This document shows, piece by piece, positions 1 through 64,000 of a DNA stretch of 64,000 bases; positions within the stretch are counted from its first letter, which is position 1; each line of letters opens with the position of its first letter. The stretch comes from Candidatus Thorarchaeota archaeon (lineage in GTDB: Archaea > Asgardarchaeota > Thorarchaeia > Thorarchaeales > Thorarchaeaceae), in the NCBI GenBank assembly GCA_048882325.1, contig JBHLRS010000009.1, positions 4,207-68,206 on the forward strand. The letters run 5' to 3'. The translations under genes and the position numbers were made by a program. The notes below the pieces were generated by a model. It was not told the DNA's origin, did not search any database, and saw nothing but the letters and a program-made list of their open reading frames with translations.

Positions 1-660
1 GTCACGTTTTCCTCGCTTTACCTGGGCTGTCGCTCTCAATCCCGGACCATATCGTGTTTTTGTCCCAAGTTGTTGGATTTCATCCAGTGCAGCCTCAGGT
101 TCTGTTTCAGCCTTTATCGTGGCCCCGTTGAGGGTTTCTACCAAAGTCACAAGTTCTTCTTTAGCATCTTCTGCTTCTGATTCAGCAGATTTCTCAAATT
201 CATCTGTGGTTGATTCTATTTCGGAGATTAAACTTGATATCGTTGAGAGCGTGGTGGTTATGTCTACTGCAAAGGCGGCCTCTGGAGCCTCCTCAATCTT
301 TGTCATTTTATCAAGAGTGTCAGTGAGTAGGTCATTCATTCCCTTCAGCGACTCAGACTCACTCTTCGTAAGTGCCTCCCCGAGATTAGTGATAGCCTCC
401 TGGAGGATTCCCTTGTCACTAACCTCGGTGACCATCTTACTCTTTTCTATAGCCTGAAGAAACTTCTCGTAATATGAGTCTGGAAATGCCAATATGGAAT
501 CGGTAAGGGGTGCGAGCTCTTCTTTGAGACGCTCAATCTCTTCCTTTACCTTGCTGAGTGGAATCGCGGACTCTTCCTTGAGACCACCAAGAGCCAAAAT
601 CATATCCAGCATACGTTGTCTCTTGGGAGCAATGGCTTTCTCAGGTGTGGACTGACTCAT
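1..660 (-). CDS. Hypothetical acidic coiled-coil protein. The N-terminus is in the window and the gene runs off the window start.
   Basis: Hand reverse-translation of 660..1 gives MSQSTPEKAIAPKRQRMLDMILALGGLKEES... with no stop reaching position 1. Its ATG at 658-660 overlaps the hdrA stop (ATGA). It is absent from the ORF track, presumably because it is open-ended. Confidence 0.4.
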   Translation of the reverse strand, partial: MSQSTPEKAIAPKRQRMLDMILALGGLKEESAIPLSKVKEEIERLKEELAPLTDSILAFPDSYYEKFLQAIEKSKMVTEVSDKGILQEAITNLGEALTKSESESLKGMNDLLTDTLDKMTKIEEAPEAAFAVDITTTLSTISSLISEIESTTDEFEKSAESEAEDAKEELVTLVETLNGATIKAETEPEAALDEIQQLGTKTRYGPGLRATAQVKRGKRD

Positions 661-2822
661 TTGGCCACCTCCATCCACTTTCCAGCAGTGCCTTCATGAA
701 CAGGGGTTGGTCCTAGTTTCTTTGCGCGTTTCACCATTTCATTCGCTGCATTGATGAATCGATCTGGTTCTGCACTGAACATTCTGAACATGTCAACACG
801 TTCGCCTTTCCAGCCAATAGCATTCAATATGTCTTGAGCGACATCAACTTGCACCTGTGCTATCTCATTGCCAGTTCCTCCGATATGACAACGATCCGTT
901 TCACAAGCCGCAATCATGACAGTGCTAGCTCCTTGTTCCAAAGCCTTGAGGATGTCTATGATGCTTACGCGACCAGCACAGGGAACCGGTATGAGTCGTA
1001 TGCTTGCAGGGTATTCCATCTTTCTTGTTCCAACAATATCGATAGTTGATACGGAACACTCCTCGCAGTAGAAACAGAGTGTGATTGGATATTCTGAGCC
1101 TGTACCTTCAAGTGTGGCTTCTATCTCTGACCATAGTTGATCATTTGATAGGAAATTGAGTTGTGTTGCACCAGAGGGACATAGACTCTGACAGACTCCA
1201 CATGAGTGACAGTTCATCGTATCAATCGTGGCCTTGAAGAGAATCTTTTGTTCTTCATCGTCCTCCTCTTCTGTCTGTTCAATCATCAAAGGAACTCCAC
1301 GGGGGCATTGTTGAGCGCAGAGACTGCATCCAACGCAGTCATCGACATTTAATACAGCTCCTCGTGAGATGGACTCAATCTTACCACCCTGTAGTTCGTT
1401 ATGGATGACCAGCGCTCCAGCCTGAGCATCTGTCACGGCCTCAAACACAAATTGAGGACGTGTGACTCCACCTACTGCAACTATTCCACGTCTGCGAGTT
1501 TCATTCCGTCTCAGTTTCCCATAGAGCTCTTTTACATGGCCATTATCTTCAATGGCGTAACCAGCAGTTTCTGAGAGCTCGAAGGTCCCATCAGGGGGTA
1601 GAACAGCAGAAGAGAGAACAAGCAAATCTACTTCTGTTTCCAAATACTTGTCAAGTAGTGAGTCATAGACTCGTACATGGGTGGAACCATCTTGTTCCCA
1701 AGTCATGCTGACTCGACCCCGTATGTAGTCAACCCCTTTTTCACGTGACTCCTTGTATATCATCTCATTTTCGAAGGGGACTCTGATGTCCATGTAGACG
1801 ATTCGGACATTGGCATCTGGTGCTCTCTCAAGAATTTCCAATGAGTTGTCAATTGCAAATGTGCAGCATAGTTTGCTGCAGTCCTTCTTGTAGTCTTCAG
1901 ACCTACTACCAACACATTGTACCATGACTACTTCTTTCACAGGTTTTCCATCAGATGGCCGGACAAGTTCACCTTCAGTGAGCATGGATGAGAGTTCGAA
2001 CTGTGTGATGACATCTGGATTCTTTCCGTAGTGATATTCATTCATGCCTATAGGTTTGAACTCCTTGAATCCAGTTGCTAAGACAATAGCAGAGGTTTTC
2101 ATCGTCCTCTCTTCTTCATCACCCTCGACTGAATAGTGGATACTGAAATTCCCCATCTCTCCGGTGACATATCTGATCTGGGTCTTGGTCATTATTGATA
2201 TCTTATCATCAGTCTTGATTGCATTCAATCGACTAGAGAGTATCTCCTTTCCTGATTTGCCTGTGGGAGCGACTATTGGTAGACTCTTGACATGTCCTCC
2301 TAATTCATCAGTGATCTCTAGTAAGGAAACGTCGTAACCAAGATTGGAGAGGCTTAGTGCAGACTCTATCCCAGCAATCCCACCACCGATTACTGTGACG
2401 TGTGTTAAGACCTCCTTTTGCTCTTTCGACCGCTTAGTTGATTTTGCTGAACGCGCTAATGTGCCGCGAATCATATCCAGGGTCTTCTTACTTGCTTCAT
2501 CAACATCATTGTGAACCCATGCTGAGTGTTCTCTGAGATTCACGTACTGGATTTGAGAACTGCTAATCCCTTTTGTTTCAAGATACTGGTCAATTCGTGG
2601 TTGTATCTTCTGACTTGAGCAAGCAGCAATCACGAGATGTTCGTCACTAGATTTGAGAAGCTCAGCAATTTTTTCCAGACCTTCATCCTGACAGACAAGA
2701 TCGTGAACGGTCACTGAAGATGCCAAATCCATCTTCTGGACTTGAGTGGATAGGAAGTCGAACCCCAACTGAAGCTGTTTGCCGCATGTGCAGATGAGTA
2801 CTGCTGATTTGTTATCATCCAT
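657..2822 (-). CDS. hdrA: Heterodisulfide reductase subunit A (HdrA) with a C-terminal MvhD-like domain fusion.
   Basis: FAD-binding motif VIGGGIAGIESAL. Two 4Fe-4S ferredoxin motifs (CVGCSLCAQQCP, CHSCGVCQSLCP). The C-terminal block CFYCEEC...PCAGRV...IAACETDRCH resembles the MvhD [2Fe-2S] domain. Confidence 0.85.
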   Translation of the reverse strand: MDDNKSAVLICTCGKQLQLGFDFLSTQVQKMDLASSVTVHDLVCQDEGLEKIAELLKSSDEHLVIAACSSQKIQPRIDQYLETKGISSSQIQYVNLREHSAWVHNDVDEASKKTLDMIRGTLARSAKSTKRSKEQKEVLTHVTVIGGGIAGIESALSLSNLGYDVSLLEITDELGGHVKSLPIVAPTGKSGKEILSSRLNAIKTDDKISIMTKTQIRYVTGEMGNFSIHYSVEGDEEERTMKTSAIVLATGFKEFKPIGMNEYHYGKNPDVITQFELSSMLTEGELVRPSDGKPVKEVVMVQCVGSRSEDYKKDCSKLCCTFAIDNSLEILERAPDANVRIVYMDIRVPFENEMIYKESREKGVDYIRGRVSMTWEQDGSTHVRVYDSLLDKYLETEVDLLVLSSAVLPPDGTFELSETAGYAIEDNGHVKELYGKLRRNETRRRGIVAVGGVTRPQFVFEAVTDAQAGALVIHNELQGGKIESISRGAVLNVDDCVGCSLCAQQCPRGVPLMIEQTEEEDDEEQKILFKATIDTMNCHSCGVCQSLCPSGATQLNFLSNDQLWSEIEATLEGTGSEYPITLCFYCEECSVSTIDIVGTRKMEYPASIRLIPVPCAGRVSIIDILKALEQGASTVMIAACETDRCHIGGTGNEIAQVQVDVAQDILNAIGWKGERVDMFRMFSAEPDRFINAANEMVKRAKKLGPTPVHEGTAGKWMEVAK

Positions 2823-2831
2823 CTATCAGTT

Positions 2832-4097
2832 TCACTTCCTACTCTGGAGTATTTTAGACACTACTGCACGAGCTTGTGTCACACTCTCAGGAACTTCCGC
2901 AGGCCCCAAAGCTGTACCACAAGCATAGACATGGTCGCCAACGACGACTTCATTCTCTGATACTGGATCTGCGATTCCAACAAATCCACTAGCAGAATTC
3001 ATTCCAAGTGTTTCAATGAGTTTGTCAGTACCCTTGGGAGGCTCTAGGGCTGACGAGAGGACAAAGAGGTCAACTGAGTACTTGAGATATTTGTTCAAAA
3101 GCGAGTCATAGACAGTTATGTCTAATGCTCCATCTTTTTGGGGCTCAATCAGAGATACTCTGCCTCGGATAAACTCCACTCCTGAATCTCGAGACTCACG
3201 ATAATACCGTTCGTACCTATCATACGTGCGGATATCCATGTATACTACACTGACTTTGACATCATCCCGTTCTTGAACCAGAATGTTGGCATGTTTGAGA
3301 GCGAAGATGCAACAAATCTTGGAGCAATAAGGATAGTAGTTTTCGTCCCTGCTCCCTACACACTGAACCATCATCACTCGTTTAGCAGGTTTTCCATCAG
3401 AGGGCTTTACAAGAACTCCTCTCGACTCTCCATTCGGGTCAATTATCTTTGCTAGTTCAAGCTGAGTTATGATGTTAGGGTGCGTTCCGTAGTAATACTC
3501 ATTCACGTTGATTGGTTGCAGCTCATGATAACCTGTTGCAATGATGATGTCTGAAATCTGGACTGTTTCTTCACTGGGTTGAGCCTTCAAATTGATCGCT
3601 TTTGTAGGGCACTCTTGTTCAGCCTGTTTAGCACCATCATCTGCTTTTGTTGGATCGTAAACCACGGCCTGAGGTTGACATTGGGGTGACAGTAAGCGAA
3701 ACGCCTGTGACTTTTCAAGACAGAGTCCACACATCGTACACTTCTTTGGGTGGACATATGCAGGGCCTACTTTGATCTTTGCCATGAACTGACCAGGGGT
3801 TCCTGAGATGTCTTCTATTTCACTGTTCATCTTCAGAGTTATATTCGGTTGGTCGATCAGTGCGCTTCTGTAGAAGCACTTTCGAATTCCAGGACGCCAG
3901 CGGTTTCCTTCAAAACAATAGAAGCAATCATCTGTAGGGAATGCCTTGTAGAGATTCAGAGCGTTACCACCAACAGTTTTTTGGCGCTCAACAAGGATCG
4001 ACTCAATCCCTGAGTCCGCCAGTTCCACGGCAGCAGTCATGCCTGCTACCCCTGCTCCGATGATGAGGACCGGATTAGACACTCTTACACACCTCAT
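2832..4097 (-). CDS. Short HdrA-like FAD-dependent oxidoreductase paralog.
   Basis: N-terminal dinucleotide-binding motif IIGAGVAGMTAAVELA. A CTMCGLC Fe-S motif. Collinear similarity to the central part of the adjacent HdrA. Confidence 0.65.
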   Translation of the reverse strand: MRCVRVSNPVLIIGAGVAGMTAAVELADSGIESILVERQKTVGGNALNLYKAFPTDDCFYCFEGNRWRPGIRKCFYRSALIDQPNITLKMNSEIEDISGTPGQFMAKIKVGPAYVHPKKCTMCGLCLEKSQAFRLLSPQCQPQAVVYDPTKADDGAKQAEQECPTKAINLKAQPSEETVQISDIIIATGYHELQPINVNEYYYGTHPNIITQLELAKIIDPNGESRGVLVKPSDGKPAKRVMMVQCVGSRDENYYPYCSKICCIFALKHANILVQERDDVKVSVVYMDIRTYDRYERYYRESRDSGVEFIRGRVSLIEPQKDGALDITVYDSLLNKYLKYSVDLFVLSSALEPPKGTDKLIETLGMNSASGFVGIADPVSENEVVVGDHVYACGTALGPAEVPESVTQARAVVSKILQSRK

Positions 4098-4975
4098 CCA
4101 GTCACGTGGTCGAGAATGGGGTCTGCTGGGACCCTGTTCATACTTAGTCCTACCTCTTCTTCACCCATTCCCAGAGCCAGACCGAGGATTTGAGGATAGA
4201 AGATTACTGGCAAGTTGTATTCTTCACCATATGATTCCTTCAGACCGAGTTGCTGAAGATCAAGCTGGTTGCCACATGCAGGACAGACTACTGTAATGAA
4301 GACCGCACCGAATTCTTTCATTGATTTGAGTTTGTCTCGAGCTAACCGAATTCCTAGATTCTCATCAACAGGGAGAACTGTGGCACCACAACATTGTTTC
4401 CAGAGAGGATAGTCCACTACTGAGGCGCCAGTGGCTTGGACTAACTCATTCAGATACTCGGGCTTGAATTCAGTCACATCCACTGGTCGAAGGAGATGGC
4501 ATCCATAGTGAATCGCGATTCCTACCCCATCTAGTGGTTTTGTGACCCTAGCCTTGATCTCTTCGACACCAATATCGTTGTACAGAGCTTCGACAAAATG
4601 GCGAGGAGTTGCTGTACCCTTGAATTCAAGACTCTCCTTCTTTAAGGTGGCATTGACCTTCTTCCTGTAGCCTTCATCATGTTTGAGAAAGTGGTATGCG
4701 TCTTTTAGTGACGCAAAACAACCATTGCATGGAGTAACTATGTCGTGACCGTTCTTCTCCGCAATCGCTAAGGTTCTTGCATTGACAGTGAGCCAGCCCA
4801 TGTAGTCTATGGAACGAAGATTGGGACTTCCACAGCATGCAACTCCCTCCATGTACTCTAACTGCATGTCAAAAGCTTCAGCGACCTTTTGCATGGCAGT
4901 TTCGTAATTTGGATAGTTTGCAGGCACACTGCACCCCATGTATAGATTATATACTGGCACCTTACTCATCACCAT
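4094..4975 (-). CDS. hdrB: Heterodisulfide reductase subunit B (HdrB) with CCG domains.
   Basis: Cys-rich CCG-type motifs VACCGSPN and KQCCGATV, plus VVCPACGN. The gene is translationally coupled to hdrA2 and hdrC by overlapping starts and stops. Confidence 0.8.
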   Translation of the reverse strand: MVMSKVPVYNLYMGCSVPANYPNYETAMQKVAEAFDMQLEYMEGVACCGSPNLRSIDYMGWLTVNARTLAIAEKNGHDIVTPCNGCFASLKDAYHFLKHDEGYRKKVNATLKKESLEFKGTATPRHFVEALYNDIGVEEIKARVTKPLDGVGIAIHYGCHLLRPVDVTEFKPEYLNELVQATGASVVDYPLWKQCCGATVLPVDENLGIRLARDKLKSMKEFGAVFITVVCPACGNQLDLQQLGLKESYGEEYNLPVIFYPQILGLALGMGEEEVGLSMNRVPADPILDHVTG

Positions 4976-5504
4976 CCACTATTTTACTCGTTCGAGTTTC
5001 TTTCAGGATGTTCTTCATACCATCAACTGATAGACCAGGTACCTCTGGTTCAAGACCCATGTCTTCACGCTCCCAGTCAGCTGTGACCGTATAGAGCTGA
5101 CCCTTGTCAAGGAGTTCTTTGGCCAAGCCAACAATGTTTGCTGGAATCTTGCCCTCTTCAGCAGCTAGGTTCTTGCAATCAAAGAAGATATCAGTGACTC
5201 GAACTTTTTGAGGACATCGTTCTTGACACTGAAAACAGGTCAGACAGAGCCATATTTCGTTAGAGGAGAGGACCTCATCACGCATTCCAAGAAGTATCAT
5301 CCGAATCAACTGATGTGGTTTATACTCCCAGATGTTAGCAATGGGACATGCTGCTGTGCATGTCGAGCAGGCAAAGCAAGCAGATAGTTCCTCTGCGTTT
5401 GGCATGCTATGAATCTCTTCTCGAAACTTCGGATCTAGCTTTGACATGTCAATAGGGTCAATCAGTGTGGTTGGAGGGCCACCTGAGTCTTCCGTTTCAG
5501 CCAT
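4962..5504 (-). CDS. hdrC: Heterodisulfide reductase subunit C (HdrC), a 2x[4Fe-4S] ferredoxin.
   Basis: Two ferredoxin-type motifs, CFACSTCTAACP and CLTCFQCQERCP. It is the first gene of the hdrCBA cluster. Confidence 0.8.
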   Translation of the reverse strand: MAETEDSGGPPTTLIDPIDMSKLDPKFREEIHSMPNAEELSACFACSTCTAACPIANIWEYKPHQLIRMILLGMRDEVLSSNEIWLCLTCFQCQERCPQKVRVTDIFFDCKNLAAEEGKIPANIVGLAKELLDKGQLYTVTADWEREDMGLEPEVPGLSVDGMKNILKETRTSKIVDGDE

Positions 5505-5610
5505 GGATACTCACCACTAATGTTCAGGCTAATTCGCCAGTTGGAAGAGCAAATTGGTTGCCTATATTAAAAGTTTGCAGGAATGACGAATATTTGTTGT
5601 GCTGTGAAAT

Positions 5611-5820
5611 TTACCCCGTTAATCCTCTCGTATATATCACGCGAAGAATACCAATTGTGCACAGGATTATCAGAGATACATAGATAATGGGGCCAATAGT
5701 GATCCATTGGGTTTCTCCTGCATCGATGAGAATATCCTGATACATTATTCCACCTACAACTGCAAGTGAAATACATACAAGGGCAGCTAGGATGAAGAGC
5801 CATTTCCTGTGCAGTGACAT
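5611..5820 (-). CDS. Small membrane protein of 69 aa with two predicted TM helices.
   Basis: Strongly hydrophobic segments WLFILAALVCISLAVVGGIM and IIYVSLIILCTIGIL. The overlapping 78-aa ORF in another frame looks spurious. Confidence 0.35.
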   Translation of the reverse strand: MSLHRKWLFILAALVCISLAVVGGIMYQDILIDAGETQWITIGPIIYVSLIILCTIGILRVIYTRGLTG

Positions 5821-5860
5821 GAGTCTTTCAGTGTTTAAGGGACTCTTAGGACTTTCTATC

Positions 5861-6145
5861 CTAAGATTGGACTAGAGCACGTATCCTTTCAACTCTGACT
5901 CTCAGTTCTTTAAGAGGATCTAAAAATGCTTGACGAGTTTCACTGCTTGTTCTGATGAGGTATGCCTTGAGATTTCCCACATCTCCCTTCATCTTGTCTA
6001 ACATCGGACTACGCTCATCTAATAATCTTAGAGTGTTGGTGAGCGCGATTTGAAATTTCTCATGTTCTTGAGAGATGTTAACACGGGTTTGATCTATGAG
6101 CTCAAGAAGTGAAGTTATCTCAGCAAGTATCTCCTCATTGTTCAT
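5861..6145 (-). CDS. Hypothetical 94-aa helical coiled-coil protein.
   Basis: The ORF has a heptad-like charged/hydrophobic pattern. It overlaps the upstream gene's stop by 4 nt, which suggests co-translation. Confidence 0.35.
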   Translation of the reverse strand: MNNEEILAEITSLLELIDQTRVNISQEHEKFQIALTNTLRLLDERSPMLDKMKGDVGNLKAYLIRTSSETRQAFLDPLKELRVRVERIRALVQS

Positions 6146-6861
6146 TCAGAGAGGTCCTCCTCTGCAACTATTCGAACAACAGTGCCATCTCGAATCCAAG
6201 TTCTTGCATTAGCTGCAGGAATCATAGCAATGTCCTCTTTCTTGAACGGTCCATATGTTTTCTCATCCAGACCCAAGAAGGCATCACTAATTGTGCGTAG
6301 AAAGCGTACGGTCACATACTCGACTTCATCATCTTCAAGGAAATCTTCAGATGTGTCATCACTAGGTTTCCTCTTTGGTTTGGAGCCGGCCAATGAGTCC
6401 TTGACAAACTCTGTGTGTCCATCAAAAGCTCGTTGTACTCTATTGTATAATTCCTCCTCTGCGAGTGTCATGTCACCCCTTGGTCGGTGTCCTGAGAGAA
6501 TCGCTTTGATGATCTTCTGTCTTCGCATGTTCAACAAGTCTTCTATCATAAACTCTAGATTGAGTGCTTCCTGTGTCAGAATGTCAGCTTGGACTCGTTT
6601 GTCAGCATCAGTGGATGCGAGAGACAGTCGAACACTAGAGAGATAGGCAATCATCTTACTGAGACGAAGATCACCCAGGTCCTGCAGACCTTCATTATCA
6701 ATTTCCATCTCCCATGCAGATTTGATGTCATCATATCCCAGGTCACTCAATGATAGCAACTCCTTTGCATAGTACGAACATCGCTGCAGCAGTTGGTAGG
6801 TCCACAGACTCTCCATGGTATGGTCCAAAGGATTCGTCACCCATTCTAAAACGCGGAACAC
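6142..6861 (-). CDS. Hypothetical protein downstream of priS, possibly a GINS subunit (Gins15/Gins51-like).
   Basis: Its position in a PCNA-PriS-X arrangement matches the PCNA-PriS-Gins15 cluster known from other archaea. The predicted sequence is largely helical with an acidic C-terminus. No diagnostic motif was seen. The true start may be the internal Met (MESLW, about 6816). Confidence 0.3.
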   Translation of the reverse strand: MFRVLEWVTNPLDHTMESLWTYQLLQRCSYYAKELLSLSDLGYDDIKSAWEMEIDNEGLQDLGDLRLSKMIAYLSSVRLSLASTDADKRVQADILTQEALNLEFMIEDLLNMRRQKIIKAILSGHRPRGDMTLAEEELYNRVQRAFDGHTEFVKDSLAGSKPKRKPSDDTSEDFLEDDEVEYVTVRFLRTISDAFLGLDEKTYGPFKKEDIAMIPAANARTWIRDGTVVRIVAEEDLSE

Positions 6862-8131
6862 CAGGAGATTTGTGAAGGAATTTTACCTTCATCCTACCTT
6901 CATTAAAAGCAATTGCATCACAAAAAGGATCAAAGTCATCAAGCACATCTCGAGTGATTTCCTTGACGATAAAGCCTGTCTTTCCATTCAAGCTCCCTAT
7001 CAGACGAATGACTCTATGGATATCATGAGTGACAGGACGGTCTATCTCTCCCCCATATACCTCAGCTGCTCTTTCCGCGATCTCCTGCCATGATTTCAGA
7101 CCGATATCCTTTGCTTCCTTGCTCAGTACTGGTGGATCTCTCAATAGTCCATCTATAGCTGCTACTTTTCCCTTTCTGAGCGGTTTCACCCATCTTTCGG
7201 AGCCCTCATATGAATCGATGTTTCGTATGAGCTCAATCATGGCATCAGCGGTTTTACCAGCCCAGCCTGGAAAGGACCGATCTAATATCCGATTCACTCT
7301 ACCTTGAGAAACAATGACTTTCTCAGTATTTAGACCAAGACCCATGATGTAATGTACAATCTGAATGCGACTACTTGAATCCAGTGAAAAGACCTTGGGG
7401 TCGCGAACACGAAGGTGATACCCCCTATGACCACTATAATTGAGTTGGACCGTTTCCGGATCAAATCCAAAGTCATTCACTATGAAGTCATCATAGAGCT
7501 TCACTGTATGCTTCTTCGCTTCTGCTAAACACTTCTCACATACCCACTTTCTTATACTGAAGCTCTTGCCATCACAATCAGGACAAGTCTCAGGATGTAT
7601 ACCTGTTCCAGTCTTATGGCAACCCTCCGTATTGCATCTCCATGCATCATGGTCCTTAGCGCACTTCAGGTCAAGATGGTCTGCATCAATATCAAAGACA
7701 AGTTCAGCTCCAAACCACTCTTTCTCATCCATGTGACGGGCCACAGGAACTCTGTAAAAGGCTGCTGAGTGATAGATACTATGAGGGGCAACAGCTGCGA
7801 GATCTCGTACAAGTTCATCCCTGTTCAGATATCCAACATGTCTCCTCCAGGTTGTTGTCTGGATATCGCTTGAACCACATTTTGGGCACTCTTTGATGCT
7901 TGCGAACGAAGTTCCTGATTCTCCGCATCCAGTCGTGATGTCACGTCCAGACTCATCTCGACCCTTTCTCTTAGGACAGAACCAGTTGTGTTCCCAGCTC
8001 TGGATACCGAACTCTCGATTATGTACCTTATCTGGAACATCAATGGTTTCAGGATTTGCCTTGTAATGTTCATGGAACATGAATCGTAGTTTCAAAACAG
8101 TGCTTGTGAAACCTTGATTCTGATTCGGCAT
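6743..8131 (-). CDS. priS: DNA primase small catalytic subunit PriS.
   Basis: Catalytic AEP motif ELVFDIDADH. A Cys-rich zinc-binding insertion (CNTEGCHKTGTGIHPETCPDCDG...CEKC). Typical length. Lies adjacent to PCNA. Confidence 0.8.
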   Translation of the reverse strand: MPNQNQGFTSTVLKLRFMFHEHYKANPETIDVPDKVHNREFGIQSWEHNWFCPKRKGRDESGRDITTGCGESGTSFASIKECPKCGSSDIQTTTWRRHVGYLNRDELVRDLAAVAPHSIYHSAAFYRVPVARHMDEKEWFGAELVFDIDADHLDLKCAKDHDAWRCNTEGCHKTGTGIHPETCPDCDGKSFSIRKWVCEKCLAEAKKHTVKLYDDFIVNDFGFDPETVQLNYSGHRGYHLRVRDPKVFSLDSSSRIQIVHYIMGLGLNTEKVIVSQGRVNRILDRSFPGWAGKTADAMIELIRNIDSYEGSERWVKPLRKGKVAAIDGLLRDPPVLSKEAKDIGLKSWQEIAERAAEVYGGEIDRPVTHDIHRVIRLIGSLNGKTGFIVKEITRDVLDDFDPFCDAIAFNEGRMKVKFLHKSPGVPRFRMGDESFGPYHGESVDLPTAAAMFVLCKGVAIIE

Positions 8132-8182
8132 GCACTAGAACTCCATCAATTGGTACCGATGTATTCGGGACCTCTTGTCTTT

Positions 8183-8932
8183 CTACCTACGTTCTACACG
8201 TGGTGCTAGAACGAAGCTTATGCTTCCAGCCTCTGCTATTGGGAATTCTAGCATCATTGGTTTACTGGAAGTGAATTGAAGCATTAAGCTGTCACTAGCG
8301 ATTGCTTTTGAAATCTCCGTCAAATAATTCAATGCATACATGGCCATTGCCTTGCCTGACACTTTCAGCTGGAAAAGCGCAGGTGCATCACCTTTCGTTG
8401 TCAGTGCAACATTGGCTTCACCTGTATCACCTTCACCAGCAAAAATCAGCTGTTCAGGCTCTGCGCTGATTTTCACATGACTGGACACAACTCCGATGTC
8501 CTTGATTGCTTGCTTGAATGTGTCAGCCAACAATTCTGCCTTTACATCGAAATCTATACCGGGCTTTTTTGTCTGATCGTCGGGGGGTGTCAGAAGTTGT
8601 AGTTTGAACACTCGATTTGCTTGTCCTAGCATCTTTATTTCGAAACGGTTGTCATCCAAGTTGAACTCAAGATGTTCATCTCCAGCCATTCGTTTACTCA
8701 CCTTGACGAGCTCGTCAATACCCAAGCAGATGTCGTGCTCGCCCTTGCATGAATACTCCTGAAAAATGCCAGAAGGGAGGGTTAAATCAATCATCGCCGC
8801 TTTAGACGAGTCAAGCTGACGTAGTGATATTCCAGATTCAGATACGCGAAAATGCGCCTCTGTGAGTAGAGTTGCTAATGCGTCTACAATTTGTTTCCAT
8901 GTCTTGGTACTGTCGAGAGTCGCGTGAAACAT
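8183..8932 (-). CDS. pcn: DNA polymerase sliding clamp PCNA.
   Basis: 249 aa, the typical PCNA length. Two-domain beta-clamp-like pattern. Genomic context next to priS. Confidence 0.85.
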   Translation of the reverse strand: MFHATLDSTKTWKQIVDALATLLTEAHFRVSESGISLRQLDSSKAAMIDLTLPSGIFQEYSCKGEHDICLGIDELVKVSKRMAGDEHLEFNLDDNRFEIKMLGQANRVFKLQLLTPPDDQTKKPGIDFDVKAELLADTFKQAIKDIGVVSSHVKISAEPEQLIFAGEGDTGEANVALTTKGDAPALFQLKVSGKAMAMYALNYLTEISKAIASDSLMLQFTSSKPMMLEFPIAEAGSISFVLAPRVERR

Positions 8933-9131
8933 GCCGTTATCTCCAACTGTCTATTGATGTGCGAACTAACACTCCTTTCCAAACCCGGATGATGGTCATC
9001 ATCAAAGGAGTCAGTATCGCTCTTTATCTTTGAACAAGATTCTCAAGTTGGATTTCACATTTTAAGTGTACTTCTCAATGGAAATGATGTGCTCTTTATA
9101 GATATGACAGAAAAGAAGACCGTCTGAATAC

Positions 9132-9506
9132 CTACTCACTCATTGTTCGTGTCACTTTTTCTTCTAGATCCTGGACTTCTTTGTAGAGTTCGATGTCCAA
9201 TGAATCGATGTCATGGGAAATTGACGCATTCAGTCTCAGTTCTTTCCCACCGTCAGTTTTCTTCTCGGTCACTTCTCCGATGAACAAGTATTTCTTGCTG
9301 AGTTCAAGGGATCCTTCAACACTGACCTGAATCTTTCCTGCTTTTTTCACATCATCGTCATACACATCTTGGACTACTGCGAGGCCGGGGCTGGCGTCGA
9401 CCACAATCCCCATTATTCGGACTGGACCCGTTGTATCTGCAGATAGGTTTCGTATAGTGGTCAGTTTAGAGGGTTTTCGCCGGGCAAAACTCTTCTCTTC
9501 AGTCAT
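9132..9506 (-). CDS. Hypothetical OB-fold-like protein of 124 aa.
   Basis: A beta-rich alternating pattern (VRIMGIVVDASPGLAVVQD) resembles RPA/SSB-type OB folds. It sits between tfs and pcn. Confidence 0.35.
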   Translation of the reverse strand: MTEEKSFARRKPSKLTTIRNLSADTTGPVRIMGIVVDASPGLAVVQDVYDDDVKKAGKIQVSVEGSLELSKKYLFIGEVTEKKTDGGKELRLNASISHDIDSLDIELYKEVQDLEEKVTRTMSE

Positions 9507-9583
9507 AGTCGCAGCTCCAAAATTCTCTTAGCAGAATTGGACAAGTAGGTTGCAACATCTTGAGGGCTATAAATCTGTCAGTC

Positions 9584-9913
9584 TTATCCACCATAATTCC
9601 GCCAAGTGTGCTTGCATTTGGTGCATCTATAGAACTCTGTTGCACCTTCATCTCCTCTTCTTGTCTGGAGTGTCCAATAGTAGGCTTCTGTATTGTCACA
9701 CTTCGGACATGAGGCTTTCGTCACAGGCATTGGAATTGAGTCGTCTTCTACCACGATTATTTTGTCACGTGGTGATTTCTCCAAGTTTTGTGAAACTGTC
9801 AGTCTTCCCTTGATACCTTTAGTATGTCCACAGCTTCTGCACTTCAGGACTCTGGAGCCGTCCTCCTCTGTAGTTGGCACCATCATTGCACCGCACTTCT
9901 TGCAGAATTCCAT
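9584..9913 (-). CDS. tfs: Transcription factor S / RNA polymerase subunit M (TFIIS-type zinc ribbon).
   Basis: N-terminal zinc ribbon CKKCG...CRSCG. C-terminal TFIIS-type ribbon CPKCDNTEAYYWTLQTRRGDEGATEFYRCTKCKHTW with the acidic RRGDEG hairpin. Confidence 0.85.
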   Translation of the reverse strand: MEFCKKCGAMMVPTTEEDGSRVLKCRSCGHTKGIKGRLTVSQNLEKSPRDKIIVVEDDSIPMPVTKASCPKCDNTEAYYWTLQTRRGDEGATEFYRCTKCKHTWRNYGG

Positions 9914-9981
9914 GGAACATTCACTTCTCCGCTGCAGCGTTTAGAGTTCAATTAAGCATTACGACAGCGTACATTTGGAAC

Positions 9982-10407
9982 TCAAGGTAACGACTGGATG
10001 TGTTTCTCTAGAAGATACTGAAAAGAGAGAGCTGCAATCTCGCCTTCTTTCTTTCTGTTAGTCGTGAAATCTATGTTTAGTGTTTCGACAAGTGTATCAA
10101 CAAGTTCAGGCACCGTGACCACACCCTTCATCCATAAGTAGGCTATGATGGCTTCATATGCATCAGCTGCTCGGCCTGAGTCGGTTCTTCGGGAAATATG
10201 TCTATAGACTTCAGTGGCGCGTATTGCTCGAGCAAGAACACTATCTCTGACCTTCTCGCCTGTGGCTTGACCAAGGACTCTGGATTTTGCGAGAGAATAA
10301 CAGAGGTTCACTATACCGTCACCAACTTTTGCGAGTCCTTTGTCATTCATGATTTCTTCGACAGATTCGTGTTGGACAAAGGTTTCCCACATGTGACGGG
10401 CCACCAT
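9982..10407 (-). CDS. RNase III-domain protein (mini-RNase III-like, no dsRBD).
   Basis: LAKVGDGIVNL matches the RNase III signature E-x-L-E-x-L-G-D. The later ADAYEAIIAYLWMKG matches the second conserved RNase III segment. 141 aa. Confidence 0.5.
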   Translation of the reverse strand: MVARHMWETFVQHESVEEIMNDKGLAKVGDGIVNLCYSLAKSRVLGQATGEKVRDSVLARAIRATEVYRHISRRTDSGRAADAYEAIIAYLWMKGVVTVPELVDTLVETLNIDFTTNRKKEGEIAALSFQYLLEKHIQSLP

Positions 10408-10415
10408 GAGTCAGT

Positions 10416-10706
10416 TTAGTCAATATTGTGATCTGAAACAGCTTGTTTGAATTTCTTTCGAAACTCTTCAGTCCTAGCAAGCATCTTCTCAAGAGCCTCT
10501 CTCAGGACAACATTAGCCTGTCGCCTCTTTGTCCTCAGGGTCAAGATTGGACTAGCTAGAAGTGGGTGCTCGATGTTGTATCCAGCAAACTCCACTGAAG
10601 GTTCCTCCAAGAGTGTCTTTCGAAGCAAATTGGGAAAGGAGTGTCCCTCTCCACCAATCTCAAACTTGATTTCGAGTCTCTCATGTTCAATGGTTCTTGG
10701 CTTCAC
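10416..10706 (-). CDS. rpoL: DNA-directed RNA polymerase subunit L (Rpb11 homolog).
   Basis: The EGHSFPNLLRKTLLEEPSVEFAGYNIEHPLL pattern matches the conserved RpoL core. 96 aa. Context with csl4. Confidence 0.75.
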   Translation of the reverse strand: MKPRTIEHERLEIKFEIGGEGHSFPNLLRKTLLEEPSVEFAGYNIEHPLLASPILTLRTKRRQANVVLREALEKMLARTEEFRKKFKQAVSDHNID

Positions 10707-10708
10707 AT

Positions 10709-11467
10709 CTATCTTCTCCTGCTTTCTCTACCACGATCACTCCCTCTTCTCCCACGTCTGTCGCCTCCTCGTCCGCGTTGACCATCAAAGCGTCTACCTC
10801 CACGACCACCACGATCGTCTCGGTCGTACTGCCTACGGTCATAGGATCGTCGACGGGGTGCCAGGTCTGGTCGTGCCTCAAGACCAAATCGCTGTCCATA
10901 GTCGTTGGCCACTTCGCGGGTTTCTCGATTCTCACATCGAAGGCAAAACATATTGTTATGTGTTGTGAGGGTCAATGCATTTCCACATCTTGTACAGACT
11001 CCAAACACAACTCCAAGATCAGGACCTACAAGGGTCAGTTGGACAGGAATTTCGTGTGTGTTCAGAGCTGCTGCACGAACAATGTCGTTCTGTTTGAGCA
11101 CATCCTGCATACTCTTCACATATCTTCGGGTCACGTTGCTTATGTGCAGTTCACCAACGAGACCCCTGTGATAATCTTCATCGTTAATTCGTACTATCCT
11201 GACCTCAGCACGCTGGTCAAACACAAGAGTGGCCTCACCCATCAGGATATCTCCCTTCACAGGAAGGGACAGTTTTAATCCACCCTCAGGACTGATGATT
11301 CTGATACTTCGTTCTTTAAGGTCCATATCAACTTGCCCTGGAGCTGCGGCATACACAATACCATCCTTCTCATAAGTACCAAAGCTTGGCATCAGCTCTT
11401 CAATGACGCATAGCTGATCACCGGGTACTACGATATCGCCGCTCTTCACATCTGCCATTCTATTCAC
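10709..11467 (-). CDS. csl4: Exosome RNA-binding cap subunit Csl4 with an unusual RG/RGG-rich C-terminal tail.
   Basis: N-terminal domain (VVPGDQL), an S1-like core and a zinc ribbon CTRCGNAL...CLRCEN. It is followed by about 50 aa of RRRSYDRRQYDRDDRGGRGGRRFDGQRGRGGDRRGRRG. Confidence 0.8.
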   Translation of the reverse strand: MNRMADVKSGDIVVPGDQLCVIEELMPSFGTYEKDGIVYAAAPGQVDMDLKERSIRIISPEGGLKLSLPVKGDILMGEATLVFDQRAEVRIVRINDEDYHRGLVGELHISNVTRRYVKSMQDVLKQNDIVRAAALNTHEIPVQLTLVGPDLGVVFGVCTRCGNALTLTTHNNMFCLRCENRETREVANDYGQRFGLEARPDLAPRRRSYDRRQYDRDDRGGRGGRRFDGQRGRGGDRRGRRGSDRGRESRRR

Positions 11468-12098
11468 GCTCTTTGTATATACGATACAGGTCTACATCCA
11501 CCAAGTGCTTCGGCTTTCTGTGGTGTTCGAACAGCCGACCGATTGGAAACTGAAATGTTTCAAGTTGTGTCACTGTGGCACCTAGTTTCTCAATCTCTTT
11601 GCTCAGGAACGTCCTGTTCTTGTCACCCGCCAGGTGCATGCTGTATATCACTTCAGCAACAGAGATTGCCTTCTTCAGGAATCTAAGGTCAGCACCGCGG
11701 TTTTTCACTCCGAACGGAGGATTACTCACCACTGTATCTACTGGACAACATAGCTGTAGGGAGAAAACATCTCCCAGAACCCAGTCTACGGTGTCATCTA
11801 TTCTGAGCAATCTCGAGTTCTTTTGAGACGCCTTTAAGGCTTTGCTTTGCACATCAATTCCAATCACTCTCCTCGCCCCCAACAGTCCGGCTCCGATCGC
11901 GAAGATTCCATCCCCGCATCCCAGATCGCACACGATTTTATCCGTGATATCCCCATGTTCCATTTGGGCAGCATACAAGACTGTTGCTGCGATTGAGGCT
12001 GGAGTTGGATATTGTTCTAATGACTCACTAAACTCATCTATCCTCTCCATTGATTCAAGTGCGATTTCCAAGTCTCTTAAACGCAAGAACTCCACCAA
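11460..12098 (-). CDS. SAM-dependent N6-adenine/rRNA methyltransferase (METTL5-like, NPPF family).
   Basis: Motif I DLGCGDG and motif IV VVSNPPFG. It is the conserved neighbour of csl4 in archaeal exosome gene clusters. Confidence 0.7.
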   Translation of the reverse strand: MVEFLRLRDLEIALESMERIDEFSESLEQYPTPASIAATVLYAAQMEHGDITDKIVCDLGCGDGIFAIGAGLLGARRVIGIDVQSKALKASQKNSRLLRIDDTVDWVLGDVFSLQLCCPVDTVVSNPPFGVKNRGADLRFLKKAISVAEVIYSMHLAGDKNRTFLSKEIEKLGATVTQLETFQFPIGRLFEHHRKPKHLVDVDLYRIYKERE

Positions 12099-12314
12099 TC
12101 TCAGATTTTGACCAATGAGAATCCCCAGGTCTGTCTTGATGAATTATATTGTTTGTACTAATGACAGCCCCGGGTAACACCCACTCTTATCAGTTCCATA
12201 TGTTCCACAGGTTCCAGTCGAAGTCCACTGGAACTTGCCTCAAGTTCTAATGGAAGTGTTTAAGTTCAAGGTAGCTCTTGTACTTAACATTCTCTGCTGG
12301 GAGTAGATGATAAG
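12099..12314. other. Candidate replication origin: ORB-like repeats plus an AT-rich stretch immediately upstream of orc1/cdc6.
   Basis: Three tandem GTTCCAnnn repeats at 12193-12220 are followed by the dyad GTTCCAGT-n8-ACTGGAAC (12211-12235). That dyad resembles the mini-ORB core TCCAGTGGAAAC. An AT-rich block (tgatgaattatattgtttgtactaatg) lies at about 12140-12170, and a G-tract (ccccgggtaacaccc) is nearby. Confidence 0.35.
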
Positions 12315-13562
12315 TTGGAGAAACCGCTCGATAAATTGTTTGACAAGTTCTTACAGGGTCAGGCTATCTTCAGGGACAGAACAGCTCTGAGACCCACTTA
12401 TGTACCCGATAGTCTTCCTTACAGAGACGACCAGATGAGTAGGATTGGGTCCATTCTAGGGCCCGCGCTCAGAGGTGCTCCACCATCCAATATTCTTTGT
12501 TATGGAAAAACGGGCACTGGTAAGACTGTTGTAGCAAGATATGTATTAGACATGCTTGTGAGCAAGGCTAAGGACAGTGGAATTACCGCTCCATTGACGG
12601 CTTTTGTGAACTGCAGGATAGTAGGCACTAATTACAGAGTCTTGAAGAAATTATGTGACCAGGTTAAAGCAACAATGCCTGATGGATCTGAAGTCCCCTT
12701 CACCGGACTTCCCACAGATGAGATTCGAGAAGTCCTGAAGAACGAACTAGATTCTGATTCAAATATCCTTACAGTGGTGCTTGATGAGGTGGATAGTTTA
12801 TTGAAACGCGATGCTGGACAAGGTAATGATATTCTCTATGGATTGACTAGAATGAATGGAGAGCTGGAAAACAGCAGGATATCAATTATAGGAATAAGCA
12901 ATGATCTGAAATTCAAGGAGATGCTTGATCCTAGGGTTCTGTCAACTTTAGGTGAGGAGGAGGTCATATTCTCGCCTTACAATGCTGTAGAGTTGAAAGG
13001 AATTTTGAATCAAAGGGTTGAACTGGCTTTTAACAAAACAGCTATTGGGGACGAAGGTGTGATTAATTTGGTAGGAGCTCTGGCTGCACAGGAGCATGGA
13101 GATGCACGTAGAGCTCTCGATCTTTTGAGGACTGCAGGGGAGCTGGCTGAGAGAAGAGGAGATAGTACTGTTACTCAAGAACATGTTCGCGAGGCACAGA
13201 AAGTCATTGAACGAGACACAATAACTGAAACAGTGAAAACTCTCCCAATGCAGTCGAAAGCTGTTTTGTTTGCGGTCTATGTCTTGGCTAGTAAAGGTCA
13301 ACGCGACATTTTCACAGGTGAGTGTTATAACATCTATTCGGAGATTGCAAAGGCACTCTCTATAGACACATTGACTCAGAGACGTGTTTCTGATTTGATT
13401 TCTGAATTAGATATGTTGGGGCTGATTAATACTACAGTGATATCCAAGGGGCGATATGGACGGACTAAAAAGATCAAGCTAGCTGTGAGTAAGAAACAGA
13501 TTGGTGTCATCCTAGATGATGACACTCGTCTGAGCAAGGTCGCCCAAGAGATACTTGACTGA
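12315..13562 (+). CDS. cdc6: Orc1/Cdc6 replication initiator (AAA+ domain plus winged helix).
   Basis: Walker A GKTGTGKT, Walker B VVLDEVD and a C-terminal winged-helix region. The ORF-track start is a TTG, so the exact start is uncertain. Confidence 0.9.
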   Translation: MEKPLDKLFDKFLQGQAIFRDRTALRPTYVPDSLPYRDDQMSRIGSILGPALRGAPPSNILCYGKTGTGKTVVARYVLDMLVSKAKDSGITAPLTAFVNCRIVGTNYRVLKKLCDQVKATMPDGSEVPFTGLPTDEIREVLKNELDSDSNILTVVLDEVDSLLKRDAGQGNDILYGLTRMNGELENSRISIIGISNDLKFKEMLDPRVLSTLGEEEVIFSPYNAVELKGILNQRVELAFNKTAIGDEGVINLVGALAAQEHGDARRALDLLRTAGELAERRGDSTVTQEHVREAQKVIERDTITETVKTLPMQSKAVLFAVYVLASKGQRDIFTGECYNIYSEIAKALSIDTLTQRRVSDLISELDMLGLINTTVISKGRYGRTKKIKLAVSKKQIGVILDDDTRLSKVAQEILD

Positions 13563-13578
13563 TGAAACCGAGTCCCGA

Positions 13579-15246
13579 TTATTGCATTGATGAAACATCA
13601 TAGAAGAATCTCACTTCAGGAGCCCCAGTTTGGAGGTTTAGAAGCGTCACAATGCCAGGAGTGGGTACAATACCCTGTTTGCGCATGAAGTCTGTCTGGG
13701 CTTGGAATGTCCCAGAATTGATGATTTGTACTCCCCGATAGTTATCGACTGCGTTGTGGTGACAGTGACCAAAGTGGACGACATCAGGAGGAGTATCAAT
13801 CACCATCCAGTCTCTATGGAGTGGAGCGAGTTCCGTCTTACCACCGTACATGGGAACGAGATGGCGTTTCTTGAGAAGTTCCATCATTGGTTTTGCAGGT
13901 TCGGTATATGAAGCTCCGGGAATGCTGGTCACCAAATCATCCATACTGTCACCATGGGTCAGTAACACATTCACGCCCTCAACAACCACCTGACTCGGAT
14001 CCCCCAACATTGTAATACGGTCTCCGAGATTGTATAGGGACTGTGCAAACTCCTCTGAGATAGGAGGTTTGGGAAGAGCCTGTCTGTTCGCATCGTGATT
14101 GCCAGGGATACAGAATATCTTGATGCTCTTTGGAAGTTTCTTCAACTTGCTTGATAGAAGTTCGTACTGTTCATAGATGCTCTCGATTCTGAGGTCATCT
14201 CTCTGTGTTGGATAGACACTGATCCCATCCACCATATCACCAGCAATGAATAGATATCGTGTCTTTCTTGTAATTTCTTTGTCCTCTGCATCAACATCCC
14301 GACCATTCATCCATCCGATGAACTTGTCAAACTCATCTTCGAGGAATTCCTTGCTTCCACAATGAATATCGGAGATGAACGCAGCATAGACGTCTCGCTT
14401 GGCTCGACCCACTTCTCGAGCAGTTGGGATGTCAGGGAAGATTACATCGTCGGCAATCATCCTCGCATCTTCATCAACAAACCCTGAAATGCAGGTGACC
14501 TCGTCAAGAAGTAAGGAGTTCGCTTTTTCTGATAGCTGTTGTCCCTTCAAGTCTTCTCTTGTGGCAGGGATTATGCAGATTATCGACTCATCTTCGTCTT
14601 CTAGTTCAATGATTACATTGCGTGACTGAGATATACTTCTGTTCTTCACAATTCCAAGAACGGTCTGGGTCGTACGTTTTGTTGTACGTATGCCCTTTTT
14701 GGTCAGTTCCTTTCTCTGTTTTGCAGAATCTTTTCTGAGCTTGGCAACCTGCGGTGAAACTGCACTCTGTGTATCAATTCTACTCATGTATATTCGCTTA
14801 ATCCGATCGAATCGGTCTCTGAAGAGCGCTAGGAAGTCTTCTACGGTTCCCTCAGAGCCTACTTGGTCAGGGTTCTTCTCTATACGATAAATCCAGCCGG
14901 TTTCTTCATCAGAAACAACGATCGGTTCTACTGCTTCACTCAAAACCTGTACAGGTTGAGCAATAGGAATCAATTCCTCTTCCTCGACTATATGGTCAGG
15001 TTTCCTTCCTTCAATCAATGATTCTACGTAGGGACGGGAAAGTACAGAAGGGTGGTTTTCTATCGATTTTGTAATGAGAACTGACTTGACAGTTTCAAGA
15101 GGCGTGTCAAGTAGTAAGATGTATTCTAAGGCTTCAGGTGCCACTTGGAGTCCCGACTCAATCAGCAGTTTGAGTATACTACGTCGGATCGAGGAAGTCA
15201 CAGTGCCACCAACTAGGGTGATACAAGTTCCTTGTTTTAACATCAT
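13579..15246 (-). CDS. DNA polymerase II (PolD) small subunit DP1, a calcineurin-like phosphoesterase.
   Basis: C-terminal MPP motifs GDMVDG, GNHD, THGD and HFGHCHH. The N-terminal domain is typical of archaeal DP1. Confidence 0.85.
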   Translation of the reverse strand: MMLKQGTCITLVGGTVTSSIRRSILKLLIESGLQVAPEALEYILLLDTPLETVKSVLITKSIENHPSVLSRPYVESLIEGRKPDHIVEEEELIPIAQPVQVLSEAVEPIVVSDEETGWIYRIEKNPDQVGSEGTVEDFLALFRDRFDRIKRIYMSRIDTQSAVSPQVAKLRKDSAKQRKELTKKGIRTTKRTTQTVLGIVKNRSISQSRNVIIELEDEDESIICIIPATREDLKGQQLSEKANSLLLDEVTCISGFVDEDARMIADDVIFPDIPTAREVGRAKRDVYAAFISDIHCGSKEFLEDEFDKFIGWMNGRDVDAEDKEITRKTRYLFIAGDMVDGISVYPTQRDDLRIESIYEQYELLSSKLKKLPKSIKIFCIPGNHDANRQALPKPPISEEFAQSLYNLGDRITMLGDPSQVVVEGVNVLLTHGDSMDDLVTSIPGASYTEPAKPMMELLKKRHLVPMYGGKTELAPLHRDWMVIDTPPDVVHFGHCHHNAVDNYRGVQIINSGTFQAQTDFMRKQGIVPTPGIVTLLNLQTGAPEVRFFYDVSSMQ

Positions 15247-15348
15247 CCATCGAGGATGAAACCTTCATCAGAAACGCTGTGTGGGAAATGTAATAAACCG
15301 TCTACTCAGATTTCAATTGGCGCCGACCTTTGTCAGGTGAGATAAAAA

Positions 15349-16326
15349 ATGGTCAACATCAGGAGACTCCAACAAACTGGTGGGAAGAATGGAAGTTCCT
15401 TTCTGATTATACTACCAAAGGACTGGGTGATCAGACAGAAGTTGAGTAAAGGAGACCCTGTGGTGGTTGCTGAGCGTGAGGATGGTTGTCTGATTGTAGA
15501 CCCACGTCTTCCAAAAGCAGGTGAGCACAAAACCACTACCGCTAAGATGGAACAGAATCTGAGATGGGAGATTACCAGTAGATACCTGCTTGGTTTTGAT
15601 GAGATTCGGATTGTCAGTGAGGAACCTATAACGAACACCCAGAGAGATGACCTAAAACGGATAATCAAACGATTTGTGGCGCTGGAAGTAACTGAGGAGG
15701 ACGACCATCAGATAGTGGTTCGATGTCTTGTGGACCCGGCGACTCTACCAGTGAATACTGCAATGCGCAGGATGCACCTCATCACTTCTAGAATGATTAG
15801 CGATTCCTTGTCTGCATACTTTGAAGGAAACAAGGAAGTGGCTGAAGATGTGGTGCAGCGAGATGAGGAGGTCGATCGTTTATTCTTCTTGATTGTCAGA
15901 GAATTACGGTCTGCAATCCAATACCCTCGAATGAGTGAAATGATGAGTATCACACCGGTTGAAGCACTAGATTTCAGACTTGCGGCACAATACATTGAAC
16001 GCATTGCAGACTTAGCTGTCGATATTGCTCGAAGAGTAGCGGACCCCATTGATGCTTCATTGAAGAAGAGGTTCAGTCCAATCGTGGAAAAAGTGAGCAA
16101 GATGTTCACAGACTCTTTCAATAACTTATTCAAGTTTAATCCGAAGAAGGTTCAGGCTGTGATAGAAGCTGAGGATGATTTGATTGCCGACACTGGAAAG
16201 CTCAGGCAACATATTGTAGCTACTCGAAACGGACAACCTCAGACGCAGGTCTTGGTTGTTGATAGCTTGTTGAGAATGGGAGAAGCTGCAAAGGACATTG
16301 TAGACTTGGCTCTACCTTATAGCTAG
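15349..16326 (+). CDS. PhoU-domain regulator with an N-terminal AbrB/SpoVT-type DNA-binding domain.
   Basis: The N-terminal swapped-hairpin-like segment (ILPKDWVIRQKLSKGDPVVV) is followed by two PhoU-like helical repeats (EEVDRLFFLIVRELRSAI...). Confidence 0.65.
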   Translation: MVNIRRLQQTGGKNGSSFLIILPKDWVIRQKLSKGDPVVVAEREDGCLIVDPRLPKAGEHKTTTAKMEQNLRWEITSRYLLGFDEIRIVSEEPITNTQRDDLKRIIKRFVALEVTEEDDHQIVVRCLVDPATLPVNTAMRRMHLITSRMISDSLSAYFEGNKEVAEDVVQRDEEVDRLFFLIVRELRSAIQYPRMSEMMSITPVEALDFRLAAQYIERIADLAVDIARRVADPIDASLKKRFSPIVEKVSKMFTDSFNNLFKFNPKKVQAVIEAEDDLIADTGKLRQHIVATRNGQPQTQVLVVDSLLRMGEAAKDIVDLALPYS

Positions 16327-16337
16327 AGGAATGATAG

Positions 16338-17720
16338 ATGATTCAGAAAATATTTGGCACATCAGGCATCAGGGGATCTATTATCGATAAATCAACTCCT
16401 GACCTAGCACTTGGTCTTGGACGAGCACTTGGCTCATTCCTCGATGGGAAAGGGATTGTGGGGGTGGGTATCGATGCACGGACCTCGAGAGAGATGTTGA
16501 AGAGTGCTTTCATCGGAGGAGTACTATCAACCGGTACAGATGTGGTGGATCTAGGAATAACGCCAATGCCGACTGTGGCTTCATATAGTACTGTTGAGGG
16601 GATCTCAGCCTCCATTATCATAACAGCCAGTCATAACCCCCCAGGGGACAACGGTTTCAAGTTCTTCAATTCAGGACGTGAGTTTGTCAGACCAGAGGAG
16701 GAGTTCTTGGAACATTCTGTGTTCAACAAGGAGTATAAGGTTGCTTCATGGGACAAGATAGGACAACTGTCTAGGAGAAACATCAAGGTAGACTATCTAG
16801 CCAGGGTGAAGAAGTTCTTGTCAAGTAGGGGAGGGTTGAGTAAAGGTACCAAGGTCCTTGTCGACCTTGCAAACGGAGCAGCTACAGAGTACACACCTGA
16901 ACTTCTTGGGGACCTTGGCTTCTCTGTCACCACCATGAACTCTCATCAGGATGGTCACTTTCCAGGCAGACCAGCTGAACCATCACCGCGAAATCTTGGA
17001 GATGCTATGAGGATCTCTGCGGCATCCGATTTTGCAGTGACGATGTGTCACGATGGTGATGGCGATAGATTGGCTGTGATTGATGAAGAAGGTGAGTTCA
17101 TAGACCAGAACCGTGTCATCGCTGTATTTGCAAGAGATGAAGTCGAGAGAAGTGGTGGAGGAATAGTTCTCGTTTCGATTGATACATCGAGCGTGATTGA
17201 TGAGATTGTAAACTCTGCAGGAGGGGCTGTGGTCAGGATGCCTTTAGGGTCTCTACAGGAGTATCTAGCGGGTGACAAGGGCAAGAATGTAGTATTTGCA
17301 TCAGAGCCCTGGAAACCAATATTCACGGAATTAGGCGAATGGATGGATGGGATCACTGGAGCTGGTCGCTTTGCTCAGTTGGTGGATGAGTTAGGCGACG
17401 GAAGCTGCATGAATTTGATGAACACTGTTCCCAAGTATCCTATGCTGAGAGATTTCGTACCCTGTCCAGATAATATCAAACAGCAATTCTTACCACGTGT
17501 CAAGGAACTGCTCGTCCCTGAGATTAGTGGCGTGGAACAGGTTCTTGAGGTGGATGGTGTTCGAATAGAGAACAAGGATGGGTCCTATGTACTGGTTAGA
17601 GTGTCAGGAACTGAACCAAAAGCCAGAGTGTACGTTGGTGGGAAGACTCAGGAAACAGTGGACAAACTCTCTGAGATCGCCAAGAAGATAATGACACGGG
17701 TCCTAGATGAATTACAATAG
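16338..17720 (+). CDS. Phosphoglucosamine mutase / phosphomannomutase family (alpha-D-phosphohexomutase).
   Basis: N-terminal FGTSGIRG. Active-site Ser loop TASHNPPGDNG. Metal-binding DGDGDR. Confidence 0.85.
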   Translation: MIQKIFGTSGIRGSIIDKSTPDLALGLGRALGSFLDGKGIVGVGIDARTSREMLKSAFIGGVLSTGTDVVDLGITPMPTVASYSTVEGISASIIITASHNPPGDNGFKFFNSGREFVRPEEEFLEHSVFNKEYKVASWDKIGQLSRRNIKVDYLARVKKFLSSRGGLSKGTKVLVDLANGAATEYTPELLGDLGFSVTTMNSHQDGHFPGRPAEPSPRNLGDAMRISAASDFAVTMCHDGDGDRLAVIDEEGEFIDQNRVIAVFARDEVERSGGGIVLVSIDTSSVIDEIVNSAGGAVVRMPLGSLQEYLAGDKGKNVVFASEPWKPIFTELGEWMDGITGAGRFAQLVDELGDGSCMNLMNTVPKYPMLRDFVPCPDNIKQQFLPRVKELLVPEISGVEQVLEVDGVRIENKDGSYVLVRVSGTEPKARVYVGGKTQETVDKLSEIAKKIMTRVLDELQ

Positions 17721-17723
17721 AAG

Positions 17724-17840
17724 TGGCGCCGGGGATGAGATTTGAACTCGTGTCCTGTGTCATAATATACACAGAATCTCACGCGCCACAAAGGGCAGCG
17801 GTTTTCGAGACCGCCTCCATAGCCACTAGGAGACCCCGGC
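17724..17840 (-). tRNA. tRNA-Ser (anticodon CGA), class II, with an apparent ~30-nt intron near the T-arm (non-canonical position). CCA is encoded.
   Basis: Hand fold gives acceptor GCCGGGG/CCCCGGC and anticodon stem GCGGT/ACCGC with loop CTCGAAA (U33, anticodon CGA). A long variable arm is present, then the T-loop TTCAAAT and 3' GCCA. Extra nucleotides between the variable arm and the T-stem contain the helix CTGTGTC...GACACAG. Total length is 117 nt. Confidence 0.65.
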
Positions 17841-18007
17841 TCAGTCTGTTTCCATAATTCTGGAGATATAATGTTAATTGTCTGTAATTAGAACCATAAA
17901 TCGAGCGTCAAAATTCACTAAATTTAGAGGTTCTCTCTGATTTTCCTAAAGCCATAATACTCAATACATACAGTGATTCTAAATTCAGAGTTGGAGAGTC
18001 TACGTCA

Positions 18008-18421
18008 ATGTCAGTTGAACAAGTTGAAAAATGGTTGAAGTCGCTCGAAGTGTCTTTCGAGCTGGTGAAGGACATCAACACATTCAAGCTAACATGGGAT
18101 GTTGATGGAACACCATTCGAGATTAGGGTAGCAATTCGTGCTGACAGATGGATTCATGTCGCAGTACTGCTTCTTAAACCAGAGGAGATTCCACAGGAGT
18201 ACAGGGAAGAACTGTATGGTCTTTTACTTCGAGAGAACTGGATGCTTGATGACGTAACTTACTCCATGGACGAAAATGGGAATCTGTACTCTGAGAACGA
18301 TATTCCTGAACTGACAAACCTTGAGAACTTCAAAAGCGAGCTTGACGCTGTCATTTTCGGTCTTGAACGCTTCTTTACGATTGTGTCTAGTCGATTTGGA
18401 ATCGAACCAAGAGGCACATAG
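18008..18421 (+). CDS. Hypothetical protein, possibly with a YbjN-like (T3SS-chaperone-like) fold.
   Basis: 137-aa ORF flanked by tRNA genes. Only weak pattern-level resemblance was seen. Confidence 0.35.
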   Translation: MSVEQVEKWLKSLEVSFELVKDINTFKLTWDVDGTPFEIRVAIRADRWIHVAVLLLKPEEIPQEYREELYGLLLRENWMLDDVTYSMDENGNLYSENDIPELTNLENFKSELDAVIFGLERFFTIVSSRFGIEPRGT

Positions 18422-18494
18422 TTCGTGATCAGAAAGTGAGAAGAGAGTATAGTGAAACGCGAAAATAACTAGATAATGAGGCTTACTGAGAAAG

Positions 18495-18611
18495 TGGTGC
18501 GGAGGGCGAGATTCGAACTCGCGGACTTCTACAAGATTACCCCGGTGCCGCAAGCGCGACTCCGTCAGGATCCTAAGTCCTGCGCCTTTAACCTGGCTTG
18601 GCTACCTCCGC
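18495..18611 (-). tRNA. tRNA-Leu (anticodon TAG), class II, with an oversized variable/T-arm region suggesting a ~28-30-nt intron. CCA is encoded.
   Basis: Acceptor GCGGAGG/CCTCCGC. Anticodon stem CAGGA/TCCTG with loop CTTAGGA. T-arm GCGAG-TTCGAAT-CTCGC. There are 43 nt between the anticodon stem and the T-stem, against an expected ~15. Total length is 117 nt. Confidence 0.65.
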
Positions 18612-18661
18612 GTGAGTGAGAGAAGGTTGAGAACAGGCCAGTTTTAACCGTTTTGCATTCT

Positions 18662-18808
18662 TTAGTCATCAACAGTTTCCCATATATGACTACAGCGCGG
18701 GCAACGCCACTTCTTTCGGTACTTGCCGCCCCCAAACATCTCTTTTCGGACCAGGGCGACCTCATTGAACCCGCATCTTGAGCATGTTATTTCGTCCATG
18801 TGACGCAT
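18662..18808 (-). CDS. Small zinc-ribbon protein of 48 aa, below the ORF-track length cutoff.
   Basis: Hand translation gives MRHMDEITCSRCGFNEVALVRKEMFGGGKYRKKWRCPRCSHIWETVDD with a C-x2-C-x23-C-x2-C arrangement. It is divergent from the S3Ae gene. Confidence 0.35.
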   Translation of the reverse strand: MRHMDEITCSRCGFNEVALVRKEMFGGGKYRKKWRCPRCSHIWETVDD

Positions 18809-18972
18809 CTCAAACCTCAAAGAACATGAATATCATATCTAGTTTTGCCAGCTGTATCGGGACATGTCGCAATGTTTTTATTAGACTCGTAAGATGTCGG
18901 CGCGTTTCTGTGGTTAACCGCCATAGAGCGGTTCATGACTTCTGGAGTTTCCAGTAAGAGTGTGATATTCAG

Positions 18973-19626
18973 ATGTCCTCAAAAAGTAGACAAGCAGCGG
19001 CAAGGACCAGGGATAAGTGGCGAGAGAAGATCTGGTATCAGATCCTTGCTCCGGACTATTTCGAAAACAAAGATATAGGCAAGACGCCAGCAGTCGCTCC
19101 TGAGCAGCTGATTGGAAGAACTGTTCAGCCTACATTGTATGATATAACTGGGGACTTCGATCGGATACATGTTAAACTTCGATTTAAAATAATGGAAGTT
19201 GCAGGACAACAAGCAAAGACTGTGTTCTATGGACATGAATGGAGTTCTGATTACCTCAGAGGACTAGTTCGAAGAGGAACTTCTAGGATTGACTGGATTG
19301 GCCCGATTCTGACCAAGGACGACTATTTGATGCGCATATCAGTCATTGTCTTCACAACCACCCGTGCGAAGACAAGCCAGGAACATGCAGTCAGAAGAGC
19401 AACAGAGAAGGTCATTCGTGCACATGCAAAGAAGCATGTCTTTGATGAGCTTGTTCAGAAAGTGATTCTCGGCGATCTTGCTTCAGAGGTACACGAAGAG
19501 GTCAAGAAGATTATCCCAATTCGTGAGTGTGAGATTAGAAAAAGCAAGGTACTGAAGGGACCTGAGGAAGTCAAAATCAGAAGAGCTAGACTTCGCAGAG
19601 GCACTGAGAAAGAAAAGGAAACCTAG
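18973..19626 (+). CDS. rps3ae: Ribosomal protein S3Ae (eS1).
   Basis: Conserved blocks KWREKIWY..IxAP, GRTVQPTLYDITGDF and FYGHEWSSDYLRGLVRRG. Confidence 0.85.
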   Translation: MSSKSRQAAARTRDKWREKIWYQILAPDYFENKDIGKTPAVAPEQLIGRTVQPTLYDITGDFDRIHVKLRFKIMEVAGQQAKTVFYGHEWSSDYLRGLVRRGTSRIDWIGPILTKDDYLMRISVIVFTTTRAKTSQEHAVRRATEKVIRAHAKKHVFDELVQKVILGDLASEVHEEVKKIIPIRECEIRKSKVLKGPEEVKIRRARLRRGTEKEKET

Positions 19627-19633
19627 AGGGTTT

Positions 19634-19996
19634 CTATGCACTCATACTCTCAAGCTTGTGAAGAGCTTGTAGCAGAAGTACCATTAGGTTTGCTAGCTTA
19701 GTGAGGGCTTCAGTGTCTGTTTCATTATCGACAACCTCATTGAGAGCTTTCAGTTTGTTGATCAGGGTTTCTCTGAGTCCTGGGATTAATATCTTGACAG
19801 CTTGCACTTCTACTTCCTCATCTGACTGTGCGTATACTATCCGTCTATCACACTTGGCACAGTAGATGTCATCTTTCACCTTGAATAGAGGAGAGCCACA
19901 CTGAGGACATGCATCAGCTAGCATTGTTGCTCCCTGTCGCAAGAGTTCAGCCATTCGTTTTACAGAAGTGTCATCATTGTCACTCATTGTGCTCAC
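19634..19996 (-). CDS. UPF0148 / SSSCA1-like zinc-ribbon protein.
   Basis: The family hallmark LLRQGATMLADACPQCGSPLFKVKDDIYCAKCD. Confidence 0.55.
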   Translation of the reverse strand: MSTMSDNDDTSVKRMAELLRQGATMLADACPQCGSPLFKVKDDIYCAKCDRRIVYAQSDEEVEVQAVKILIPGLRETLINKLKALNEVVDNETDTEALTKLANLMVLLLQALHKLESMSA

Positions 19997-20145
19997 TTGT
20001 AAACAGGGGTTTGTTGAGATATAAGAGAAGCTGCATTACTATGGTGTCATCTGCGGGCTGAATATATACTCACAAACCGTTAGGTGTGATGAAAACGTTG
20101 ATATGGTTAACTCGATGATTTGCAATTGTTGTTCGCACTCCGTTT

Positions 20146-20439
20146 GTGCGTAAAGACCATTCAGAGGTGAGTCCTTTGGACCCCGAAATACAGAAGAGCA
20201 TAGACCAGTCTAAACACCTCCTAAAACAGATATCGGAGGATTCCTCTGTTCCCAGGAACATTAGGCGCGCAGCAAATGAAGCAATTACTGTTCTTGAGAA
20301 TGAAACAGACTCTCCAGCTGTGAGAGCGCAGAATGCGATATCAATCTTGGATGAGCCAAGCCAAGACCCGAACTGTCCAAACCATGCTCGGACTAAGATT
20401 TGGCATGTTTCCAGCCTGCTGGAGCCAATTCGTGACTAG
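20146..20439 (+). CDS. UPF0147 family protein.
   Basis: Conserved SSVPRNIRRAANEA motif. The C-terminal IWHVSSLLE resembles the family consensus. Confidence 0.5.
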   Translation: MRKDHSEVSPLDPEIQKSIDQSKHLLKQISEDSSVPRNIRRAANEAITVLENETDSPAVRAQNAISILDEPSQDPNCPNHARTKIWHVSSLLEPIRD

Positions 20440-20525
20440 CTCTGTTTGGGACGTAGTGGTGATTCAACAAGACCAACCAGAACCTAGCAAGGTATTGGAA
20501 AGGTACCCATTCCCCGGGCCAGTGT

Positions 20526-22001
20526 TTGCTCATGATAAAGGCGAGGATAAGAGGCATCTATTCGCAATCGTTGACGCAGATTATGCTGCAAAATCACTTT
20601 GACATAGTGCAGCCCACTCCGGAGGTGGCAAGAAGATTTGGTCTCCCTTATCGGAGTGATATTCCAGATGTGGACATTTGGGATAGGAGTGATCTTCAGG
20701 GAATTGTGGCGATTGCATATGAGTCAGTTTTAACTCGTCTTACTGATGTATTACGTAGGAGACTTGGCGGTGTCATAACAAGGACTCCAAGGGTCGCTAA
20801 GAGCTCGGTCTATAGAGGAATTGTCCTTGGAAAAGATGAAAGAACGGGACAAACAAAGGTTGACTTAGGTACAATCTCTGGACTTCTGCCAGACAGGGGA
20901 CTTAAGAGAGGTCAACAAATCATGGTCCAGATACGTGCCCATGATTATGGACGGAAAGCTCCAGTTCTATCATCAAGCATTACCATCCCTGGACAAGCCG
21001 CTGTTCTGCTTCCTGAGCCGGTCGTTAGACTCAGCACCAAGATAAAGGATCAGGAGTCTCGCAGGAATCTGCTAACTCTTGGTCGGAAAATTCGCGAACA
21101 CACGGAGAACTGGGGAGTGCTGTGGAGAACAGCTGCGGAGCGGCTGACTGAGGAAGAGCTACGTGAAGAGGTCGATGACCTTCTTGACACTGCACAACAG
21201 GTGTACAACAAGTATAATGAACTGGAAACCGCAGGAATTCTGTTCGAGGGTACTAGTAATGCCGATATTGAGTTCCCTTTAGAAGTGAAAGATGCGCTCG
21301 ATAAGACGCGCGCAAAGATCAAACCAACACTCGCACGACATCATTTTTACAAAAGCGCTGGTTATGCATCACTTGTTGACCTAGCAGAGATGATTATCGA
21401 GGACCGTCCCGAGGAGCGAAGCTATGTCACTTCCAAGCTAGAGAAGGTGGTTTCACGAGACCTACCCAGAATCGATGACTCAATCAACATCGAACATGTG
21501 AAACTGGATGGAAGGAATATTGTGCTTGCACGAGGACGGGTAGCTGAAACTACATCTAAGGGATTCATTATCAGAAGACAGTTCAGACACACAAATCGGA
21601 AACTGAAGATGAACCAAGATACTCACGAGAGTGTTGATGTGGTCAGTAGTGAGGGTGATTATGCCCTGACTCAAGTAGTGCCAGCTGCGCTTTCACTAGT
21701 AACCAACTATTATTCCCGTGATGGACATCTCAAGGGTACTTATGTCAATATCAATACAGGTGTTGAGGTGTACCCGAGTAATGGTAACAGTCCTGGTAGA
21801 ATACGATATGTGGATTTGGAGATAGATGTGGTTAAGGCACCAATCACTGAAAACCCACGTATTATAGACCAGCATCTTCTGAAAAGAGCAGTCCAAAGAG
21901 GATTCATCACTGAGGAAATGGCTGAGGCATCACGTTCGAAGGCGCAAGCAATCTGCGACGAGTTGATGGTGTCGAGAGAACTCAGTACAGAAGCAATGTG
22001 A
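20526..22001 (+). CDS. FAU-1-like RNA-binding protein / RNase E/G-like with an S1 domain and a C-terminal DUF402.
   Basis: The N-terminal IRGIYSQSLTQIMLQNHFDIVQP block is typical of FAU-1. An S1-like segment is present. The C-terminal GTYVNINTGVEVYP...RYVDLEIDV resembles the DUF402 domain. Confidence 0.6.
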   Translation: MLMIKARIRGIYSQSLTQIMLQNHFDIVQPTPEVARRFGLPYRSDIPDVDIWDRSDLQGIVAIAYESVLTRLTDVLRRRLGGVITRTPRVAKSSVYRGIVLGKDERTGQTKVDLGTISGLLPDRGLKRGQQIMVQIRAHDYGRKAPVLSSSITIPGQAAVLLPEPVVRLSTKIKDQESRRNLLTLGRKIREHTENWGVLWRTAAERLTEEELREEVDDLLDTAQQVYNKYNELETAGILFEGTSNADIEFPLEVKDALDKTRAKIKPTLARHHFYKSAGYASLVDLAEMIIEDRPEERSYVTSKLEKVVSRDLPRIDDSINIEHVKLDGRNIVLARGRVAETTSKGFIIRRQFRHTNRKLKMNQDTHESVDVVSSEGDYALTQVVPAALSLVTNYYSRDGHLKGTYVNINTGVEVYPSNGNSPGRIRYVDLEIDVVKAPITENPRIIDQHLLKRAVQRGFITEEMAEASRSKAQAICDELMVSRELSTEAM

Positions 22002-22015
22002 ATCAAACAAGTGGT

Positions 22016-22255
22016 TTAATCGACAGAATCAGAGGTTCTCAATGACAGATCTATTGCGCTCATTATGTCCTCAAGAGTTGCAGCCAAACTCTCTAAAGAA
22101 CGTGAAGAACGGATTATGACATTCACTTTTCGATCATCCAATGAGCATTCAATGTCAAGACCTTCTGGCAACGGAGTATTGTCAGGAGAGACTGCTGAGA
22201 GTGTCCTTCTTGCTTCTTCATCAGACTCAAATTCCAATTGAATGTGTGCAATCAA
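22016..22255 (-). CDS. pcc1: KEOPS subunit Pcc1-like, 79 aa.
   Basis: Pattern IAHIQLEFESDEEARRTLSAVSPD ... KVNVIIRSSRSLESLAATLEDIMSAIDLSL matches the Pcc1 beta-alpha-beta layout (xIEhEF.SEE.A...). Confidence 0.5.
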   Translation of the reverse strand: MIAHIQLEFESDEEARRTLSAVSPDNTPLPEGLDIECSLDDRKVNVIIRSSRSLESLAATLEDIMSAIDLSLRTSDSVD

Positions 22256-23601
22256 GAGGAGGCCCCCTTCTTTGTTTTGGGACCTACTGATTTGAGTACA
22301 TCTTCTTTAGATTCTGGTGCAAGTCCTTTGAGCATGAGGGACTTTGGTGATGTTAGAACTGGTTCTAGATTCATCTTCTGCAATGATTGAATTACATGAT
22401 TAGTATCTATGTCCTGAGACGTCCAGATGACAACTGATGATTCATCGCTACTCATTAGGAGTGGACGTTCCTGACTGACAATACCGCTCTGAAGAACAAC
22501 TCGGCCTACATCTGTCAGAAGTTCACACTGGACACCCGCAATCTCAATCGATGTGCTTGTTTCAGTAGATGTCCCCTTCAATTTCGTTTCCAGTCGTTCG
22601 ATTGTTGAAATGACATCCTTATGATGATTCAGATAGGTATCAATCATATTTCGTAATGCTCTTCCGCGGTCTCCTATCCAGACACTCATAGCGGCACCTT
22701 GTTCTTGTCGGGCCCAAGCAGTCGCAGCTATGGCTTCAAGTCCTGATAGATATCGAAGTGGACTGGTTTCATTTTCCAGGGTGAGAATGTAGTCAGTCCC
22801 AAGAATATGCGGGATGATGCTTGGCCCGATTGTGTTGAGGAGTTTTGATGTTAGATGTTGTGTGAAATTCTGAGCCTCTGAATTGCTCAATGTACTCATT
22901 GGAGAACGCAGCTTGGTGATAGGGATTTCCGACTCGTTGAGCAATGTGTCGCATGCCTTTTGGTTTCCGCTTATACCTCTGATGAATGGACGCGTGCTAT
23001 AGAGCAGCAATTCATCGAGTGGTAAGAAACCAAATCCAAATATTCTGACCCCTTTGCGTTCCTCAATCAAGTTCCTCTCTTTGGCTTGTTTAACCAAATC
23101 CTTGTTCGCTTTAGGGGTTAATTTGGAAAATTCAGTATGGAGTAAGGTTGCCGCAGCTGCAATCTGTAATTCATAGTCATAGGAGGAGAAACATTCTTCT
23201 AAAAATGCAAAGACGGCAGCAGCTATTGTGTTACGAGTACCAAGTGTAAATGATTCAACCTGTTCTGATTCCGTCGTCCCCCCTATAAAAAGAGGGTAGC
23301 CCTCACCTTTCCGGATTTTCTTTTTTCCAACAGTATCGATTCCAACAAGAATGATAGACATTGATTCATACTTTGTTCTCAACTCATTTACTGCGTCCAA
23401 ACTCATGAGTGGGGACTCATATGAAATATGAAATGCTCCACCTGACCTCATGATTGCTCTAGATAGTAGGGCAGTGGCTAAAGTGGAGATTGGATCAAGA
23501 GAAGACACAAGGAGTACTTGTTTGTCATCTCTGAATTGGATTTCAGCACACTGCTTTTTCAACGACTTGAGCGACAGCGAGCCACGTGTTTTTTTACTCA
23601 T
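22252..23601 (-). CDS. Hypothetical 449-aa protein, translationally coupled to pcc1.
   Basis: Long ORF on the same strand as pcc1 with an ATGA-type start-stop overlap. No canonical motifs were recognised (DHH/RecJ motifs were looked for and not found). Confidence 0.5.
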   Translation of the reverse strand: MSKKTRGSLSLKSLKKQCAEIQFRDDKQVLLVSSLDPISTLATALLSRAIMRSGGAFHISYESPLMSLDAVNELRTKYESMSIILVGIDTVGKKKIRKGEGYPLFIGGTTESEQVESFTLGTRNTIAAAVFAFLEECFSSYDYELQIAAAATLLHTEFSKLTPKANKDLVKQAKERNLIEERKGVRIFGFGFLPLDELLLYSTRPFIRGISGNQKACDTLLNESEIPITKLRSPMSTLSNSEAQNFTQHLTSKLLNTIGPSIIPHILGTDYILTLENETSPLRYLSGLEAIAATAWARQEQGAAMSVWIGDRGRALRNMIDTYLNHHKDVISTIERLETKLKGTSTETSTSIEIAGVQCELLTDVGRVVLQSGIVSQERPLLMSSDESSVVIWTSQDIDTNHVIQSLQKMNLEPVLTSPKSLMLKGLAPESKEDVLKSVGPKTKKGASS

Positions 23602-23634
23602 TTCATGAGAACGGGGTGGTTGTTTATGATAAAA

Positions 23635-24096
23635 CTATCTCAAAAGTACAGCAGCCTGATCAGGACTGTATCTCCAATCTGCAGGAAGTATTTTCTTTTT
23701 ACGGTAGTACTTTGAGAGTCGATGGATTTTACTTTCTACTAGTTGAAGACCTCGTTTGGAGACATAGTCTTTCTTGTTCTCTTCCAAGTGTCTTCGAATT
23801 GTGACCGCCTTTGTGATCATATTCCGAAGGTCTTCAGGTACACGTTTCTGAAGATCATTCTCACGAAGAATGTCCATGACTCTTTTACCAGCAATTACTC
23901 GAACTAGAGGTACACCATATTGATCCCGAAGAATCTTACCTATCATGGATGGCGTGTTTCCACCTTTGGCAAGTTCTATTACTTTTGCTTCTACCCACTG
24001 GGCGTCTTTCTCTTTATCCATCCACTCAGGGATTCTCAATGTGGAGGGGCGTTTGCTGCCAGATTGACCTTTGCGCCTTGTGTGCATTCTTGCCAT
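23635..24096 (-). CDS. rps15: Ribosomal protein S15P/S13e (uS15).
   Basis: The hallmark N-terminus MARMHTRRKGQSGSKRP and a conserved C-terminal half. Confidence 0.9.
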   Translation of the reverse strand: MARMHTRRKGQSGSKRPSTLRIPEWMDKEKDAQWVEAKVIELAKGGNTPSMIGKILRDQYGVPLVRVIAGKRVMDILRENDLQKRVPEDLRNMITKAVTIRRHLEENKKDYVSKRGLQLVESKIHRLSKYYRKKKILPADWRYSPDQAAVLLR

Positions 24097-24190
24097 TGGA
24101 ACTACCTCTAAGTCCAGTGATACCCTCAGAAACCGGGTCTGCCCCTCCGCCTAAGGCTGTGGATATAAAGATTACCTTGTGGCGAGTCTG

Positions 24191-24832
24191 CTAGTGATAT
24201 CTGCCCCGCTCACGGATTTCGCTCATTCTTGACAAAACTGGTTCTGCTGCAGCTCCTAGAACGTCAACATAGCCCTCAATTGTTGCATCTAACATGGTTT
24301 CCTGAAGATCCCAGTGAGTCGTTTCTAATGCTCTATGGATTAGATGAAGATCAACACCCTTCATCTCGACTGTTGCGTTCATCTCGGAAAGTCCGAAGTC
24401 TACAATCCACAGACGTGATTTTTCATCTACAATGATGTTACTGGTAGTTGGGTCTCCATGGACTACATTTCCTTCATGAAGAAAAGCAATTAGTCTACCA
24501 AAATTGTTACTAAATGCAGTTAGGTTCGATTGAGATACTTGTCCAGCCAACTGCTTGAGCTGAGTTCCCGGTATAAAGTCCATCAGAATAGTGTATTTCT
24601 CAAGATTCACAGAGTATATCGCTGGAGTTGGTACACCAAGCGTTCGCGAAACTGTCATCATTTTGCATTCTCTACTAGTTCTTATCTTTCTAAGATATGC
24701 ATCTATTTCTTGAAGAAGATACGACTTCCCTTGACGCCATTTTAGTGCATAGGTAGACCCCCATTGTTCCACCTTGTAGATGACCGATTCTGCGCCTAAA
24801 GCCAAAACTTGTTTCATCAAGTCTACCTCCAT
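24191..24832 (-). CDS. bud32: KEOPS kinase Bud32 (RIO-type atypical kinase).
   Basis: Catalytic HGDPTTSNIIV and DFG (IVDFGLSE). Short kinase size. It overlaps kae1 by 10 nt. Confidence 0.8.
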   Translation of the reverse strand: MEVDLMKQVLALGAESVIYKVEQWGSTYALKWRQGKSYLLQEIDAYLRKIRTSRECKMMTVSRTLGVPTPAIYSVNLEKYTILMDFIPGTQLKQLAGQVSQSNLTAFSNNFGRLIAFLHEGNVVHGDPTTSNIIVDEKSRLWIVDFGLSEMNATVEMKGVDLHLIHRALETTHWDLQETMLDATIEGYVDVLGAAAEPVLSRMSEIRERGRYH

Positions 24833-25809
24833 AATATATCTTGGTCATCTGTACGCCATTTTGGTAGCACATGTGAGTTCTCCACTTCTACTTGTTGACC
24901 TGCGTTATACTGAAGAATTCCATTCCAAGCAATCATTGCACCTTGGTCACCAGCTAATGACGGAGACACACGATGAAATGCAGCCTCATGTCTTTTGGCG
25001 ACACCGTCCAGGATTTCGGTGAGACGATTATTACGCGCTACGCCGCCTGTCAAAAGAAGTTCATTTTTCTTGGTGTGTGCTATTGCACGTTCAGCTATCT
25101 CTGCAATCATCCCAAACGCTGTTTCTTGGACACTGTAGCAGATATCCGGTATAGAAACGCTCTCTGTCCGAAGTCTTTTTGCAGCAGTCAACATTCCTGA
25201 ATAACTCAGGTCCATCCCCTTCACGGAGTACGGAAGATTATGGTAGGTTTCTCCGTTCTTGGCTTCTCTTTCAACGATAGGACCAGCTGGAAAATCCATT
25301 CCCAGCTCACGACCAAGCACATCTAGCATATTTCCAATTGCGATGTCCAAAGTTTCACCAAAAGTTCTGAACCTTTTCCCTGCAAATGCAATGACTTGCG
25401 TGTTACCTCCAGAAACATACACTGTCACTGGATCAGTGAAGTTGGACTCCAAACAACCGATTTCAATATGAGCAACACAGTGGTTTACATCTACGAGAGG
25501 AGTCTCTAGTTTGAGGGCTAATGTCCTAGCAATCGTTGCAGTGGTTCTCAAGCAAGGACCAAGACCAGGGCCTCGAGAGAAAGCAATGAGGTCTATGTCT
25601 TGAAATCTGATGCCAGCCTTTCGGATGGCTTCTTTGATTATGCCAGGCCCAAGCTCTGAATGATGACGACTGGCTTCACGCGGGTGGATTCCGCCTTGAG
25701 ATGGTTTGAGCATGTCCCACTCATTTGAAAGAACCTTTCCTTCACTTGTCACAACTCCAGCACCGAACGAGTGAGCGGTTCCTTCGATTCCAAGACAGGT
25801 CATCGTCAT
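24823..25809 (-). CDS. kae1: tRNA N6-adenosine threonylcarbamoyltransferase Kae1.
   Basis: N-terminal LGIEGTAHSFGAGVV. Metal-binding His pairs. ASKH-fold blocks typical of Kae1/TsaD. Confidence 0.9.
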   Translation of the reverse strand: MTMTCLGIEGTAHSFGAGVVTSEGKVLSNEWDMLKPSQGGIHPREASRHHSELGPGIIKEAIRKAGIRFQDIDLIAFSRGPGLGPCLRTTATIARTLALKLETPLVDVNHCVAHIEIGCLESNFTDPVTVYVSGGNTQVIAFAGKRFRTFGETLDIAIGNMLDVLGRELGMDFPAGPIVEREAKNGETYHNLPYSVKGMDLSYSGMLTAAKRLRTESVSIPDICYSVQETAFGMIAEIAERAIAHTKKNELLLTGGVARNNRLTEILDGVAKRHEAAFHRVSPSLAGDQGAMIAWNGILQYNAGQQVEVENSHVLPKWRTDDQDILWR

Positions 25810-25912
25810 CTTTCATTAATCCTGAGAGATATTATGGTAGATTTGTGATATCATCTTAAGTTGACTCTTACGCTTGGACCATATTGAAATGTATCTTCAT
25901 CTAGCAAAGGCT

Positions 25913-25919
25913 TTATAAT
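25913..25919 (+). promoter_or_regulatory. Putative TATA box (tttataa) with a purine-rich BRE-like segment upstream, about 35 nt before the Sm-protein start.
   Basis: The sequence gcaaaggcTTTATAAtgcac sits at an appropriate distance from the ATG at 25954. Confidence 0.3.
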
Positions 25920-25953
25920 GCACTTAGAAGGCCACTCTTGAGAGGTGTCCTGA

Positions 25954-26181
25954 GTGTCAGAGAAGATGCCAATAAAAGCCTTAGAACAGCAACTCAATGA
26001 TATTGTTTCAATCAAACTTAAAGACCAGAGAATATTCCGAGGGCGCTTAACAAGATGCGACATGTATATGAATCTCACACTCGCGGATGCGGAAGAGGTT
26101 GAGGAAGATCAGACCAAAGCAAAATACGGTCAGGTGCTGGTAAGAGGAAACAATATTCTGTGGATTCAGATTCCTGAGTAG
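25954..26181 (+). CDS. Sm-like archaeal protein (SmAP/LSm).
   Basis: Sm1/Sm2 motifs: IFRGRLTRCDMYMNLTLADAEE and GQVLVRGNNILWI. Confidence 0.8.
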   Translation: MSEKMPIKALEQQLNDIVSIKLKDQRIFRGRLTRCDMYMNLTLADAEEVEEDQTKAKYGQVLVRGNNILWIQIPE

Positions 26182-26201
26182 GTCATGGGATTCCACAAGT
26201 T

Positions 26202-28226
26202 CTACCGCTCAATCTCGCGGCGATACCGTTCAACTAGCTCTACCAGCTGATCCTCTCCCTTCTGCCTAGCTTCTTCACGTACATTTCTAATGAATGTCTG
26301 TAGCTGCTGGTTGAACTTGCCACGGCTTATGAAAGCAAATTCATCCACTCGTTGGAGTTCAACTTCTTTAGCGTCAATGACAGGAATAAGTGCCTTAATC
26401 AGCTCTTCCCGTGGGAGATGGGAGAGTGGTGTATCCACAACAACCGCCCTAATCTCACGATCTATTAGTATCCCAGCAGTCTGAGGTCCTCCTCCTGAAG
26501 CGTCTTCGAAGAGAACCACATCTCCACTTTTCAGACCTACTTTACCTACAAAATCCTCTATGCTCTCTCGAGTGAAGTGTGGGATGACTTTAACTGCAAG
26601 CATATCTCCGCGCATTTCCAGTCGTTTCACACCCTTTAGATGTTCGAGACGTTTGCTTAGTGTGTCCACTTGTTTCTTTAACGAAGTTGACTCTCGTCGC
26701 GACTTTTTCAAAGTTGACTTGATTTTCTCAATCTCACGGTCTCGCTTAATCTTCCAGTGATTTTCTCGATTTACTATCTCAAGACTCTCTGTTAGCTCGC
26801 TTTCCCTAAACTTGAGGAATTCAATGAACCGCTGCATATCCTCAATTTTCTCCAACAGAACCTTGTTTTCGGAGTCAAGATGTTCAGTCTTTAGCTTCAA
26901 AGCCTCAAACCGTTCAGGAGTAAGTGGTTCCTCCTGTTCGACAGGTGGTTGCTCTGGAACACTCTCGATGGGTTCTGTTATTTCGCTCTCAATCTTTGCT
27001 AGAGCCTCATTGATTGAAGAGCCTTTTATCACGAGAGCCTTGAGGTAGTTGCGGTCAACAGATAACTGTTCATCCCGTATCATTCTGTCAATCTGCTGCA
27101 ACTTTGGAAGAAGACTCCTGTATGCATAGACAGCAGCTGTTAATGCATCACGTTCATGGGCATTTCTGATCTTCATCTCACTCCCATATTCTCGGGCCAA
27201 TTCCTGCTTGTCTGAAACAGCAATAGGTTTCTTAGGGGTGAAAATGGTCGCATTCACTGTGTGGGCTATTTTCTCAACAAAGTGAGGAACTTGTGGAACA
27301 TCTGAGGCTACAACTGCAGGAATGCCTTTCTCGTACACTTCTCGTATGATGTCTGCTCTGGTGAGTCCCTTCTTACTTCTCAGGACTCGGATTTTACCAT
27401 TCAGTGATAGAAGGCAATATGCTGCTGTCGTGCCTGGATCAATTCCTAGGATGTAATACTTGGGTTTCAGGTCCGATGCCATAGGTCGAGGTTCAAGGGA
27501 GAGAAACTCTACTCTTTTACGAACTGGTGAGATAATGATATTGAAATCCCCACCTCTCTTTGATTCAACAAGACTACGAATTGCTGGTAAAGGAGCATAA
27601 GTGATAAGTCTTGAACTCGCATACCCGAAATCAGATGTACGGACGTCAAGATCATATTCTATCTCAGCAGCCTTCAATTGTGATTCTATGAAGCGAGTCA
27701 TCTGTTGAATTTCTGAGTGTACCCTACGACGATATCTATTTGCGCTTTGTCCGCCTCGTCCAGGTTTACGACCTCTGGTCACTTTGATTTCGGTCTGTTC
27801 TCCAAAGCATTCCAGTGAATAACCGACCCCTCTTGATGCCAACAGTGCTGCAATACGTGCGGATTCCAGTGGTGTGGGTTTGCCTCTGGAAATCAGCCCG
27901 TGACGTTTTGCTAGTATCTTCAGAGGAGTTTGACGAGGTGGGACTCCAGTAACCTGTACGATTCTGGTTTCCGTTGGAATCCTATCAACAAGATGAAAGA
28001 GTGATTTTGTGTCAGGGACTATCTCGAAGATATTATCTGTACAGAGCCACTTGGGTTTGACTTCACGAACCAGTTTCAGTAATGCACCTCTGGATATCTC
28101 TGGATATTCATTCAGGACAATCTCATCTCTAGTAATCACACAAGCGAATTTTGGCGCTCTCTTTGAATTTGCACTGTATGAAGGAAGTATGTCAAAACCT
28201 ATGATGAATACACCATCGTCGCCCAT
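26202..28226 (-). CDS. DUF460/COG2433-type protein with a RuvC/YqgF-like RNase-H-fold domain and a long coiled coil.
   Basis: YILGIDPGTTAAYCLLSLNG resembles the YqgF/RuvC catalytic N-strand. The C-terminal 250 aa are heptad-rich (EALKLKTEHLDSENKVLLEKIEDMQRFIEFLK...). Confidence 0.55.
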   Translation of the reverse strand: MGDDGVFIIGFDILPSYSANSKRAPKFACVITRDEIVLNEYPEISRGALLKLVREVKPKWLCTDNIFEIVPDTKSLFHLVDRIPTETRIVQVTGVPPRQTPLKILAKRHGLISRGKPTPLESARIAALLASRGVGYSLECFGEQTEIKVTRGRKPGRGGQSANRYRRRVHSEIQQMTRFIESQLKAAEIEYDLDVRTSDFGYASSRLITYAPLPAIRSLVESKRGGDFNIIISPVRKRVEFLSLEPRPMASDLKPKYYILGIDPGTTAAYCLLSLNGKIRVLRSKKGLTRADIIREVYEKGIPAVVASDVPQVPHFVEKIAHTVNATIFTPKKPIAVSDKQELAREYGSEMKIRNAHERDALTAAVYAYRSLLPKLQQIDRMIRDEQLSVDRNYLKALVIKGSSINEALAKIESEITEPIESVPEQPPVEQEEPLTPERFEALKLKTEHLDSENKVLLEKIEDMQRFIEFLKFRESELTESLEIVNRENHWKIKRDREIEKIKSTLKKSRRESTSLKKQVDTLSKRLEHLKGVKRLEMRGDMLAVKVIPHFTRESIEDFVGKVGLKSGDVVLFEDASGGGPQTAGILIDREIRAVVVDTPLSHLPREELIKALIPVIDAKEVELQRVDEFAFISRGKFNQQLQTFIRNVREEARQKGEDQLVELVERYRREIER

Positions 28227-28407
28227 TGCAGTACTACAAACTACATAGTGGTATTGAACCTATTTATTCTCTCAATATTGAACAAATGACGAAATTGGTC
28301 ATCCTCAAACAACAACTATAATAAAGCCGGGTTTGAGCAACGACCAATACTCATTCGAGGTGTAACAACTGTCCGAAACACTTGAAATCAACAATGACGA
28401 TGCAATT

Positions 28408-28650
28408 TTGCGAATTGGACGCGCCCTTTCATCAGGAACTCGGCTGAAAATTTTGAAGATTCTACTTCAGGGAGAGAAAGACGTAACACGAGTGGCTAGA
28501 CACCTCGGCGGGACCGAAGCTAATGCCAGTGCTCAGATTAAGATTTTGAAGGATGCTGATTTACTGGATTGTAGATACGAACCCGGTCAGCATGGTCTCA
28601 AGAAAATATCATGGACCAAGATTAAACGCATCATCATTGACTTGGAATGA
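28408..28650 (+). CDS. Small ArsR-type winged-helix transcriptional regulator.
   Basis: The HTH pattern TRLKILKILLQGEKDVTRVARHLGGTEANASAQIKILKDADLL. The ORF-track start is a TTG. Confidence 0.45.
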   Translation: MRIGRALSSGTRLKILKILLQGEKDVTRVARHLGGTEANASAQIKILKDADLLDCRYEPGQHGLKKISWTKIKRIIIDLE

Positions 28651-28700
28651 TTCTCTCTTCCAGATAAGATTGACAAACACTAGTCTGTTGGAGAGCCGAA

Positions 28701-29303
28701 CTAAGCAGCTAAATGTGCTTTCCAACGGCGAATTCTTTTCAGTATATTATCACGTTCGTCAGGACGAATAGTTTTCTTTCCGCGAGCTTCAAGGAAGTTT
28801 AGAACTATATCCATATCTCTTCCTACCTTCCCCTTTTTGGATTCAGTATCATCATCAATAAGGTATTCTCTCGCAGCTTGTAGATATTCATAGATTATCT
28901 CTGCGGGTGCTTCTCCTGTACGAAGCTCGTGTGCAATCGGATCAAGAACTCTATTCACTTTCGCACTGTTATTGGTTTCTGGATCTTCGGGTACAGGTGT
29001 TTCAAAAGTAGGTTCATTTGGAGGTTTAGAATCGTCAATTTCTGAAGGTGGTGCTGGTGTTGCTTCTTGAGACTCTGAGTTTGGTGTCTTTATTTCAGAG
29101 AAGAGTGGGAGAATTGATGGAGATGTTTCTGACGCTGTACTGGAAACAAGGTTTAGACGGCTGCGTAGTTCACGGAGTTGGTCAAAAAGCTCTACAAGAC
29201 CAGATTGCATTGAATCAATCAGTTGTTTAATCTCGTTTAGGTCGTCTTCAGTCAATTGATAGGTAACCCCGATTGTTTTTGTCGTATCCGAGAGAAACTC
29301 CAT
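28701..29303 (-). CDS. Hypothetical protein with an N-terminal coiled coil, a Pro/Glu/Ser/Thr-rich linker and a basic C-terminal domain. It lies downstream of herA.
   Basis: 200-aa ORF 33 nt after the herA stop on the same strand. It contains a low-complexity linker (SETSPSILPLFSEIKTPNSESQEATPAPPSEIDDSKPPNEPTFETPVPEDPE). Confidence 0.45.
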   Translation of the reverse strand: MEFLSDTTKTIGVTYQLTEDDLNEIKQLIDSMQSGLVELFDQLRELRSRLNLVSSTASETSPSILPLFSEIKTPNSESQEATPAPPSEIDDSKPPNEPTFETPVPEDPETNNSAKVNRVLDPIAHELRTGEAPAEIIYEYLQAAREYLIDDDTESKKGKVGRDMDIVLNFLEARGKKTIRPDERDNILKRIRRWKAHLAA

Positions 29304-29336
29304 TCTTTCATCTTATCAGGATTGTGGGGAGGGACA

Positions 29337-30851
29337 CTATTTGTCAGATTTCTTCACAGCATCGGACAGGCTTTTGATTATACCAGTTGGTTCAAATTTC
29401 CGCTGACGTATTTTGACAAATGTGGGAACTGCTACCGTTTCGCCAACAAAAAGCGATTCACCAATTTCAAGAGTAGTGATCGAGTCCAATGAAGAGCGAT
29501 CGATACCCTCACTTGACTTACCAATATGGTCCAGATCGTATGGATTTGTGCATCTGAAGATGGCTTGATTGCTACATTGACTTAGAACTGTCGTGGAGAG
29601 TTTCACCGGTCTTTGAGAGATTAAGCAGAGAAGTGCGTAGAACTTTCTACCTTCTCGTGCAATTGTTTCAATACGACTCTTTGGTAAGGCGAGCTCGTGT
29701 CGGCTCTCAGGACAAAACTGGTGAGCCTCCTCAAGAACTAGTAAGAACGGTGGAATCTGCTCACGTCGCCTTAGATGGAGAAGTTCACTAGCCAAGTGGG
29801 AAACGATGATTTGCTTCTTCTTAAGACTAATAAAATCGCTTAGGTCAATCAAGGTGATTTTCCCTGGCCTCACTACTGTATTGATGTTTGGAACAGCCTC
29901 TTTCCCGAAAAGTCCGGTTTCATCAAGATTGATCAACCAGCCAGAAAGTGCCTCACGTGTGTTCTTGCTGATTTTTTCATCACTCTGGACATACTCTACA
30001 ACATCTGCTAACGTGTATCCCTCTCTCAGTGAGCTCTTCATCTCTGACACAACTCTGCGCAAGTCTCTGACTTGAATTGAACTCATGTCTGATACAAGAG
30101 ACCCTATCGCTTCTGCAGAAAGCGTTTGGACAGGTATCTGAAAATGTGAACCTCTGATATGCTCAATCTCAAATTGTCCTTTCGGTAATCCAAGGGCTTC
30201 AGGAGTGATATCCTGCAGATATGTGTATTCACCATGTACATCTACGACAACCACCGAAAGTCGACCTCTTTCCTTAAGCCGGGAGAGTAGCTCCTCCAGA
30301 AGAACTGACACAAAATAGGACTTGCCAGCACCGCTCATTGCTAGTATTGCTAGATGTTTGGAAAGTAAACGGTCAAGTGATGGGGCAAACTCCAGATTTT
30401 GATATGCTAACCGACCAAGATGAAGACCTTTTTCCAAGTCTAGTTTCAGAAAGGAGGCAAGAATATCTTCGTCAACTCTTCTAACAACAGCTCCTGGAGA
30501 CACTGCAAAGTACGGTCGAACGGTTCGACCTTCACTCCATAGACCCAAAACCCTTGCCATAGCAATTGTGTACTGCCATCGGTCTGTTGGAAAGATCGAT
30601 CGCAGTGGTTCGCCCCTTGATTGGTATTCGCGAACTGCTTCTGCATGTTGGTAATATCGGTTTGTACGTATTAAATCTTGAACCCTCGCTATCACTGTAC
30701 CTGCATCAGTGACAACTGAAATGAATTCCCCACGGCGTGCAACAATTTCTTTAGGTCCACCTTCGAGCACAAATGAAAATTCCATTACACTTGGACCAGC
30801 ATCAGTTGAAACAACGGTTCCAAGTCGTGTGGTTGATGAAAATTCAGCCAT
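29337..30851 (-). CDS. herA: HerA-type hexameric DNA translocase/helicase (HAS-barrel plus FtsK/HerA ATPase).
   Basis: Walker A AILAMSGAGKSYFV. Walker B region LLVLEEAHQF. It is paired with nurA. Confidence 0.8.
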   Translation of the reverse strand: MAEFSSTTRLGTVVSTDAGPSVMEFSFVLEGGPKEIVARRGEFISVVTDAGTVIARVQDLIRTNRYYQHAEAVREYQSRGEPLRSIFPTDRWQYTIAMARVLGLWSEGRTVRPYFAVSPGAVVRRVDEDILASFLKLDLEKGLHLGRLAYQNLEFAPSLDRLLSKHLAILAMSGAGKSYFVSVLLEELLSRLKERGRLSVVVVDVHGEYTYLQDITPEALGLPKGQFEIEHIRGSHFQIPVQTLSAEAIGSLVSDMSSIQVRDLRRVVSEMKSSLREGYTLADVVEYVQSDEKISKNTREALSGWLINLDETGLFGKEAVPNINTVVRPGKITLIDLSDFISLKKKQIIVSHLASELLHLRRREQIPPFLLVLEEAHQFCPESRHELALPKSRIETIAREGRKFYALLCLISQRPVKLSTTVLSQCSNQAIFRCTNPYDLDHIGKSSEGIDRSSLDSITTLEIGESLFVGETVAVPTFVKIRQRKFEPTGIIKSLSDAVKKSDK

Positions 30852-30854
30852 TTG

Positions 30855-32018
30855 TTAGCCTCCAAAAGGATTTCTTGAACGTCTTTTCTCAAGTGTCAAA
30901 TAGGTGAGCCCAGATAAAGCCATGAGACGGTCGATGATTAATCGTGTTTCATTGGTAGTAATCTTTGCCCTTGCATCAGCCTCAAGAATTGGAGTAGGCA
31001 CTCCGTACTCAGGATGCTGTGAAGCTAAGGGGAGTATCGCAGAAAGAGCTTTATCCAGTTTGTCTGTGACTGCATCATCGTCCTCAGCTGAAAGATACTC
31101 CACTCTTATTGGTAAATCATCTCTTGCAGTCTTCAGATATGTGACCCAGATTGATGATGCCCAGGCAGACAAATCATCACTCGGAGAATTTGTATTAAGA
31201 ACAAGCTCTGATGAGTATCGAAATGCAAAGGACCTTTCTCCTTCCTCCAAGAATGTATCAAGGAGATCACAGTCTCGAGATATTTTGAGTAACCATCTAT
31301 AGTCAACTCCTTGCATCATTTCGAAGATTTCTGGTTTTCGAACAATGTGAGGAAGAATTTCACCCATTATCGTAGCTACACGTGTTGATCTACTATCTTT
31401 GACAATACCGATCAACGTTGTACCTTTCTTCCGGGCTTTGTGATAGAGTTGTTTGTAAAGAGATAGAACCTCTTGGAATTTCTCATATACAATAGAACCG
31501 GTTTGGGGACGGTCTCGAGGGTGATAGAATAAGGATCCATCCAATAGTATCAAATCCGTGTGATACTCTTCAAGAACTGATAGTGTGACTCTGAGTTCTG
31601 CTGCAATTCGTTCTAGTGATGCAAACTGGTCCAATTCAATACTAGACAATGTTAACATTAGTGGACTTATTTTTGGTTCAGGAAATGCATCAGGATAGAA
31701 ATCAACAATTGGACCATCTTCTGGTCCAAATTGGAAAATAACAGCAACCCCCCGCGTCAAGACCAAGTCCATCGATCTAAATCGTTTTCTGACCAAACCC
31801 CCATCAATCCCCGCAATTCTGAGACCTGATAGATTTGTAGGTTCTATCTTCGTGTAGAACTGTTTGTCAACAATATTCGACGCAACCGCTGGGAATTTGC
31901 CTAGGTCAATTTTACTTCTGACATTTCTGAGGACATCGCCAAAGCGTTCTCTTGTCACCTCGATATGCTCAATCTCCTCAACCAATTTTGATAGTAACTT
32001 ATCGAGGTTTCTTTCCAC
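30855..32018 (-). CDS. nurA: NurA 5'-3' nuclease.
   Basis: The catalytic N-terminal motif IAGIDGGLV and the later LLDGSLFY. Partnered with herA. The nurA start overlaps the pyrG stop. Confidence 0.75.
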   Translation of the reverse strand: MERNLDKLLSKLVEEIEHIEVTRERFGDVLRNVRSKIDLGKFPAVASNIVDKQFYTKIEPTNLSGLRIAGIDGGLVRKRFRSMDLVLTRGVAVIFQFGPEDGPIVDFYPDAFPEPKISPLMLTLSSIELDQFASLERIAAELRVTLSVLEEYHTDLILLDGSLFYHPRDRPQTGSIVYEKFQEVLSLYKQLYHKARKKGTTLIGIVKDSRSTRVATIMGEILPHIVRKPEIFEMMQGVDYRWLLKISRDCDLLDTFLEEGERSFAFRYSSELVLNTNSPSDDLSAWASSIWVTYLKTARDDLPIRVEYLSAEDDDAVTDKLDKALSAILPLASQHPEYGVPTPILEADARAKITTNETRLIIDRLMALSGLTYLTLEKRRSRNPFGG

Positions 32019-33700
32019 TACTTCTTCACTCTCACCTTTCTGTATTCCAGAGCAGCCTTAATTAATCCCAAGTAGAGTGGATGGGGCTTGTCGGGACGAG
32101 ACTTGAACTCCGGGTGGTATTGTACTCCAATCCAGAAGGGGTGGTCGACCAGCTCAATTGCGTTGATGATTCGACCAGTTGAGTCGAAAGCAGAAACTCG
32201 TAGACCCTGTTCATCCATTTTATTCAAATACCGATCAATCAGGTGATACCTGTGACGAAATCTCTCATGTACCTTGTCGGTACCATAGAGTTTGTGTAAA
32301 CGAGTGCCTTCAACAATGTGAACATCATGGCCACCAAGACGCATTGTTCCACCCTTATCATCAATGCTTTTCTGTTCATCCAACAAGTCAACCACAGGAT
32401 AAAGGCTGTCAATATCTACCTCTGTGGTATGAGCTCCTTTCCAATCCATCACGTTCCTAGCAAATGCTATTGTAGAGAGCTGAGCACCATAACAAATGCC
32501 TAGGAGTGGTATCTTTGAAGTTAATGCAACAGAAGCAGCACATATCATTCCTTCGACACCACGTTCTCCAAAACCAGGAGTTAGAAGAACACCATCTACT
32601 TCTGACAAATCTTCATTAAGAAACTCCTCAGTGCATCGTTCTTCAGTTTCAACCCATCGTATCTCAATCTTAGCACCGCATGCAGCTGCTGCATGAACTA
32701 AAGCTTGGTTGATGCTCTTATACGAATCTCCAAGTGTCGTGTATTTGCCTGGCATTGCAATTACGACAGATTCCGTAGCAGTTTGATAGGACTCTACCAT
32801 TTTGGACCAGGTTTCGGTGTTGGGTGTCTGTGATTTCATCCCGAAGTGTTCAACGAGAATGTTTCCAAGACCTTCCTCCTCGAATAAGAGTGGGAGTTGG
32901 TAAATCACAGGAATATCTGGGTTTGAAATAACCCTCTCTGTGGGAATGTTACAGAATAAGGCTATCTTCTCCTTTGCAGCGTCTGGAAGTTTGCTCTCTG
33001 CTCTGCAGATTGTTACATCTGGCTGGAGTCCTAAACTCTGAAGTGTTCTGACACTGTGCTGTGTTGGTTTGGTCTTGAACTCTCCAACTGATTTTATGTA
33101 AGGTACAAGAGTGACATGTACAACAGCGGTACGAGACCTCCCCAACTCGCGTACAATCTGTCGCACAGCCTCGAGAAATGGCATTGCCTCAATATCGCCT
33201 ACCGTACCACCTATTTCTACAAGAAGAACATCAGGAATGGGTTCTTTTTCTATAACATCCCATATTCTTTGTTTTATTCTCTCAGTAATGTGAGGAATGA
33301 TTTGAACTGTCCGCCCAAGAAAGCCACCTTTTCGTTCCTCCAGAATCACTGAGATGTAAATTTGCCCTGATGTGATATTCTGAGAGGGGTGTACCTCCAT
33401 TCCAGTAAATCGTTCATAGGTTCCAAAGTCCAAGTCAATCTCTGAGATTGTAAATTCAAAACCTTCGACCGGTTGAAATGTCCAAGTCTGATCTGTCACA
33501 AAGACCTCTCCATGTTCTATTGGATTCAGAGTACCAGGGTCAATGTTCAGATATGGGTCAATCTTGATTATTCGAATACTATATCCTCTGAACTGAAACA
33601 GTTTTGCAATAGATGCAGTGGTGACTCCCTTTCCAATACCTGAGAGAACTCCACCTGTAATGAACACAAAATTTGGTCTTTCTCGCATAGAATCCAACAT
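32018..33700 (-). CDS. pyrG: CTP synthase with an N-terminal synthetase domain and a C-terminal glutamine amidotransferase domain.
   Basis: The P-loop-like FITGGVLSGIGKG. The GATase catalytic GICYGAQL and the HPEF histidine. Confidence 0.9.
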   Translation of the reverse strand: MLDSMRERPNFVFITGGVLSGIGKGVTTASIAKLFQFRGYSIRIIKIDPYLNIDPGTLNPIEHGEVFVTDQTWTFQPVEGFEFTISEIDLDFGTYERFTGMEVHPSQNITSGQIYISVILEERKGGFLGRTVQIIPHITERIKQRIWDVIEKEPIPDVLLVEIGGTVGDIEAMPFLEAVRQIVRELGRSRTAVVHVTLVPYIKSVGEFKTKPTQHSVRTLQSLGLQPDVTICRAESKLPDAAKEKIALFCNIPTERVISNPDIPVIYQLPLLFEEEGLGNILVEHFGMKSQTPNTETWSKMVESYQTATESVVIAMPGKYTTLGDSYKSINQALVHAAAACGAKIEIRWVETEERCTEEFLNEDLSEVDGVLLTPGFGERGVEGMICAASVALTSKIPLLGICYGAQLSTIAFARNVMDWKGAHTTEVDIDSLYPVVDLLDEQKSIDDKGGTMRLGGHDVHIVEGTRLHKLYGTDKVHERFRHRYHLIDRYLNKMDEQGLRVSAFDSTGRIINAIELVDHPFWIGVQYHPEFKSRPDKPHPLYLGLIKAALEYRKVRVKK

Positions 33701-33820
33701 AAGTGACCTCAGAAATAGTTTTGGGACAGTACCTATTGCCTAGGTCTAATTATGTGACTGCGGTCACATCGGGTCGTATAAATGGTTTGCCAGATGTTTC
33801 TGTGATTGAGCATTTCGCGC

Positions 33821-34402
33821 TCATGAAACTGGTTGAGCAAGTATACTTGCACGCATAGCACTCTGAAAGAGATACTGAAATGCTTCCATAATGTTATGAC
33901 CCTCTCTAGCGACGCTCCTGAAGACAGGCACAGATGATGGAATTCTCAAGTGTGACCTAAGCTGTTCTTCTTGTATGGCACTTGGGAGATCTTGTTTGTT
34001 GAGACACACGATTAACGGCAGAGGTCGCTCCTCCTCTTCAATCATTGACATTAACTCATTCCAACTTGCCAGATTTTCATCAAGGAGATGTTCTTGAGAG
34101 TCTGCAACAAAAATCACTCCATCGGCCCCGACCAGCACGACTTCACGTGTAGACCTATAGAAGTCTTGACCTGTGGCAGACCAAACATGTGCATTGATTG
34201 TCCAACTATTACTCAGTGAAAAAGGAATAGTGCCAAAATCACAAAACATTGTTCTTCCAACAGTGTTCTCAATTGATGTCAGTTTCTCAGCATAGTCTAA
34301 TGAAGAAAACAGCCAACGAATCGAGGTTGTTTTTCCACTCATTGCAGGTCCAAAGAAGACTATCTTGAGTCCCACCGTACGATTGCCATAGTCGATTATC
34401 AC
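33821..34402 (-). CDS. MglA-like Ras-superfamily small GTPase.
   Basis: G1 IVFFGPAMSGKTT. RTMFCDF as in MglA RTLFFDF. Switch II TGQDFYRS...VGADGVIFVADSQ parallels MglA's PGQVFYDAS...KGVDGVVFVADSQ. G4 is NKQD. Confidence 0.75.
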   Translation of the reverse strand: MIIDYGNRTVGLKIVFFGPAMSGKTTSIRWLFSSLDYAEKLTSIENTVGRTMFCDFGTIPFSLSNSWTINAHVWSATGQDFYRSTREVVLVGADGVIFVADSQEHLLDENLASWNELMSMIEEEERPLPLIVCLNKQDLPSAIQEEQLRSHLRIPSSVPVFRSVAREGHNIMEAFQYLFQSAMRASILAQPVS

Positions 34403-34417
34403 TTATCTGACCCCCAG

Positions 34418-35338
34418 TCATGTTCCCCACATGCTGTCTACCCACGCTCCGAGTCCCGACAAAGCTCCGCTTTTTACACAATCAGAGAAATCTTCATGCC
34501 ATTCAGCTCTTATGAATTGAATCAAATCAGGAAGCTCTCCTCCATCCCATCCAATGGCTTCATAGAGGTTTCTCTCTGTCAATGTTGTGGATGCGCCAAG
34601 TTCCCTAGCTAGACGAATTCTTGACAATAGAGTGACTGCTCTACGGGCTGCATGAACATAGTTGTTTATCTCTTCTTCAAACACATCTTGTGTGAGTTTC
34701 TCTGACTCGTCATCTAGTTTCAGAACAGCATTGAGAATGTGCTCTGAAACTTTGAGTCCACGAAGTGACTTAGTGAGGAGTCGTCTGATACGTTCTAGAG
34801 ATTGTTTCTTTCTCACCAGGATCTTGTTCACAATTTTCTTCTCAACCTCAAGACTGCTATTTGATGGTCTAACAAGTGAGAAAGTAATGGATGATGGTGA
34901 ACTCACTCTTAATATTCCACAGTTGCCTGAATTTTTGAGAATATGAGCGGTTACATCTTGGAGCGTACTTTCAGTTACTTGTACACCTAGCACTGTGAAA
35001 CCGAGAGGTACAGCAAGGATCCAACCTGCAAAGTGTGAGATTCTATCCATTGCTAGTCGAAGATTCCCTGAGAGACCACAAACAATAGTCCTACTCACCT
35101 CATAGTTGTGTTTTTCCTCCTCCCATACTGCGAGAATCTCGGATTCGGAAGTGAAATCACGCCAGAACACAAGTTTGTGTCGATGAGGACAGAGAGTAGT
35201 CAGACTCTCTGTGATATCATCTACTAGTTCGATATCCTCACCTGCGACAATCACTGGCATCCGTTCCAGTAATGCATTCAATAGAAGAGGAAATTGGTCG
35301 CCCATCAACTCGATTAATTTCATGATTGAGTATGTCAT
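34418..35338 (-). CDS. Hypothetical 306-aa protein in the MglA-like operon, with a possible Roadblock-like N-terminal segment.
   Basis: It sits between the tandem-Roadblock gene (ATGA overlap at 35335-35338) and the GTPase gene (15-nt gap). The MPVIVAGEDIELVDDI segment loosely resembles the Roadblock G-x-x-G...D-G strand. There is no P-loop. Confidence 0.45.
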   Translation of the reverse strand: MTYSIMKLIELMGDQFPLLLNALLERMPVIVAGEDIELVDDITESLTTLCPHRHKLVFWRDFTSESEILAVWEEEKHNYEVSRTIVCGLSGNLRLAMDRISHFAGWILAVPLGFTVLGVQVTESTLQDVTAHILKNSGNCGILRVSSPSSITFSLVRPSNSSLEVEKKIVNKILVRKKQSLERIRRLLTKSLRGLKVSEHILNAVLKLDDESEKLTQDVFEEEINNYVHAARRAVTLLSRIRLARELGASTTLTERNLYEAIGWDGGELPDLIQFIRAEWHEDFSDCVKSGALSGLGAWVDSMWGT

Positions 35339-36282
35339 GGTTCTCTCCTCGTTAACATTAAGCCACCATCAGAACCTCCTGACAGCAGCAGCTCTTTCAG
35401 ATCATCTGGAACTGCGGGTTTCACTGCAGAAGCGGCAGCTAAAACTCTTCGTATCTCCTCAATGTAGTGTTTCAGTAACAGTCTCATCAAACCGAGTTTC
35501 TGGCTATCTTTATCCACCCACAGGCTAAACACGCCATTTGGAACAGCATAGATGAAATGGCGAGTTTCAGCTGTTTCACAGAGAACGGTCTGTAATGAGC
35601 TGTTCCGGAGTGTTCGTACTACTCGTTCTGACGCATCATGAAGTGCAAAAGACATTGCAGCCAATCGGTCGTTAGTAAACCCTTCTAATGAAACTCGGAC
35701 TCCACCACTTAATGAAAGAAACACGGATCCAATATTAGGAATGCAGTCATGTACTTGGCGTAAAAGAGCTCTGAGACTAAGTGCTTGTGAGCGATCAAGG
35801 GAAATCATGGAGCGTGATACACCATAACTTGTATCACGACCCTCTGCCACAGCAAACCCTTGAAGTACTTTCTGAGTTTCGTCGATACTATAAGAACGGA
35901 GTGGAGGTAATCTTCCGTCTACATGTTCTCTCAGAAGAAAAGAAAGTCTAGATAGATTATCCTTCATCTCAATAAATAATGCAGCTAGATTAACTCTGGG
36001 TGCTGTTGTTACTGTCAGAAAATAGTCTGGATCATTTGGCAACGAAGCAAGAAAGACCTTCGATGTATCAGACTCCATCAGTAGATAATTGAAATCACCA
36101 TGTATGAGTTTAGCCACTCCGAAGATTGCACAGGTCGATGATGCCACAGCAAAGACTTCATCCTTGCTGAACCATACTCCTGCGCTTGCAACGGGGAGTC
36201 CATCTTTTTGGATTAAAACGACATTCTCAACACCGGTGATGGCTTTTATGTTCTGGAGAGTTTCAGTCAATTCGTCGCTCAA
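35335..36282 (-). CDS. Tandem Roadblock/LC7-domain protein (MglB-like pseudo-dimer).
   Basis: First repeat: LQNIKAITGVENVVLIQKDGLPVASAG...FAVASSTCAIFG. Second repeat: ALLRQVHDCIPNIGSVFLSLSGGVRVSLEG...RLAAMSFALHDASERVV. Confidence 0.65.
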   Translation of the reverse strand: MSDELTETLQNIKAITGVENVVLIQKDGLPVASAGVWFSKDEVFAVASSTCAIFGVAKLIHGDFNYLLMESDTSKVFLASLPNDPDYFLTVTTAPRVNLAALFIEMKDNLSRLSFLLREHVDGRLPPLRSYSIDETQKVLQGFAVAEGRDTSYGVSRSMISLDRSQALSLRALLRQVHDCIPNIGSVFLSLSGGVRVSLEGFTNDRLAAMSFALHDASERVVRTLRNSSLQTVLCETAETRHFIYAVPNGVFSLWVDKDSQKLGLMRLLLKHYIEEIRRVLAAASAVKPAVPDDLKELLLSGGSDGGLMLTRREP

Positions 36283-36333
36283 GTCCTCAGCTCCGGACGG
36301 AAAGTTGGGTTCAACTTAGAATCCTTCTCGCGA

Positions 36334-36342
36334 CTATATAAC
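36334..36342 (-). promoter_or_regulatory. Putative TATA box (minus-strand TTATATAG) about 55 nt upstream of the Roadblock/MglA operon start.
   Basis: The sequence cgaCTATATAAcc lies in the 135-nt intergenic region before the first gene of the three-gene operon. Confidence 0.25.
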
Positions 36343-36417
36343 CACCACACAGAATTGAAAATCAAACACTTTCTCTTTGCAAGTTCTTTAAGATCGTGTA
36401 TATGGACTGGAGCTTTA

Positions 36418-37713
36418 TTACATGTGTATCAAAGCTGCGTCAGGAACCTCCTGAAAGACCTCTCGTGCAGCTCGTCCCACTTTGGTTCGATTCTTTTCAA
36501 TAGTGTATACACGAATGACATCAAGGTATGTCTTCATCATTTCTGCAATATTAGAGTATTCAGAGAGATTGTGAGGTACTCGTTTCCCATCAACCATCTC
36601 AAAGATTCCTATTTCCATCGGATCAAGTTGGTGCGGATTATAAGGAACTGATGGCAGTGTTGGAACATCAACTATCACCTCTTCATGACTGACTCCAGCA
36701 AGAGCTGCAATTTCATCTTGTATACTCTCACGAACCTTGCTTTTGGTGAGGATTTTGGAAACAAATCGATCTTGTGTATGAAGGACCTTTTCAAATACAG
36801 ATTTGTAGAGAACACGTGAATCAAGAAGAGTAATCATCCGTATCGCCTCTTTAGCTTCCTCCGATTCGGTTGGATCAATGTTTCGAATTCTAGATATGAG
36901 AAACATGTCATCCAGCTTCATGAATTCTTCAGGTGATGAGAAACTGGTAAGTTCCAGCACCTTGTCTGCTGCCTCAATCAACTTGACAAGCATCACTTCG
37001 ACACTACGTACGGTTTTATGATAATAGACATTGAGAAACATCTCGTACCGTGCAACAAGAAATGACTCTAATGCCCCTCTTGCGGCTATGTCAAATTGCA
37101 TCTCAAAGTCCTTTGATATTTCGATACTATCAATCAAGCGATGGATATCGACGAGTCCATAATTAACACCACAATAGAACGAATCCCGAATCAGATAATC
37201 CATCTTGTCGGAATCTATCTGTCCAGCGACAATTCCAGCTATGATTTTGTCCTTCTTGGTCTTTTGTCGACCACGAACCAGGTCACCAATTCGTTTCTTT
37301 GAGATTCCATCATCTTCCAAAATATCACCTAGTTCACTCTTGAGGATTATCCACTCTGTCACATCTTCATGGTTCATTCGTCGTTTTTCAAGAAGCACTT
37401 CTTCAAAGACATGGCTGAAGGGCCCATGACCAATATCGTGAAGAAGACCAGCGATTCTTACTTCTTGCAGTTTTTTATCTCCAAGACCCATTTGACTCAA
37501 AAGCCTTCGACCACTTAGTCCTGCTAAATACATGACCCCAACACAGTGACTAAAGCGTGTATGTTCAGCTGTAGGATAGACAAAGTGACCACCTGAAAGC
37601 TGTTTGATTCTTCGTAATCTTTGATATGGTTGTGAGTTGATGATTTTAGATTCAATTTCAGTTATACCTATGAAACCGTGAATTGGGTCATTTATCTCTA
37701 TAGCAAATTCCAT
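36418..37713 (-). CDS. HD-domain (deoxy)nucleoside triphosphate triphosphohydrolase-like protein.
   Basis: The HD motif RFSHCVGVMYLA...GLLHDIGHGPFSH. The start was moved to the internal Met (MEFAIEINDPIHGF, the typical family N-terminus). This removes the 70-nt overlap with the upstream gene that the ORF-track start (37809) would create. Confidence 0.7.
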   Translation of the reverse strand: MEFAIEINDPIHGFIGITEIESKIINSQPYQRLRRIKQLSGGHFVYPTAEHTRFSHCVGVMYLAGLSGRRLLSQMGLGDKKLQEVRIAGLLHDIGHGPFSHVFEEVLLEKRRMNHEDVTEWIILKSELGDILEDDGISKKRIGDLVRGRQKTKKDKIIAGIVAGQIDSDKMDYLIRDSFYCGVNYGLVDIHRLIDSIEISKDFEMQFDIAARGALESFLVARYEMFLNVYYHKTVRSVEVMLVKLIEAADKVLELTSFSSPEEFMKLDDMFLISRIRNIDPTESEEAKEAIRMITLLDSRVLYKSVFEKVLHTQDRFVSKILTKSKVRESIQDEIAALAGVSHEEVIVDVPTLPSVPYNPHQLDPMEIGIFEMVDGKRVPHNLSEYSNIAEMMKTYLDVIRVYTIEKNRTKVGRAAREVFQEVPDAALIHM

Positions 37714-37739
37714 TGTTTGCTCACCATCTTGGAAGATTG

Positions 37740-38483
37740 TCACATCTGAGGGTCGAAAGATCGTATCTCTCGTACTAATTCCTCGGCAGAATCTATTTTT
37801 GATATACATAAAGGTAGGTGTATGCTGTCAGCTATCTTTACAGCAAGTGGATCCAGCTCTTTCACACCTTGTAGAATCACCACTGCTGGTTTTACAGCCA
37901 CCGAGGTGCCAATCTGACTGGCTTTTATTGCCACCATTGGAGACCGGCCAGTGGTAACATTGGTGAGAACTGCTCCACGTTGAGTCGTTCCACCATAAAG
38001 ACGAAGTAGTTGCTGTGGAGTCAAACTGACAATAGCTTTGATACTATCAAGAACAGTATAACCATAGATGTCCCTATCGAGTAAGTTCCGGTGGGTCAAG
38101 ATTTTACAGTCAAGATGATTCACAAGCAGACGTGATGGTATTGGAACCCCAAATTCACGGCTATCAAGGATTGCATCAGAAGAGATTTCGGGAGTGATAA
38201 GTTTCTCCAGGGCTATTGCTACCCTTCCACCCTCAGATGCATCCATCTCAATTAATCCTTCCACAAAACGTTTGATTGTTTCCACTCGGGGTGATTTCCG
38301 TCTTCCACTCTCATAGTCACTAATTACTGAGGGTGAAACATTGAGATGTTTGGCGAGATTCTTCTGGGAGATGTGAAATCTTTCACGCCACCGTCGCATT
38401 ACGGCGCCAGGATCGCTCTCTGCGAGGCAAATCTCACCAGCCATTGCTTCTGCAAGTCTCCGGAGCGCCTCACTATTGTCCAT
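37740..38483 (-). CDS. XRE-family HTH domain protein with a C-terminal domain of unknown function.
   Basis: The N-terminal HTH region RFHISQKNLAKHLNVSPSVISDYESGRRKSP. Confidence 0.5.
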   Translation of the reverse strand: MDNSEALRRLAEAMAGEICLAESDPGAVMRRWRERFHISQKNLAKHLNVSPSVISDYESGRRKSPRVETIKRFVEGLIEMDASEGGRVAIALEKLITPEISSDAILDSREFGVPIPSRLLVNHLDCKILTHRNLLDRDIYGYTVLDSIKAIVSLTPQQLLRLYGGTTQRGAVLTNVTTGRSPMVAIKASQIGTSVAVKPAVVILQGVKELDPLAVKIADSIHLPLCISKIDSAEELVREIRSFDPQM

Positions 38484-38598
38484 AACCTGTTTGCTCTTGA
38501 GAATCGCTATAAGAGTTGTGCACTACTGGTTAGTGACTGGCGGGATTGTACCGAAGGACTCAAAGCAGTTGCTTGAGCTGTTCGGATTGGTTCTGCAT

Positions 38599-39363
38599 AT
38601 GTTTTTCACGTTCATTGTTGGTACTGCTGGGTCAGGAAAATCTCTACTCACTGCATCACTGGAGAAGTGGCTTGTTGGGTCGGATTTGAGTGTGGCTGTT
38701 GTCAATTTGGACCCTGGTGTTGACTCTCCACCGTATACAAGTAATGTCGATATCAGGGAATACGTAGACTACGGGGAAGTAATGAGTTCATTTGGCTTGG
38801 GTCCAAATGGGGCTCTTGTAGCTTCACTGGACATGGCAGTTAGTAGTGTAAACGATATGAGAGATGAGATTATTGATACCGATCGAGACTATGTTTTAGT
38901 AGACTGTCCTGGACAGATGGAGCTTTTTGCATATCGAAATTCCGGACCTTTGATGGTTTCTAGTCTCAGTGGTGATGATCCTTCACTCTCTCTATATTTG
39001 CTTGATTCCAATATTGCTAGAACTCCTACTGGCTATCTCTCTTCAACTCTATTGGGAATCTCGATTAGTATACGATTCAGCTTGCCACAACTGAATATCT
39101 TGAGTAAGCCAGATATCTTGACTGAGGAAGAGGTGGAAGAGATTGTAGGGTGGGGTTCAGAACCATATTTGCTTGAGGAGGCACTAGAATCATCTTCAGA
39201 AGGACTGCGAAGAGAGTACTCGAGGTCGATTATGGAGATGCTCGAATCTCTAGACACTGCAATTGGTAGTGTACCGGTTTCAGCTAAAGAAATGACTGGG
39301 ATTGATTTGTTGTACGGGGAAATGCAACGTATTTTTGCAGGTGGAGACAATCTATACGAGTGA
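38599..39363 (+). CDS. GPN-loop GTPase (XAB1/Npa3 family).
   Basis: P-loop FIVGTAGSGKS. The GPN motif GLGPNGALV. DCPGQMELF. The start was moved to the internal Met (MFFTFIVGTAGSGKS) because the upstream 41 codons are hydrophobic read-through. Confidence 0.7.
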   Translation: MFFTFIVGTAGSGKSLLTASLEKWLVGSDLSVAVVNLDPGVDSPPYTSNVDIREYVDYGEVMSSFGLGPNGALVASLDMAVSSVNDMRDEIIDTDRDYVLVDCPGQMELFAYRNSGPLMVSSLSGDDPSLSLYLLDSNIARTPTGYLSSTLLGISISIRFSLPQLNILSKPDILTEEEVEEIVGWGSEPYLLEEALESSSEGLRREYSRSIMEMLESLDTAIGSVPVSAKEMTGIDLLYGEMQRIFAGGDNLYE

Positions 39364-39370
39364 TGGGTAT

Positions 39371-40396
39371 TTGACCAAATATTTCGTCTATATCTCTGGT
39401 GAAGCTGTTGAGGTGGCAAAAGCAGAGGTAGATGTATTGATTCGTCTATCGGAGATTGATAAACATGTCAATTGGGATGGACGTATAGGTCTAGTGGACT
39501 CGCATGATGATCCAACCCCTTTCTTTCTTGAACGAGCTGCTCTGATCAAAGAGGCGGGAATAGTCTTGGCTGAAGCAGACTCACAGGATGAATTGCTCAG
39601 TGACCTATCAGATGATGTGTTAATGGATGCTATTGGAATTGAACACACCTTTTCTGTAAGAACAGTATCTGAGAATGGAAGTGTTTCTATCCGTGATAAG
39701 CGTGATTTTGAAACCAAGCTTGGTGCATACATCAAACATGCTGTTAGTGCGAAAGTGGACTTAGATTATCCTCAAGCACGTATTCTTGCTATTTTCACAG
39801 CGGGACAAATTCGAGTATGCAAATCTATAGCTTCAAAACTAAGACCAATGTTGAGAGAGAGAGAACCCGGTCGAAAACCATTCTTTCATCCTAGTATGAT
39901 GAATGCCTTTCTAGCAAGAGTAATGTGTAATCTTGCAGGAGTTATGCCAAATGAAACAGTACTCGACCCATTTTGTGGAGGTGGAGGAATTCTTTGCGAG
40001 GTTTCACACATTGGCGCAAGATCAATTGGAGTTGATTTGAACTGGCGACTCCTATCGGGAAGTGTGGAAAATCTCTCTTCAGTTGGCCAAAATTATAGCG
40101 TCATTCAGGGCGATGCTCGGTATATGCCAATTCTAGAATGTGACTGTATTGTGACAGATCCACCCTATGGGAGAGCAAGTTCGACTAGGGGAGCTCAGGC
40201 TATAGGACTCGTGGAGTCACTCTTTGGTAGAGTTGACATGATTCTTCGTCGTCGATATGACAGTGTTTGTATATGTGGGAGCGACAAAATGAACCTAAAG
40301 GACTTGGCTGAGAGAATGGGTCTTACGGTGAGTCGAATCCTACAAATCAGAGTTCATAGTGGATTGGTTAGAGAGTTACTGGTGCTTGGGGTTTAG
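39371..40396 (+). CDS. THUMP-domain tRNA (guanine-N2)-methyltransferase, archaeal Trm11/Trm-G10-like.
   Basis: An N-terminal THUMP-like region. The SAM motif LDPFCGGGGIL. The catalytic VTDPPYG. The start is probably a TTG near 39371, because the ORF-track start at 39302 overlaps the GPN GTPase gene. Confidence 0.65.
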   Translation: MTKYFVYISGEAVEVAKAEVDVLIRLSEIDKHVNWDGRIGLVDSHDDPTPFFLERAALIKEAGIVLAEADSQDELLSDLSDDVLMDAIGIEHTFSVRTVSENGSVSIRDKRDFETKLGAYIKHAVSAKVDLDYPQARILAIFTAGQIRVCKSIASKLRPMLREREPGRKPFFHPSMMNAFLARVMCNLAGVMPNETVLDPFCGGGGILCEVSHIGARSIGVDLNWRLLSGSVENLSSVGQNYSVIQGDARYMPILECDCIVTDPPYGRASSTRGAQAIGLVESLFGRVDMILRRRYDSVCICGSDKMNLKDLAERMGLTVSRILQIRVHSGLVRELLVLGV

Positions 40397-40818
40397 TTGT
40401 GAACAATCCTGCCGTCTTTGGTCGGAGGAGTGAACCACTTCACAAATTGATCATATTCTTGTTCTGAAGAAAAGACAAGGACAATTTCTATACAGCCTAG
40501 AGGAGGCAATTCTTGGTTGTCATCAATTATTCGGGTTTTCTTAGCTAGTGCAGCTTGCTTGTCAAAGTAAATCTTGGTCGATGTTCCATTCCAGTTCGAT
40601 TCTAATCGTTTCCGAGCTGCATCGATGATTCTTGTTTCATGAATTGCTTGCCGCACGTGATTCATGACATCGCGGTTCTTGAAGGTTCCAGAGATATCTG
40701 ATACTTCACTGCCCTTCGTGATTACAAACTCAAGTCCACCCAGAAGATTATCAAGTGCCTTTCCAACTTTCGTGGTGTCTTCGGTGGGGTTTACTGGACA
40801 TGAAACGAGAACTTCCAT
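40393..40818 (-). CDS. Hypothetical UPF0201-like protein.
   Basis: 141 aa, immediately downstream of a UPF0200-type kinase gene in the arrangement common in archaea. No catalytic motifs. Confidence 0.4.
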   Translation of the reverse strand: MEVLVSCPVNPTEDTTKVGKALDNLLGGLEFVITKGSEVSDISGTFKNRDVMNHVRQAIHETRIIDAARKRLESNWNGTSTKIYFDKQAALAKKTRIIDDNQELPPLGCIEIVLVFSSEQEYDQFVKWFTPPTKDGRIVHN

Positions 40819-40819
40819 C

Positions 40820-41359
40820 TCAGACCAGCCTCTTTACCAATTTCTTGGACTGATCTTGAAATTCATCGAGTGAGCCTTCATTTACAATCATAATGTCACT
40901 TAGGGCTATTACTCCTCCTAGACCCACCGAAATTTCTCTGATGTCACGTTCTCTGAAAACTTCCCAACTAGAAGGTGCATCCTCACGGTTTCGTTCACAA
41001 AGTCGTCTGTAGCGTTCCTTTGGGGAAGTATGGACACAGATGATGACAACAGAATCAGCGCAATCATCAAAGACATCGATCTCAGCAATGCTTCTACAAC
41101 CCTCGATGACGACGATGTCTGAATTAAGTTCTTTCAGTTCATCTACACAGAAACTTGCGACTGCTCCAGGACCGTTCTTTTCTCGAAGTTCTAGCATGAC
41201 TTTCTTGGTATTTTCTAGGTTTGGCTCAAGTCCGCGCCTTCGAGTTTCATTGCGTATCACATCGCCCATCACAATCACTGGAATACCAGCATCATGAAAT
41301 GCTTGAGCGACACCACTCTTTCCCGCACCTGGCATACCAGTCACTATTATCAGTTTCAT
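40820..41359 (-). CDS. UPF0200-type P-loop nucleotide kinase (dephospho-CoA-kinase-like / adenylate-kinase-like).
   Basis: MKLIIVTGMPGAGKSGVAQAF P-loop. The start was moved to the internal Met. The ORF-track N-terminal 32 aa are unlikely to be real. Confidence 0.55.
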   Translation of the reverse strand: MKLIIVTGMPGAGKSGVAQAFHDAGIPVIVMGDVIRNETRRRGLEPNLENTKKVMLELREKNGPGAVASFCVDELKELNSDIVVIEGCRSIAEIDVFDDCADSVVIICVHTSPKERYRRLCERNREDAPSSWEVFRERDIREISVGLGGVIALSDIMIVNEGSLDEFQDQSKKLVKRLV

Positions 41360-41443
41360 TGTTCCCACCTGAAACCTCTCGCCTTCGTCTTGTGATTGTC
41401 CTTTAAGAATTCCCTTAGAGCCAACTAGCGTCACTGTAATATC

Positions 41444-42052
41444 GTGGATGTGCATTATTTAATCGTCAATAGAGGTGTTTGTGTGACTGATGAAGTCAGA
41501 TCTTTTCTTAGTATAGATATCGAAGACCAATCATTGTTGTCACAGATTCTGAATATTCAGGGAAGGTTAGACCAGAGTGCAGCAAAGATGAAGATTGTCA
41601 AGAGTGAGAACATTCACTTCACACTGCGGTTCTTCGGTGATACGCCTTTGACAAAGTTGGACCAAATCAAGACGCGTCTTGATGAATTAGACTTCGACCC
41701 ATTTGAGATTGAAATCGCAGGTGTTGGTGCGTTCCCAAACAAGAAACGACCCAGAGTAATTTGGATTGGAGTTACACAAAATGCATCTGAAGTTGTGAAA
41801 CTCAAGGCCAAGATCGATTCTTCATTAATCGATATTGGTTATCAACCTGAGCAAAGAAAGTATACACCTCATGCAACAATTGCCAGGGTTCGTCATGTTA
41901 AGAATGCGAAAAGAATTGCTGACAATCTGGAATATCTGTCTGGTGAAATTATTGGTAGAATGAGAGTCGTGCGACTAACTATGATGAAGAGTACCCTCAC
42001 TCCCTCAGGACCAATTTATGAACCCCTATGGGAGGTCGGTAATGAATCCTGA
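41444..42052 (+). CDS. 2'-5' RNA ligase / 2H phosphoesterase (LigT/ThpR family).
   Basis: Two H-x-T/S-x motifs, HFTLRF and HATIAR. The start is probably downstream of the ORF-track start, near RSFLSIDI. Confidence 0.65.
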   Translation: MDVHYLIVNRGVCVTDEVRSFLSIDIEDQSLLSQILNIQGRLDQSAAKMKIVKSENIHFTLRFFGDTPLTKLDQIKTRLDELDFDPFEIEIAGVGAFPNKKRPRVIWIGVTQNASEVVKLKAKIDSSLIDIGYQPEQRKYTPHATIARVRHVKNAKRIADNLEYLSGEIIGRMRVVRLTMMKSTLTPSGPIYEPLWEVGNES

Positions 42053-42058
42053 AAGAAG

Positions 42059-42195
42059 TGGTGGGCCGGGGGAGACTTGTTCCGATGGGGGAAGTCCCGA
42101 ATCGTTTGAACTCCCGATCTCTTGCATTCTGTGACTTGAGGCGTAAATCCTCAGCCGCCCCAAGCAAGAATCATACCAAGCTAGACTACCGACCC
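42059..42195 (-). tRNA. Candidate tRNA (Pro, anticodon GGG?) with two introns, one at or near 37/38 and one inside the T-loop (~59/60). CCA is encoded.
   Basis: Hand fold gives acceptor GGGTCGG/CCGGCCC (one G-U) plus ACCA. The anticodon stem CTTGC/GCAAG is separated by 38 nt (loop TTGGGG plus ~31-nt insert with the helix TGAGG-ATTTACG-CCTCA). The T-stem GGGAG/CTCCC has its loop TTCAAA interrupted by ~29 nt. Total length is 137 nt. The anticodon assignment is tentative. Confidence 0.4.
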
Positions 42196-42395
42196 GTGCT
42201 GCATGAGTCTTTTGAGATACTCATGACTGAATTGCCGTGTCTCGAACTTAAGATAAACATTACCACTCTTTCGAGTGTTCAAAGAAGTTTGGAACACATG
42301 TTCTAATAGCTCTCGTAATTGCATGAAAAGATTCAGACTTATCAGTATCTTCACTATCCACCATAGATTGTAGCTCAAACAAGAGATGGCTTAGG

Positions 42396-43445
42396 ATGGT
42401 TACAGATCTAGTATACCACGATATCTTCGTTGAACACGTGATGTCTAGAGGACATCCTGAAGGTCCTGAAAGACTGAGAAGTGCGATGAGTTCTATCGGT
42501 GGTGCAGGTCTACTGAATGATCAGAAAGTGAATCTATTAACTCCAGAGAAAGCCATTTTGGATGAGGTGTACCAAATTCATGGGAAAGCGTATCTTGAAG
42601 GTATAAGAGCAAAATCGGAGAAAGGAGGTGGTATATACACAATGGACACCTCTGTCAACTCATTCACATATGATGCTGCATTGTTTGCAGCTGGCGGAGG
42701 GATAAAGGCAGTTGATCGGGTCATGTCGGAAGATTCAGAGAATGGCTTTCTGCTGTGCAGACCCCCAGGTCATCATGCGGAGTTTGAACGTGCTTTTGGT
42801 TTCTGTTTTATCAACAACATTGCAGTTGCTGCTAAACATCTCTTGGAAAAACATGATGTTGAACGCGTAATGATAGTTGATTATGACGCGCATCATGGAA
42901 ATGGAACGCAGCGAAGTTTCTATTCCTCGAAGGATGTACTTTATGTTGGACTACATCAGGATGGAAGAACTCTATTCCCAGGATCTGGATTTGCTAGTGA
43001 AATTGGAGTTGGAGAAGGTGAAGGTTACACAGTAAATCTGGCAATGTACCCAGGAGCTGGAGATAGGTCGTATGACTTGGCTTTTACCAAAGTTCTCGAT
43101 CCCATTGCTAAATCGTTCAACCCTGACTTCATACTTGTTTCTGTTGGCTACGACGGACATTTCATGGATCCGTTGACAAACCTCGGACTGACTACTGCAG
43201 GCTTTGCAATGATGAATTCCCGTCTAAAACGGATGGCTGAGAGTCATGCTGATGGGAAGATAGTAGCCTTTCTAGAAGGTGGGTATAATCTTGATGTGAT
43301 GGGTATGTGTGCCTTGAACCTTGTTCAAGAATTTGCTGGTTTGAAAGTTACAAGGTTTGATGATGAGAACACAGAGAGCACAATTGCAACCGAGTATACC
43401 GAGAAACTGATTGAGAAGATCGTAACAGATTCACCCCTGGTTTAG
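42396..43445 (+). CDS. Histone-deacetylase-family amidohydrolase (AcuC/acetylpolyamine aminohydrolase-like).
   Basis: The catalytic core RPPGHHAEF...FCFINNIAVAA and the metal-binding DYDAHHGNGTQ. Confidence 0.8.
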   Translation: MVTDLVYHDIFVEHVMSRGHPEGPERLRSAMSSIGGAGLLNDQKVNLLTPEKAILDEVYQIHGKAYLEGIRAKSEKGGGIYTMDTSVNSFTYDAALFAAGGGIKAVDRVMSEDSENGFLLCRPPGHHAEFERAFGFCFINNIAVAAKHLLEKHDVERVMIVDYDAHHGNGTQRSFYSSKDVLYVGLHQDGRTLFPGSGFASEIGVGEGEGYTVNLAMYPGAGDRSYDLAFTKVLDPIAKSFNPDFILVSVGYDGHFMDPLTNLGLTTAGFAMMNSRLKRMAESHADGKIVAFLEGGYNLDVMGMCALNLVQEFAGLKVTRFDDENTESTIATEYTEKLIEKIVTDSPLV

Positions 43446-43466
43446 ATTGAGATTCGATGACTAGAT

Positions 43467-46400
43467 TCACATCACAAAAGCGGAAACATTGTCATCCATT
43501 GTTTTTACTATTAGATTTCTTGGAGTGGTTTCACTTTCTTCAAGGTACTCAGACGCAGTGAGAACGCATACCACTTTGCTAGATTTGCATGTTCTACAGG
43601 CTATTTCACTATGTAAATTGAGAAGTGTATTCAGTTGCTGCTGATTTGGAAATATAACATAAGAAGTATCACCAACACAAAGGTCATAGTATCCATGATT
43701 TTTGGACACTTTGGAATGATGTTTCTTCAGCTCTTCCTCAATGGAGGTGATTGCCTTTTCCTTTAGATGCTTCAAGACTGATGAATTAACTAGCCAGAGT
43801 CCTTCTGTGAGCTCCATGAATTGTGATTCGCCGTTGACACGGAGGGCAATTAAGACCTCATCAGCTAACAGTTCTGTCAGAGCACGCTTCCCTTCCTCTA
43901 TGTTTAGTGGAGCGGACCTGCCCTTCAATGACTGAAGAGCTGTAGTTTCTATGAACTCAAGTAGCTCTTCCCATTTGACTTGTCCATTTGATATGTCAAC
44001 TAGGTCTTGAATCAGACCAAACCATAGCCGAATCTGAATCGCTCTATTGGTTGCGGATCCTACACCATGCATAGCTCCAATCAAATCTACTTTTTCATGT
44101 GATTCCTCCTCCACATCCTCTGCTAGCTGAGTCTGGACAATGGAAGCCTCTGACTGACCTGATTTACTCGCTAGTCCATCAATAATTGAATCTAAGGATC
44201 GTGGAAATGCAGAAACGACACTGACCTCATTGAATTCCTCAGATGAGTCCATCAGTTCCCTTAGTTTTGCAGCTGCAACGCTACCTCGTACAACCACAAT
44301 TAGCTCACTTACCCCATTCTGTAGTTTACTCATCTGTCCTCGAATTCTGTCTAGTGTTGAACCGATTGATGATGCTCGTAAGTGTTCAGGAATAACTATC
44401 ACTGCTCTGTCTTCAAGGACTATGTCCGGCCAATCCAGATTGGCTGACATTGAGGAGGTATTGTATTCTATCCCGAGTTTCTCATAGATATATTCAACAA
44501 TCACCCGTCTTACAGCACCTAGGGCTTTTCCTGGTAGAGCAAAAACAAATCCTCCATCTACAAGTGCTAATGCTTCTCTTTCAACACTACCCAATGATAC
44601 TAGATTTCGAATCGCTTCTGAAATGTCATCATCCACAACATTAGAGTCAAGTACAGAGAGAAGATTTCGGATTTCACTCTCTGTCGCCCAGCCCTCTGAT
44701 GCAAGGAATGCAACAACGTGATTTCCAAGTCTATCTATTCTGTTAAAGACAAGCGTCTGTGCTTTGATATCTTCAACCGCTTCAGTATTATCCAAGTCAC
44801 TAGTAATTGCCCCCTCATCCGATACAGTGGATTCGATAACAGAATCGATTTCACTTTCAGTAATGTCATTAGACGGTTGTTCGCTTTGACCCAATGTGTC
44901 TGGAAATCGTTGAGTGACAATTTCAAAAGTTTCAGTGTCAGGTATACTCATCAAGGCTCTCCCACGTTGTAGACTTCGGAGATACTGTTCTTGATCGCTA
45001 CTCAATGAAAGAAATCTTCCTCCAACATGACTGTCATAGGGTAAGCGAAACACTACCTTGGTAGATGTGTTTGCTAGGATGTTTGTAGAGATGTTGGGTC
45101 TAGTTGAAACTACAATAACACCTTGTCCTGTAGCCCGTTGTAGCATCACCATAGATTCACCAGTAGTTACATCAGCTGCAGAGTGTCTTGTATAACTCTC
45201 AGGAACAAGATTGCTTGCTTCTTCTAATACAACAACATGATGTAGACCTTCTGTGATACCTCGCTTCATGGCACTGTCGAAGATACGCTTCGCAACAAGA
45301 TTGTAAAGCAATCGAGCAGAATCCATTCCACCAACACGTGCAACATGAGAAAGATCAAGAATTACGCGTTTAGCAAGTAATTCTGAGAACTGAACTGATT
45401 CACCCTCTTTACCAAGGATTGATCCTAATGGTTCTCTGGTCAAAATCTCCAGACGGTTGATTAAAGCGTCTCTTGTCATATTCCCAGTCCGATCGTTACC
45501 TGATAATTCGTTAATTGCTGATATTAATGATTGAACCGAGTTTCCATGATTTAACGTTTCTGCGACTCGCATCACAGAGTCTCTGAGTAGTTTTTCCATT
45601 GCTGGAGAGAGTTCAGATGAATCACCTCTTTCATTCAATAACTCCTTCAAAATAACAAATGTTGAATGAGCGTGATTCTCATCATCAGCCATCTCAGGGT
45701 CAATAAGGTTAATGGAGAATGAAGTGTCAAGACCAGGTTTCAATACAAGAACTTCTGTTTCACTATGATTGACCAGACCATGATATTCAGACCCCTTTAC
45801 GTCAAATATCCACCAAGGTATAGAAGTCTTCATGCTCAGCTGAGCCATAAGATGCTTGACAAGTGTAGTCTTTCCACTGCCAGTTGCTCCTAAGATTGCA
45901 ATATGTTCTCTTAACCAATTCACCTTCAAGCCAACATCAGATAATCGTCGACCTCCGAACACAGTTTTACCAATAACTAGTTCATTGTCCACTAACTCTT
46001 TTGTGGGGACTGGAAAAACGGGAGCATGTTTCGGAGTGATTACAGGTAGCTGTTGAATTGGTGTATTCACAAGGGACGACAATTTTGCAATGTGAATTCG
46101 CTGACGTTTCAAATGGCGGCGAGTCAGTATTTTGAAGACATTCCGTTTTGAGTACTTATGATATTTCAGCTTGATGGAGTTTCCACCACCCCATATCGAG
46201 TGGATCAACCCTATTACTCCATCCATATCCACATCCATGCGGCTGTTTTTGGTCGGGCTTACTTTGAAATATACTGTAGAGTCAAACCATCCAGCTCCAT
46301 CCTGAATTTCTTCATAACGGGTCACCAATCTTTTCTTTGCTGCATGGTCTTGTAATGACTCCTCTTTTCGCTTCTCTTTTGATTGAATGCTCCTCCATTG

Positions 46401-47267
46401 ATTTTCAAGTGAACGCTTTTCTTTTCCAGGTTTAGCTGAAGAGAATACACAGGTCATACTTGTGGTATATCCCTGTTTAAGAGATGTCGAAAGGTATGTT
46501 CCAATCTGAGAAGCTTCTAGAGTTGGGAATACCCGTGGTTGTCCTTGCAGAGCTAGGAATCCCAGTAAGTCATTCCCATGCTTGATTTTCAGTTCTCTCG
46601 ATTCGAGGCAAATCCCATTTATGTGAGTAAGAGCAACAGATTCGAGAGAGTCACCCTCTAGAAGCTTTAATTCCACATTATTGAGAGATGACAAAAGAAT
46701 TGCTTCAGTCCGGGTTGCCTCTCTTCTCAATATCTCCTGTATCTGTTTTGACGTGTGACCGGTTGCTGTGATAAAGATACGTAGGAATGGCTCTCCATTT
46801 GTAACTCCAACCTCAAAAGCCATTGTTATTGATTTGTCCATTCCTGCTCTCATCGCAAGTAACATAGTTTCATTGTATCTCGGTTTTCCATTCTCATCTA
46901 GATACACCGAACCAGAAACTGACATAATATCAAGACAACATGTCCCAATCACAAAGTCATCGAGCTGAACAAGTAGTGTGCTGTCCTGAATCGATACTGA
47001 AGGATTCTGAAGACGAACTTTCTTCATAGTCAGGTAAGACCCAGTTATAACTGGTATAAGACACACAATCACTTCAACCATTATTTTTTGAGGGATAAAG
47101 GGTTGACTGAACAGTCCAATCAATGGTAGGAGGTAGACTAGTAGTAGATACAATCCCGATGCTATTGTACTAAACACCCAGACTATAGCTAACCATGATT
47201 TTGGTCGTCTATGCAAATCATGAGAAGCCACAGCTGTGTTCTCTCGTAGGGAAATACGAAATGGCAT
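43467..47267 (-). CDS. Giant 1266-aa membrane-anchored HerA/FtsK/VirB4-like (AAA_10/DUF87) ATPase with a long C-terminal extension.
   Basis: Two N-terminal TM helices (WLAIVWVFSTIASGLYLLLVYLLPLIGLF and VEVIVCLIPVITG). The ATPase core has Walker A AILGATGSGKTT and Walker B VVVLEEASNL. About 550 C-terminal residues with helix-turn-helix-like repeats follow. Confidence 0.7.
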   Translation of the reverse strand: MPFRISLRENTAVASHDLHRRPKSWLAIVWVFSTIASGLYLLLVYLLPLIGLFSQPFIPQKIMVEVIVCLIPVITGSYLTMKKVRLQNPSVSIQDSTLLVQLDDFVIGTCCLDIMSVSGSVYLDENGKPRYNETMLLAMRAGMDKSITMAFEVGVTNGEPFLRIFITATGHTSKQIQEILRREATRTEAILLSSLNNVELKLLEGDSLESVALTHINGICLESRELKIKHGNDLLGFLALQGQPRVFPTLEASQIGTYLSTSLKQGYTTSMTCVFSSAKPGKEKRSLENQWRSIQSKEKRKEESLQDHAAKKRLVTRYEEIQDGAGWFDSTVYFKVSPTKNSRMDVDMDGVIGLIHSIWGGGNSIKLKYHKYSKRNVFKILTRRHLKRQRIHIAKLSSLVNTPIQQLPVITPKHAPVFPVPTKELVDNELVIGKTVFGGRRLSDVGLKVNWLREHIAILGATGSGKTTLVKHLMAQLSMKTSIPWWIFDVKGSEYHGLVNHSETEVLVLKPGLDTSFSINLIDPEMADDENHAHSTFVILKELLNERGDSSELSPAMEKLLRDSVMRVAETLNHGNSVQSLISAINELSGNDRTGNMTRDALINRLEILTREPLGSILGKEGESVQFSELLAKRVILDLSHVARVGGMDSARLLYNLVAKRIFDSAMKRGITEGLHHVVVLEEASNLVPESYTRHSAADVTTGESMVMLQRATGQGVIVVSTRPNISTNILANTSTKVVFRLPYDSHVGGRFLSLSSDQEQYLRSLQRGRALMSIPDTETFEIVTQRFPDTLGQSEQPSNDITESEIDSVIESTVSDEGAITSDLDNTEAVEDIKAQTLVFNRIDRLGNHVVAFLASEGWATESEIRNLLSVLDSNVVDDDISEAIRNLVSLGSVEREALALVDGGFVFALPGKALGAVRRVIVEYIYEKLGIEYNTSSMSANLDWPDIVLEDRAVIVIPEHLRASSIGSTLDRIRGQMSKLQNGVSELIVVVRGSVAAAKLRELMDSSEEFNEVSVVSAFPRSLDSIIDGLASKSGQSEASIVQTQLAEDVEEESHEKVDLIGAMHGVGSATNRAIQIRLWFGLIQDLVDISNGQVKWEELLEFIETTALQSLKGRSAPLNIEEGKRALTELLADEVLIALRVNGESQFMELTEGLWLVNSSVLKHLKEKAITSIEEELKKHHSKVSKNHGYYDLCVGDTSYVIFPNQQQLNTLLNLHSEIACRTCKSSKVVCVLTASEYLEESETTPRNLIVKTMDDNVSAFVM

Positions 47268-47515
47268 CTACATCTTCCTCATCATACTAACTCTAGACCA
47301 AGAGAGATTGTTTTTGGAGTTGAACCATCGTACCTTTGTTGAGCATATGAACACCCCTAAACAAATCATCCAATACTATGCACTCTATAGGAGAATAAAA
47401 ACCCAGAAACAGAATGATGAACTGGTGACGAAACCCTAGAAGAGTGATTTCGGTACCTACCTCTCAAAATCCCTAGGGGGTATAGACAATCAAGAAATCA
47501 GACTGGTTCCCAATA

Positions 47516-49456
47516 ATGTTGCTTGTTCTACTCTTGATATCACTAACTACGTTGACGACTGAACCAATATCTGCAGAGGGCGAGATTGTGGTTGTTCGAG
47601 GAAACACTATCTTAATCACCGTCACACTTCTTCAGAATGGTAGCTTCGGAGAACCAGTACCAGACCAGTGGATACATTTCTTTGACCAGAGCTATAACTC
47701 GTTCTTAGGTTCTGAAAAGACAGATGCAAACGGTATCGCTTCACTTTCATGGGGCATTCCCATTGATCATGCACTTGGAATGACAACCATCAATGCAACA
47801 TTTTTGGGTAATGAGTCACTGTCACTAGCTCCGTCATATCAATGGAGTGTCTTGACAGTAGTTTCCTCTACAACTATCGAGATTGACCAGGTGCCTGATT
47901 CACTCGCCCCAGGAGATTTCTTATCATTCTTAGTTCACCTGACTGATGACACAGATAGTCCAATTGAGAACGCCTCTGTGAAAGTGTTTAAGGATTATAC
48001 ACCTATTGCTGTTGCTAAGACCAACTCATCAGGAGATATTCACTTCAAGATTGATTGCAACAGCACATGGATAACACTAGGAAACAATGACATAAGAGTT
48101 GTATTTGAACAAGATTTGGCAAAGCACCTCAATGGATCTGAGTTTACGTTCATTGTCGATATATCAAAAATACCTACGTTTCTGCTTCCTCATGGTTGGT
48201 ATCCAACTAATGTCACTCTTGGTGAATTTGTTGATTTGTATATTGAGCTCTCTGAAACAGCTAATCCCATGCCGAATGAGGCTATCCAAGTCCTCCTAGA
48301 TGATTCTCCTCTAGTTCTTGTTACCTCTAACAATTCTGGAATCGCCCGTGCTCTGTTGGATATCGATGAACGATTCACTCTTGGGGTTCATATCCTGCAA
48401 TTTTTGTACAATGGTACATCGAGGTACTCTGTATCAAATTACGAATATCCTTTATCTATAACCAGCCCAGCACAGTTGAGCATTGAAGTTCCGGAATCTG
48501 CTTCGATAGGCTCAATCGTCGATCTTGAAATTGCAATTTCGGATTCATTAGGTCGTCCGATTCCTGATTCGCTTATCACACTAGTTGACACTACATCTGA
48601 TCAGACCTTTACGGTTCCTTCGAGCTCAACTAAAACAGTTATCAATTTTCAATATGTGGTGCAAGGTCCTACCGGCACCCACATTCTCAATGTAGAAGTG
48701 TCAGAGAATCTATTTGTGACGAACGGAAATTGCAGTGCTACCTTTGTTGCATGGTCCAAGCCTGTTATGTTCATTCTCAACGTCAATGTGGATCACTATG
48801 CCTCTCCCAATCAAGAGATCTTTTTTGAATTACAGATGACTGATTGGAATGGAAATTGTTCCTATAGACCTCTCTATCTTATGTTAGATGGCCAGGTCTA
48901 TCTATCAAGAACGACAGGCATAGATGGGAAACTTACTCTTGCTCTTACTGCTCCACTGATTGAAAAGGTGTACAATATATCAATGGTCTATGAGGGAAAT
49001 AATACACTCTTTGAAAGTCCAACAAAGCTCGATTATGACCTTCATGTGACTAGTCAAATGCCTGTGCGACTTGAACTCGATTCCTATGAGGTTAATGCTG
49101 CACGACATGAACTAGATATACGTCTAATATTGAAAGCATTCAATGGCTCTACACTACAAGGAGTGAATGTGAATTTTGTCTGGTTAGATTCACACTTCGA
49201 CTCCCAAACAAGCGATGGGGGATTGGTTATTCTTCATCTTAGAGTTCCTGCAATAAATGGTATCTATGTCTTATACTATGAAATTGAGGACGCAGCATCA
49301 ATAGTTCCAACAAATGGAACATACCTGATTGAGATTACGATTTCTGATGTAATGTCACTACAGGGAATTGGTGTTGTTGGTCTAGCAATAGCTCTTTTTG
49401 CTTCAGTTGGAATCTCAGCCGTACCAATCCTAAGACGAAGATATCTTGTAGGATAA
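47516..49456 (+). CDS. Secreted, membrane-anchored surface protein that is beta-rich and heavily N-glycosylation-sequon-rich.
   Basis: An N-terminal signal peptide (MLLVLLLISLTTLTTEPISAEG). Many N-x-S/T sequons. A C-terminal TM anchor plus basic tail (GIGVVGLAIALFASVGISAVPILRRRYLVG). Confidence 0.6.
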   Translation: MLLVLLLISLTTLTTEPISAEGEIVVVRGNTILITVTLLQNGSFGEPVPDQWIHFFDQSYNSFLGSEKTDANGIASLSWGIPIDHALGMTTINATFLGNESLSLAPSYQWSVLTVVSSTTIEIDQVPDSLAPGDFLSFLVHLTDDTDSPIENASVKVFKDYTPIAVAKTNSSGDIHFKIDCNSTWITLGNNDIRVVFEQDLAKHLNGSEFTFIVDISKIPTFLLPHGWYPTNVTLGEFVDLYIELSETANPMPNEAIQVLLDDSPLVLVTSNNSGIARALLDIDERFTLGVHILQFLYNGTSRYSVSNYEYPLSITSPAQLSIEVPESASIGSIVDLEIAISDSLGRPIPDSLITLVDTTSDQTFTVPSSSTKTVINFQYVVQGPTGTHILNVEVSENLFVTNGNCSATFVAWSKPVMFILNVNVDHYASPNQEIFFELQMTDWNGNCSYRPLYLMLDGQVYLSRTTGIDGKLTLALTAPLIEKVYNISMVYEGNNTLFESPTKLDYDLHVTSQMPVRLELDSYEVNAARHELDIRLILKAFNGSTLQGVNVNFVWLDSHFDSQTSDGGLVILHLRVPAINGIYVLYYEIEDAASIVPTNGTYLIEITISDVMSLQGIGVVGLAIALFASVGISAVPILRRRYLVG

Positions 49457-49466
49457 AGACAAGAAG

Positions 49467-49575
49467 TGGTGCTCCGGCCGGGATTCGAACCCGGGTCGGG
49501 GGATCGAGAGTCCCCCATGCTGGGCCGGACTACAGTCGGTATCATTGTAAGGAATATACAATGCTCTACCGGAGC
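49467..49575 (-). tRNA. tRNA-Glu (anticodon CTC) with a ~33-nt intron in the D-arm region (non-canonical). CCA is encoded.
   Basis: Acceptor GCTCCGG/CCGGAGC. The D-arm 3' part TAGTCCGGCC matches archaeal tRNA-Glu. Anticodon stem GGGGA/TCCCC with loop CTCTCGA. T-arm CCGGG-TTCGAAT-CCCGG. An extra segment after position ~9 contains the hairpin ATTGTA-TATTCCT-TACAAT. Confidence 0.65.
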
Positions 49576-49663
49576 CGTGAATGGATTGCCAGTCCGGAGC
49601 GCGAGAAGGCTCGTTTGGAATTATGCAAATAAGCCTTTCCCCGCAACATGAGGACTAAAGAAT

Positions 49664-49984
49664 CTAAGGTGCACTGAATAATTGAGTTAGACTACTCCAA
49701 CTATCCTGTAATAACTGCAGTAATCCTCCCACAACATCTTGTGCCCACCCTGTGGCTTGAAGGATGACCGCAATAACAATAGAAACTGTGACAACTGCAA
49801 GCCCAAGGAGCAGACTCTCCTCAACTAGCGGTCCTCCCTGTTCATTACGAATTAAACCATCATCCTTTGTCAAAGATATCCACCTTGAACTGATGTTTTG
49901 CTGGTTCCTTTTAAGGTCCCCAAAAGATCTGGACCACTCTATGCTTCTGACTTGATGAATTTCATCGGGTGTCCCTTTGACCAC
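49664..49984 (-). CDS. Small membrane protein, possibly a class-III signal-peptide (type IV pilin-like) precursor.
   Basis: A single hydrophobic helix SLLLGLAVVTVSIVIAVILQA preceded by EQGG-PLVEE. If a TTG start near 49873 is used, this helix lies near the N-terminus as in prepilins. The ORF-track start overlaps the upstream ATPase gene by 46 nt. Confidence 0.35.
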   Translation of the reverse strand: MVKGTPDEIHQVRSIEWSRSFGDLKRNQQNISSRWISLTKDDGLIRNEQGGPLVEESLLLGLAVVTVSIVIAVILQATGWAQDVVGGLLQLLQDSWSSLTQLFSAP

Positions 49985-51633
49985 ATCTCTTCGCTTATTG
50001 TGTGAAAACTCATGGGATTGCTATTTAGGCGGATGATTTCAGTCAGATTCCTTAGAGCTGGAATATGGCTTTTGACCCCGGACTCTCTTGCATGGTTTAG
50101 AAAAGCTCCATCATCTGCCCAGTCCTCATTAATACCTTCGATGGAATCATAGATTTTATTGAGACCTGAGAATACAACTAATCCGTTTACCACCCTTCGT
50201 CGTATTTCTGAGATTTCGCTCACGATTCGTTTAGACTCCCCTGGTTTCGGTCTTTCTAAAGTAACAATGATATCCAAGAGCGCAATGTTGTCTTCTTGAA
50301 TTCTATGGCCGAGTTTCCACCTAGAAATAAGACTGGACGCCGACTCGCTGTGACATGTTTGAATAGTACGAAGACCTGCTATAATAGCCTGAAAAAGGGC
50401 GTTGCTGTGTTCTGCAGTCTGAATCTCTCCTAGAATGAGATAGTCTGGCGACCGATGGAGACATTTGATTATTTCATCACTTTTGTTAAATTTCGTCAAT
50501 TGCTCATCCATGGGGTCAACTCTGAAACGTACCTGATGGTGATCTTTCTGTGGTCTGCTTTCAATGGCATCTTCAATGTAGATTTTTCTCCACCACTTTG
50601 GTGTAGTCATATCCAAGGCATTCAACAAAGTTGTTTTTCCAGTACCTGGACCTCCAGTTATAGTAATGTTGAACCTGCATGAAACAGCGAAGACTAGAAT
50701 TGCTGCAACATCAGATGTCATAGTTTCATTCTCTATCAATTCACTAATAGTAAACGGATTGTTCCTCGCTCGACGAATTTCGAGATGTAGTCCATCTGGA
50801 CTTAATGGTGGCATACTTGCAGAGAAACGAAGTGCGGCATCTTGAATACGTATATCCATTTTGAGAGAGGGGTTGCTTCTATCTAGGTGGAGATTGCTTT
50901 CAGCGCGAATTAGAGTGATAATTTTTGAAACATCCTGCTTATAAAAAGTGAAATCTGTTATACATCTACCATATCGTTGATGATCAAAATAGATTGGTAC
51001 TCCAGGACTATCAAGGTATATTTCCTCTACCCAATCATCATGGATAAGGGGCATAAGTACGCCAAGGATGTTTCGACGATGAGCGACGATCTCAGCGAGT
51101 CGCATCCGAGTTGCTTCATTCATCTCAGGAATTAAGTCCAAGATGTGAATGGAAATATCCTTGATTGCCTGATTTAATTTCTGTGTTATTCCCACCTTCA
51201 AAGAGTTAGTTCTGTTTCCAGATTGGAAAGGTTTCTCAATCAAATCTTCAACAAGTGAGTTTTCTAGTGCGGTTCTGACCAATGGAACAGTTGTGTATCG
51301 TGCTTGATTATTTTCTGTCTGATGAAAAACAGATAGATGAGAGCCCACTTTGTAAATTGCTAAGATATCGTCTAACATGTCAACTAGGTGCATGTTAGAA
51401 CCAATAAAGACAGTTTCCCAACCCTCAGTTCGCCATGATGGTTCAGGTAATTTCAGACTCTTCAGAGTACAGAAGTGAAACAAACCTCTTCCAGTTTCAA
51501 CTATGATAATCTGTGATTTTTCGTTTCCAGATTCCTTGATATGGTTGAGCCTCTGACAACCAAAATCACTCCTCTGAGAACACTTTTCACAACGTCCAAC
51601 AGGACATTGGACAACATGGATATCTGAATTCAA
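49939..51633 (-). CDS. GspE/FlaI/VirB11-family secretion/pilus-assembly ATPase with an N-terminal Cys4 zinc ribbon.
   Basis: Walker A ITITGGPGTGKTTLLNAL. A Walker B/Asp box PDYLILGEIQTAEH. A His box IQTCHSESA. The N-terminus carries CPVGRCEKCSQRSDFGCQ. Confidence 0.75.
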   Translation of the reverse strand: MNSDIHVVQCPVGRCEKCSQRSDFGCQRLNHIKESGNEKSQIIIVETGRGLFHFCTLKSLKLPEPSWRTEGWETVFIGSNMHLVDMLDDILAIYKVGSHLSVFHQTENNQARYTTVPLVRTALENSLVEDLIEKPFQSGNRTNSLKVGITQKLNQAIKDISIHILDLIPEMNEATRMRLAEIVAHRRNILGVLMPLIHDDWVEEIYLDSPGVPIYFDHQRYGRCITDFTFYKQDVSKIITLIRAESNLHLDRSNPSLKMDIRIQDAALRFSASMPPLSPDGLHLEIRRARNNPFTISELIENETMTSDVAAILVFAVSCRFNITITGGPGTGKTTLLNALDMTTPKWWRKIYIEDAIESRPQKDHHQVRFRVDPMDEQLTKFNKSDEIIKCLHRSPDYLILGEIQTAEHSNALFQAIIAGLRTIQTCHSESASSLISRWKLGHRIQEDNIALLDIIVTLERPKPGESKRIVSEISEIRRRVVNGLVVFSGLNKIYDSIEGINEDWADDGAFLNHARESGVKSHIPALRNLTEIIRLNSNPMSFHTISEEMWSKGHPMKFIKSEA

Positions 51634-51702
51634 CTAGTAGAGCACCTCATGATTTCTACATCTTATTCAGACAAATCCTACATAATCTCCTAGACATTCA
51701 AG

Positions 51703-52740
51703 TCACTGGGCTTGTGATACTTCGATGACCTTTTTCATCATTCCAAAGTGATCTCTGATACTATACTCGGCCACCTCGGTTGCAATTGAAGCAAGCTTTT
51801 GTGTTAGCACGGCTCTCCTTCCATATTGTATCGCAATCAGTCGGTCACTCGCATAGGCAGCTGAAACTGTAAATATGAACGGATTTCTTCCGCCGCGTTT
51901 TGAAGCAGGTATTATTTTGAGAACTTCGAGTATCTTGTTTCTAAGAGCGTTCTCATAGTCCTTTGGTTCCCAACCTCGTGATTGAACCTTACTGACTACT
52001 CTTGGGTTGTTCATCAACATTGAAAGCACTCTTGGAACATAGTCCTCTGGTTTTCGGATTTCCGGTGAGTAGCCTGTGAGCGACTTGAGCCTGAGTGCTT
52101 CTCGCACAATTGCTCTCACATTGACTCGGTGTCCGCATTTTTCAAACACATCAGCTATTTCATCAAGTGTTATCGGAGCCTCCTCTTTGAACTCCCTTAC
52201 AGCCATGAGAAGACACACAGCAATCAACAGTATGTTATTACTGACGTTTCCTGCTGCTTCATTCACCACTTTCTTGTATAGATACGCAGTCCGATCGCGA
52301 ACTTGCTCATTGATCATGAGTAGCTTTGACACATGATTGAGAGTTCTAAGAGCTCTGTATTTTGCCTCATTCTTGCCAATTCTGATTCTGGTGCTGTATA
52401 TTGTTTTCAGCCGCTTGAATTTCTTCTGCATTCTTCCTGAGAGTGCCTGTCCTTGTGCATCTTGAAAATACCGATCTTTATGGAAGCCAATGTAGCTGCC
52501 AAGACCGTCCACAATATGCATTCGGTTTCCTAATGATACATACATAGTTGCATCAGGGGAATCGCCAGTGGGTCGTTCGCCCATCTGATATGTAGGCAAA
52601 ACGTATTCTCTAGAAAGCACCAAACCGCATTCAGCACATACTATGTGTCCCTGACTAGTGACCAAAAAACCACTACAGTCAGGACAGGATTTTGAATTCG
52701 TTAAACGAGATTCACATGTTCCATCAGTCAAAAACCACAC
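51703..52740 (-). CDS. tfb: Transcription initiation factor IIB (TFB).
   Basis: N-terminal zinc ribbon CPDCSG...CAECG followed by two cyclin-like repeats. Typical length of 345 aa. Confidence 0.9.
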   Translation of the reverse strand: MWFLTDGTCESRLTNSKSCPDCSGFLVTSQGHIVCAECGLVLSREYVLPTYQMGERPTGDSPDATMYVSLGNRMHIVDGLGSYIGFHKDRYFQDAQGQALSGRMQKKFKRLKTIYSTRIRIGKNEAKYRALRTLNHVSKLLMINEQVRDRTAYLYKKVVNEAAGNVSNNILLIAVCLLMAVREFKEEAPITLDEIADVFEKCGHRVNVRAIVREALRLKSLTGYSPEIRKPEDYVPRVLSMLMNNPRVVSKVQSRGWEPKDYENALRNKILEVLKIIPASKRGGRNPFIFTVSAAYASDRLIAIQYGRRAVLTQKLASIATEVAEYSIRDHFGMMKKVIEVSQAQ

Positions 52741-52897
52741 CCATTAGAGATGTGCACAATCATTCCTAACTAAGTTTCAGATACCAATTATACATTCACA
52801 GAGAATAACAATCTGTTCAAGTAGACTTTGACTGATATTGAGCGGTCTTTGTCGGTCTGGTCAGAAAGAGAGGTGACCGAAAGTAATCTTAATGGGA

Positions 52898-53263
52898 TTA
52901 CATAAAAGCCAGAAAGAACTTCTCTGAGTTGAAAACGTTACTCTGACTTGGAGTTGGTTTTCCTAGTGTGAAGACTAGTCGCAATCCACCTACGGATCCA
53001 ATTACTTCAAGACCATTTTTCTCAGTCTTTTTGAAGACGCCACTCTCTACATAGAGCTTTGCTTGTTCACCTTTTGTAATTGGCTTAGAATCGATGATAA
53101 CAGTGATTGAATCATTAGCATTCAGTGTGTCACAAAGTGCATCCGGAAGCTCGAGTGAGAGTGTTGCTCCATCACTTTTCGAGGAAACCTTCAATAACTT
53201 CAATCTTCTCGTTTCCGTTTCCTCAACAGAGTCAATGACTGCAGTCTTAAGCCTAATTACCAT
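52898..53263 (-). CDS. Hypothetical 121-aa beta-rich protein, possibly OB-fold.
   Basis: An ORF with alternating beta-strand pattern. It has its own intergenic spacing upstream and downstream. No motifs were recognised. Confidence 0.35.
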   Translation of the reverse strand: MVIRLKTAVIDSVEETETRRLKLLKVSSKSDGATLSLELPDALCDTLNANDSITVIIDSKPITKGEQAKLYVESGVFKKTEKNGLEVIGSVGGLRLVFTLGKPTPSQSNVFNSEKFFLAFM

Positions 53264-53385
53264 AAATGATCCACCTCTATATGCTAGAGTCTATTTTTCA
53301 CGGCATGCCTTTGCGAATTAAACCTACCGTTGAAACCATGTGCCGTTTTTTAGGAAGCATAATGACGATTTTCTGGTGTAGCTAA

Positions 53386-55176
53386 GTGAATCGGAAAGTG
53401 GTAGCACTCGCCCCCCTCTCTTTGCTTCTAGTCACATGTCTTGTTGTTCCAGTTTCAGCATTCTACTTTGACTTTCAGTCCTTCGAAACTGACAAGTTGG
53501 TATATGAAGTTGGAGAAACGATTAACATGGTCGCAAAGTTAATCGCAGATTTCAGTGACGAGGGGTGGTGCAACGTATCATTTGGAGTTGTTACAGATCT
53601 TGGTCCTTCTTTTGCGGAAGGATACTCTATTCCTCCATCTCCATTGGTCCGTTACCTAAATTCGTCATATACAATTCTTCCAGAGCATACTTCGCCCACT
53701 GAAACAGGTGTACAAGCTTTTGTCATCTTTACTGTTCAGATTTTCGATGTAGGAGAACAAAGTGAGGGTGATAACATCCTAATCACAATTAACAGAGGAC
53801 ATCTCAATGCTTTTCCACAAATTCCTCTCATTGCGCAGTATGGATTGAATACATCACTCCCATTGAAAATTGCTAGTATTCATAATAGTGATGTTGTCTA
53901 CTCTGGCGAGTCTGTTACATTGCATGTGGAGAATTCAACTTCACATACTGTGTTACATACTAATGTAACCACAACTTCCGAAGGAATGGTACACCTCAAT
54001 TGGAGTGACTCGTTTGGTGCTCCTGGTCTGTATAATCTGACTGTTTCCAGCGATGGAAATGAAGACTTTCTACCACTAGCTGATTCATTCGAACTAACAG
54101 TTCTTCCAGCGCCTTCAAATTTAACCGCAATCTCTACACCCGGCACAGTATATTGTCAAGCACCTGATGGTAGTCATGTTCAACTTGCTGAGATTATAGT
54201 TGAGCATACGGATGTAGATTCAATCCCTATCAATGATAGTCTAGTACGATGGACTGCAAGCTTTGGATCTGGTTCGTTGGCCAAATTGGGTGCTGGTCTG
54301 TATTCTGGTATGATTCCCTTCAATACAAGTCCAGGGTCTTATACCATCAATATCACATCCACTAATCCTCAATATCAGAGTAGTGGAACTGAAGTCATTG
54401 TGGATGTCCTAGCAAATATATTGCAATTCACTCCAGTACAGTCATCTTGGAATGTGACAAGAGGTGACAATGTGACTGTTGAGTTCCTTCTGGAATCAAC
54501 CCTTGATTGGAATCAATCAATACAACTAGATTTCATAGATGAAAAAACGCAGTTCTCAGTAACATCAAGTGTCCTGCCGGGCATTCCTAAGTTTCAACAA
54601 ATCCCAATCTGGCACAACATCTCTGTAGGACAACATATCGTTGATATTTCCTCAACAAGTGAGTACTATGAGTTTACTACTACTCCTCAAATTGAATTGG
54701 TTGCTATTGGGACAATGAATGTTTCAATGTTGATACAAACTGTATACTATAGTGAAACATTAGATTTCAATCTAGATATCGTTGATGATGATAATCAACT
54801 GGTTTCAAATGCTGAGGTTTCTATTTTCTGTGATGAGGATATCACGTCTTTTGCGACCACCGGTTATGTCAATACGAGTGCAAACCAAACTGTAGGATTG
54901 CCGTTATGGATTCAACTAGGCATACACAATCTTACCTTTATTGTCAACAGTCAATACTATGAGTCGATTATCTATATCGTAACCATCAAAGTCTGGATGC
55001 GGACTAACCTCACCATTGTTATATCAAGTGATTCGAATTCAATTGCTGAAGATACTCAGTTTGACATCACACTAAGTATCTCATCTGGATTAATCATGAG
55101 TCCTCCACCAATTTTGTGTAATGGAGTTACCTCTACAATACCTTTCACAGCTCGACTCACTTCATTTGACAATTGA
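53386..55176 (+). CDS. Secreted surface (glyco)protein that is beta-rich with very many N-x-S/T sequons.
   Basis: A signal peptide (MNRKVVALAPLSLLLVTCLVVPVSAFY). More than 25 N-x-S/T sequons (NVT, NTS, NLT, NIS, NQS, ...). No C-terminal anchor was seen. Its 3' end convergently overlaps korA by 120 nt. Confidence 0.5.
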   Translation: MNRKVVALAPLSLLLVTCLVVPVSAFYFDFQSFETDKLVYEVGETINMVAKLIADFSDEGWCNVSFGVVTDLGPSFAEGYSIPPSPLVRYLNSSYTILPEHTSPTETGVQAFVIFTVQIFDVGEQSEGDNILITINRGHLNAFPQIPLIAQYGLNTSLPLKIASIHNSDVVYSGESVTLHVENSTSHTVLHTNVTTTSEGMVHLNWSDSFGAPGLYNLTVSSDGNEDFLPLADSFELTVLPAPSNLTAISTPGTVYCQAPDGSHVQLAEIIVEHTDVDSIPINDSLVRWTASFGSGSLAKLGAGLYSGMIPFNTSPGSYTINITSTNPQYQSSGTEVIVDVLANILQFTPVQSSWNVTRGDNVTVEFLLESTLDWNQSIQLDFIDEKTQFSVTSSVLPGIPKFQQIPIWHNISVGQHIVDISSTSEYYEFTTTPQIELVAIGTMNVSMLIQTVYYSETLDFNLDIVDDDNQLVSNAEVSIFCDEDITSFATTGYVNTSANQTVGLPLWIQLGIHNLTFIVNSQYYESIIYIVTIKVWMRTNLTIVISSDSNSIAEDTQFDITLSISSGLIMSPPPILCNGVTSTIPFTARLTSFDN

Positions 55177-56183
55177 CCAAGACTGAGTTCAGGGACTAAC
55201 AACTTGTCCACTGATTTTGCGAATTTCCTTATCGCATCATCTGGGAAAGGCCAAAGTGTCTTCAGTCTCATGGACCGGATGGTGGGTTCTGAGGTCAACT
55301 CCATTAGTTCTTCCACTGATCTCGAAGTAGAACCGTATGAAATTATACCCCATGTAGCAATGTCTGGTCCTGTAATTTCATAATCCTCAAGGATATGAGC
55401 CGCATTCTGAATCTTTGCAGATAGTCGCCGAATCAATTTGTCATGAACTTCTGGGTCTGCAGTCTTTCTAAGTCCTAGCTCATTATGAGTTGATCCAGTA
55501 ATGAGTAAGTCATGCCCGTCACCAAATCTAGGCATCAATGCATGTCCATCATCATCAGTACTCCCATAAGGTGTTGCTCCCACTGATGCAAACCGCCTCT
55601 TCACTGTAGTGTCACGAGTTACATCAATCACCACCTTTTCCCGGGAATGAGCTACAATTTCATCTGAGAGTAAAATAACTGGATGCCTCAGCCTTTCAGA
55701 CAACTCAAAGGCCCTCAAAGTTAGTTCGTAGGTTTCTTGTGCAGAGTTAGGAGCGAGTACAACGCTTTCATGATCTCCATGAGTTCCCCATCGTGCTTGC
55801 ATGAAATCTCCTTGAGCAGCTTTTGTTGCCTGCCCTGTGCTTGGACCAGCTCTCTGAACATCAACAATGACACAAGGAGTTTCCGTCATTATTGCATATC
55901 CGATATTCTCTTGCATCAGACTGAATCCTGGACCTGATGTTGCAGTCATAGACAATGCTCCACCCCAAGAACTCCCAATGATTGCAGATATGGCTGCAAT
56001 TTCGTCCTCCATCTGAACATATACCCCTCCGATTTTCGGAAGTCTAGCTGACATAATCTCAGCAATCTCAGAAGCAGGAGTAATAGGATATCCAGCAAAG
56101 AATTTACAACCTGCAGCAATTGCAGCTTCAGCGCAGGCTTGATTTCCCTGCCAGAATTCGACTGATTGATTTTTGGCAGACAT
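55056..56183 (-). CDS. korA: 2-oxoacid:ferredoxin oxidoreductase alpha subunit (KorA/PorA-type).
   Basis: The conserved N-terminus NQACAEAAIAAGCKFFAGYPITPASEIAE and a transketolase-like fold. No beta-subunit gene is adjacent. Confidence 0.75.
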   Translation of the reverse strand: MSAKNQSVEFWQGNQACAEAAIAAGCKFFAGYPITPASEIAEIMSARLPKIGGVYVQMEDEIAAISAIIGSSWGGALSMTATSGPGFSLMQENIGYAIMTETPCVIVDVQRAGPSTGQATKAAQGDFMQARWGTHGDHESVVLAPNSAQETYELTLRAFELSERLRHPVILLSDEIVAHSREKVVIDVTRDTTVKRRFASVGATPYGSTDDDGHALMPRFGDGHDLLITGSTHNELGLRKTADPEVHDKLIRRLSAKIQNAAHILEDYEITGPDIATWGIISYGSTSRSVEELMELTSEPTIRSMRLKTLWPFPDDAIRKFAKSVDKLLVPELSLGQLSNEVSRAVKGIVEVTPLHKIGGGLMINPDEILSVMSN

Positions 56184-56293
56184 AGTTACGACTCCAATTT
56201 GTCGTTGGTCAACATGGTCAAGATAAGCATACTCTTACAGCAGTACTAAATTGCCGATAGTCTTTTATCAAATTTAACTTGGTGAGTCACGAA

Positions 56294-56370
56294 GCGACCG
56301 TGGTCTAGCCTGGTTAGGACGGAAGCCTCCCAAGCTTCCAAGCCGGGTTCAAATCCCGGCGGTCGCACCA
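56294..56370 (+). tRNA. tRNA-Gly (anticodon CCC), intron-less. CCA is encoded.
   Basis: Acceptor GCGACCG/CGGTCGC. D-arm GTCTAGCCTGGTTAGGAC. Anticodon stem GAAGC/GCTTC with loop CTCCCAA. T-arm CCGGG-TTCAAAT-CCCGG. Length 77 nt. Confidence 0.85.
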
Positions 56371-56551
56371 CTGATTTTCGTCAGATTTAAGGGAGGATAA
56401 TTAATTATATTCTTGGCGAGCGATGATTGCGATGACCCCTATGAGTCAGAATTGACGATGATATGGATCTTGAGTTAGGAGCTCGCCATTACTTTCGGTA
56501 ACCTCCCCTTTTATCATACATTTAATCGTACGCTCCGCAAATGCTTTTAAG

Positions 56552-57793
56552 GTGCCTCAGCGAAATTGCATTTGGACTGTCATGCCGCACGACTATGTTG
56601 AAGATGAACTCAGTAGGCGTAGTGTCTTCAAATCTGAACAATTCCTATCGATAGACTATGTGCCAGAGAGTCTTCCCCATCGACAGTCCGAGATTAGAAC
56701 ACTTGTTCAAAGTTTCAAGACTTTGATCAGTTCACCGGGGCGCACTAGTCACAAGTTCATCATTGAAGGTCCTGTGGGAACAGGGAAGACAGCGGTGGCT
56801 AAGCGGTTTTCTGAACAGATGATTCAAGCTGCAAAGCGGAGAAATATCAGACTCCACAGTATCCATATTAACTGCCGTGTTAACAAGACCGCATATCTCG
56901 TTTTTCTTAGAGCTCTAAGGGAGTTCAAACCGAAATTTCCTAGACGTGGTCATTCTCCTGACGAGTTACTACAGATGCTAGTTGAAGTCCTTGATGAGGA
57001 GGATCGCTATCTCCTTCTGATTCTTGACGAACTTGATTACTTCATTAGGCAAAGGGGATCAGACATTCTCTATGACCTCACAAGACTAATGGATGACCGA
57101 CTAAATGCCACACAGCGCCTCTCAATAATAGGAATTGGTCGTAAGATTCCTCTTGATGATGAAATTCTGGATTCTAGTACACGTAGTACGCTCCAGCGTA
57201 ATGTCCTCCGTTTCTCGAGGTATAATCGCGATGCGCTTTCTGACATCCTCACCGACCGTGTAGATATGGCATTTGAGAGTAAGGCAGTCATGGATGAAAC
57301 GATTCAAGTAATCTGTGATATTGCAGCTGAACATGGTGATGCACGATATGCAATTGAACTCCTCTGGCGTGCAGGAAAACGTGCAGATCGTGACCGAGTA
57401 GATGTTGTAATTCCTGACTATGCCCGTCGTGCAAAAGCTGACACACATCCAGAACTCAGAAAAGAGATTTTTGCTGCATTGCCAACACAACACAAACTTC
57501 TGCTCCTAGCTGCAGCAAGACAGCTTAGGGAAATTCGTAGTGCCTATGTCACCATAGGCGAAGTCGAAGAGATGTATCGTACAATTTGTGAAGAGTATTA
57601 TGAAGAACCTAGAGCTCATACTCAGATTTGGGAATGGGTACAAGATCTTCACTCTCATGGTATAATTGATACGAAAAAATCAGGGACAGGACAAAGAGGA
57701 CAGACAACTCTCATAGGCTTTTCAGACGTTCCAGCTGAGATGTTGGAGCAATTTCTCTCAGGATTACTTGATACATCTAAGGAGGCTGTGTGA
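56552..57793 (+). CDS. cdc6: Second Orc1/Cdc6 paralog.
   Basis: Walker A IEGPVGTGKTAVAK and Walker B LILDELD. The sensor and wH regions are collinear with the first paralog. Confidence 0.85.
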   Translation: MPQRNCIWTVMPHDYVEDELSRRSVFKSEQFLSIDYVPESLPHRQSEIRTLVQSFKTLISSPGRTSHKFIIEGPVGTGKTAVAKRFSEQMIQAAKRRNIRLHSIHINCRVNKTAYLVFLRALREFKPKFPRRGHSPDELLQMLVEVLDEEDRYLLLILDELDYFIRQRGSDILYDLTRLMDDRLNATQRLSIIGIGRKIPLDDEILDSSTRSTLQRNVLRFSRYNRDALSDILTDRVDMAFESKAVMDETIQVICDIAAEHGDARYAIELLWRAGKRADRDRVDVVIPDYARRAKADTHPELRKEIFAALPTQHKLLLLAAARQLREIRSAYVTIGEVEEMYRTICEEYYEEPRAHTQIWEWVQDLHSHGIIDTKKSGTGQRGQTTLIGFSDVPAEMLEQFLSGLLDTSKEAV

Positions 57794-57799
57794 AAATAG

Positions 57800-58084
57800 A
57801 TGAACGACGATAATGTGTCAAAGATTCCTATAGAGGAGATATTCTCGTCAAGAGGTCGAATCAAAATTCTCAAGGAACTGGCTGCTTCAAATGAGCTGAA
57901 TATCTCAGAATTATGTAGGAGAGTAGATCTCAATCATAGCTCTACTAAATCACATCTAGAAGTGTTGTTGAGTTCGGGTCTGATAGAAGAAAAGAAATTT
58001 GGCAGAATCAAAATTTACCGATACAAGATTGAGGACCTCAGAGCACGTTCATTAAGAAGTTTGTTTAATCTTTGGGAGTCATGA
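57800..58084 (+). CDS. Small winged-helix DNA-binding protein (ArsR/Lrs14-like).
   Basis: The HTH pattern ISELCRRVDLNHSSTKSHLEVLLSSGLIEEKK. 94 aa. Confidence 0.45.
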   Translation: MNDDNVSKIPIEEIFSSRGRIKILKELAASNELNISELCRRVDLNHSSTKSHLEVLLSSGLIEEKKFGRIKIYRYKIEDLRARSLRSLFNLWES

Positions 58085-58974
58085 GAGGGTTCCAGAATAT
58101 GGTTAGCTATCTCTCTCGCCTATTCTATCTTGGTGACAACTATTATGGCTCACAATACCAACCAGGACTTACCACTGTCCAAGGAGAACTAATTGATGCA
58201 CTTTCAGATTGGAGTGGAGAGCATCATTCCACCCAAACAGTTCAGATCTCCGGTAGAACCGACAGAGGAGTTCACAGTATTGGTCAGTTAGTGATGGTGT
58301 CCACGGAAAAACAGTTCAATATTGACAAAATAAATCGGTACCTCCCTGATGACATCATATTATGGGCTTTTACAGTTGCACCTTCTAATTTCGTGCCTCG
58401 CTATGATGTATTGATGCGACACTATCGATACTATCTTGATCAATCTTGGTCACAGGTGAATCTGACATCTGTTAAGAAGGCTGTATCACTTCTTGTTGGG
58501 TCAAATGATTTCAATCGCCTTGCAAAACCTGATGGTGATAGAAACACAGTCACAACAATTCTGAATATATCAATACATGAATTCAACGGATCATACTTTT
58601 TAGATATCTTTGGAACTCGATTTCTTTGGAAACTCATTCGTAAAATGATCACTCTGCTCACAGAAATTGGCAAAGAAAGAATCAGACTTGATGCAATTAA
58701 TGACATTCTCTCAGGAAAACGAGTTCTTGCAAGTGGCGTTCAGCCAGCACCTCCAGAGAATTTGGTTCTTATGGAATCAGTTGTACCAATTAGGATGACG
58801 ACAAGCAAAAACGCAGTCAGACTAATTCGAACTATGTTGGCGGATCAACTTGGTAGATATAGACGCGCAATTACGACAATCGAAAATGTCAGTGGTTTCT
58901 TTTCTGAACCAAAGATGACTTTTCAACATTCAACCAAGCAGCAAAATCACTCAGACTCTTTGGATTTATCTTGA
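58072..58974 (+). CDS. truA: tRNA pseudouridine synthase TruA/Pus1 family.
   Basis: The catalytic GRTDRGVHS (Asp motif) and a YxY motif MRHYRYYL. 300 aa. Confidence 0.75.
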   Translation: MGVMRGFQNMVSYLSRLFYLGDNYYGSQYQPGLTTVQGELIDALSDWSGEHHSTQTVQISGRTDRGVHSIGQLVMVSTEKQFNIDKINRYLPDDIILWAFTVAPSNFVPRYDVLMRHYRYYLDQSWSQVNLTSVKKAVSLLVGSNDFNRLAKPDGDRNTVTTILNISIHEFNGSYFLDIFGTRFLWKLIRKMITLLTEIGKERIRLDAINDILSGKRVLASGVQPAPPENLVLMESVVPIRMTTSKNAVRLIRTMLADQLGRYRRAITTIENVSGFFSEPKMTFQHSTKQQNHSDSLDLS

Positions 58975-60109
58975 TAATCTCATGAATAACATCAAGATGA
59001 GTACTTCTTACTCTCCTTTTTGAAACTCCTGTGAGAGAAGATAGGGCGCTACGAACCTCAGACTGTTTGTCGCGTTTTCTATTCCCTTGCCAAACTAATA
59101 ATGGCCATGTGGGTTGTGAATACTTAACTCGCCGGAATGGTGATTCAGATCGACTCATTGCCACTCCCAGTGAAAGGAAATCGTAAAAGTATGCAAGAAG
59201 TTTCCAGTTCTGGTCTCTCATAATTCTTCCAAGCGTCATATCAGCAAGAGAGAGCTGTTCAAACCCCTCATCCAGTTCTTTTGGAGTTAAAAGATGAAGA
59301 TGAAGGTTCTCTTCTAGCCATAGCACCAATGAATCGTGGTTAAGCTCAGATTCAGATACTGCTCTTTTTGCCATTTTAGAATCAGCTGATGCAAACAGAT
59401 GCCAGAGTGTTTCTTCTGTTCCTCTTTTTGAATCTCTAAAGACTGTCTCTATTGCTGAAGATGTCAAACCACTTCTTACATGTGACTCCAAATCAGAGAT
59501 TGCAGCACGCAGGTCACCTCCAGAACCTTCGATAATCTCATCCAGAACGTCACTTGAAACATCCGCCTTGTTTTCAGATAATATGCGTTTCAAGACCTTT
59601 TCCATGTCGTCGTTATCGATAAGACCGAAATTGAAGACTTGACATACCTTCATCAAGTCCTTGAGACGTGGACTGTTCGGATCATTTGCAGTCATCACAA
59701 TCGGATGAACTGTATCTTTGATCACCTTCAAGATTGCACCAACGCCACCTCTGTCGCTAGTCCCAGAGAGACCATCAACTTCATCAAGCAGTATAATTCG
59801 TGGTCTGCCATCAAGAGTTTGTTGAGATACGGCTCGCCAAACAAGTGTTTCAATACTATCCTTGTTCCTTTTATCACTCGAATTGAATTCTACAAGTTCC
59901 ATATTCATTTCATTTGCTAATGCGCCTACTGACGCTGTCTTTCCTGTTCCTGGAGGACCAATTAGGAGTGCTGCTCTCTTACTCGGTATCTGTGATGACC
60001 ATGATTTAACCCATGTTTTGAGTGATGTCAGAGTTTCTTGATTTCCAACAAGACTGTCCGTTTTTTTCGGACGATGTTTCTCGGGCCAAGGTAGACTTTC
60101 GTTGGTCAT
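58889..60109 (-). CDS. rfcL: Replication factor C large subunit.
   Basis: Walker A LLIGPPGTGKTASVGALA and Walker B ILLDEVDGL. The C-terminal region is typical of RfcL. It is overlapped by rfcS. Confidence 0.85.
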   Translation of the reverse strand: MTNESLPWPEKHRPKKTDSLVGNQETLTSLKTWVKSWSSQIPSKRAALLIGPPGTGKTASVGALANEMNMELVEFNSSDKRNKDSIETLVWRAVSQQTLDGRPRIILLDEVDGLSGTSDRGGVGAILKVIKDTVHPIVMTANDPNSPRLKDLMKVCQVFNFGLIDNDDMEKVLKRILSENKADVSSDVLDEIIEGSGGDLRAAISDLESHVRSGLTSSAIETVFRDSKRGTEETLWHLFASADSKMAKRAVSESELNHDSLVLWLEENLHLHLLTPKELDEGFEQLSLADMTLGRIMRDQNWKLLAYFYDFLSLGVAMSRSESPFRRVKYSQPTWPLLVWQGNRKRDKQSEVRSALSSLTGVSKRRVRSTHLDVIHEIIKINPKSLSDFAAWLNVEKSSLVQKRNH

Positions 60110-61065
60110 TCCGAATCACTACCAAATCCTAACCGAGCTAATAGTGATGAGAGCTGTATCTCACCATTAGCCCCTTCGCCAACTCGAAATTCTATCTCTG
60201 CCGTTTGATCAAGTATATCCATTCGTTTTCGATTATCTAGACCGAGACTCTCAATCTCTCGATGCATTTGTTTCACTAAATCCACAGGCGATACTCCTTG
60301 TTGATAGATAAGATTCCTAAGACTGTCAAGTGATTCGAGGTAGTTACCCTCTTTAGCATCGCTAAGCATTTTTCTCACAATTTCGGGACTAGCTCTGCCT
60401 GATATTGAATAAACAATCTCATCGGTCACTTTCTGACCTGTTGATGATGCGGCTTGAAGAAGGTTGATAGCTGCTCTCATATCACCCTCAGCAAGATACA
60501 AGATTGCTTCAGTTCCAGCTGCAAGAAGACTCACTCCTTCCGCCTTAGAAATAAACTTGAGCCTGCTTGCTATATCCTCATTATCAAGTCGAGAGAATCG
60601 AAATATTGCACATCTTGATTGGATAGGTGGAATGATACGACTAGAGTAATTACAAATCAATACCATTCGACATGAGGAAGCATAGGACTCCATGGTTCGT
60701 CTCAGAGCATGCTGAGCATCTGCGGTGAGATGGTCGGCTTCATCAAGAATAAGTATCTTGAATGGTGCATCGCCTGATGGCATAGTTCTTGCAAAATTCT
60801 TGATCTGATTTCGCACAACGTCAATACCTCGTTCGTCACTAGCATTTAGCTCCATGAAATTTCTTTCAAATGTGTCACCAAAGAGATCTCTTGCCATTGC
60901 CATTGCTGCAGTAGTCTTACTTGTTCCTGGTGGTCCTGCAAACAAACAATGAGGTACTGCTTTGGTTTCTACAAATTTCTTCAAGCTCTCTACTAATGAT
61001 TCTTGACCTATTATCTCGCCAAGAGTCGGAGGCCGATACTTTTCAGTCCACAGGTCCAAATCCAT
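60106..61065 (-). CDS. rfcS: Replication factor C small subunit.
   Basis: Conserved blocks WTEKYRP, LFAGPPGTSKTT, ILILDEADHLT and SRC (SRCAIFRF). The start was moved to the internal Met (MDLDLWTEKYRP). The ORF-track start at 61164 adds 33 atypical residues. Confidence 0.85.
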   Translation of the reverse strand: MDLDLWTEKYRPPTLGEIIGQESLVESLKKFVETKAVPHCLFAGPPGTSKTTAAMAMARDLFGDTFERNFMELNASDERGIDVVRNQIKNFARTMPSGDAPFKILILDEADHLTADAQHALRRTMESYASSCRMVLICNYSSRIIPPIQSRCAIFRFSRLDNEDIASRLKFISKAEGVSLLAAGTEAILYLAEGDMRAAINLLQAASSTGQKVTDEIVYSISGRASPEIVRKMLSDAKEGNYLESLDSLRNLIYQQGVSPVDLVKQMHREIESLGLDNRKRMDILDQTAEIEFRVGEGANGEIQLSSLLARLGFGSDSE

Positions 61066-61247
61066 TTGTTGTTTCCATCCATTATTGATGAATAGGTTGC
61101 CAGCAGCACTGGTCAAATCTATAACGACTCTTTCTTTGCGCCTTAAAAGATTCTCTGGCAACACAACTATTTCTCACAGACAAAGCATAGGATTAATCAC
61201 TCTGGCTCGTAATCATAGAGCAAGGGCTTTATCTCGGCACGGTAAGA

Positions 61248-61823
61248 ATGAGGTGTGGAAATTTCATGAAGCTTTGTAGTGAAGCAAAAGAGGAAATGAA
61301 ACGCTTTGAAATGATGTTTCTTAATGAAACTCGAGAGTGTATATTCCAAAAGCCAATATCTAGGATTGTCGTTGGCGGAACCAAACTTGGTCCTTTCAAG
61401 AAAGGAGACCGTGTCACCTTTCCTAATTGGGTAATAGAACAGTTTCTGAAACATGACTTAGTAGACATTGTACCTGAGGACGCCTATGACTCGCTAAGAC
61501 GACTTCAGAATCTCTATCGAGAAGAAGAGAAGCAACCGCACAAGCTACAGACATTTCAACCATATCTCTATACTGCGCTCAGCAGGAAAATACTTCGATT
61601 GCAAAGTGACAGAACATCGATAGATCCGAGAAAGTACGACGAGATTGAAAGACTGCAGCGTATGCTTCCATTTTTGGTCGAAACTAGATTATCAAAGATA
61701 CTTCGAGTTGCCAAATCTGGTGCTTACCAAGACAAGAGAAAACAGATGGCTCATGAGGAGCGATGGCTGTGCGAAGAGCTGATTAGTTTACTCTCTGGAT
61801 GGCGCCAAAACATCATGGAATGA
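61248..61823 (+). CDS. Hypothetical protein upstream of mcm, possibly GINS subunit Gins23.
   Basis: Its position directly before mcm mirrors the crenarchaeal gins23-mcm arrangement. It is a largely helical 191-aa protein. No diagnostic motif. Confidence 0.35.
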   Translation: MRCGNFMKLCSEAKEEMKRFEMMFLNETRECIFQKPISRIVVGGTKLGPFKKGDRVTFPNWVIEQFLKHDLVDIVPEDAYDSLRRLQNLYREEEKQPHKLQTFQPYLYTALSRKILRLQSDRTSIDPRKYDEIERLQRMLPFLVETRLSKILRVAKSGAYQDKRKQMAHEERWLCEELISLLSGWRQNIME

Positions 61824-61915
61824 ACAATTAGTATTAGTGCCCTTAAATACAAGTCAAAAAGAACAAGGAGTCGAATACTGACAAACGAAAATGAACGATA
61901 TCGAGGCTGAGAAAA

Positions 61916-63976
61916 ATGTCAGATGAACAAGAAAGATTCGAAGAGTTCCTAAGAACCTACAAAGATGAACAGGGAACTCTGACTTATTGGTCAAGAATCC
62001 AACAAATGTCAATTAATGATGAAATTTCACTCACTATCGATTTTCAGGATTTGACAAGCTTTGATAATGTATTCATGGCACTAGCAGCGGAAGACCCTCA
62101 GAAATTTTTGGAGTTGTCTGACAATGCTCTAATTTCAGTTCTTCGAATAGAGGACCCTGATTATGTTAACAGCCTCGATGTCAGTTTCATAAAGACACGG
62201 TTTGTCAATTATCCTGATCATGTAGCTCTTCGTGCGCTTCGTTCGCGGCATATTGGAAAACTGATCCATATCAGTGGTATCATGATGAGAGCCAGTGAGG
62301 TCAAGCCATTACTGGTTCAAGCTATGTTCCTGTGCAGAATCTGTCAGGCTGAGATTCCTCAACCACAGGAAGAAGGAAGATATACTGAACCAGCATTGTG
62401 TCCTGTTTGTACAAAGAAGACGCCTATGCGTCTGATTCCTCAGAAATCACAGTTTAAGGACTGGCAGAAAGTACGAATCCAAGAATCACCGGAAGAACTC
62501 CCTCCTGGACAAATGCCTCGTTCAGTTGATGTCATCTTGGAGGGGGATATCGTAGATATTTCTCGTCCTGGGGAACTTGTCAAGGTGACTGGAACCCTTC
62601 AAACATCTCCTGACTTCTCAAGAAGAGGTGGAAAACTAGCAACTTTCAACGTCTTCATTGAAGCAAATGGAGTAGAAATATCTGAAAAGGAATACGAGCA
62701 GCTTGAGATATCAGAGGATGATGAGAAGCTGATAAAGGAACTTGCTGAGGACCCATATGTACATGAAAGAATATTCGCATCGATAGCCCCTTCAATACAG
62801 GGTCATGAACATATCAAAGAATCAATTGCGCTGCTCCTCTTTGGAGGGGTTGGGAAGACGCTCCCCGATGGTACACGCCTTCGAGGCAAGTCAAACATTC
62901 TGATGATTGGAGACCCTGGAACAGGAAAAAGCCAGATTCTCAAGTTTGTTTCTGGACTAGCAGCTCGAGGATTATACACATCTGGGAAAGGGACTACTGC
63001 AGCCGGACTCACTGCAGCTGTTGTTCATGATACTGAATCTGGTGCTATGACTTTGGAAGCTGGGGCACTGGTTCTATCCGATCAGGGAGTTGCATGCATA
63101 GATGAATTTGACAAAATGGACCCCAATGATCGCACTGCAATACATGAAGCTATGGAGCAGCACACAGTAAGCATCGCAAAAGCTGGAATTGTTGCAACTT
63201 TGAATGCAAGAACCTCTATTCTTGCAGCTGCCAACCCTACCTTAGGACGATATGAATCTTCACTCTCTGTTCAAGATAATATCAGACTACCATTCACTAT
63301 TCTTTCAAGGTTTGATTTGATTTGGATTCTGGTGGACACTGTCGAAGCAACAAGAGACCGTGAGCTTGCACAGTTCATTCTTAATATGCATCAAATGAAG
63401 AAGGAAAAAGGTCAGACTGCAACACCCACTATTGCTCCTGAGTTCTTGAAAAAGTACATAGGATATGCAAATCGATACGTCATACCCCAGTTAACACCGG
63501 AAGCCGCAGAAGTAATCGAGAACTTCTATGTTGACCTCCGGAAGAGTGCAGAAGGAGGAGCCTCACCAGTACCAATCACAGCACGTCAACTGGAATCACT
63601 TGTTCGTCTATCTGAGGCGAGAGCACGCATGGCCTTACGGACCAAAGTTACCAAGGAAGATGCTCAAGCAGCCATTAGACTCATGGAAGAATCCTTGCGG
63701 ATGGTAGCACTTGATAGAATAACGGGGAAGATCGATATCGATCGTCTTGTATCTAAGATGAGTGCATCACAACGTAGCTCATCAGATATAATCATCAAAG
63801 CAATTCGTGATATGGAGGCTGAAGGGACCTCGACTGTGAACAGGGACGCTCTGATTCAGAGAGCAGTTTCGATGGGTCTACCTCGTGAACGTGCTGAAGA
63901 GGTTATTGAGAAACTGTTAGCTGAAGGGATTCTGTATAGTCCACGCGAAGGCAAAATAAGACACTCTCAGAGCTAG
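61916..63976 (+). CDS. mcm: MCM replicative helicase.
   Basis: A zinc finger CRICQAEI...CPVCTKK. Walker A MIGDPGTGKSQILK. Walker B CIDEFDKM. The arginine finger SRFDLI. A C-terminal wH domain. Confidence 0.9.
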   Translation: MSDEQERFEEFLRTYKDEQGTLTYWSRIQQMSINDEISLTIDFQDLTSFDNVFMALAAEDPQKFLELSDNALISVLRIEDPDYVNSLDVSFIKTRFVNYPDHVALRALRSRHIGKLIHISGIMMRASEVKPLLVQAMFLCRICQAEIPQPQEEGRYTEPALCPVCTKKTPMRLIPQKSQFKDWQKVRIQESPEELPPGQMPRSVDVILEGDIVDISRPGELVKVTGTLQTSPDFSRRGGKLATFNVFIEANGVEISEKEYEQLEISEDDEKLIKELAEDPYVHERIFASIAPSIQGHEHIKESIALLLFGGVGKTLPDGTRLRGKSNILMIGDPGTGKSQILKFVSGLAARGLYTSGKGTTAAGLTAAVVHDTESGAMTLEAGALVLSDQGVACIDEFDKMDPNDRTAIHEAMEQHTVSIAKAGIVATLNARTSILAAANPTLGRYESSLSVQDNIRLPFTILSRFDLIWILVDTVEATRDRELAQFILNMHQMKKEKGQTATPTIAPEFLKKYIGYANRYVIPQLTPEAAEVIENFYVDLRKSAEGGASPVPITARQLESLVRLSEARARMALRTKVTKEDAQAAIRLMEESLRMVALDRITGKIDIDRLVSKMSASQRSSSDIIIKAIRDMEAEGTSTVNRDALIQRAVSMGLPRERAEEVIEKLLAEGILYSPREGKIRHSQS

Positions 63977-64000
63977 GTCATATCGCACTGCGGAGAGGAA

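Follow-up and report, generated by a model that had tools for sequence, protein, structure and literature searches.

Predicted bulge-helix-bulge introns at positions 53/54 and 43/44 of the tRNA-Ser(CGA) and tRNA-Leu(UAG) genes of a Thorarchaeote

In the analysed window, a stretch of 64,000 nucleotides, two genes very probably encode functional class II tRNAs of a Thorarchaeote, tRNA-Ser(CGA) and tRNA-Leu(UAG), each of which, judged from comparison with orthologues and predicted folding, would carry one short protein-spliced intron of the bulge-helix-bulge (BHB) type, at position 53/54 in the case of tRNA-Ser and at position 43/44 in the case of tRNA-Leu. The original prediction had recognized a tRNA-Ser(CGA) and a tRNA-Leu(TAG) gene of 117 nt each with encoded CCA, intact anticodon arms and one insert of ~30 nt each, and the Rfam tRNA model and the coordinates (Table 1) agree with this assignment. 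The genes had also been described as convergent, which is wrong, as both are located in tandem on the minus strand and are separated by a plus-strand ORF (18008-18421). The position beside glmM and S3Ae is retained, and this synteny marks the Ser and Leu genes across Thorarchaeota as positional orthologues. The S3Ae of the window is 80-95% identical to the S3Ae of Thorarchaeota MAGs and the window shows 99.9% identity to JBHLSF010000006.1 as well as to JBHLRL010000004.1; by these sequence matches its host is a member of the Thorarchaeota (Asgard).

Table 1. Coordinates of the disrupted tRNA genes and of the elements of their predicted introns in the window (nt, position in the tRNA gene; arrows mark predicted cuts; H, central helix; h, outer helix; h', inner helix).
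Feature	Coordinates	Strand	Description
tRNA-Ser(CGA) gene	17724..17840	-	117 nt including encoded CCA; discriminator G73; Rfam tRNA 41.9 bits
Ser exon 1 (nt 1-63)	17778..17840	-	acceptor 5' strand, D-arm, anticodon arm (CGA 17805-17807), variable arm, T-stem 5' strand GTGAG
Ser central helix, exon strand H1	17780..17783	-	CGTG (nt 58-61); 4/4 pairs with CACG; invariant in 9 genomes
Ser 5' bulge	17777-17779	-	AG↓A, directly after H1
Ser predicted intron, Sprinzl 53/54	17747..17777	-	31 nt, ATTCTGTGTATATTATGACACAGGACACGAG; boundary from intron-less orthologues L044, L043 and L059 (86 nt), BHB register and MFE fold
Ser intron hairpin h'	17753..17776	-	TTCTGTGT (17769-17776) / ACACAGGA (17753-17760), loop ATATTATG; 8 bp including one G.U; MFE fold
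Ser central helix, intron strand H2	17749..17752	-	CACG, then 3' splice-site triplet AG↓T (17746-17748)
Ser exon 2	17724..17746	-	T-loop TTCAAAT, T-stem 3' strand CTCAT, acceptor 3' strand CCCCGGC, G73, CCA
tRNA-Leu(TAG) gene	18495..18611	-	117 nt including encoded CCA; discriminator A73; Rfam tRNA 57.0 bits
Leu exon 1 (nt 1-46)	18566..18611	-	acceptor 5' strand, D-arm, complete anticodon arm (TAG 18573-18575)
Leu predicted intron, Sprinzl 43/44 (between G43 and T44)	18537..18565	-	29 nt, ACGGAGTCGCGCTTGCGGCACCGGGGTAA; comparison with intron-less L063; BHB register
Leu full hBHBh' motif	18532..18575	-	same helices in the MFE fold, there with 2-nt bulges
Leu outer helix h	18572-18575 / 18532-18535	-	TAGG / CTTG
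Leu central helix H	18568-18571 / 18539-18542	-	ATCC / GGGT
Leu bulges	18565-18567 and 18536-18538	-	TG↓A and AA↓T
Leu inner helix h'	18562-18564 / 18543-18545	-	CGG / CCG, capped by hairpin GTCGC-GCTT-GCGGC
Leu exon 2	18495..18536	-	variable arm TCTTGTAGAAGTCC, T-arm GCGAG-TTCGAAT-CTCGC, acceptor 3' strand, A73, CCA
tRNA-Glu(CTC) gene	49467..49575	-	109 nt; predicted 31-nt intron at 10/11 (49535-49565)

The position of the inserts is defined by orthologues that are devoid of them. Among the Ser(CGA) and Leu(TAG) orthologues of 60+ Thorarchaeota genomes, 31 Leu(TAG) genes (88 nt) and nine Ser(CGA) genes (84-86 nt) are intron-less, and the intron boundaries of both window genes coincide exactly with these. 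In the case of tRNA-Leu, nt 1-46 are 100% identical to the 5' end of six intron-less genes (L042, L044, L045, L035, L023 and L063), and a single T-loop base distinguishes the spliced product from the L063 gene (intron-less, 88 nt); in the case of tRNA-Ser the exons are near-identical, with nt 1-50 identical to the orthologues in L001 and L037. The Ser intron is consequently placed after G53, where the T-stem 5' strand gives way to the T-loop, while the Leu intron is located between anticodon stem and variable arm and is followed by a normal variable region of 14 nt. The assumption that both inserts lie between variable arm and T-stem thus does not hold, as the T-stem 5' strand lies upstream of the Ser insert and the variable arm downstream of the Leu insert, and splicing of tRNA-Ser near positions 56-59, as had been proposed, gives way to 53/54 according to the orthologue boundaries; that the T-stem GTGAG/CTCAT is formed across the Ser insert had been seen correctly. 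Predicted splice sites are G63↓A64 and G94↓T95 in tRNA-Ser and G46↓A47 and A75↓T76 in tRNA-Leu, with predicted joined junctions GCGTGAG↓TTCAAATC and GGATCCTG↓TCTTGTAG, respectively. In relatives with a Ser 53/54 intron the string CACGAA-TTC mimics the T-stem and misleads alignment to a single reference, and the boundaries were anchored by regular expressions on the exons.

In silico removal of the introns restores perfect class II cloverleafs, so that ARAGORN, which finds nothing in the unspliced genes, calls a tRNA-Ser(cga) of 86 nt and a tRNA-Leu(tag) of 88 nt, and the complete cloverleafs claimed for the two genes are thereby borne out. When all 3464 possible excisions per gene were considered, 11 (Ser) and five (Leu) passed a BHB filter, and of these four per gene were recognized by ARAGORN; among those which passed both, the excisions 63/31 (Ser) and 46/29 (Leu) alone give the length of the intron-less orthologue. 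The register applied (a 4-bp central helix that is half exon and half intron, 3-nt bulges and cleavage after the second bulge base) agrees with the description of such motifs in PMC4090602. It is validated by twelve orthologues whose intron lies at the canonical 37/38 site and which fit it, the central helix being paired 4/4 in nine and 3/4 in three and the outer helix spanning 6 bp in all except one. Upon shuffling of the intron, a 4/4 central helix together with an inner helix of the observed length or longer was obtained in 0/20000 trials for Ser and in a fraction of 0.00085 for Leu. The local folds reach modest thermodynamic z-scores, -2.2 in tRNA-Ser and -1.6 in tRNA-Leu, and the MFE folds reproduce the arrangement of central helix, bulge and inner helix.

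Folding at the exon-intron junctions had been recommended in the original prediction as a check for BHB motifs, and BHB geometry is indeed present at both junctions, in the full hBHBh' form in tRNA-Leu and in a relaxed HBh' form in tRNA-Ser. The Leu intron displays all elements of the strict motif, outer, central and inner helix with both bulges, and its formation would demand that the anticodon and the anticodon-stem 3' strand re-pair with the intron and the variable-arm 5' strand. In tRNA-Ser the central helix (4/4), the 5' bulge and the 8-bp inner helix are found, while the outer helix is missing, with 0-1 of 4 pairs in the window and in all eight relatives, and the 3' site does not lie in a closed bulge. 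One site bulged between central and inner helix, the other adjoining the central helix unclosed and a location outside 37/38 are the features of the relaxed subclass, and the Ser motif is on this structural prediction a relaxed HBh' motif without outer helix. With respect to the hairpin in the Ser insert, quoted before as CTGTGTC/GACACAG, the hairpin exists, but the 7 bp given mix strands and the perfect core comprises the 6 bp CTGTGT/ACACAG.

Insert sequences diverge freely among the Thorarchaeota except where BHB pairing is kept. The Leu 43/44 class extends over 13 genomes, the window included, and has a 4/4 central helix in 11 of these, with just 3/4 pairs in the closest relative L001 and in L043; the helix covaries (ATCC/GGGT, ATCC/GGAT, TCCC/GGGA), as do all six pairs of the inner helix, with eight pairs changed on both sides and 88.5% of the cells paired. 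Its covariation score of 0.592, compared with 0.190 after shuffling, was reached by 0/500 shuffles and slid registers collapse. In the Ser 53/54 class (nine genomes including the window) the central helix is paired 4/4 in 9/9 and all of the six inner-helix pairs counted beside the bulge have changed on both sides, with 92.6% of their cells paired; for the class, 95.6% of the cells are paired, as against 21-48% in slid registers, and the covariation score of 0.397 versus 0.196 for shuffled alignments was matched in 0/500. The alignments underlying these scores were registered on exon boundaries and not on pairing.

These results have to be weighed against the view that the extra bases are kept in the mature tRNA as a long or double variable arm or as an expansion of the T-arm. 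Support for it comes from the generic tRNA covariance model of Rfam, which inserts 41-43 nt into the variable region of both genes above the gathering threshold. Formally this is the very outcome that the original prediction had named as evidence against introns; the placement is an artefact, however, and is outweighed by the BHB motifs and by the orthologues that lack an intron. Normal class II variable arms are already present, GCCCTTTGTGGCGC in tRNA-Ser, separate from the insert, and the arm listed in Table 1 in tRNA-Leu. Neither insert forms a single stem-loop within positions 44-48, as the Ser insert comes after G53, 3' of the true T-stem strand GTGAG, where the Rfam alignment is forced onto a mismatched T-stem, and the Leu insert comes before T44. 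Moreover, intron-less orthologues, identical in their exons for Leu and near-identical for Ser, possess the same variable arm and score higher with Rfam than the window genes (60 versus 57 bits for Leu; 50.3 versus 41.9 bits for Ser). Together with the free divergence of the inserts outside the BHB pairing, this leaves retention of the extra bases very improbable.

Inactivation of the tRNA genes through insertion of a short sequence, for example the scar of a mobile element or what remains of an integration, would be in line with the failure of default ARAGORN to recognize either gene and with presence or absence of the insert varying between related genomes. Such pseudogenes are hardly to be expected, though, with fully intact and conserved exons, with an insert that is kept at the same site in 13 (Leu) and nine (Ser) genomes under compensatory substitutions which preserve the splicing motif, and with conserved synteny with glmM and S3Ae; target-site duplications or terminal repeats were not found beyond the BHB pairing. 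We attach next to no probability to canonical anticodon-loop introns in tRNAs of other identity, although ARAGORN with the option -i calls exactly a tRNA-Arg(GCG) with a 17-nt intron at 17724-17840 and a tRNA-Thr(TGT) with a 34-nt intron at 18495-18611. The intron mode of the program permits only anticodon-loop introns and the solution is hence forced, while in the Rfam alignment and in the orthologues the CGA and TAG anticodon arms are intact and normally placed, the discriminators G73 and A73 match Ser and Leu, respectively, as do the long variable arms, and the intron-less orthologues are unambiguously Ser(CGA) and Leu(TAG). Self-splicing group I and group II introns, whose catalytic RNA core comprises hundreds of nucleotides, were ruled out with inserts of 29 and 31 nt and a region without Rfam intron matches. 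Rfam also gave weak snoRNA-like matches near the genes (SNORD99 and snoZ188, E = 0.1-5), which we regard as fortuitous; no C or D box was seen in the introns, which are too short for a C/D-box guide.

Non-canonical BHB introns which need a relaxed-specificity splicing endonuclease, as originally proposed, are thus supported by the cloverleafs obtained on excision, the orthologue boundaries, the BHB geometry and the compensatory changes. By homology, the archaeal splicing endonuclease would cut the pre-tRNA at both sites and leave 2',3'-cyclic phosphate and 5'-OH ends, whereupon a ligase of the RtcB type would join the exons and release the intron, probably as a circle, to yield mature tRNAs of 86 nt (Ser) and 88 nt (Leu). 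The window itself showed no EndA, RtcB or archease in a Pfam scan of 30 of its 64 ORFs and no match in tblastn with the validated EndA of M. jannaschii. A related MAG (L064) encodes an ORF of the EndA family with arginine replacing the catalytic histidine, a replacement which would be as expected for an EndA beta subunit. A report on Asgard archaea, including Thorarchaeota SMTZ1-83, describes an (alpha-beta)2 EndA with an L1 loop together with disrupted tRNA genes (PMC5829648), and the relaxed HBh' form is associated with genomes that encode an (alpha-beta)2-type EndA (PMC4090602). An Asgard EndA of this reported type, which tolerates relaxed motifs, would be the enzyme acting here.

With respect to other tRNA genes, the window contains a third disrupted gene, tRNA-Glu(CTC). 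Its predicted intron shows a central helix CGGT/ACCG, a 5' bulge AG↓A and a hairpin CATTGTA/TACAATG, and splicing in silico would produce a 78-nt cloverleaf with perfect acceptor stem; a 71-nt tRNA-Glu called by ARAGORN was rejected as a mis-structure. No further single-intron tRNA was found when BHB-filtered excisions from all intergenic regions were submitted to ARAGORN. This brute-force search missed tRNA-Glu because of its irregular flanking helices, and the gene was found by hand. Default ARAGORN finds neither the Ser nor the Leu gene in the window, and Rfam scans of the whole window (gathering, E-value) list only Leu and Gly, Ser appearing solely in a search of 1.1 kb. ARAGORN, proposed at the outset as a check, accordingly misses the unspliced genes by default or renames them with -i, and identifies Ser(cga) and Leu(tag) in the spliced forms. 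Standard tools thus mishandle such genes by omission (default ARAGORN), by Arg/Thr calls (intron mode), by loss of Ser to Rfam filters and by truncation of tRNA-Glu, and therefore tRNA complements and codon-capacity estimates of Asgard MAGs will be wrong without BHB-aware tools.

Introns in the Ser(CGA) orthologues are located in the D-loop or at 37/38, 53/54 or 58/59, and eight combinations, including none, occur among 37 genes of species-level genomes. In the closest GTDB representative the Ser intron lies at 58/59, as compared with 53/54 in the window. These alternative sites suggest a rapid intron turnover in Thorarchaeota. In addition, the Ser (53/54) and Glu (10/11) introns of the window, both 31 nt long, are significantly alike, and a Ser-like intron is also present at 53/54 in a tRNA-Leu of another genome. 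Considering this likeness and the variety of Ser sites, tRNA introns might even be actively mobile in Thorarchaeota, a tentative reading that we hold to be possible, though less likely than not. If true, intron gain, loss or transposition would be ongoing among the archaea most closely related to eukaryotes. Two genes in 60+ genomes provide a dense comparative series for intron gain, loss and movement.

In Euryarchaeota, the alpha4 and alpha'2 EndA act on the canonical archaeal intron at 37/38 with its strict hBHBh' motif. The predicted introns share its geometry and the rule for the splice sites, and Ser orthologues in other Thorarchaeota carry such an intron, while in the window genes the central helix derives from the T-stem (Ser) or the anticodon stem (Leu) instead of the anticodon loop and part of the motif is missing in tRNA-Ser. 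Class II tRNAs have long variable arms, and in both of these class II genes the arm is normal-sized, with the insert additional and outside. A close parallel is found in Crenarchaeota, above all in Thermoproteales, whose non-canonical BHB/HBh' introns (Marck & Grosjean 2003; Sugahara et al. 2008; review, PMC4090602) are likewise short, protein-spliced and located outside 37/38, including 53/54, with relaxed HBh' motifs. Alternative positions, multiple introns per gene and presence or absence between related species are shared as well, and the crenarchaeal introns are associated with an (alpha-beta)2 EndA. Unlike there, the introns here belong to a Thorarchaeote, an Asgard archaeon whose genes include PolD, Arf-like GTPases and the like; non-canonical introns had been described as characteristic of a few archaeal lineages, and this host lies beyond the classical examples of Crenarchaeota and Nanoarchaeota. 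While 53/54 is a listed non-canonical intron position (PMC4090602), 43/44 is absent from this list, which ends with 'etc.', and may be a previously unlisted insertion position. Within the Asgard superphylum, disrupted tRNA genes with non-canonical and multiple introns have been reported, in one Thorarchaeote (SMTZ1-83) among others (Kaneta et al. 2018, PMC5829648; PMC11291895), and for Atabeyarchaeia and Freyarchaeia introns are reported in 92-95% of the tRNA genes, often at non-canonical sites (Valentin-Alvarado et al. 2024, PMC11291895). In their available portions, both sources present per-genome counts (a figure, a coordinate table) without Ser 53/54, Leu 43/44, the BHB anatomy or the distribution in Thorarchaeota. 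The introns are very probably real but of a kind already known in Asgard archaea and reveal no new mechanism; with their orthologue-fixed splice sites they add well-resolved examples to the evidence for a broad-specificity tRNA splicing system common to Asgard and TACK archaea.

The two disrupted genes, tRNA-Ser(CGA) and tRNA-Leu(TAG), are each 117 nt long with encoded CCA and intact CGA and TAG anticodon arms, in agreement with the original prediction; their orientation, claimed to be convergent, is tandem on the minus strand. The discriminators G73 (Ser) and A73 (Leu) match expectation for the respective amino acid, and the Rfam tRNA model matches the minus strand at 18498-18611 with 57.0 bits (Leu) and, on searching a short stretch, at 17727-17840 with 41.9 bits (Ser).

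The insert positions are fixed by orthologues. A protein-level search anchored on the neighbouring ribosomal protein S3Ae gene recovered 69 loci, 64 of which belong to Thorarchaeota or 'Promethearchaeota' metagenome-assembled genomes (MAGs; 72-95% amino-acid identity). The glmM-to-tRNA-Ser and tRNA-Leu-to-S3Ae blocks align colinearly in the relatives' loci, and both tRNA genes are positional orthologues across the scan. Intron-less Leu(TAG) orthologues number 31, each 88 nt, with a 5' exon identical to that of the window in six. The intron-less Leu reference L063 reads ...GGATCCTG TCTTGTAGAAGTCC GCGAG... and the window ...GGATCCTG [ACGGAGTCGCGCTTGCGGCACCGGGGTAA] TCTTGTAGAAGTCC GCGAG..., which places a 29-nt insert at G43/T44, 5' of the normal variable arm. 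Equally, comparison of the window (...GGCGCGTGAG [ATTCTGTGTATATTATGACACAGGACACGAG] TTCAAATCTCAT...) with nine intron-less Ser(CGA) orthologues of 84-86 nt places a 31-nt insert at G53/T54. Neither position agrees with the proposed location between variable arm and T-stem, as the Leu insert precedes the variable arm and the Ser insert follows the T-stem 5' strand at 53/54. Once the inserts are excised in silico, ARAGORN recognises both genes as complete, tRNA-Ser(cga) at 86 nt and tRNA-Leu(tag) at 88 nt, and the intron-less orthologues score higher in Rfam (Leu 60.0-60.5 bits, Ser 50.3 bits) than the window genes.

Features with coordinates
Feature	Locus	Positions	Strand
tRNA-Ser(CGA)	window	17724-17840	minus
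Ser 53/54 insert	window	17747-17777	minus
tRNA-Leu(TAG)	window	18495-18611	minus
Leu 43/44 insert	window	18537-18565	minus
Ser-Leu spacer	window	17841-18494	
Spacer ORF, 137 aa	window	18008-18421	plus
Ribosomal protein S3Ae	window	18973-19623	
tRNA-Glu(CTC), 109 nt	window	49467-49575	minus
Predicted Glu intron, 31 nt	window	49535-49565	minus
Replication/repair genes, dense	window	6142-15246; 29337-32018; 56552-61823	
Cdc6/Orc1, two genes	window	12315-13562; 56552-57793	
Arf-family small GTPase	window	33821-34399	
LigT	window	41444-42049	
tRNA-Ser(CGA), 58/59 intron	L001	3805-3918	
tRNA-Leu(TAG), 53/54 intron	L057	3843-3962	plus
tRNA-Leu(TAG), intron near variable arm/T-stem junction	L013	5467-5584	
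tRNA-Leu(TAG), two introns	L029	5466-5604	
tRNA-Leu(TAG), intron in anticodon arm	L060	5353-5466	
EndA-family ORF	L064	about 2780-3384	plus

Splice motifs were assigned by the archaeal rule of a 4-bp central helix H with 3-nt bulges on either side and cleavage after the second bulge base. The rule was validated on 12 Ser orthologues with a canonical 37/38 intron, in which the anticodon stem serves as outer helix and H, CTCG/CGAG, pairs at 4/4 in nine genes and at 3/4 in the other three; it agrees with a review in which the central helix includes the first two anticodon bases (PMC4090602). The Leu junctions can form a full hBHBh' motif, in which TG|A and AA|T are the bulges on either side of the central helix ATCC/GGGT; the outer helix is TAGG/CTTG, in which the anticodon itself takes part, and the inner helix CGG/CCG is capped by the hairpin GTCGC-GCTT-GCGGC. 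For Ser the motif is partial: the central helix CGTG/CACG, the 5' bulge AG|A and the 8-bp inner helix TTCTGTGT/ACACAGGA are present with AG|T as the 3' triplet, but an outer helix is not; the motif is therefore of the relaxed HBh' type. Minimum free energy folding of the local pre-tRNA recovers the Ser H-bulge-h' exactly (z = -2.2) and the same helices with 2-nt bulges for Leu (z = -1.6). In shuffled introns, H paired 4/4 with an inner helix of at least the observed length arose in 0 of 20000 for Ser and in a fraction of 0.00085 for Leu.

The motifs are conserved in alignments registered on exon boundaries, not on pairing. The Leu 43/44 intron occurs in 13 genomes including the window, with lengths of 29-36 nt and otherwise dissimilar sequences. 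In 11 of the 13, H is paired 4/4, and its covariation with the anticodon stem is seen as ATCC/GGGT, ATCC/GGAT and TCCC/GGGA; h' has changed on both sides in all six pairs counted; 88.5% of cells are paired versus 38-60% in slid registers, and the covariation score of 0.592 compares with 0.190 upon shuffling (0/500 as high). In the nine genomes, including the window, with the Ser 53/54 intron, H, being exonic, does not vary, h' shows compensatory changes in 6/6 pairs, and 95.6% of cells are paired versus 21-48% in slid registers.

That the extra bases constitute a long variable arm is excluded, as both tRNAs already possess a normal variable arm, the inserts reside outside it and intron-less orthologues exist. 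Decay into pseudogenes is unlikely with intact exons, preserved synteny and compensatory change that maintains the splice motif. For the Ser and Leu genes, the exons, the intron boundaries, the motif and its conservation are direct observations. By the established archaeal pathway, EndA would cut both sites to leave 2',3'-cyclic phosphate and 5'-OH ends, RtcB would join the exons and the intron would be set free; the Leu pre-tRNA would require an alternative fold with the intron paired to the anticodon-stem 3' strand, while in the Ser pre-tRNA the T-stem 5' strand would pair with the intron. The unclosed Ser 3' site implies an enzyme of relaxed specificity. Pfam searches of 30 of the 64 ORFs and tblastn with Methanocaldococcus jannaschii EndA (sequence confirmed against PDB 1A79, E = 8e-111) found no EndA, RtcB or archease in the window. 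A related MAG (L064) has an EndA-family ORF, without counterpart in the window, some 3 kb upstream of S3Ae. Among PDB entries this ORF matches M. kandleri EndA 5x89 best (1.7e-24), and an Arg aligned at the catalytic His position, as would be predicted for a structural beta subunit, suggests that it may be one.

Annotation tools handle these genes poorly. ARAGORN in default mode, proposed as a check, calls neither gene in the window. Its intron mode (aragorn -i) permits introns in the anticodon loop only, and as an artefact of this it invents such introns and labels the genes Arg(gcg) and Thr(tgt). Whole-window Rfam scans lose tRNA-Ser at the filter stage despite 41.9 bits versus a 29-bit threshold. 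The spacer ORF between the two genes is weakly YbjN-like (borderline at 22.2 bits, cut-off 22); the spacer does not align in most relatives compared and measures 0.65 kb versus 1.6 kb in L001, the closest GTDB representative.

Besides Ser and Leu, tRNA-Glu(CTC) is disrupted, which brings the total to three of the window's four tRNA genes. It has a predicted 10/11 intron (after nt 10) with H CGGT/ACCG, bulge AG|A and hairpin CATTGTA/TACAATG, and predicted splicing yields a perfect 78-nt cloverleaf; Rfam gives a partial match only (26.7 bits), and a 71-nt ARAGORN call at 49471-49541 was rejected for its mismatched acceptor stem. About 26-32 nt upstream of the tRNA-Glu 5' end (within 49576-49610, minus strand), the sequence CGCGCTCCGGACTGG is a repeat of GCTCCGG, which forms the 5' strand of the acceptor stem. 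Both 31 nt long, the introns of Ser and Glu have TGTATATT in common at nearly the same offset and align globally with a score of 5, shuffled sequences giving -6.1 +/- 3.5 (P = 0.002). This likeness, in which the Leu intron has no part, may reflect transposition between tRNA genes.

Introns of the orthologous Ser(CGA) gene occupy four sites in Thorarchaeota, namely the D-loop, 37/38, 53/54 and 58/59, and eight combinations occur if the intron-less state is counted as one. Hand classification of 37 genes (L001-L061) gave nine with none, nine with 37/38 only, six with 53/54 only, three with 37/38 and 53/54, four with 58/59 only, one with D-loop only, two with D-loop and 58/59 and three with 37/38 and 58/59. 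The syntenic L001 gene has its intron at 58/59 in place of 53/54. Leu(TAG) introns vary likewise (Table), and the one in L057 (CGCG AG|A CCTCCTGT...ACAGGAAG CGCG AA|T) resembles Ser 53/54 introns. Together, the Ser-Glu likeness, the four Ser sites and the L001 intron hint at rapid intron turnover, or possibly at intron transposition.

Of the window, 6.4 kb is 99.9% identical to contigs of GCA_048881725.1 and GCA_048882565.1, whose accession series JBHL... also covers many Thorarchaeota MAGs of the scan. Its replication and repair genes also include PolD small subunit, PCNA, primase PriS, GINS51, HerA-NurA, a second Sld5/GINS-family protein and an RFC-like AAA+ protein; RNA-processing genes, besides LigT, are Rrp4-like, archaeal RNase III-like, RNase E/G-DUF402 and TruA.

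Non-canonical BHB/HBh' introns are textbook knowledge for Crenarchaeota, and rapid turnover or transposition of introns has been described for Thermoproteales. Position 53/54 is a listed non-canonical site (PMC4090602); a search of the available literature turned up neither the Leu 43/44 site nor the Thorarchaeota-wide intron pattern. In a survey with Thorarchaeota SMTZ1-83 among its genomes, Asgard archaea were reported to have an (alpha-beta)2 EndA that carries the L1 loop, formerly thought TACK-specific, as well as disrupted tRNA genes (Kaneta et al., 2018, PMC5829648). In Atabeyarchaeia and Freyarchaeia, 92-95% of tRNA genes are stated to contain introns, often at non-canonical sites (Valentin-Alvarado et al., 2024, PMC11291895). 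Non-canonical introns have already been reported for Asgard archaea, and the Ser and Leu introns are well-resolved new examples of them.

Follow-up and report, generated by a model that had tools for sequence, protein, structure and literature searches.

The window, a 64,000-nucleotide stretch of a Candidatus Thorarchaeota contig, contains three adjacent genes on the minus strand, and re-reading of the DNA confirms all three open reading frames. Gene 1 (36282-35335, TTG start) encodes a tandem Roadblock/LC7 protein of 315 amino acids, a putative MglB-like pseudo-dimer. Gene 2 (35338-34418, ATG start) encodes a stand-alone DENN-domain protein of 306 amino acids without longin/uDENN, and gene 3 (34402-33821, GTG start) an MglA-type small GTPase of 193 amino acids. 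The host is an archaeon of the Asgard group (Thorarchaeota), in agreement with the original prediction, which had been made from the DNA letters. Genes 1 and 2 are joined by an ATGA overlap at 35338-35335, and a 15-nt gap with GGGGG ahead of the GTG start separates gene 2 from gene 3. The translational coupling claimed earlier is borne out by these junctions, and the TATA element said to precede it is present as TTATATAG at 36341-36334, with the TTG start of gene 1 located 59 nt downstream.

The TATA-like element belongs to a promoter-like block, CTGTGTGGTGG-TTATATAG (36334-36352, minus strand), which was recognized by direct reading and by comparison of Thorarchaeota upstream regions. Over 40 distinct upstream regions of Thorarchaeota share the consensus of the block, CTGTGTGG(T/A)G(G/A)TTA(T/A)ATAG, and farther upstream their sequences diverge. 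Such conservation in more than 40 Thorarchaeota genomes is far beyond chance, and the block presumably acts as the promoter. The TATA box is followed, at a distance of about 20-30 nt, by a GATTCTA..TTGAAC element (36309-36323, minus strand), which is kept across Thorarchaeota loci and is possibly the transcription start or an operator region. The Shine-Dalgarno-like GGAGCTGAGGA (36284-36294, minus strand) is found directly ahead of the TTG start codon of gene 1 (36282-36280), and GG(A/G)GCTGAG together with the TTG codon is kept in most Thorarchaeota loci.

Among PDB sequences searched with phmmer, the GTPase encoded by gene 3 is closest to the MglA proteins of Thermus thermophilus (8e-30) and Myxococcus xanthus (2e-28), with scores of 100+ bits. 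The next-best matches, Arf (4e-9) and Rab (about 1e-8), trail MglA by 20 orders of magnitude. The earlier assignment of the protein to the MglA type is thus upheld. The Pfam models matched are Arf (9e-13), Ras (2e-8) and, weakly, Gtr1_RagA (4.7e-5); the true Rab-like neighbours found in Hermod loci match the Ras model at 1e-42. Judged by sequence, the GTPase is clearly MglA-type and not Rab-like. It also differs from Rag, having no C-terminal Roadblock domain.

The motifs of the GTPase were compared in an alignment of 87 sequences, comprising 86 relatives encoded at related loci and the window protein. The hallmarks of a Ras-like G domain (GxxxxGK[ST] in G1, threonine in G2 and [NT]KxD in G4) are all found in gene 3. 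The P-loop, GPAMSGKTT (G1, 34325-34351, minus strand here and for the following motifs), is kept in 81 of the 87 sequences, and the guanine-specificity motif NKQD (G4, 33989-34000) is conserved in the family. G1 and G2 are 27 residues apart in gene 3 versus 29 in T. thermophilus MglA, the latter counted in the phmmer alignment; the spacing is 18-19 in Ras and Arf. In switch I, GRTMFCDF (G2, 34235-34258), R50 adjoins T51 at the position of the intrinsic arginine finger of MglA, and the pair aligns with the R-T of both T. thermophilus and M. xanthus MglA. All eight of the commonest motif variants, accounting for 79 of the 87 sequences, contain G-R-T. In group-1 MglA the intrinsic arginine is positioned by MglB (PMC4316618), and from the alignment R50 would provide this group-1 feature in gene 3. 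Switch II reads SATGQ (G3, 34166-34180), with serine in place of the aspartate of DxxGQ and with the catalytic glutamine (Q79) retained; the family consensus, [S/T]ATGQ, likewise lacks the aspartate and keeps the glutamine. The arginine beside the G2 threonine and the missing G3 aspartate are common to gene 3 and bacterial MglA, whereas the G3 motif itself, TVPGQ in group 1 and GTPGQ in groups 2-5, differs in each published MglA group from the consensus found here (PMC4316618). The VGADGVIFVADSQ block (34132-34094), quoted in the original prediction along with GRTMFCDF, SATGQ and MPVIVAGEDIELVDD (35260-35216, in gene 2), is present as well.

The two halves of the gene 1 protein each match Roadblock structures in profile searches (4.9e-5 and 4.3e-8), and the order of secondary structure elements is that of the Roadblock fold (a-b-b-a-b-b-b-a). 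The best structural match is MglB, and one homolog has a precomputed Pfam match to the LAMTOR3 family (PF08923). The structure model has a pLDDT of 74 and a pTM of 0.73, the former being limited by a shallow alignment (12 relatives, obtained with an Odin-type Roadblock query). In domain 1 (residues 1-120, 35923-36282, minus strand, as are all features of genes 1 and 2 below) the loop joining strands 1 and 2 is still the canonical Q-x-D-G-x-P (36210-36193), and family alignments show little or no variation at Q25, D27, G28 and P30. The corresponding loop of domain 2 (residues 164-282, 35437-35793) has diverged to GG. Whereas MglB dimerizes from identical chains with one Roadblock domain each, gene 1 joins in a single chain two domains that have diverged from each other, which suggests that the modelled tandem forms an intramolecular pseudo-dimer, as had been proposed from the sequence. 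The linker at residues 122-157 (pLDDT <50) carries a PPLR motif (residues 126-129, 35896-35907), in which P127, L128 and R129 never vary among Thor, Odin, Hermod and Loki-type sequences, and P126 is kept in at least 90% of them. As a matter of speculation, PPLR might be a partner-binding motif or provide a trans-acting arginine. R267 is invariant like R129. The C-terminal tail (residues 288-315, 35338-35421) contains a short conserved helix, P-x-D-L-K-E-L-L, predicted with low confidence at residues 293-299 and flanked by the nearly invariant P292 and L300. By analogy, this helix may correspond to the C-terminal helix of MglB.

The middle protein is identified by structure comparison. Its model (pLDDT 91) has strands at residues 29-33, 54-58, 84-88, 106-111, 140-147 and 150-156 with helices between them, and shows the architecture of DENN proteins: a three-layer alpha/beta core with a parallel sheet (residues 5-156, 34871-35326) is followed by an all-helical, dDENN-like part (residues 164-304, 34427-34849). 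The top matches are DENND10, the folliculin C-terminal domain, C9orf72, SMCR8 and DENND1A. The original prediction had seen a Roadblock-like segment in MPVIVAGEDIELVDD and had put the protein forward as a candidate third regulator, either an MglC-like paralog derived from Roadblock or a GEF. The segment is instead the first strand-helix unit of the DENN core. That impression was the one point in favour of the paralog, which is refuted by the predicted secondary structure and the matches to DENN and retains practically no probability; a GEF, in contrast, would fit the role of DENN proteins in eukaryotes. Nor is the protein an unrelated housekeeping enzyme. A degenerate P-loop NTPase-like domain of the secretion-ATPase or RecA-like kind, with a function unrelated to DENN, was also considered; ATPases align with the model over 118-172 residues. 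In both of two independent structure comparisons, however, DENN proteins head the ranking, with 178-189 residues aligned, the helical part included. A conserved Walker A or B motif was looked for in the family and none was found, and the weak Pfam matches that recur are to Folliculin_C and DENN rather than to ATPase families. The NTPase-like reading is rejected on the structural ranking and the lack of Walker motifs, and is very improbable.

Similarity of gene 2 to eukaryotic DENN proteins at the sequence level is at the limit of detection. The window protein does not match the Pfam DENN or Folliculin_C models. Of 32 relatives, only two match Folliculin_C, both short of the gathering score (4.8e-4 at best), and one matches the DENN model at 0.093; in one relative (P0137) the weak Folliculin_C match falls on the N-terminal unit of the core. 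A phmmer search of PDB sequences with gene 2 returned nothing, and the family profile recovered no DENN protein from them. The sole Pfam/NCBIfam match of the window protein, Sec2p at 0.16, is noise, and ferritin-type PDB matches of the family profile, due to a charged helical stretch, were judged spurious. R26, P28, R53 and E75 are invariant in the family. It is a small one, 1.84 billion proteins yielding 65 clusters at 50% identity, and its named members are all from Asgard archaea and annotated as 'hypothetical'. There is no N-terminal longin domain in the gene 2 protein, which begins at the helix preceding the alpha/beta core. A fused longin was ruled out in a relative of 400 amino acids (P0136), which has only a disordered insertion.

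Conservation of the triad was followed in 80 related loci, gathered from GTDB species genomes by means of the GTPase alignment. The full triad is syntenic in 68 of them, and a contig end truncates two others. The genomes with the triad are labelled Thor, Odin and Loki/Promethearchaeota, with one Hermod case, and include Odinarchaeota AUK032 (L085) and the cultured Ca. Lokiarchaeum ossiferum (L087). The gene order Roadblock-DENN-GTPase is constant from Thor to Odin and Loki. At seven of the 80 loci, Hermod-labelled and Promethearchaeota-labelled, the Roadblock and GTPase genes occur without a DENN gene between them, so that a tandem Roadblock gene lies upstream of the GTPase in 75 of 80 loci and the pair does not require a DENN protein. 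Outside Thor-type genomes the triad has no conserved effector gene as a neighbour, and no RomR/RomX, Frz or motility genes are among the annotated flanking genes.

Liu et al. have described an operon encoding Roadblock, small GTPase and DENN proteins as 'conserved in most Asgard archaea' (bioRxiv 10.1101/2020.10.19.343400, Fig. 5b). A folliculin-like module and role are proposed for it there, and its GTPase is distinguished from Rag. The three kinds of protein and the host group are the same as here, and the comparison with the preprint text makes it very probable that the present triad is that operon. The two accounts differ in that the GTPase is termed 'Rab-like' there and is MglA-type here; the preprint text says nothing of a tandem Roadblock, of the PPLR linker or of the promoter footprint. 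The triad was already known as a computational prediction for most Asgard archaea in 2020/21; it is therefore real and evolutionarily interesting, but not new, and the suggestion of a new regulatory system was overstated. The present analysis adds the MglA-type class of the GTPase and the pseudo-dimeric Roadblock protein with its invariant PPLR linker and, for the Thorarchaeota copies, the shared promoter footprint and the TTG start.

Taken as a whole, the locus is probably the Thorarchaeota copy of the Asgard Roadblock-DENN-small GTPase operon, functioning as a self-contained three-protein GTPase switch made from one transcript. The GTPase contains all the guanine-nucleotide motifs, and R50 and Q79 would serve as its own arginine finger and catalytic glutamine. 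By analogy with the MglB dimer, the tandem Roadblock protein would bind the switch face of the GTP-bound GTPase and position the intrinsic arginine and glutamine; hydrolysis would thereby be accelerated, making the Roadblock protein a GAP. The DENN protein may act on the same GTPase as an exchange factor or co-regulator. It could be an exchange factor as DENND1 is for Rab35, or it could bind the Roadblock pseudo-dimer, the two together creating, in trans, a longin-like-plus-DENN platform reminiscent of folliculin-FNIP or C9orf72-SMCR8. A longin-like function could be supplied to gene 2 only in trans, by gene 1. The GAP and GEF assignments could be reversed, because in Ragulator, Mon1-Ccz1 and TRAPP it is Roadblock and longin dimers that serve as GEFs, and reports on MglB describe it both as a GAP and as a GEF.

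A rather unlikely alternative makes the Roadblock and DENN proteins a single obligate regulator, a split folliculin-like complex in which the Roadblock part is catalytic (GAP or GEF) and DENN is only a scaffold or dimerization element, as in FLCN-FNIP2 and C9orf72-SMCR8; R129 of PPLR or R267 could then be a trans-acting finger. The presence of the folliculin C-terminal domain, C9orf72 and SMCR8 among the best structural matches speaks for it, as do the invariance of both arginines and the absence of a longin in gene 2, with two longin-like domains supplied by the overlapping gene 1. The folliculin analogy is also drawn by Liu et al. (bioRxiv 10.1101/2020.10.19.343400). However, the G-R-T of 79 of the 87 GTPases already provides an intrinsic finger and one in trans is not needed, the DENN gene is missing from Hermod-type loci, and the arginine finger of these eukaryotic complexes is located in a longin domain, not in a linker (PMC12290439). 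Less probable still is a two-component MglA/MglB core whose GTPase, when GTP-bound, would recruit DENN as an effector or adaptor acting further downstream, without any influence of DENN on its nucleotide state. Against this stands the position of the DENN gene, which in Thor, Odin and Loki lies between the other two and is translationally coupled to both; genes so placed usually encode stoichiometric partners. Characterized DENN modules, moreover, act directly on GTPases (PMC3521125).

The preferred reading, the self-contained three-protein switch, has features of both bacterial and eukaryotic systems. The Roadblock gene beside the GTPase gene is common to the triad and bacterial MglA/MglB (M. 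xanthus, T. thermophilus); the triad differs in the DENN gene inserted between the pair and in its archaeal host. With eukaryotic DENN modules (DENND1-Rab35 GEF, folliculin-FNIP, C9orf72-SMCR8, DENND10) it has in common the central DENN and helical fold, and the company of DENN with a small GTPase and a domain of the longin/Roadblock type. Eukaryotic DENN carries the longin as an N-terminal fusion and has Rab, Rag or Arf as clients; in the triad the longin-like element forms a protein of its own, the tandem Roadblock, and the client is MglA-type. Ragulator/Rag and the further Roadblock-longin platforms (LAMTOR2/3, Mon1-Ccz1, TRAPP) are heterodimers of separate chains, which scaffold Rag or Rab7 or act on them as GEFs. 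Zhang et al. (2012) have derived the longin of DENN modules from MglB-like GAPs of MglA-like GTPases, and hypothesized a link between MglA/MglB and DENN (PMC3521125). It is tentatively suggested, with considerable doubt, that the triad preserves, unfused, the ancestral state of the eukaryotic DENN module, in which a Roadblock pseudo-dimer and a free DENN protein act jointly on an MglA-type GTPase with its own arginine finger. If so, a bacterial-type MglA/MglB switch would be linked directly to regulators of the folliculin, C9orf72 and DENND type, and the PPLR linker would be a docking or catalytic element lost or replaced upon fusion. Ca. Lokiarchaeum ossiferum, which has the triad and is in culture, would allow this idea to be tested.

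The operon work of Liu et al. reportedly appeared later in Nature in 2021. With the operon already published as a prediction, the window adds detail (GTPase class, tandem Roadblock, linker and promoter) and not a discovery. Eukaryotic membrane traffic and nutrient signalling depend on Rab, Rag and Arf GTPases that are controlled by DENN, longin and Roadblock regulators, and where these regulators came from belongs to the question of eukaryogenesis. An Asgard archaeon encodes the Roadblock, DENN and MglA-type GTPase elements as separate, co-translated proteins, which makes for a small, soluble-looking system suited to biochemistry and structure work.

The triad is encoded by three consecutive minus-strand ORFs, found exactly where the original prediction had placed them: gene 1 (36282-35335, TTG start, 315 aa), gene 2 (35338-34418, ATG start, 306 aa) and gene 3 (34402-33821, GTG start, 193 aa). 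The peptide motifs that it had quoted are all at their expected places. Genes 1 and 2 overlap in an ATGA, and gene 3 begins 15 nt past the end of gene 2, preceded by a G-rich stretch. Liu et al. (bioRxiv 10.1101/2020.10.19.343400, section 10 and Fig. 5b; Nature 2021) have described an operon 'conserved in most Asgard archaea'. These parts of the preprint give its products as a Roadblock-superfamily protein resembling LAMTOR1, a small GTPase that is Rab-like and differs from Rag, and a protein with a DENN domain, and a folliculin-like exchange-factor role was proposed. Compared with the preprint text, the window locus is very probably an instance of this operon, of which the literature searched contained no other treatment.

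The four best PDB sequence matches of the gene 3 GTPase are the MglA proteins of Thermus thermophilus and Myxococcus xanthus (E 8e-30 to 2e-28, >100 bits), followed by Arf and Rab proteins at about 1e-8 to 4e-9. The spacing between G1 and G2, counted in the PDB-match alignment, is 27 residues in the window GTPase and 29 in T. thermophilus MglA. In Ras and Arf it is 18-19. The G1-G2 insertion has been described as bacterial by Wuichet and Søgaard-Andersen. In an alignment of the window protein with 86 relatives from the retrieved loci, G1 reads GPAMSGKTT (81 of the 87 sequences), G3 [S/T]ATGQ and G4 NKxD, and G2 is G-R-T in every motif variant listed. R50-T51 aligns with the R-T of MglA, and this G2 arginine is the intrinsic finger in group-1 MglA (PMC4316618). 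As in MglA, the G3 of the Asgard GTPase has no Asp, but its sequence is neither the TVPGQ of MglA group 1 nor the GTPGQ of groups 2-5, which argues for an MglA-type clade with its own G3 variant. No lipid-anchor cysteine was found at the GTPase C-terminus. The 'Rab-like' label was rejected for gene 3 because the protein matches Pfam Ras at 2e-8, against 1e-42 for a genuine Rab-like GTPase encoded a few kb away from its counterpart in a Hermod locus (one protein checked, from locus L083).

The product of gene 1 had been predicted to be a pseudo-dimeric MglB, and several lines of evidence support this. Pfam finds Robl_LC7 in two stretches of the protein, and with a family profile built from 20 diverse members solved Roadblock proteins match residues 4-114 at 4.9e-5 and residues 166-286 at 4.3e-8. 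In addition, hhalign aligns one half with the other (E 2e-5). The AlphaFold model (pLDDT 74, pTM 0.73) contains two complete a-b-b-a-b-b-b-a units, residues 1-120 and 164-282, with a low-confidence linker between them. The canonical QxDGxP loop is retained in domain 1 and has GG in its place in domain 2. The linker contains a PPLR motif, invariant in loci labelled Thor, Odin, Hermod and Loki-type, and the C-terminal tail a short conserved helix; any function ascribed to the loop difference, the motif or the helix is conjecture.

The gene 2 protein of the window has no usable match in Pfam, NCBIfam or PDB sequences. It belongs to a small family, which forms 65 clusters at 50% identity in a set of 1.84 billion proteins, and each named member is an Asgard 'hypothetical protein'. 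The AlphaFold model, based on an alignment of 32 members with 20-75% identity, is confident (pLDDT 91.3, pTM 0.87) and combines a core of alternating strands and helices (residues 5-156) with an all-helical part (164-304). Foldseek ranks folliculin first (probability 0.99), followed by FLCN, DENND10, the C9orf72 complex and DENND1A/B. Two of the 32 members match Pfam Folliculin_C (best 4.8e-4) and one matches Pfam DENN (0.093). The segment originally taken as Roadblock-like lies inside the N-terminal unit, where one relative's weak match falls, and that assignment did not hold. M1, R26, P28, R53 and E75 are invariant, and the 32-member alignment contains no Walker motif. At the level of the fold, the model indicates with high confidence a stand-alone DENN domain without the longin domain; homology to eukaryotic DENN is probable, sequence giving no proof of it. 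Zhang et al. (2012) proposed MglB-like GAPs, acting on MglA-like GTPases, as the ancestors of the longin domain found in DENN modules. One relative, P0136 (400 aa), has an acidic low-complexity insertion of ~100 residues within the alpha/beta core and no extra domain.

A scan with the GTPase alignment, covering one genome per GTDB species, yielded 563 relatives, and the best 80 loci were examined. Roadblock, DENN and GTPase genes are tightly packed in the window's order in 68 of these, and two more triads are cut by a contig end. The triad is present in Odinarchaeota AUK032 and in the cultured Ca. Lokiarchaeum ossiferum. In the latter (CP104013.1, L087:2075-3082), Roadblock domain 1 is in frame a few codons past a TGA with no ATG, GTG or TTG before it, and the first canonical start would remove the domain; this could be an unusual start codon (ATA?) or an annotation trap. 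A frameshift in a Thorarchaeota MAG (L054:3059-3980) divides the DENN gene into two overlapping ORFs, either as a pseudogene or through an assembly error. Three of the 80 loci (L067, L070, L073) encode a paralogous Thor GTPase behind a HerA-like ATPase. This GTPase (at about 4001-4565 in each locus) is MglA-type, shares 58-70% identity with the window protein and lacks Roadblock and DENN neighbours in the three loci; two ~640-aa proteins precede it, one without a Pfam match and the other with a HerA/DUF87 ATPase domain (1.7e-14). It may belong to a different GTPase module.

Beyond the observed domain identities, intact catalytic motifs, gene coupling and conservation, we infer a probable MglB-like action of the tandem Roadblock protein: docking on the switch face of the GTP-form GTPase and stimulation of hydrolysis by way of the intrinsic R50 and Q79. 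This GTPase is probably also the target of the DENN protein, which could be a DENND1-type exchange factor or, alternatively, could make a folliculin-like platform together with the Roadblock pseudo-dimer. Another possibility is that the DENN protein is an accessory or effector, and two arrangements leave room for this. In seven of the best 80 loci (L079-L084 and L086, from Hermod-labelled and 'Promethearchaeota'-labelled MAGs) the tandem Roadblock gene directly precedes the GTPase gene, 6-7 nt away, without a DENN gene; in Promethearchaeota GCA_054681365.1 (L007:3052-4936) two tandem DENN-like paralogs lie side by side, adjoined by neither a small GTPase nor a Roadblock gene. One or two genuine Rab-like GTPases are encoded ~1.5-2 kb downstream of the DENN-less pair in L081, L083 and L086.

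The triad of the window is flanked upstream by genes for an HD-domain phosphohydrolase and an HTH protein, and downstream by CTP synthase and a NurA/HerA-like pair. These are ordinary genes common to the annotated Thor-type loci, L076 likewise having the HD-type gene and CTP synthase, and are absent from the Loki and Odin loci among the annotated flanks compared. No effector gene is kept beside the triad outside Thor-type genomes in the loci compared. For each of the three proteins, nearly all homologs bear the label Candidatus Thorarchaeota, and among genomic matches the GTPase comes closest to Thorarchaeota AB_25 (96% amino-acid identity). The NurA nuclease and HerA-like (DUF87) ATPase genes (29337-32018, minus strand) directly follow CTP synthase, and gene order is kept all the way from the HD-domain gene to the HerA-like gene in three loci of an examined 80%-identical relative (L001-L003). 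A GPN-loop GTPase-like ORF lies at 38476-39363 (plus strand), and its counterpart in relatives matches Pfam ATP_bind_1. Two minus-strand tRNAs were each found by one method: a 114-nt match at 18498-18611, probably intron-containing, by Rfam and not ARAGORN, and tRNA-Glu(CTC) at 49471-49541 by ARAGORN and not the Rfam gathering-threshold scan.

In Thorarchaeota a clear footprint covers the 60 nt before the Roadblock gene; it is located at 36284-36352 (minus strand) in the window and shared by >40 genomes. In the window, TTATATAG lies 59 nt upstream of the TTG start. The conserved elements are a CTGTGTGG.G.TTA(T/A)ATAG block, in which GTGTGG abuts the TATA box, GATTCTA..TTGAAC and an SD-like GG(A/G)GCTGAG. 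The non-canonical TTG start is kept almost everywhere in this set, which suggests that expression of the Roadblock gene is regulated or deliberately weak.

The original observation is confirmed and its interpretation partly supported. The system has already been described computationally, and the present data leave its category unchanged. The MglA-type GTPase with its distinct G3 motif, the MglB-like tandem Roadblock protein with its PPLR linker, the putative DENN protein lacking a longin domain and the promoter footprint together with the TTG start are refinements that may help bench work. The triad is a real and conserved system that bears on how eukaryotic GTPase regulators originated.

Follow-up and report, generated by a model that had tools for sequence, protein, structure and literature searches.

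Two linked gene modules in a conserved chromosomal region of Thorarchaeota encode a putative Tad/Flp-like pilus and a VirB4-like membrane ATPase

The window investigated in this study, a stretch of 64 kb, derives from the chromosome of a Thorarchaeota archaeon. It contains a gene cluster that splits into two modules, and every gene named by the original prediction is present in it. Module A (49667-53263) comprises an Rpb8-like protein, a TFIIB/TFB paralog, an ATPase of the TadA/GspE family with an N-terminal Cys4 and a 69-residue Flp-like prepilin candidate, and Module B (43467-49456) consists of a 1266-residue ATPase and, transcribed divergently from it, an Ig-like surface glycoprotein. The cluster is flanked by genes for Orc1/Cdc6, POR, HDAC, ribosomal protein S10 and GlmS, the GC content is even along the 64 kb and no mobile-element signature was found for the cluster, which lies in a conserved chromosomal region near Orc1/Cdc6 and most probably is not part of a mobile element.

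The giant membrane-anchored ATPase of Module B (43467..47267, reverse strand, as are all of its features), whose assignment to the VirB4/HerA superfamily is based on Pfam, NCBIfam and structure comparison, starts with two hydrophobic helices, TM1 (residues 35-53; 47109-47165) and TM2 (residues 57-75; 47043-47099). These are followed by a VirB4-like N-domain (about 46008-47015) and an ATPase domain (44901-45980), which carries the Walker A motif GATGSGKT (residues 460-467; 45867-45890) and the Walker B motif HHVVVLEEA (residues 676-684; 45216-45242). An acidic linker (44742-44900) leads to two C-terminal modules, the first composed of a winged helix and an alpha/beta part (44157-44741), the second of a winged helix and a beta-rich part with a conserved Cys4 (43470-44057). 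The proposed description of the core as DUF87/AAA_10-type holds for DUF87, with the DUF87/HerA central domain matched at E=1e-15, but not for AAA_10, which stayed unmatched in the Pfam search. The best structural match obtained with Foldseek is full-length TrwK/VirB4 (E=1.2e-16 over about 800 aligned columns), followed by HerA (1.5e-10) and TrwB/VirD4 (7.5e-6), which supports the predicted membership in the HerA/VirB4 superfamily, and the top NCBIfam matches are CedD, HerA, VirB4 and CedB. By analogy, we infer that the protein carries a macromolecule, which is most likely DNA, through the membrane. Upstream of the gene, two DNA blocks (together 47344..47400, reverse strand) are conserved across Thorarchaeota, a TATA-like block TTTTAAYCTCCTA (47388-47400) and an SD-like block with an ATG, GGGGWGTTCWTATG (47344-47357), the ATG of which opens a mini-ORF of 1-17 codons.

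In FtsK/SpoIIIE and in TraB of Streptomyces, an N-terminal transmembrane anchor is followed by a motor, a flexible linker and a C-terminal winged helix, a domain logic that the giant ATPase shares with its transmembrane helices, hexameric-type motor, linker and C-terminal winged helices. It could accordingly be a chromosome translocase of FtsK type with a housekeeping role in segregation or division, membrane-anchored, guided by its winged helices and unconnected to filaments, which would be consistent with the occurrence of the gene in 57 Thorarchaeota species genomes (46-79% identity) and with its proximity to Orc1/Cdc6 in both Thorarchaeota and Lokiarchaeota. We regard this explanation as improbable, since the motor falls into the HerA/VirB4 branch, with a Pfam FtsK_SpoIIIE score of 19.2 under the cut-off of 24 and a fold that is nearest to VirB4 including the N-domain, an element that is additional to the architecture of FtsK and TraB. 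The protein also contains two modules of winged helix and alpha/beta fold instead of one gamma domain, these C-terminal modules show no conservation outside Thorarchaeota, and the gene is constantly paired with that of a secreted Ig-like protein, with a pilin-like gene nearby.

This Ig-like partner (47516..49456, forward strand, divergent from the giant gene) is a secreted, C-terminally anchored surface glycoprotein of 646 residues. Its Big_3_5 domain (Pfam E=9e-16), the C-terminal transmembrane helix 618-636 and 16 N-x-S/T sequons agree with the secreted, sequon-rich beta protein with a C-terminal anchor that had been described initially. The pairing of both genes recurs in a distant archaeal contig of 31% GC (L062). 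A second secreted, beta-rich glycoprotein with 596 residues and 20 sequons (p596; 53386..55176, forward strand) is conserved in the block, and a weak homolog adjoins the ATPase in Helarchaeota.

The predicted tRNA-Glu, located between the modules on the reverse strand, is real and carries the anticodon CUC. The span assigned by ARAGORN (49471-49541) is too short and the Rfam alignment (26.7 bits) covers model positions 9-63 only; since the 5' acceptor strand GCTCCGG is found 33 nt upstream, the gene extends over about 49471..49575 and harbors a non-canonical intron of ~33 nt after position 8. A tRNA gene within the cluster and weak PADLOC HerA/mad8 and TrwB_AAD_bind matches of the giant ATPase core could point to a mobile element, either conjugative or integrated, or to HerA-based anti-phage defence. 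However, besides the even composition, the tRNA is intact, intron-bearing and in the same position in Thorarchaeota loci, the same locus with its housekeeping flanks is found in more than 50 species, no relatives were found in IMG/VR, plasmids gave generic DUF87 cores only and no Sir2, NurA or DUF4297-type partner was seen. The mobile or defensive origin is thus already largely refuted and its probability minimal.

The ATPase of Module A (564 residues; 49939..51633, reverse strand) contains an N-terminal Cys4 (51556-51606), Walker A (50629-50655) and Walker B (50425-50445) motifs and a His box (50347-50358). Previously attributed to the GspE/FlaI/VirB11 family, it is placed in the TadA/GspE/FlaI family by its scores for Pfam T2SSE (75.9 bits, cut-off 24.9) and NCBIfam TadA (8.7e-30), followed by FlaI, and by its best PDB matches, which are A. 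fulgidus GspE (2oap, 1e-25), CpaF and FlaI. Across Thorarchaeota, the four cysteines (Cys10, Cys15, Cys18 and Cys26) are retained, and the view that they are atypical for the family has to be revised, since secretion ATPases of the archaeal subclades 4D and 4F are already known to have a Cys-rich domain at the N-terminus (PMC4858521). Two further genes on the same strand, which were absent from the original prediction, belong to the ATPase/pilin module. The first encodes a TFIIB/TFB paralog of 345 residues (51703..52740) with a Zn ribbon and at least one cyclin fold, which is more strongly conserved than any other protein of the cluster and whose linkage to the ATPase is constant in Asgard loci. 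The second encodes an Rpb8/Rpo8-like protein of 121 residues (52898..53263), a candidate RNA polymerase subunit, which was seen adjoining the TFB paralog in Thorarchaeota only.

The Flp-like prepilin candidate is encoded on the reverse strand at 49664..49873. Since conservation and the genes called in relatives begin at a TTG at 49873, the protein has 69 residues, and the frame of 106 residues assumed earlier (49664-49984) was over-extended. In Thorarchaeota, its leader is variable and conservation begins at [GA]-G-P-L-V-E-E, with an invariant G-P-L-V-E-E-S-LLLGLAVV... after the leader. The protein further shows one transmembrane helix, a Trp at the membrane interface and, C-terminally, an amphipathic helix. 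The orthologs of other Asgard lineages read ...KR-G or ...KR-A up to position -1, continued by S-P-L-V-E-Q/E-G-LLLGLA and S-P-L-I-E-E, respectively; the basic residue at position -2, the Gly or Ala at -1 and the Glu at +5 make up a canonical class III signal. The Thorarchaeota protein, with Gly at +1 and Pro at +2, fails the FlaFind motif by our own reading, and the Lokiarchaeota ortholog has a Phe at -1. The designation as pilin-like is thus borne out by the layout and by the signals of the Asgard orthologs, but not by comparison with pilin Pfam families and PDB pilins, where the small protein found no match and the sole hit to a pilin family was a weak one of a single ortholog to Flp1_like (E=0.047). 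Moreover, the small protein and the TFB paralog are near-invariant (68-96% identity), which is unusual for adhesive pili and therefore counts against a pilus.

The genomic surroundings of the TFB-like/ATPase/pilin trio in other Asgard lineages bear on its role. In 12 non-Thorarchaeota loci, the ATPase is followed by two T2SSF-like membrane proteins (Pfam T2SSF E=1.6e-5, 25.3 bits vs a cut-off of 25.2), and in L141, the sole locus with a prepilin peptidase, it adjoins a Peptidase_A24 gene (E=3.7e-8). This setting suggests that Module A is a Tad-like type IV pilus with a dedicated TFB, and the minimal machine resembling type IV secretion that had been envisaged gives way to a separate Tad-like module formed by ATPase and pilin, which is not the VirB11 partner of a type IV secretion system. 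Across the 64 kb, no ORF other than the surface protein has three or more transmembrane segments, confirming that no TadC-like polytopic protein is encoded in the window; neither a T2SSF/TadC-like gene nor a prepilin peptidase was found there or in any Thorarchaeota locus examined. The pilus would thus need genes from elsewhere, or else the module works differently in this lineage. Its likeness to Tad/Flp-type (Epd-like) archaeal pili concerns the ATPase family, the short prepilin (about 55 residues when mature) with its Gly or Ala at -1 and its Glu at +5, and the T2SSF-like pairs and A24 peptidase of the orthologous loci. In contrast to such pili, Thorarchaeota loci are devoid of platform and peptidase genes, the ATPase bears an N-terminal Cys4 and has a TFB paralog as obligatory neighbor, and the pilin is nearly invariant and matches no pilin Pfam family.

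A related gene set was described by Makarova, Koonin and Albers in 2016 for subclade 4D of Thermoproteales, where an arCOG05558 ATPase, a membrane protein, the TFIIB homolog arCOG05559 and RPB8 were proposed to constitute a transcription-related regulatory device (PMC4858521). Compared by description, both sets share the Cys-rich ATPase N-terminus, a TFIIB homolog encoded in the ATPase operon, Rpb8 alongside and a small membrane partner. By the same token, the ATPase, TFB paralog and small membrane protein of Thorarchaeota might not form a pilus, and the ATPase might instead remodel or sequester TFB or an RNA polymerase component at the membrane, in line with the unusual conservation of two of these proteins and the lack of TadC and peptidase genes in Thorarchaeota loci. 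We consider this highly improbable in light of the T2SSF-like genes and prepilin peptidase of orthologous Asgard loci and the canonical class III signals of their small proteins. Moreover, ordinary type IV pilus loci of archaea commonly encode TFIIB homologs, which are the most frequent regulators there (PMC4858521). The 4D ATPases also differ in their size of about 340 residues without a C-terminal domain, compared to 564 in Thorarchaeota, and their partner has 4-5 transmembrane segments with no pilin seen, whereas the Thorarchaeota partner has one, with a class III-like signal.

Whether the two modules belong together is reflected in their linkage. All of the ~50 Thorarchaeota species loci with sufficient flanking sequence keep the order POR, p596, Rpb8-like, TFB-like, ATPase, pilin, Ig-like and giant gene, demonstrating the co-conservation of neighbors, as do nearly all metagenome loci of Thorarchaeota type (exceptions L137 and L149). 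Due to the strong synteny near Orc1/Cdc6, adjacency that is seen within Thorarchaeota only says little about function, and the cluster could combine unrelated systems, two or three in number, kept side by side through inherited synteny only, namely a Tad-like pilus with its TFB, a VirB4/Ced-like ATPase with a surface protein, and an Rpb8-like protein that is an ordinary polymerase subunit. Most non-Thorarchaeota loci of the trio indeed have no giant-like gene within 10 kb, L062 contains the giant and Ig-like pair without the pilus module, and the Rpb8-like adjacency was observed in Thorarchaeota only. However, the linkage outlasts two independent Thorarchaeota rearrangements (L037 and L137), where the pieces are still within 4 kb, and it reappears in Helarchaeota in another gene order, the trio as such being found in at least three different orders in other Asgard lineages. 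On three Helarchaeota contigs (L064, L073 and L074), the TFB-like gene is located directly upstream of the giant-like gene; beyond the latter, L064 encodes the pilin at 2.3 kb and the ATPase at 8 kb and L074 the pilin at about 2.3 kb, L073 being too short to show either. Finally, on one Lokiarchaeota contig a pilin-like gene lies 0.5 kb from a giant-like gene. An assembly of unrelated systems thus appears unlikely, albeit with appreciable weight, and we favor, with modest confidence, two linked and chromosomally fixed envelope modules, a Tad/Flp-like pilus with its TFB paralog and a VirB4-like ATPase, that cooperate.

In such a cooperation, a hexameric TadA-family ATPase with its N-terminal Cys4 would power the assembly of the 69-residue prepilin into a filament after cleavage behind the G/A at -1, leaving the Glu at +5. 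The dedicated TFB paralog, encoded immediately upstream, would be tied to pilus expression or function, and the TadB/C-like platform genes and prepilin peptidase of Thorarchaeota would be encoded outside the locus. In Module B, a membrane-anchored VirB3/VirB4-like ATPase would be partnered by the Ig-like glycoprotein, and its two winged-helix modules behind the acidic linker may complement anchor and motor with a DNA reader, as in FtsK and TraB. The pilus might establish contact or act as a conduit, with the giant ATPase responsible for translocation.

The model for this arrangement is the Ups pilus and the Ced importer of Sulfolobales, both of which are under control of the TFB paralog TFB3 (PMC11823120). 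Crenarchaeal Ced/Ted import involves the VirB4-like CedB/TedB, the VirD4-like CedD and the pilins CedA1/TedC (PMC11868833, PMC11823120, PMC9905601). The Thorarchaeota cluster is similarly chromosomal, domesticated and located off mobile elements, it combines a membrane-anchored HerA/VirB4-superfamily ATPase, with CedD as best NCBIfam match and a fold nearest to VirB4 including the N-domain, with a small hydrophobic pilin-like gene nearby, a TFB paralog and a type IV pilus module. In contrast, the scores of the giant ATPase are far under the family cut-offs (58.6 vs 600 bits), the protein is about twice as long and carries winged-helix C-terminal modules, the cluster encodes no CedA/VirB6-like polytopic protein, its pilin is Flp-like and not VirB2-like, and its TFB paralog retains Zn ribbon and cyclin fold, whereas TFB3 is truncated. 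DNA transfer by the system is thus plausible by analogy to Ups/Ced/TFB3 and FtsK, and the cluster may constitute a cell-surface filament or DNA-exchange apparatus that may be undescribed so far in the literature searched.

The giant protein of the cluster comprises 1266 residues (43467-47267, minus strand), as defined by its open reading frame, its translation and family scans. Its organization is in accordance with the original prediction of two N-terminal membrane spans preceding a DUF87-type core: hydrophobic helices are predicted at residues 35-53 and 57-75, and the following region, which carries a Walker A (GATGSGKT) and a Walker B motif (HHVVVLEEA), matches the DUF87/HerA central domain of Pfam (PF01935, E=1e-15, 58.9 bits vs a cut-off of 23.2) and the structure of HerA (PDB 4d2i, E=7.8e-5). 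Despite these matches, a grouping with chromosomal HerA, which had been named as the case that would speak against a transfer system, is disfavored by the score of 37.7 bits for the HerA equivalog NF040937 (cut-off 800), by the absence of NurA, Mre11 and Rad50 genes next to the giant gene in all loci examined and by the membrane anchor, which distinguishes the protein from this soluble type of repair helicase. The models of VirB4 (TIGR00929, 31 bits vs 643), CedD (58.6 bits vs 600), CedB (28.7 bits vs 700) and the FtsK_SpoIIIE motor (19.2 bits vs 24, confined to the P-loop region) remain equally below their cut-offs, and neither the VirB4 partners VirB6, VirB8, VirB2 and VirD4 nor any polytopic membrane protein that could represent them was found in the window. 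The best NCBIfam matches of the sequence are CedD, HerA, VirB4 and CedB, each far under its cut-off, and by the family models tested the protein is thus not a member of VirB4, HerA, CedB/D or FtsK.

A closer relationship is apparent at the level of the predicted fold. In an AlphaFold2 model of residues 67-1266 (mean pLDDT 66, with folded domains mostly between 70 and 90), the top Foldseek matches in the PDB are full-length TrwK/VirB4 chains of the R388 type IV secretion system (E=1.2e-16, about 800-860 aligned columns), followed by HerA (E=1.5e-10) and TrwB/VirD4 (E=7.5e-6), with the low TM-score to TrwK/VirB4 (0.3) being a consequence of domain orientation. The modeled protein thus has the fold of VirB4, including its N-terminal domain, and the two predicted N-terminal helices provide a VirB3-like membrane anchor. 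The C-terminal extension, which with about 480 residues is shorter than the approximately 550 initially estimated, contains an acidic linker (14 Asp/Glu vs 2 Lys/Arg) followed by two modules, each of which is opened by a winged helix when residues 836-1266 are modeled on their own (pLDDT 71). Apart from the winged helices, this model shows no significant structural match. In its last, β-rich subdomain, which is among the parts without such a match, four cysteines (YYDLC ... CRTC ... C) and an FPNQQQL stretch are invariant (residues about 1190-1240; 43470-43700, minus strand), and the cysteines may form a metal site. A parallel layout, in which the membrane anchor precedes the motor, the linker and the winged helices, is found in FtsK and TraB, from which we infer that the substrate of the giant protein would be a nucleic acid.

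The protein is conserved at full length with 56-81% identity across many proteins that sources name Thorarchaeota, and a survey in which each species was represented by a single genome detected its gene in 57 genomes, nearly all of which are labeled Thorarchaeota and which include a complete 2.58-Mb chromosome. Three word-indexed protein searches did not reach beyond this group, which saturated the best 120 matches. When the representatives of 50%-identity clusters were searched exhaustively, the full-length architecture was confined to about nine clusters, each sharing at least 43% identity, and the combination of N-domain and ATPase was found at 25-39% identity in many larger and smaller proteins that sources name Helarchaeota, Njordarchaeota, Odinarchaeota, Lokiarchaeota and Freyarchaeota. 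Most of these relatives contain two to six predicted N-terminal membrane spans, with zero or one in a few representatives; compared to two in the protein of the window, there are four to six in Helarchaeota and six in Lokiarchaeota. The giant protein is accordingly part of a family of membrane-anchored VirB4-like ATPases that extends across Asgard archaea and whose members in Thorarchaeota have gained winged-helix modules. At least two paralogous sets exist in Helarchaeota (L064 and L069), each consisting of a giant-like ATPase, a triple of Roadblock protein, uncharacterized protein and GTPase, and a protein homologous to p596, the secreted protein of 596 residues.

Divergent from the giant gene, a region at 47516-49456 encodes the sequon-rich, C-terminally anchored β-protein of the original prediction, which is reflected in a match to the Ig-like domain Big_3_5, a C-terminal anchor and 16 sequons. 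The protein probably starts upstream of its annotated ATG (about 47480-47515), as judged from the sequences of relatives, which possess a GGAGG box and start earlier, thereby gaining a basic n-region, and the in-frame codons preceding the ATG in the window (..IKKSDWFPI-M) include no canonical start codon. The intergenic region between both genes contains two DNA blocks (47344-47400, minus strand) whose sequences are conserved among species of Thorarchaeota and occur only once in the window. The first, TTTTAAYCTCCTA, is TATA-like and the second, GGGGWGTTCWTATG, located about 30 nt downstream, combines a Shine-Dalgarno-like GGAG with an ATG that opens a mini-ORF of 1-17 codons, which in several species is a mere start-stop. 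Together they may constitute a regulatory leader of the giant gene, and since neither of them recurs elsewhere in the window, a promoter motif common to the cluster was not found.

Between the two modules resides a tRNA-Glu(CUC), whose presence in the cluster had been recognized. The gene spans about 49471-49575 on the minus strand and is interrupted after position 8 by a non-canonical intron of about 33 nt, with the pre-tRNA folding into an acceptor stem GCTCCGG/CCGGAGC. Because of this intron, the Rfam alignment covers model positions 9-63 only (26.7 bits, under the gathering score), and ARAGORN reports a truncated gene of 71 nt. The tRNA is kept at the same place in Thorarchaeota loci, where ARAGORN detected it in one of the five that were scanned (L037). 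The idea that it could be the remnant of an attachment site is rejected, since the 33-nt intron accounts for the acceptor stem that looks broken in the calls of ARAGORN and Rfam. Another intron-containing tRNA at 18498-18611 (minus strand; Rfam, 57 bits) was likewise missed by ARAGORN.

On the other side of the tRNA, the neighboring module contains an ATPase of the GspE/FlaI type (49939-51633; T2SSE PF00437, 75.9 bits vs 24.9) with conserved Walker A (GGPGTGKTT), Walker B (DYLILGE) and His box (TCHS) motifs, which is 100% identical to a protein of one NCBI Thorarchaeota MAG. Its anticipated N-terminal Cys4 ribbon is defined by Cys10, Cys15, Cys18 and Cys26, which are kept across Thorarchaeota. 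The adjacent pilin-like protein turned out to be 69 residues long instead of 106, as it starts from a TTG at 49873, where its relatives start. Its conservation begins at G-G-P-L-V-E-E, and the signal of the Thorarchaeota proteins (..[QKR]-G|G-P-L-V-E-E..) is class III-like, with Gly at -1 and Glu at +5, and with Gly at +1 and Pro at +2 falling outside of what we take to be the FlaFind motif. Outside Thorarchaeota, the signal is canonical class III (..KR-G/A|S-P-L-[VI]-E..), as in ...RNKRG|SPLVEQGLLLGLA... and ...KNKRA|SPLIEEGILIGLA..., which both show a basic residue at -2, Gly or Ala at -1 and Glu at +5, and the ortholog of Lokiarchaeota contains Phe at -1. The protein of the window matches neither the pilin families of Pfam (Flp_Fap, Pilin_N, Flp1_like) nor solved pilins in the PDB and bears no recognizable likeness to VirB2, and a single ortholog matches Flp1_like weakly (E=0.047). 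As noted at the outset, a PilC/TadC-like polytopic protein is missing: the scan for membrane spans detected no protein with three or more of them in the 64-kb window, the surface protein excepted, and homologs of T2SSF (PilC/TadB/TadC) and Peptidase_A24 were found neither in the window nor in any Thorarchaeota locus examined. Their absence and the lack of a match to pilin models are the main weaknesses of a pilus reading for this genome.

Upstream of the ATPase, a TFIIB-family protein (51703-52740) contains a Zn ribbon and at least one cyclin fold, which is reflected in a Pfam TFIIB repeat match just over the cut-off (24.6 vs 23.6 bits) and in profile matches to cyclin 1 of TFIIB (E=2.9e-7) and to the Zn ribbon of P. 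furiosus TFB (E=2.4e-4) in the PDB. It scores far under the canonical archaeal TFB model NF001658 (58 bits vs 384) and is thus a divergent paralog. The adjoining 121-aa protein (52898-53263) has no match in Pfam or NCBIfam and is a candidate Rpb8/Rpo8-like protein, since S. pombe Rpb8 is the best, although weak, PDB match of a profile built from 19 orthologs (E=0.035, covering 92 of 121 positions with the C-terminal GGL motif aligned). In one Thorarchaeota subgroup that includes the complete chromosome, an opposite-strand gene of about 333 codons with nine predicted membrane spans is placed between the Rpb8-like and the TFB-like gene (loci L023, L026, L028 and L031, about 3073-4074 in the last). 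The gene content matches that of the T4P-like subclade 4D of Thermoproteales, which combines a secretion ATPase carrying a Cys-rich N-domain with a membrane protein, a TFIIB homolog and RPB8, and for which Makarova, Koonin and Albers suggested a transcription-related role (PMC4858521); Cys-rich N-domains are also found in ATPases of subclade 4F (PMC4858521). In contrast to the window, where the ATPase is 564 residues long and accompanied by a class III-like protein and two secreted proteins, the ATPases of subclade 4D contain about 340 residues without a C-terminal domain and their loci lack a pilin or secreted protein.

The features missing in Thorarchaeota are found in related systems. A metagenome scan with an alignment of the TFB-like protein detected 80 loci, 32 of them outside Thorarchaeota (35-47% identity, GC 0.25-0.51); a first scan with a single Helarchaeota protein as query had found no match. 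In these 32 loci, the trio of TFB-like protein, Cys4 ATPase and pilin-like protein occurs in three gene orders (pilin>TFB>ATPase, TFB>ATPase>...>pilin and ATPase< pilin>TFB). In 12 of the loci, two membrane-protein genes come after that of the ATPase, and several of the encoded proteins reach T2SSF (TadB/C, PilC; E=1.6e-5; 25.3 bits vs 25.2), and in one locus (L141) the orthologous ATPase adjoins a Peptidase_A24 prepilin peptidase gene (E=3.7e-8). Based on the recurrence of the trio, the class III signals, the T2SSF-like pairs and the peptidase, we conclude that the module represents a Tad/Flp-like type IV pilus system that has a TFB paralog of its own, which is found in several Asgard lineages and for which the trio provides a compact marker. 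An operon-like triple of a Roadblock/LC7 protein (315 aa), an uncharacterized 306-aa protein and an Arf/Ras-like GTPase (193 aa), which may belong to the core of the module, is located at 33821-36282 (minus strand), 7 kb from the cluster with housekeeping genes in between. Its orthologs adjoin the trio or a giant-like gene in Helarchaeota (L064, L069, L074), on one Odinarchaeota contig (L071), in other Asgard loci (L079-L083) and in some of the Thorarchaeota loci (L014, L117, L124, L126, L127, L131), an arrangement that recalls the control of pili by MglA/MglB. Roadblock proteins are frequent in archaeal T4P loci (PMC4858521).

The expected co-conservation of neighboring genes was confirmed by tblastn, which found the order POR, p596, 121-aa protein, TFB-like protein, ATPase, 69-aa protein, Ig-like protein and giant protein in every Thorarchaeota locus with enough flank, with the highest identities observed for the TFB-like (68-96%) and the 69-aa protein (68-94%). 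Rearrangements concern two loci: in L037, the block from p596 to the 69-aa protein was moved and inverted to a place 3.6 kb beyond the giant gene, and in L137 the giant, Ig-like and 69-aa proteins are found beside an inverted pair of TFB-like protein and ATPase. In the window, the 3' ends of p596 (plus strand) and the POR α-subunit (minus strand) overlap convergently by 121 nt (55056-55176), and one of the two may be mis-called. The GC content of the window ranges from 41 to 46% without compositional break. A mobile or conjugative element is rejected in light of the presence of the same locus in more than 50 species, its housekeeping flanks (Orc1/Cdc6, POR, HDAC, S10, GlmS, CTP synthase), the intact tRNA, the absence of relatives in IMG/VR and the generic nature of the plasmid matches, which comprise DUF87 cores at 24-28% identity; the locus thus is chromosomal DNA. 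An anti-phage role of a HerA-like protein was equally rejected, as the PADLOC matches are weak and limited to the P-loop core and an effector partner is missing. The region at 56552-58081 (plus strand) comprises Orc1/Cdc6 and, behind it, a small HTH gene of the ArsR type (ortholog at 57830-58081). In Lokiarchaeota and several further Asgard loci, this pair is no more than 10 kb away from the module, and in Helarchaeota the HTH gene adjoins the pilin-like gene. The cluster may be close to a replication origin.

The adjacency of the two modules in Thorarchaeota could be inherited synteny near such an origin, and it is the arrangement in other lineages that argues for a real link. On three Helarchaeota contigs (L064, L073, L074), the TFB-like gene (41% identity, E=5e-80) is placed directly upstream of a giant-like gene, which in L064 and L074 is followed by a pilin-like gene about 2.3 kb downstream and in L064 also, after a weak p596 homolog, by the ATPase ortholog at 8 kb. 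On one contig of Lokiarchaeota, a 56-aa pilin-like ORF is located 0.5 kb from the giant-like gene in divergent orientation. Against coupling, most trio loci outside Thorarchaeota lack a giant-like gene within 10 kb, and on a 31%-GC archaeal contig (L062) the giant-like gene is divergently paired with an Ig-like homolog and the pilus module is absent. On balance, we consider a functional coupling of both modules to be slightly favored.

The locus unites, in conserved linkage, a TadA-family ATPase, a small protein of class III type, an invariably adjoining TFB paralog, a winged-helix membrane ATPase with modeled VirB4 fold and Ig-like surface glycoproteins. In a mechanism compatible with this inventory, the small protein would be cleaved and polymerized to form a thin filament of Flp-like type. 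Transcription of the set would be directed by the TFB paralog, as is that of Ups and Ced by TFB3 (PMC11823120, PMC11868833). The giant ATPase would act as hexameric translocase at the filament base or beside it and move DNA or a different polymer, and the Ig-like proteins would mediate passage through, or contact at, the envelope. An extended scenario, which we regard as improbable, posits that in Thorarchaeota the TadB/C platform of an ancestral Flp-type pilus of Asgard archaea was displaced by, or functionally coupled to, the VirB3/VirB4-like giant ATPase, resulting in a T4P/T4SS hybrid that would constitute a chromosomal DNA-exchange machine with a Flp-like filament and a winged-helix-guided, FtsK-like motor under the control of a dedicated TFB paralog.

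Each part of the cluster is a member of a known superfamily, and the link of TFIIB homologs, the commonest regulators in archaeal T4P loci, to such systems is already known (PMC4858521). In the full-text literature searched, we found no description of the Asgard trio, of membrane-anchored VirB4-like ATPases as a family spanning Asgard archaea, of their winged-helix form in Thorarchaeota or of the juxtaposition of both modules, and no account of surface-filament building or DNA exchange in Asgard archaea. The association of secretion ATPases with proteins of the TFIIB family is a repeated one, as it has been observed in Thermoproteales and now in Asgard archaea. If the two modules work together, the Ups/Ced/TFB3 logic described for Sulfolobales would also apply to Asgard archaea, and concrete candidates for cell-cell contact or gene flow would be available for the lineage that gave rise to eukaryotes, and a hybrid DNA-exchange machine, if true, would be present in the closest archaeal relatives of eukaryotes.
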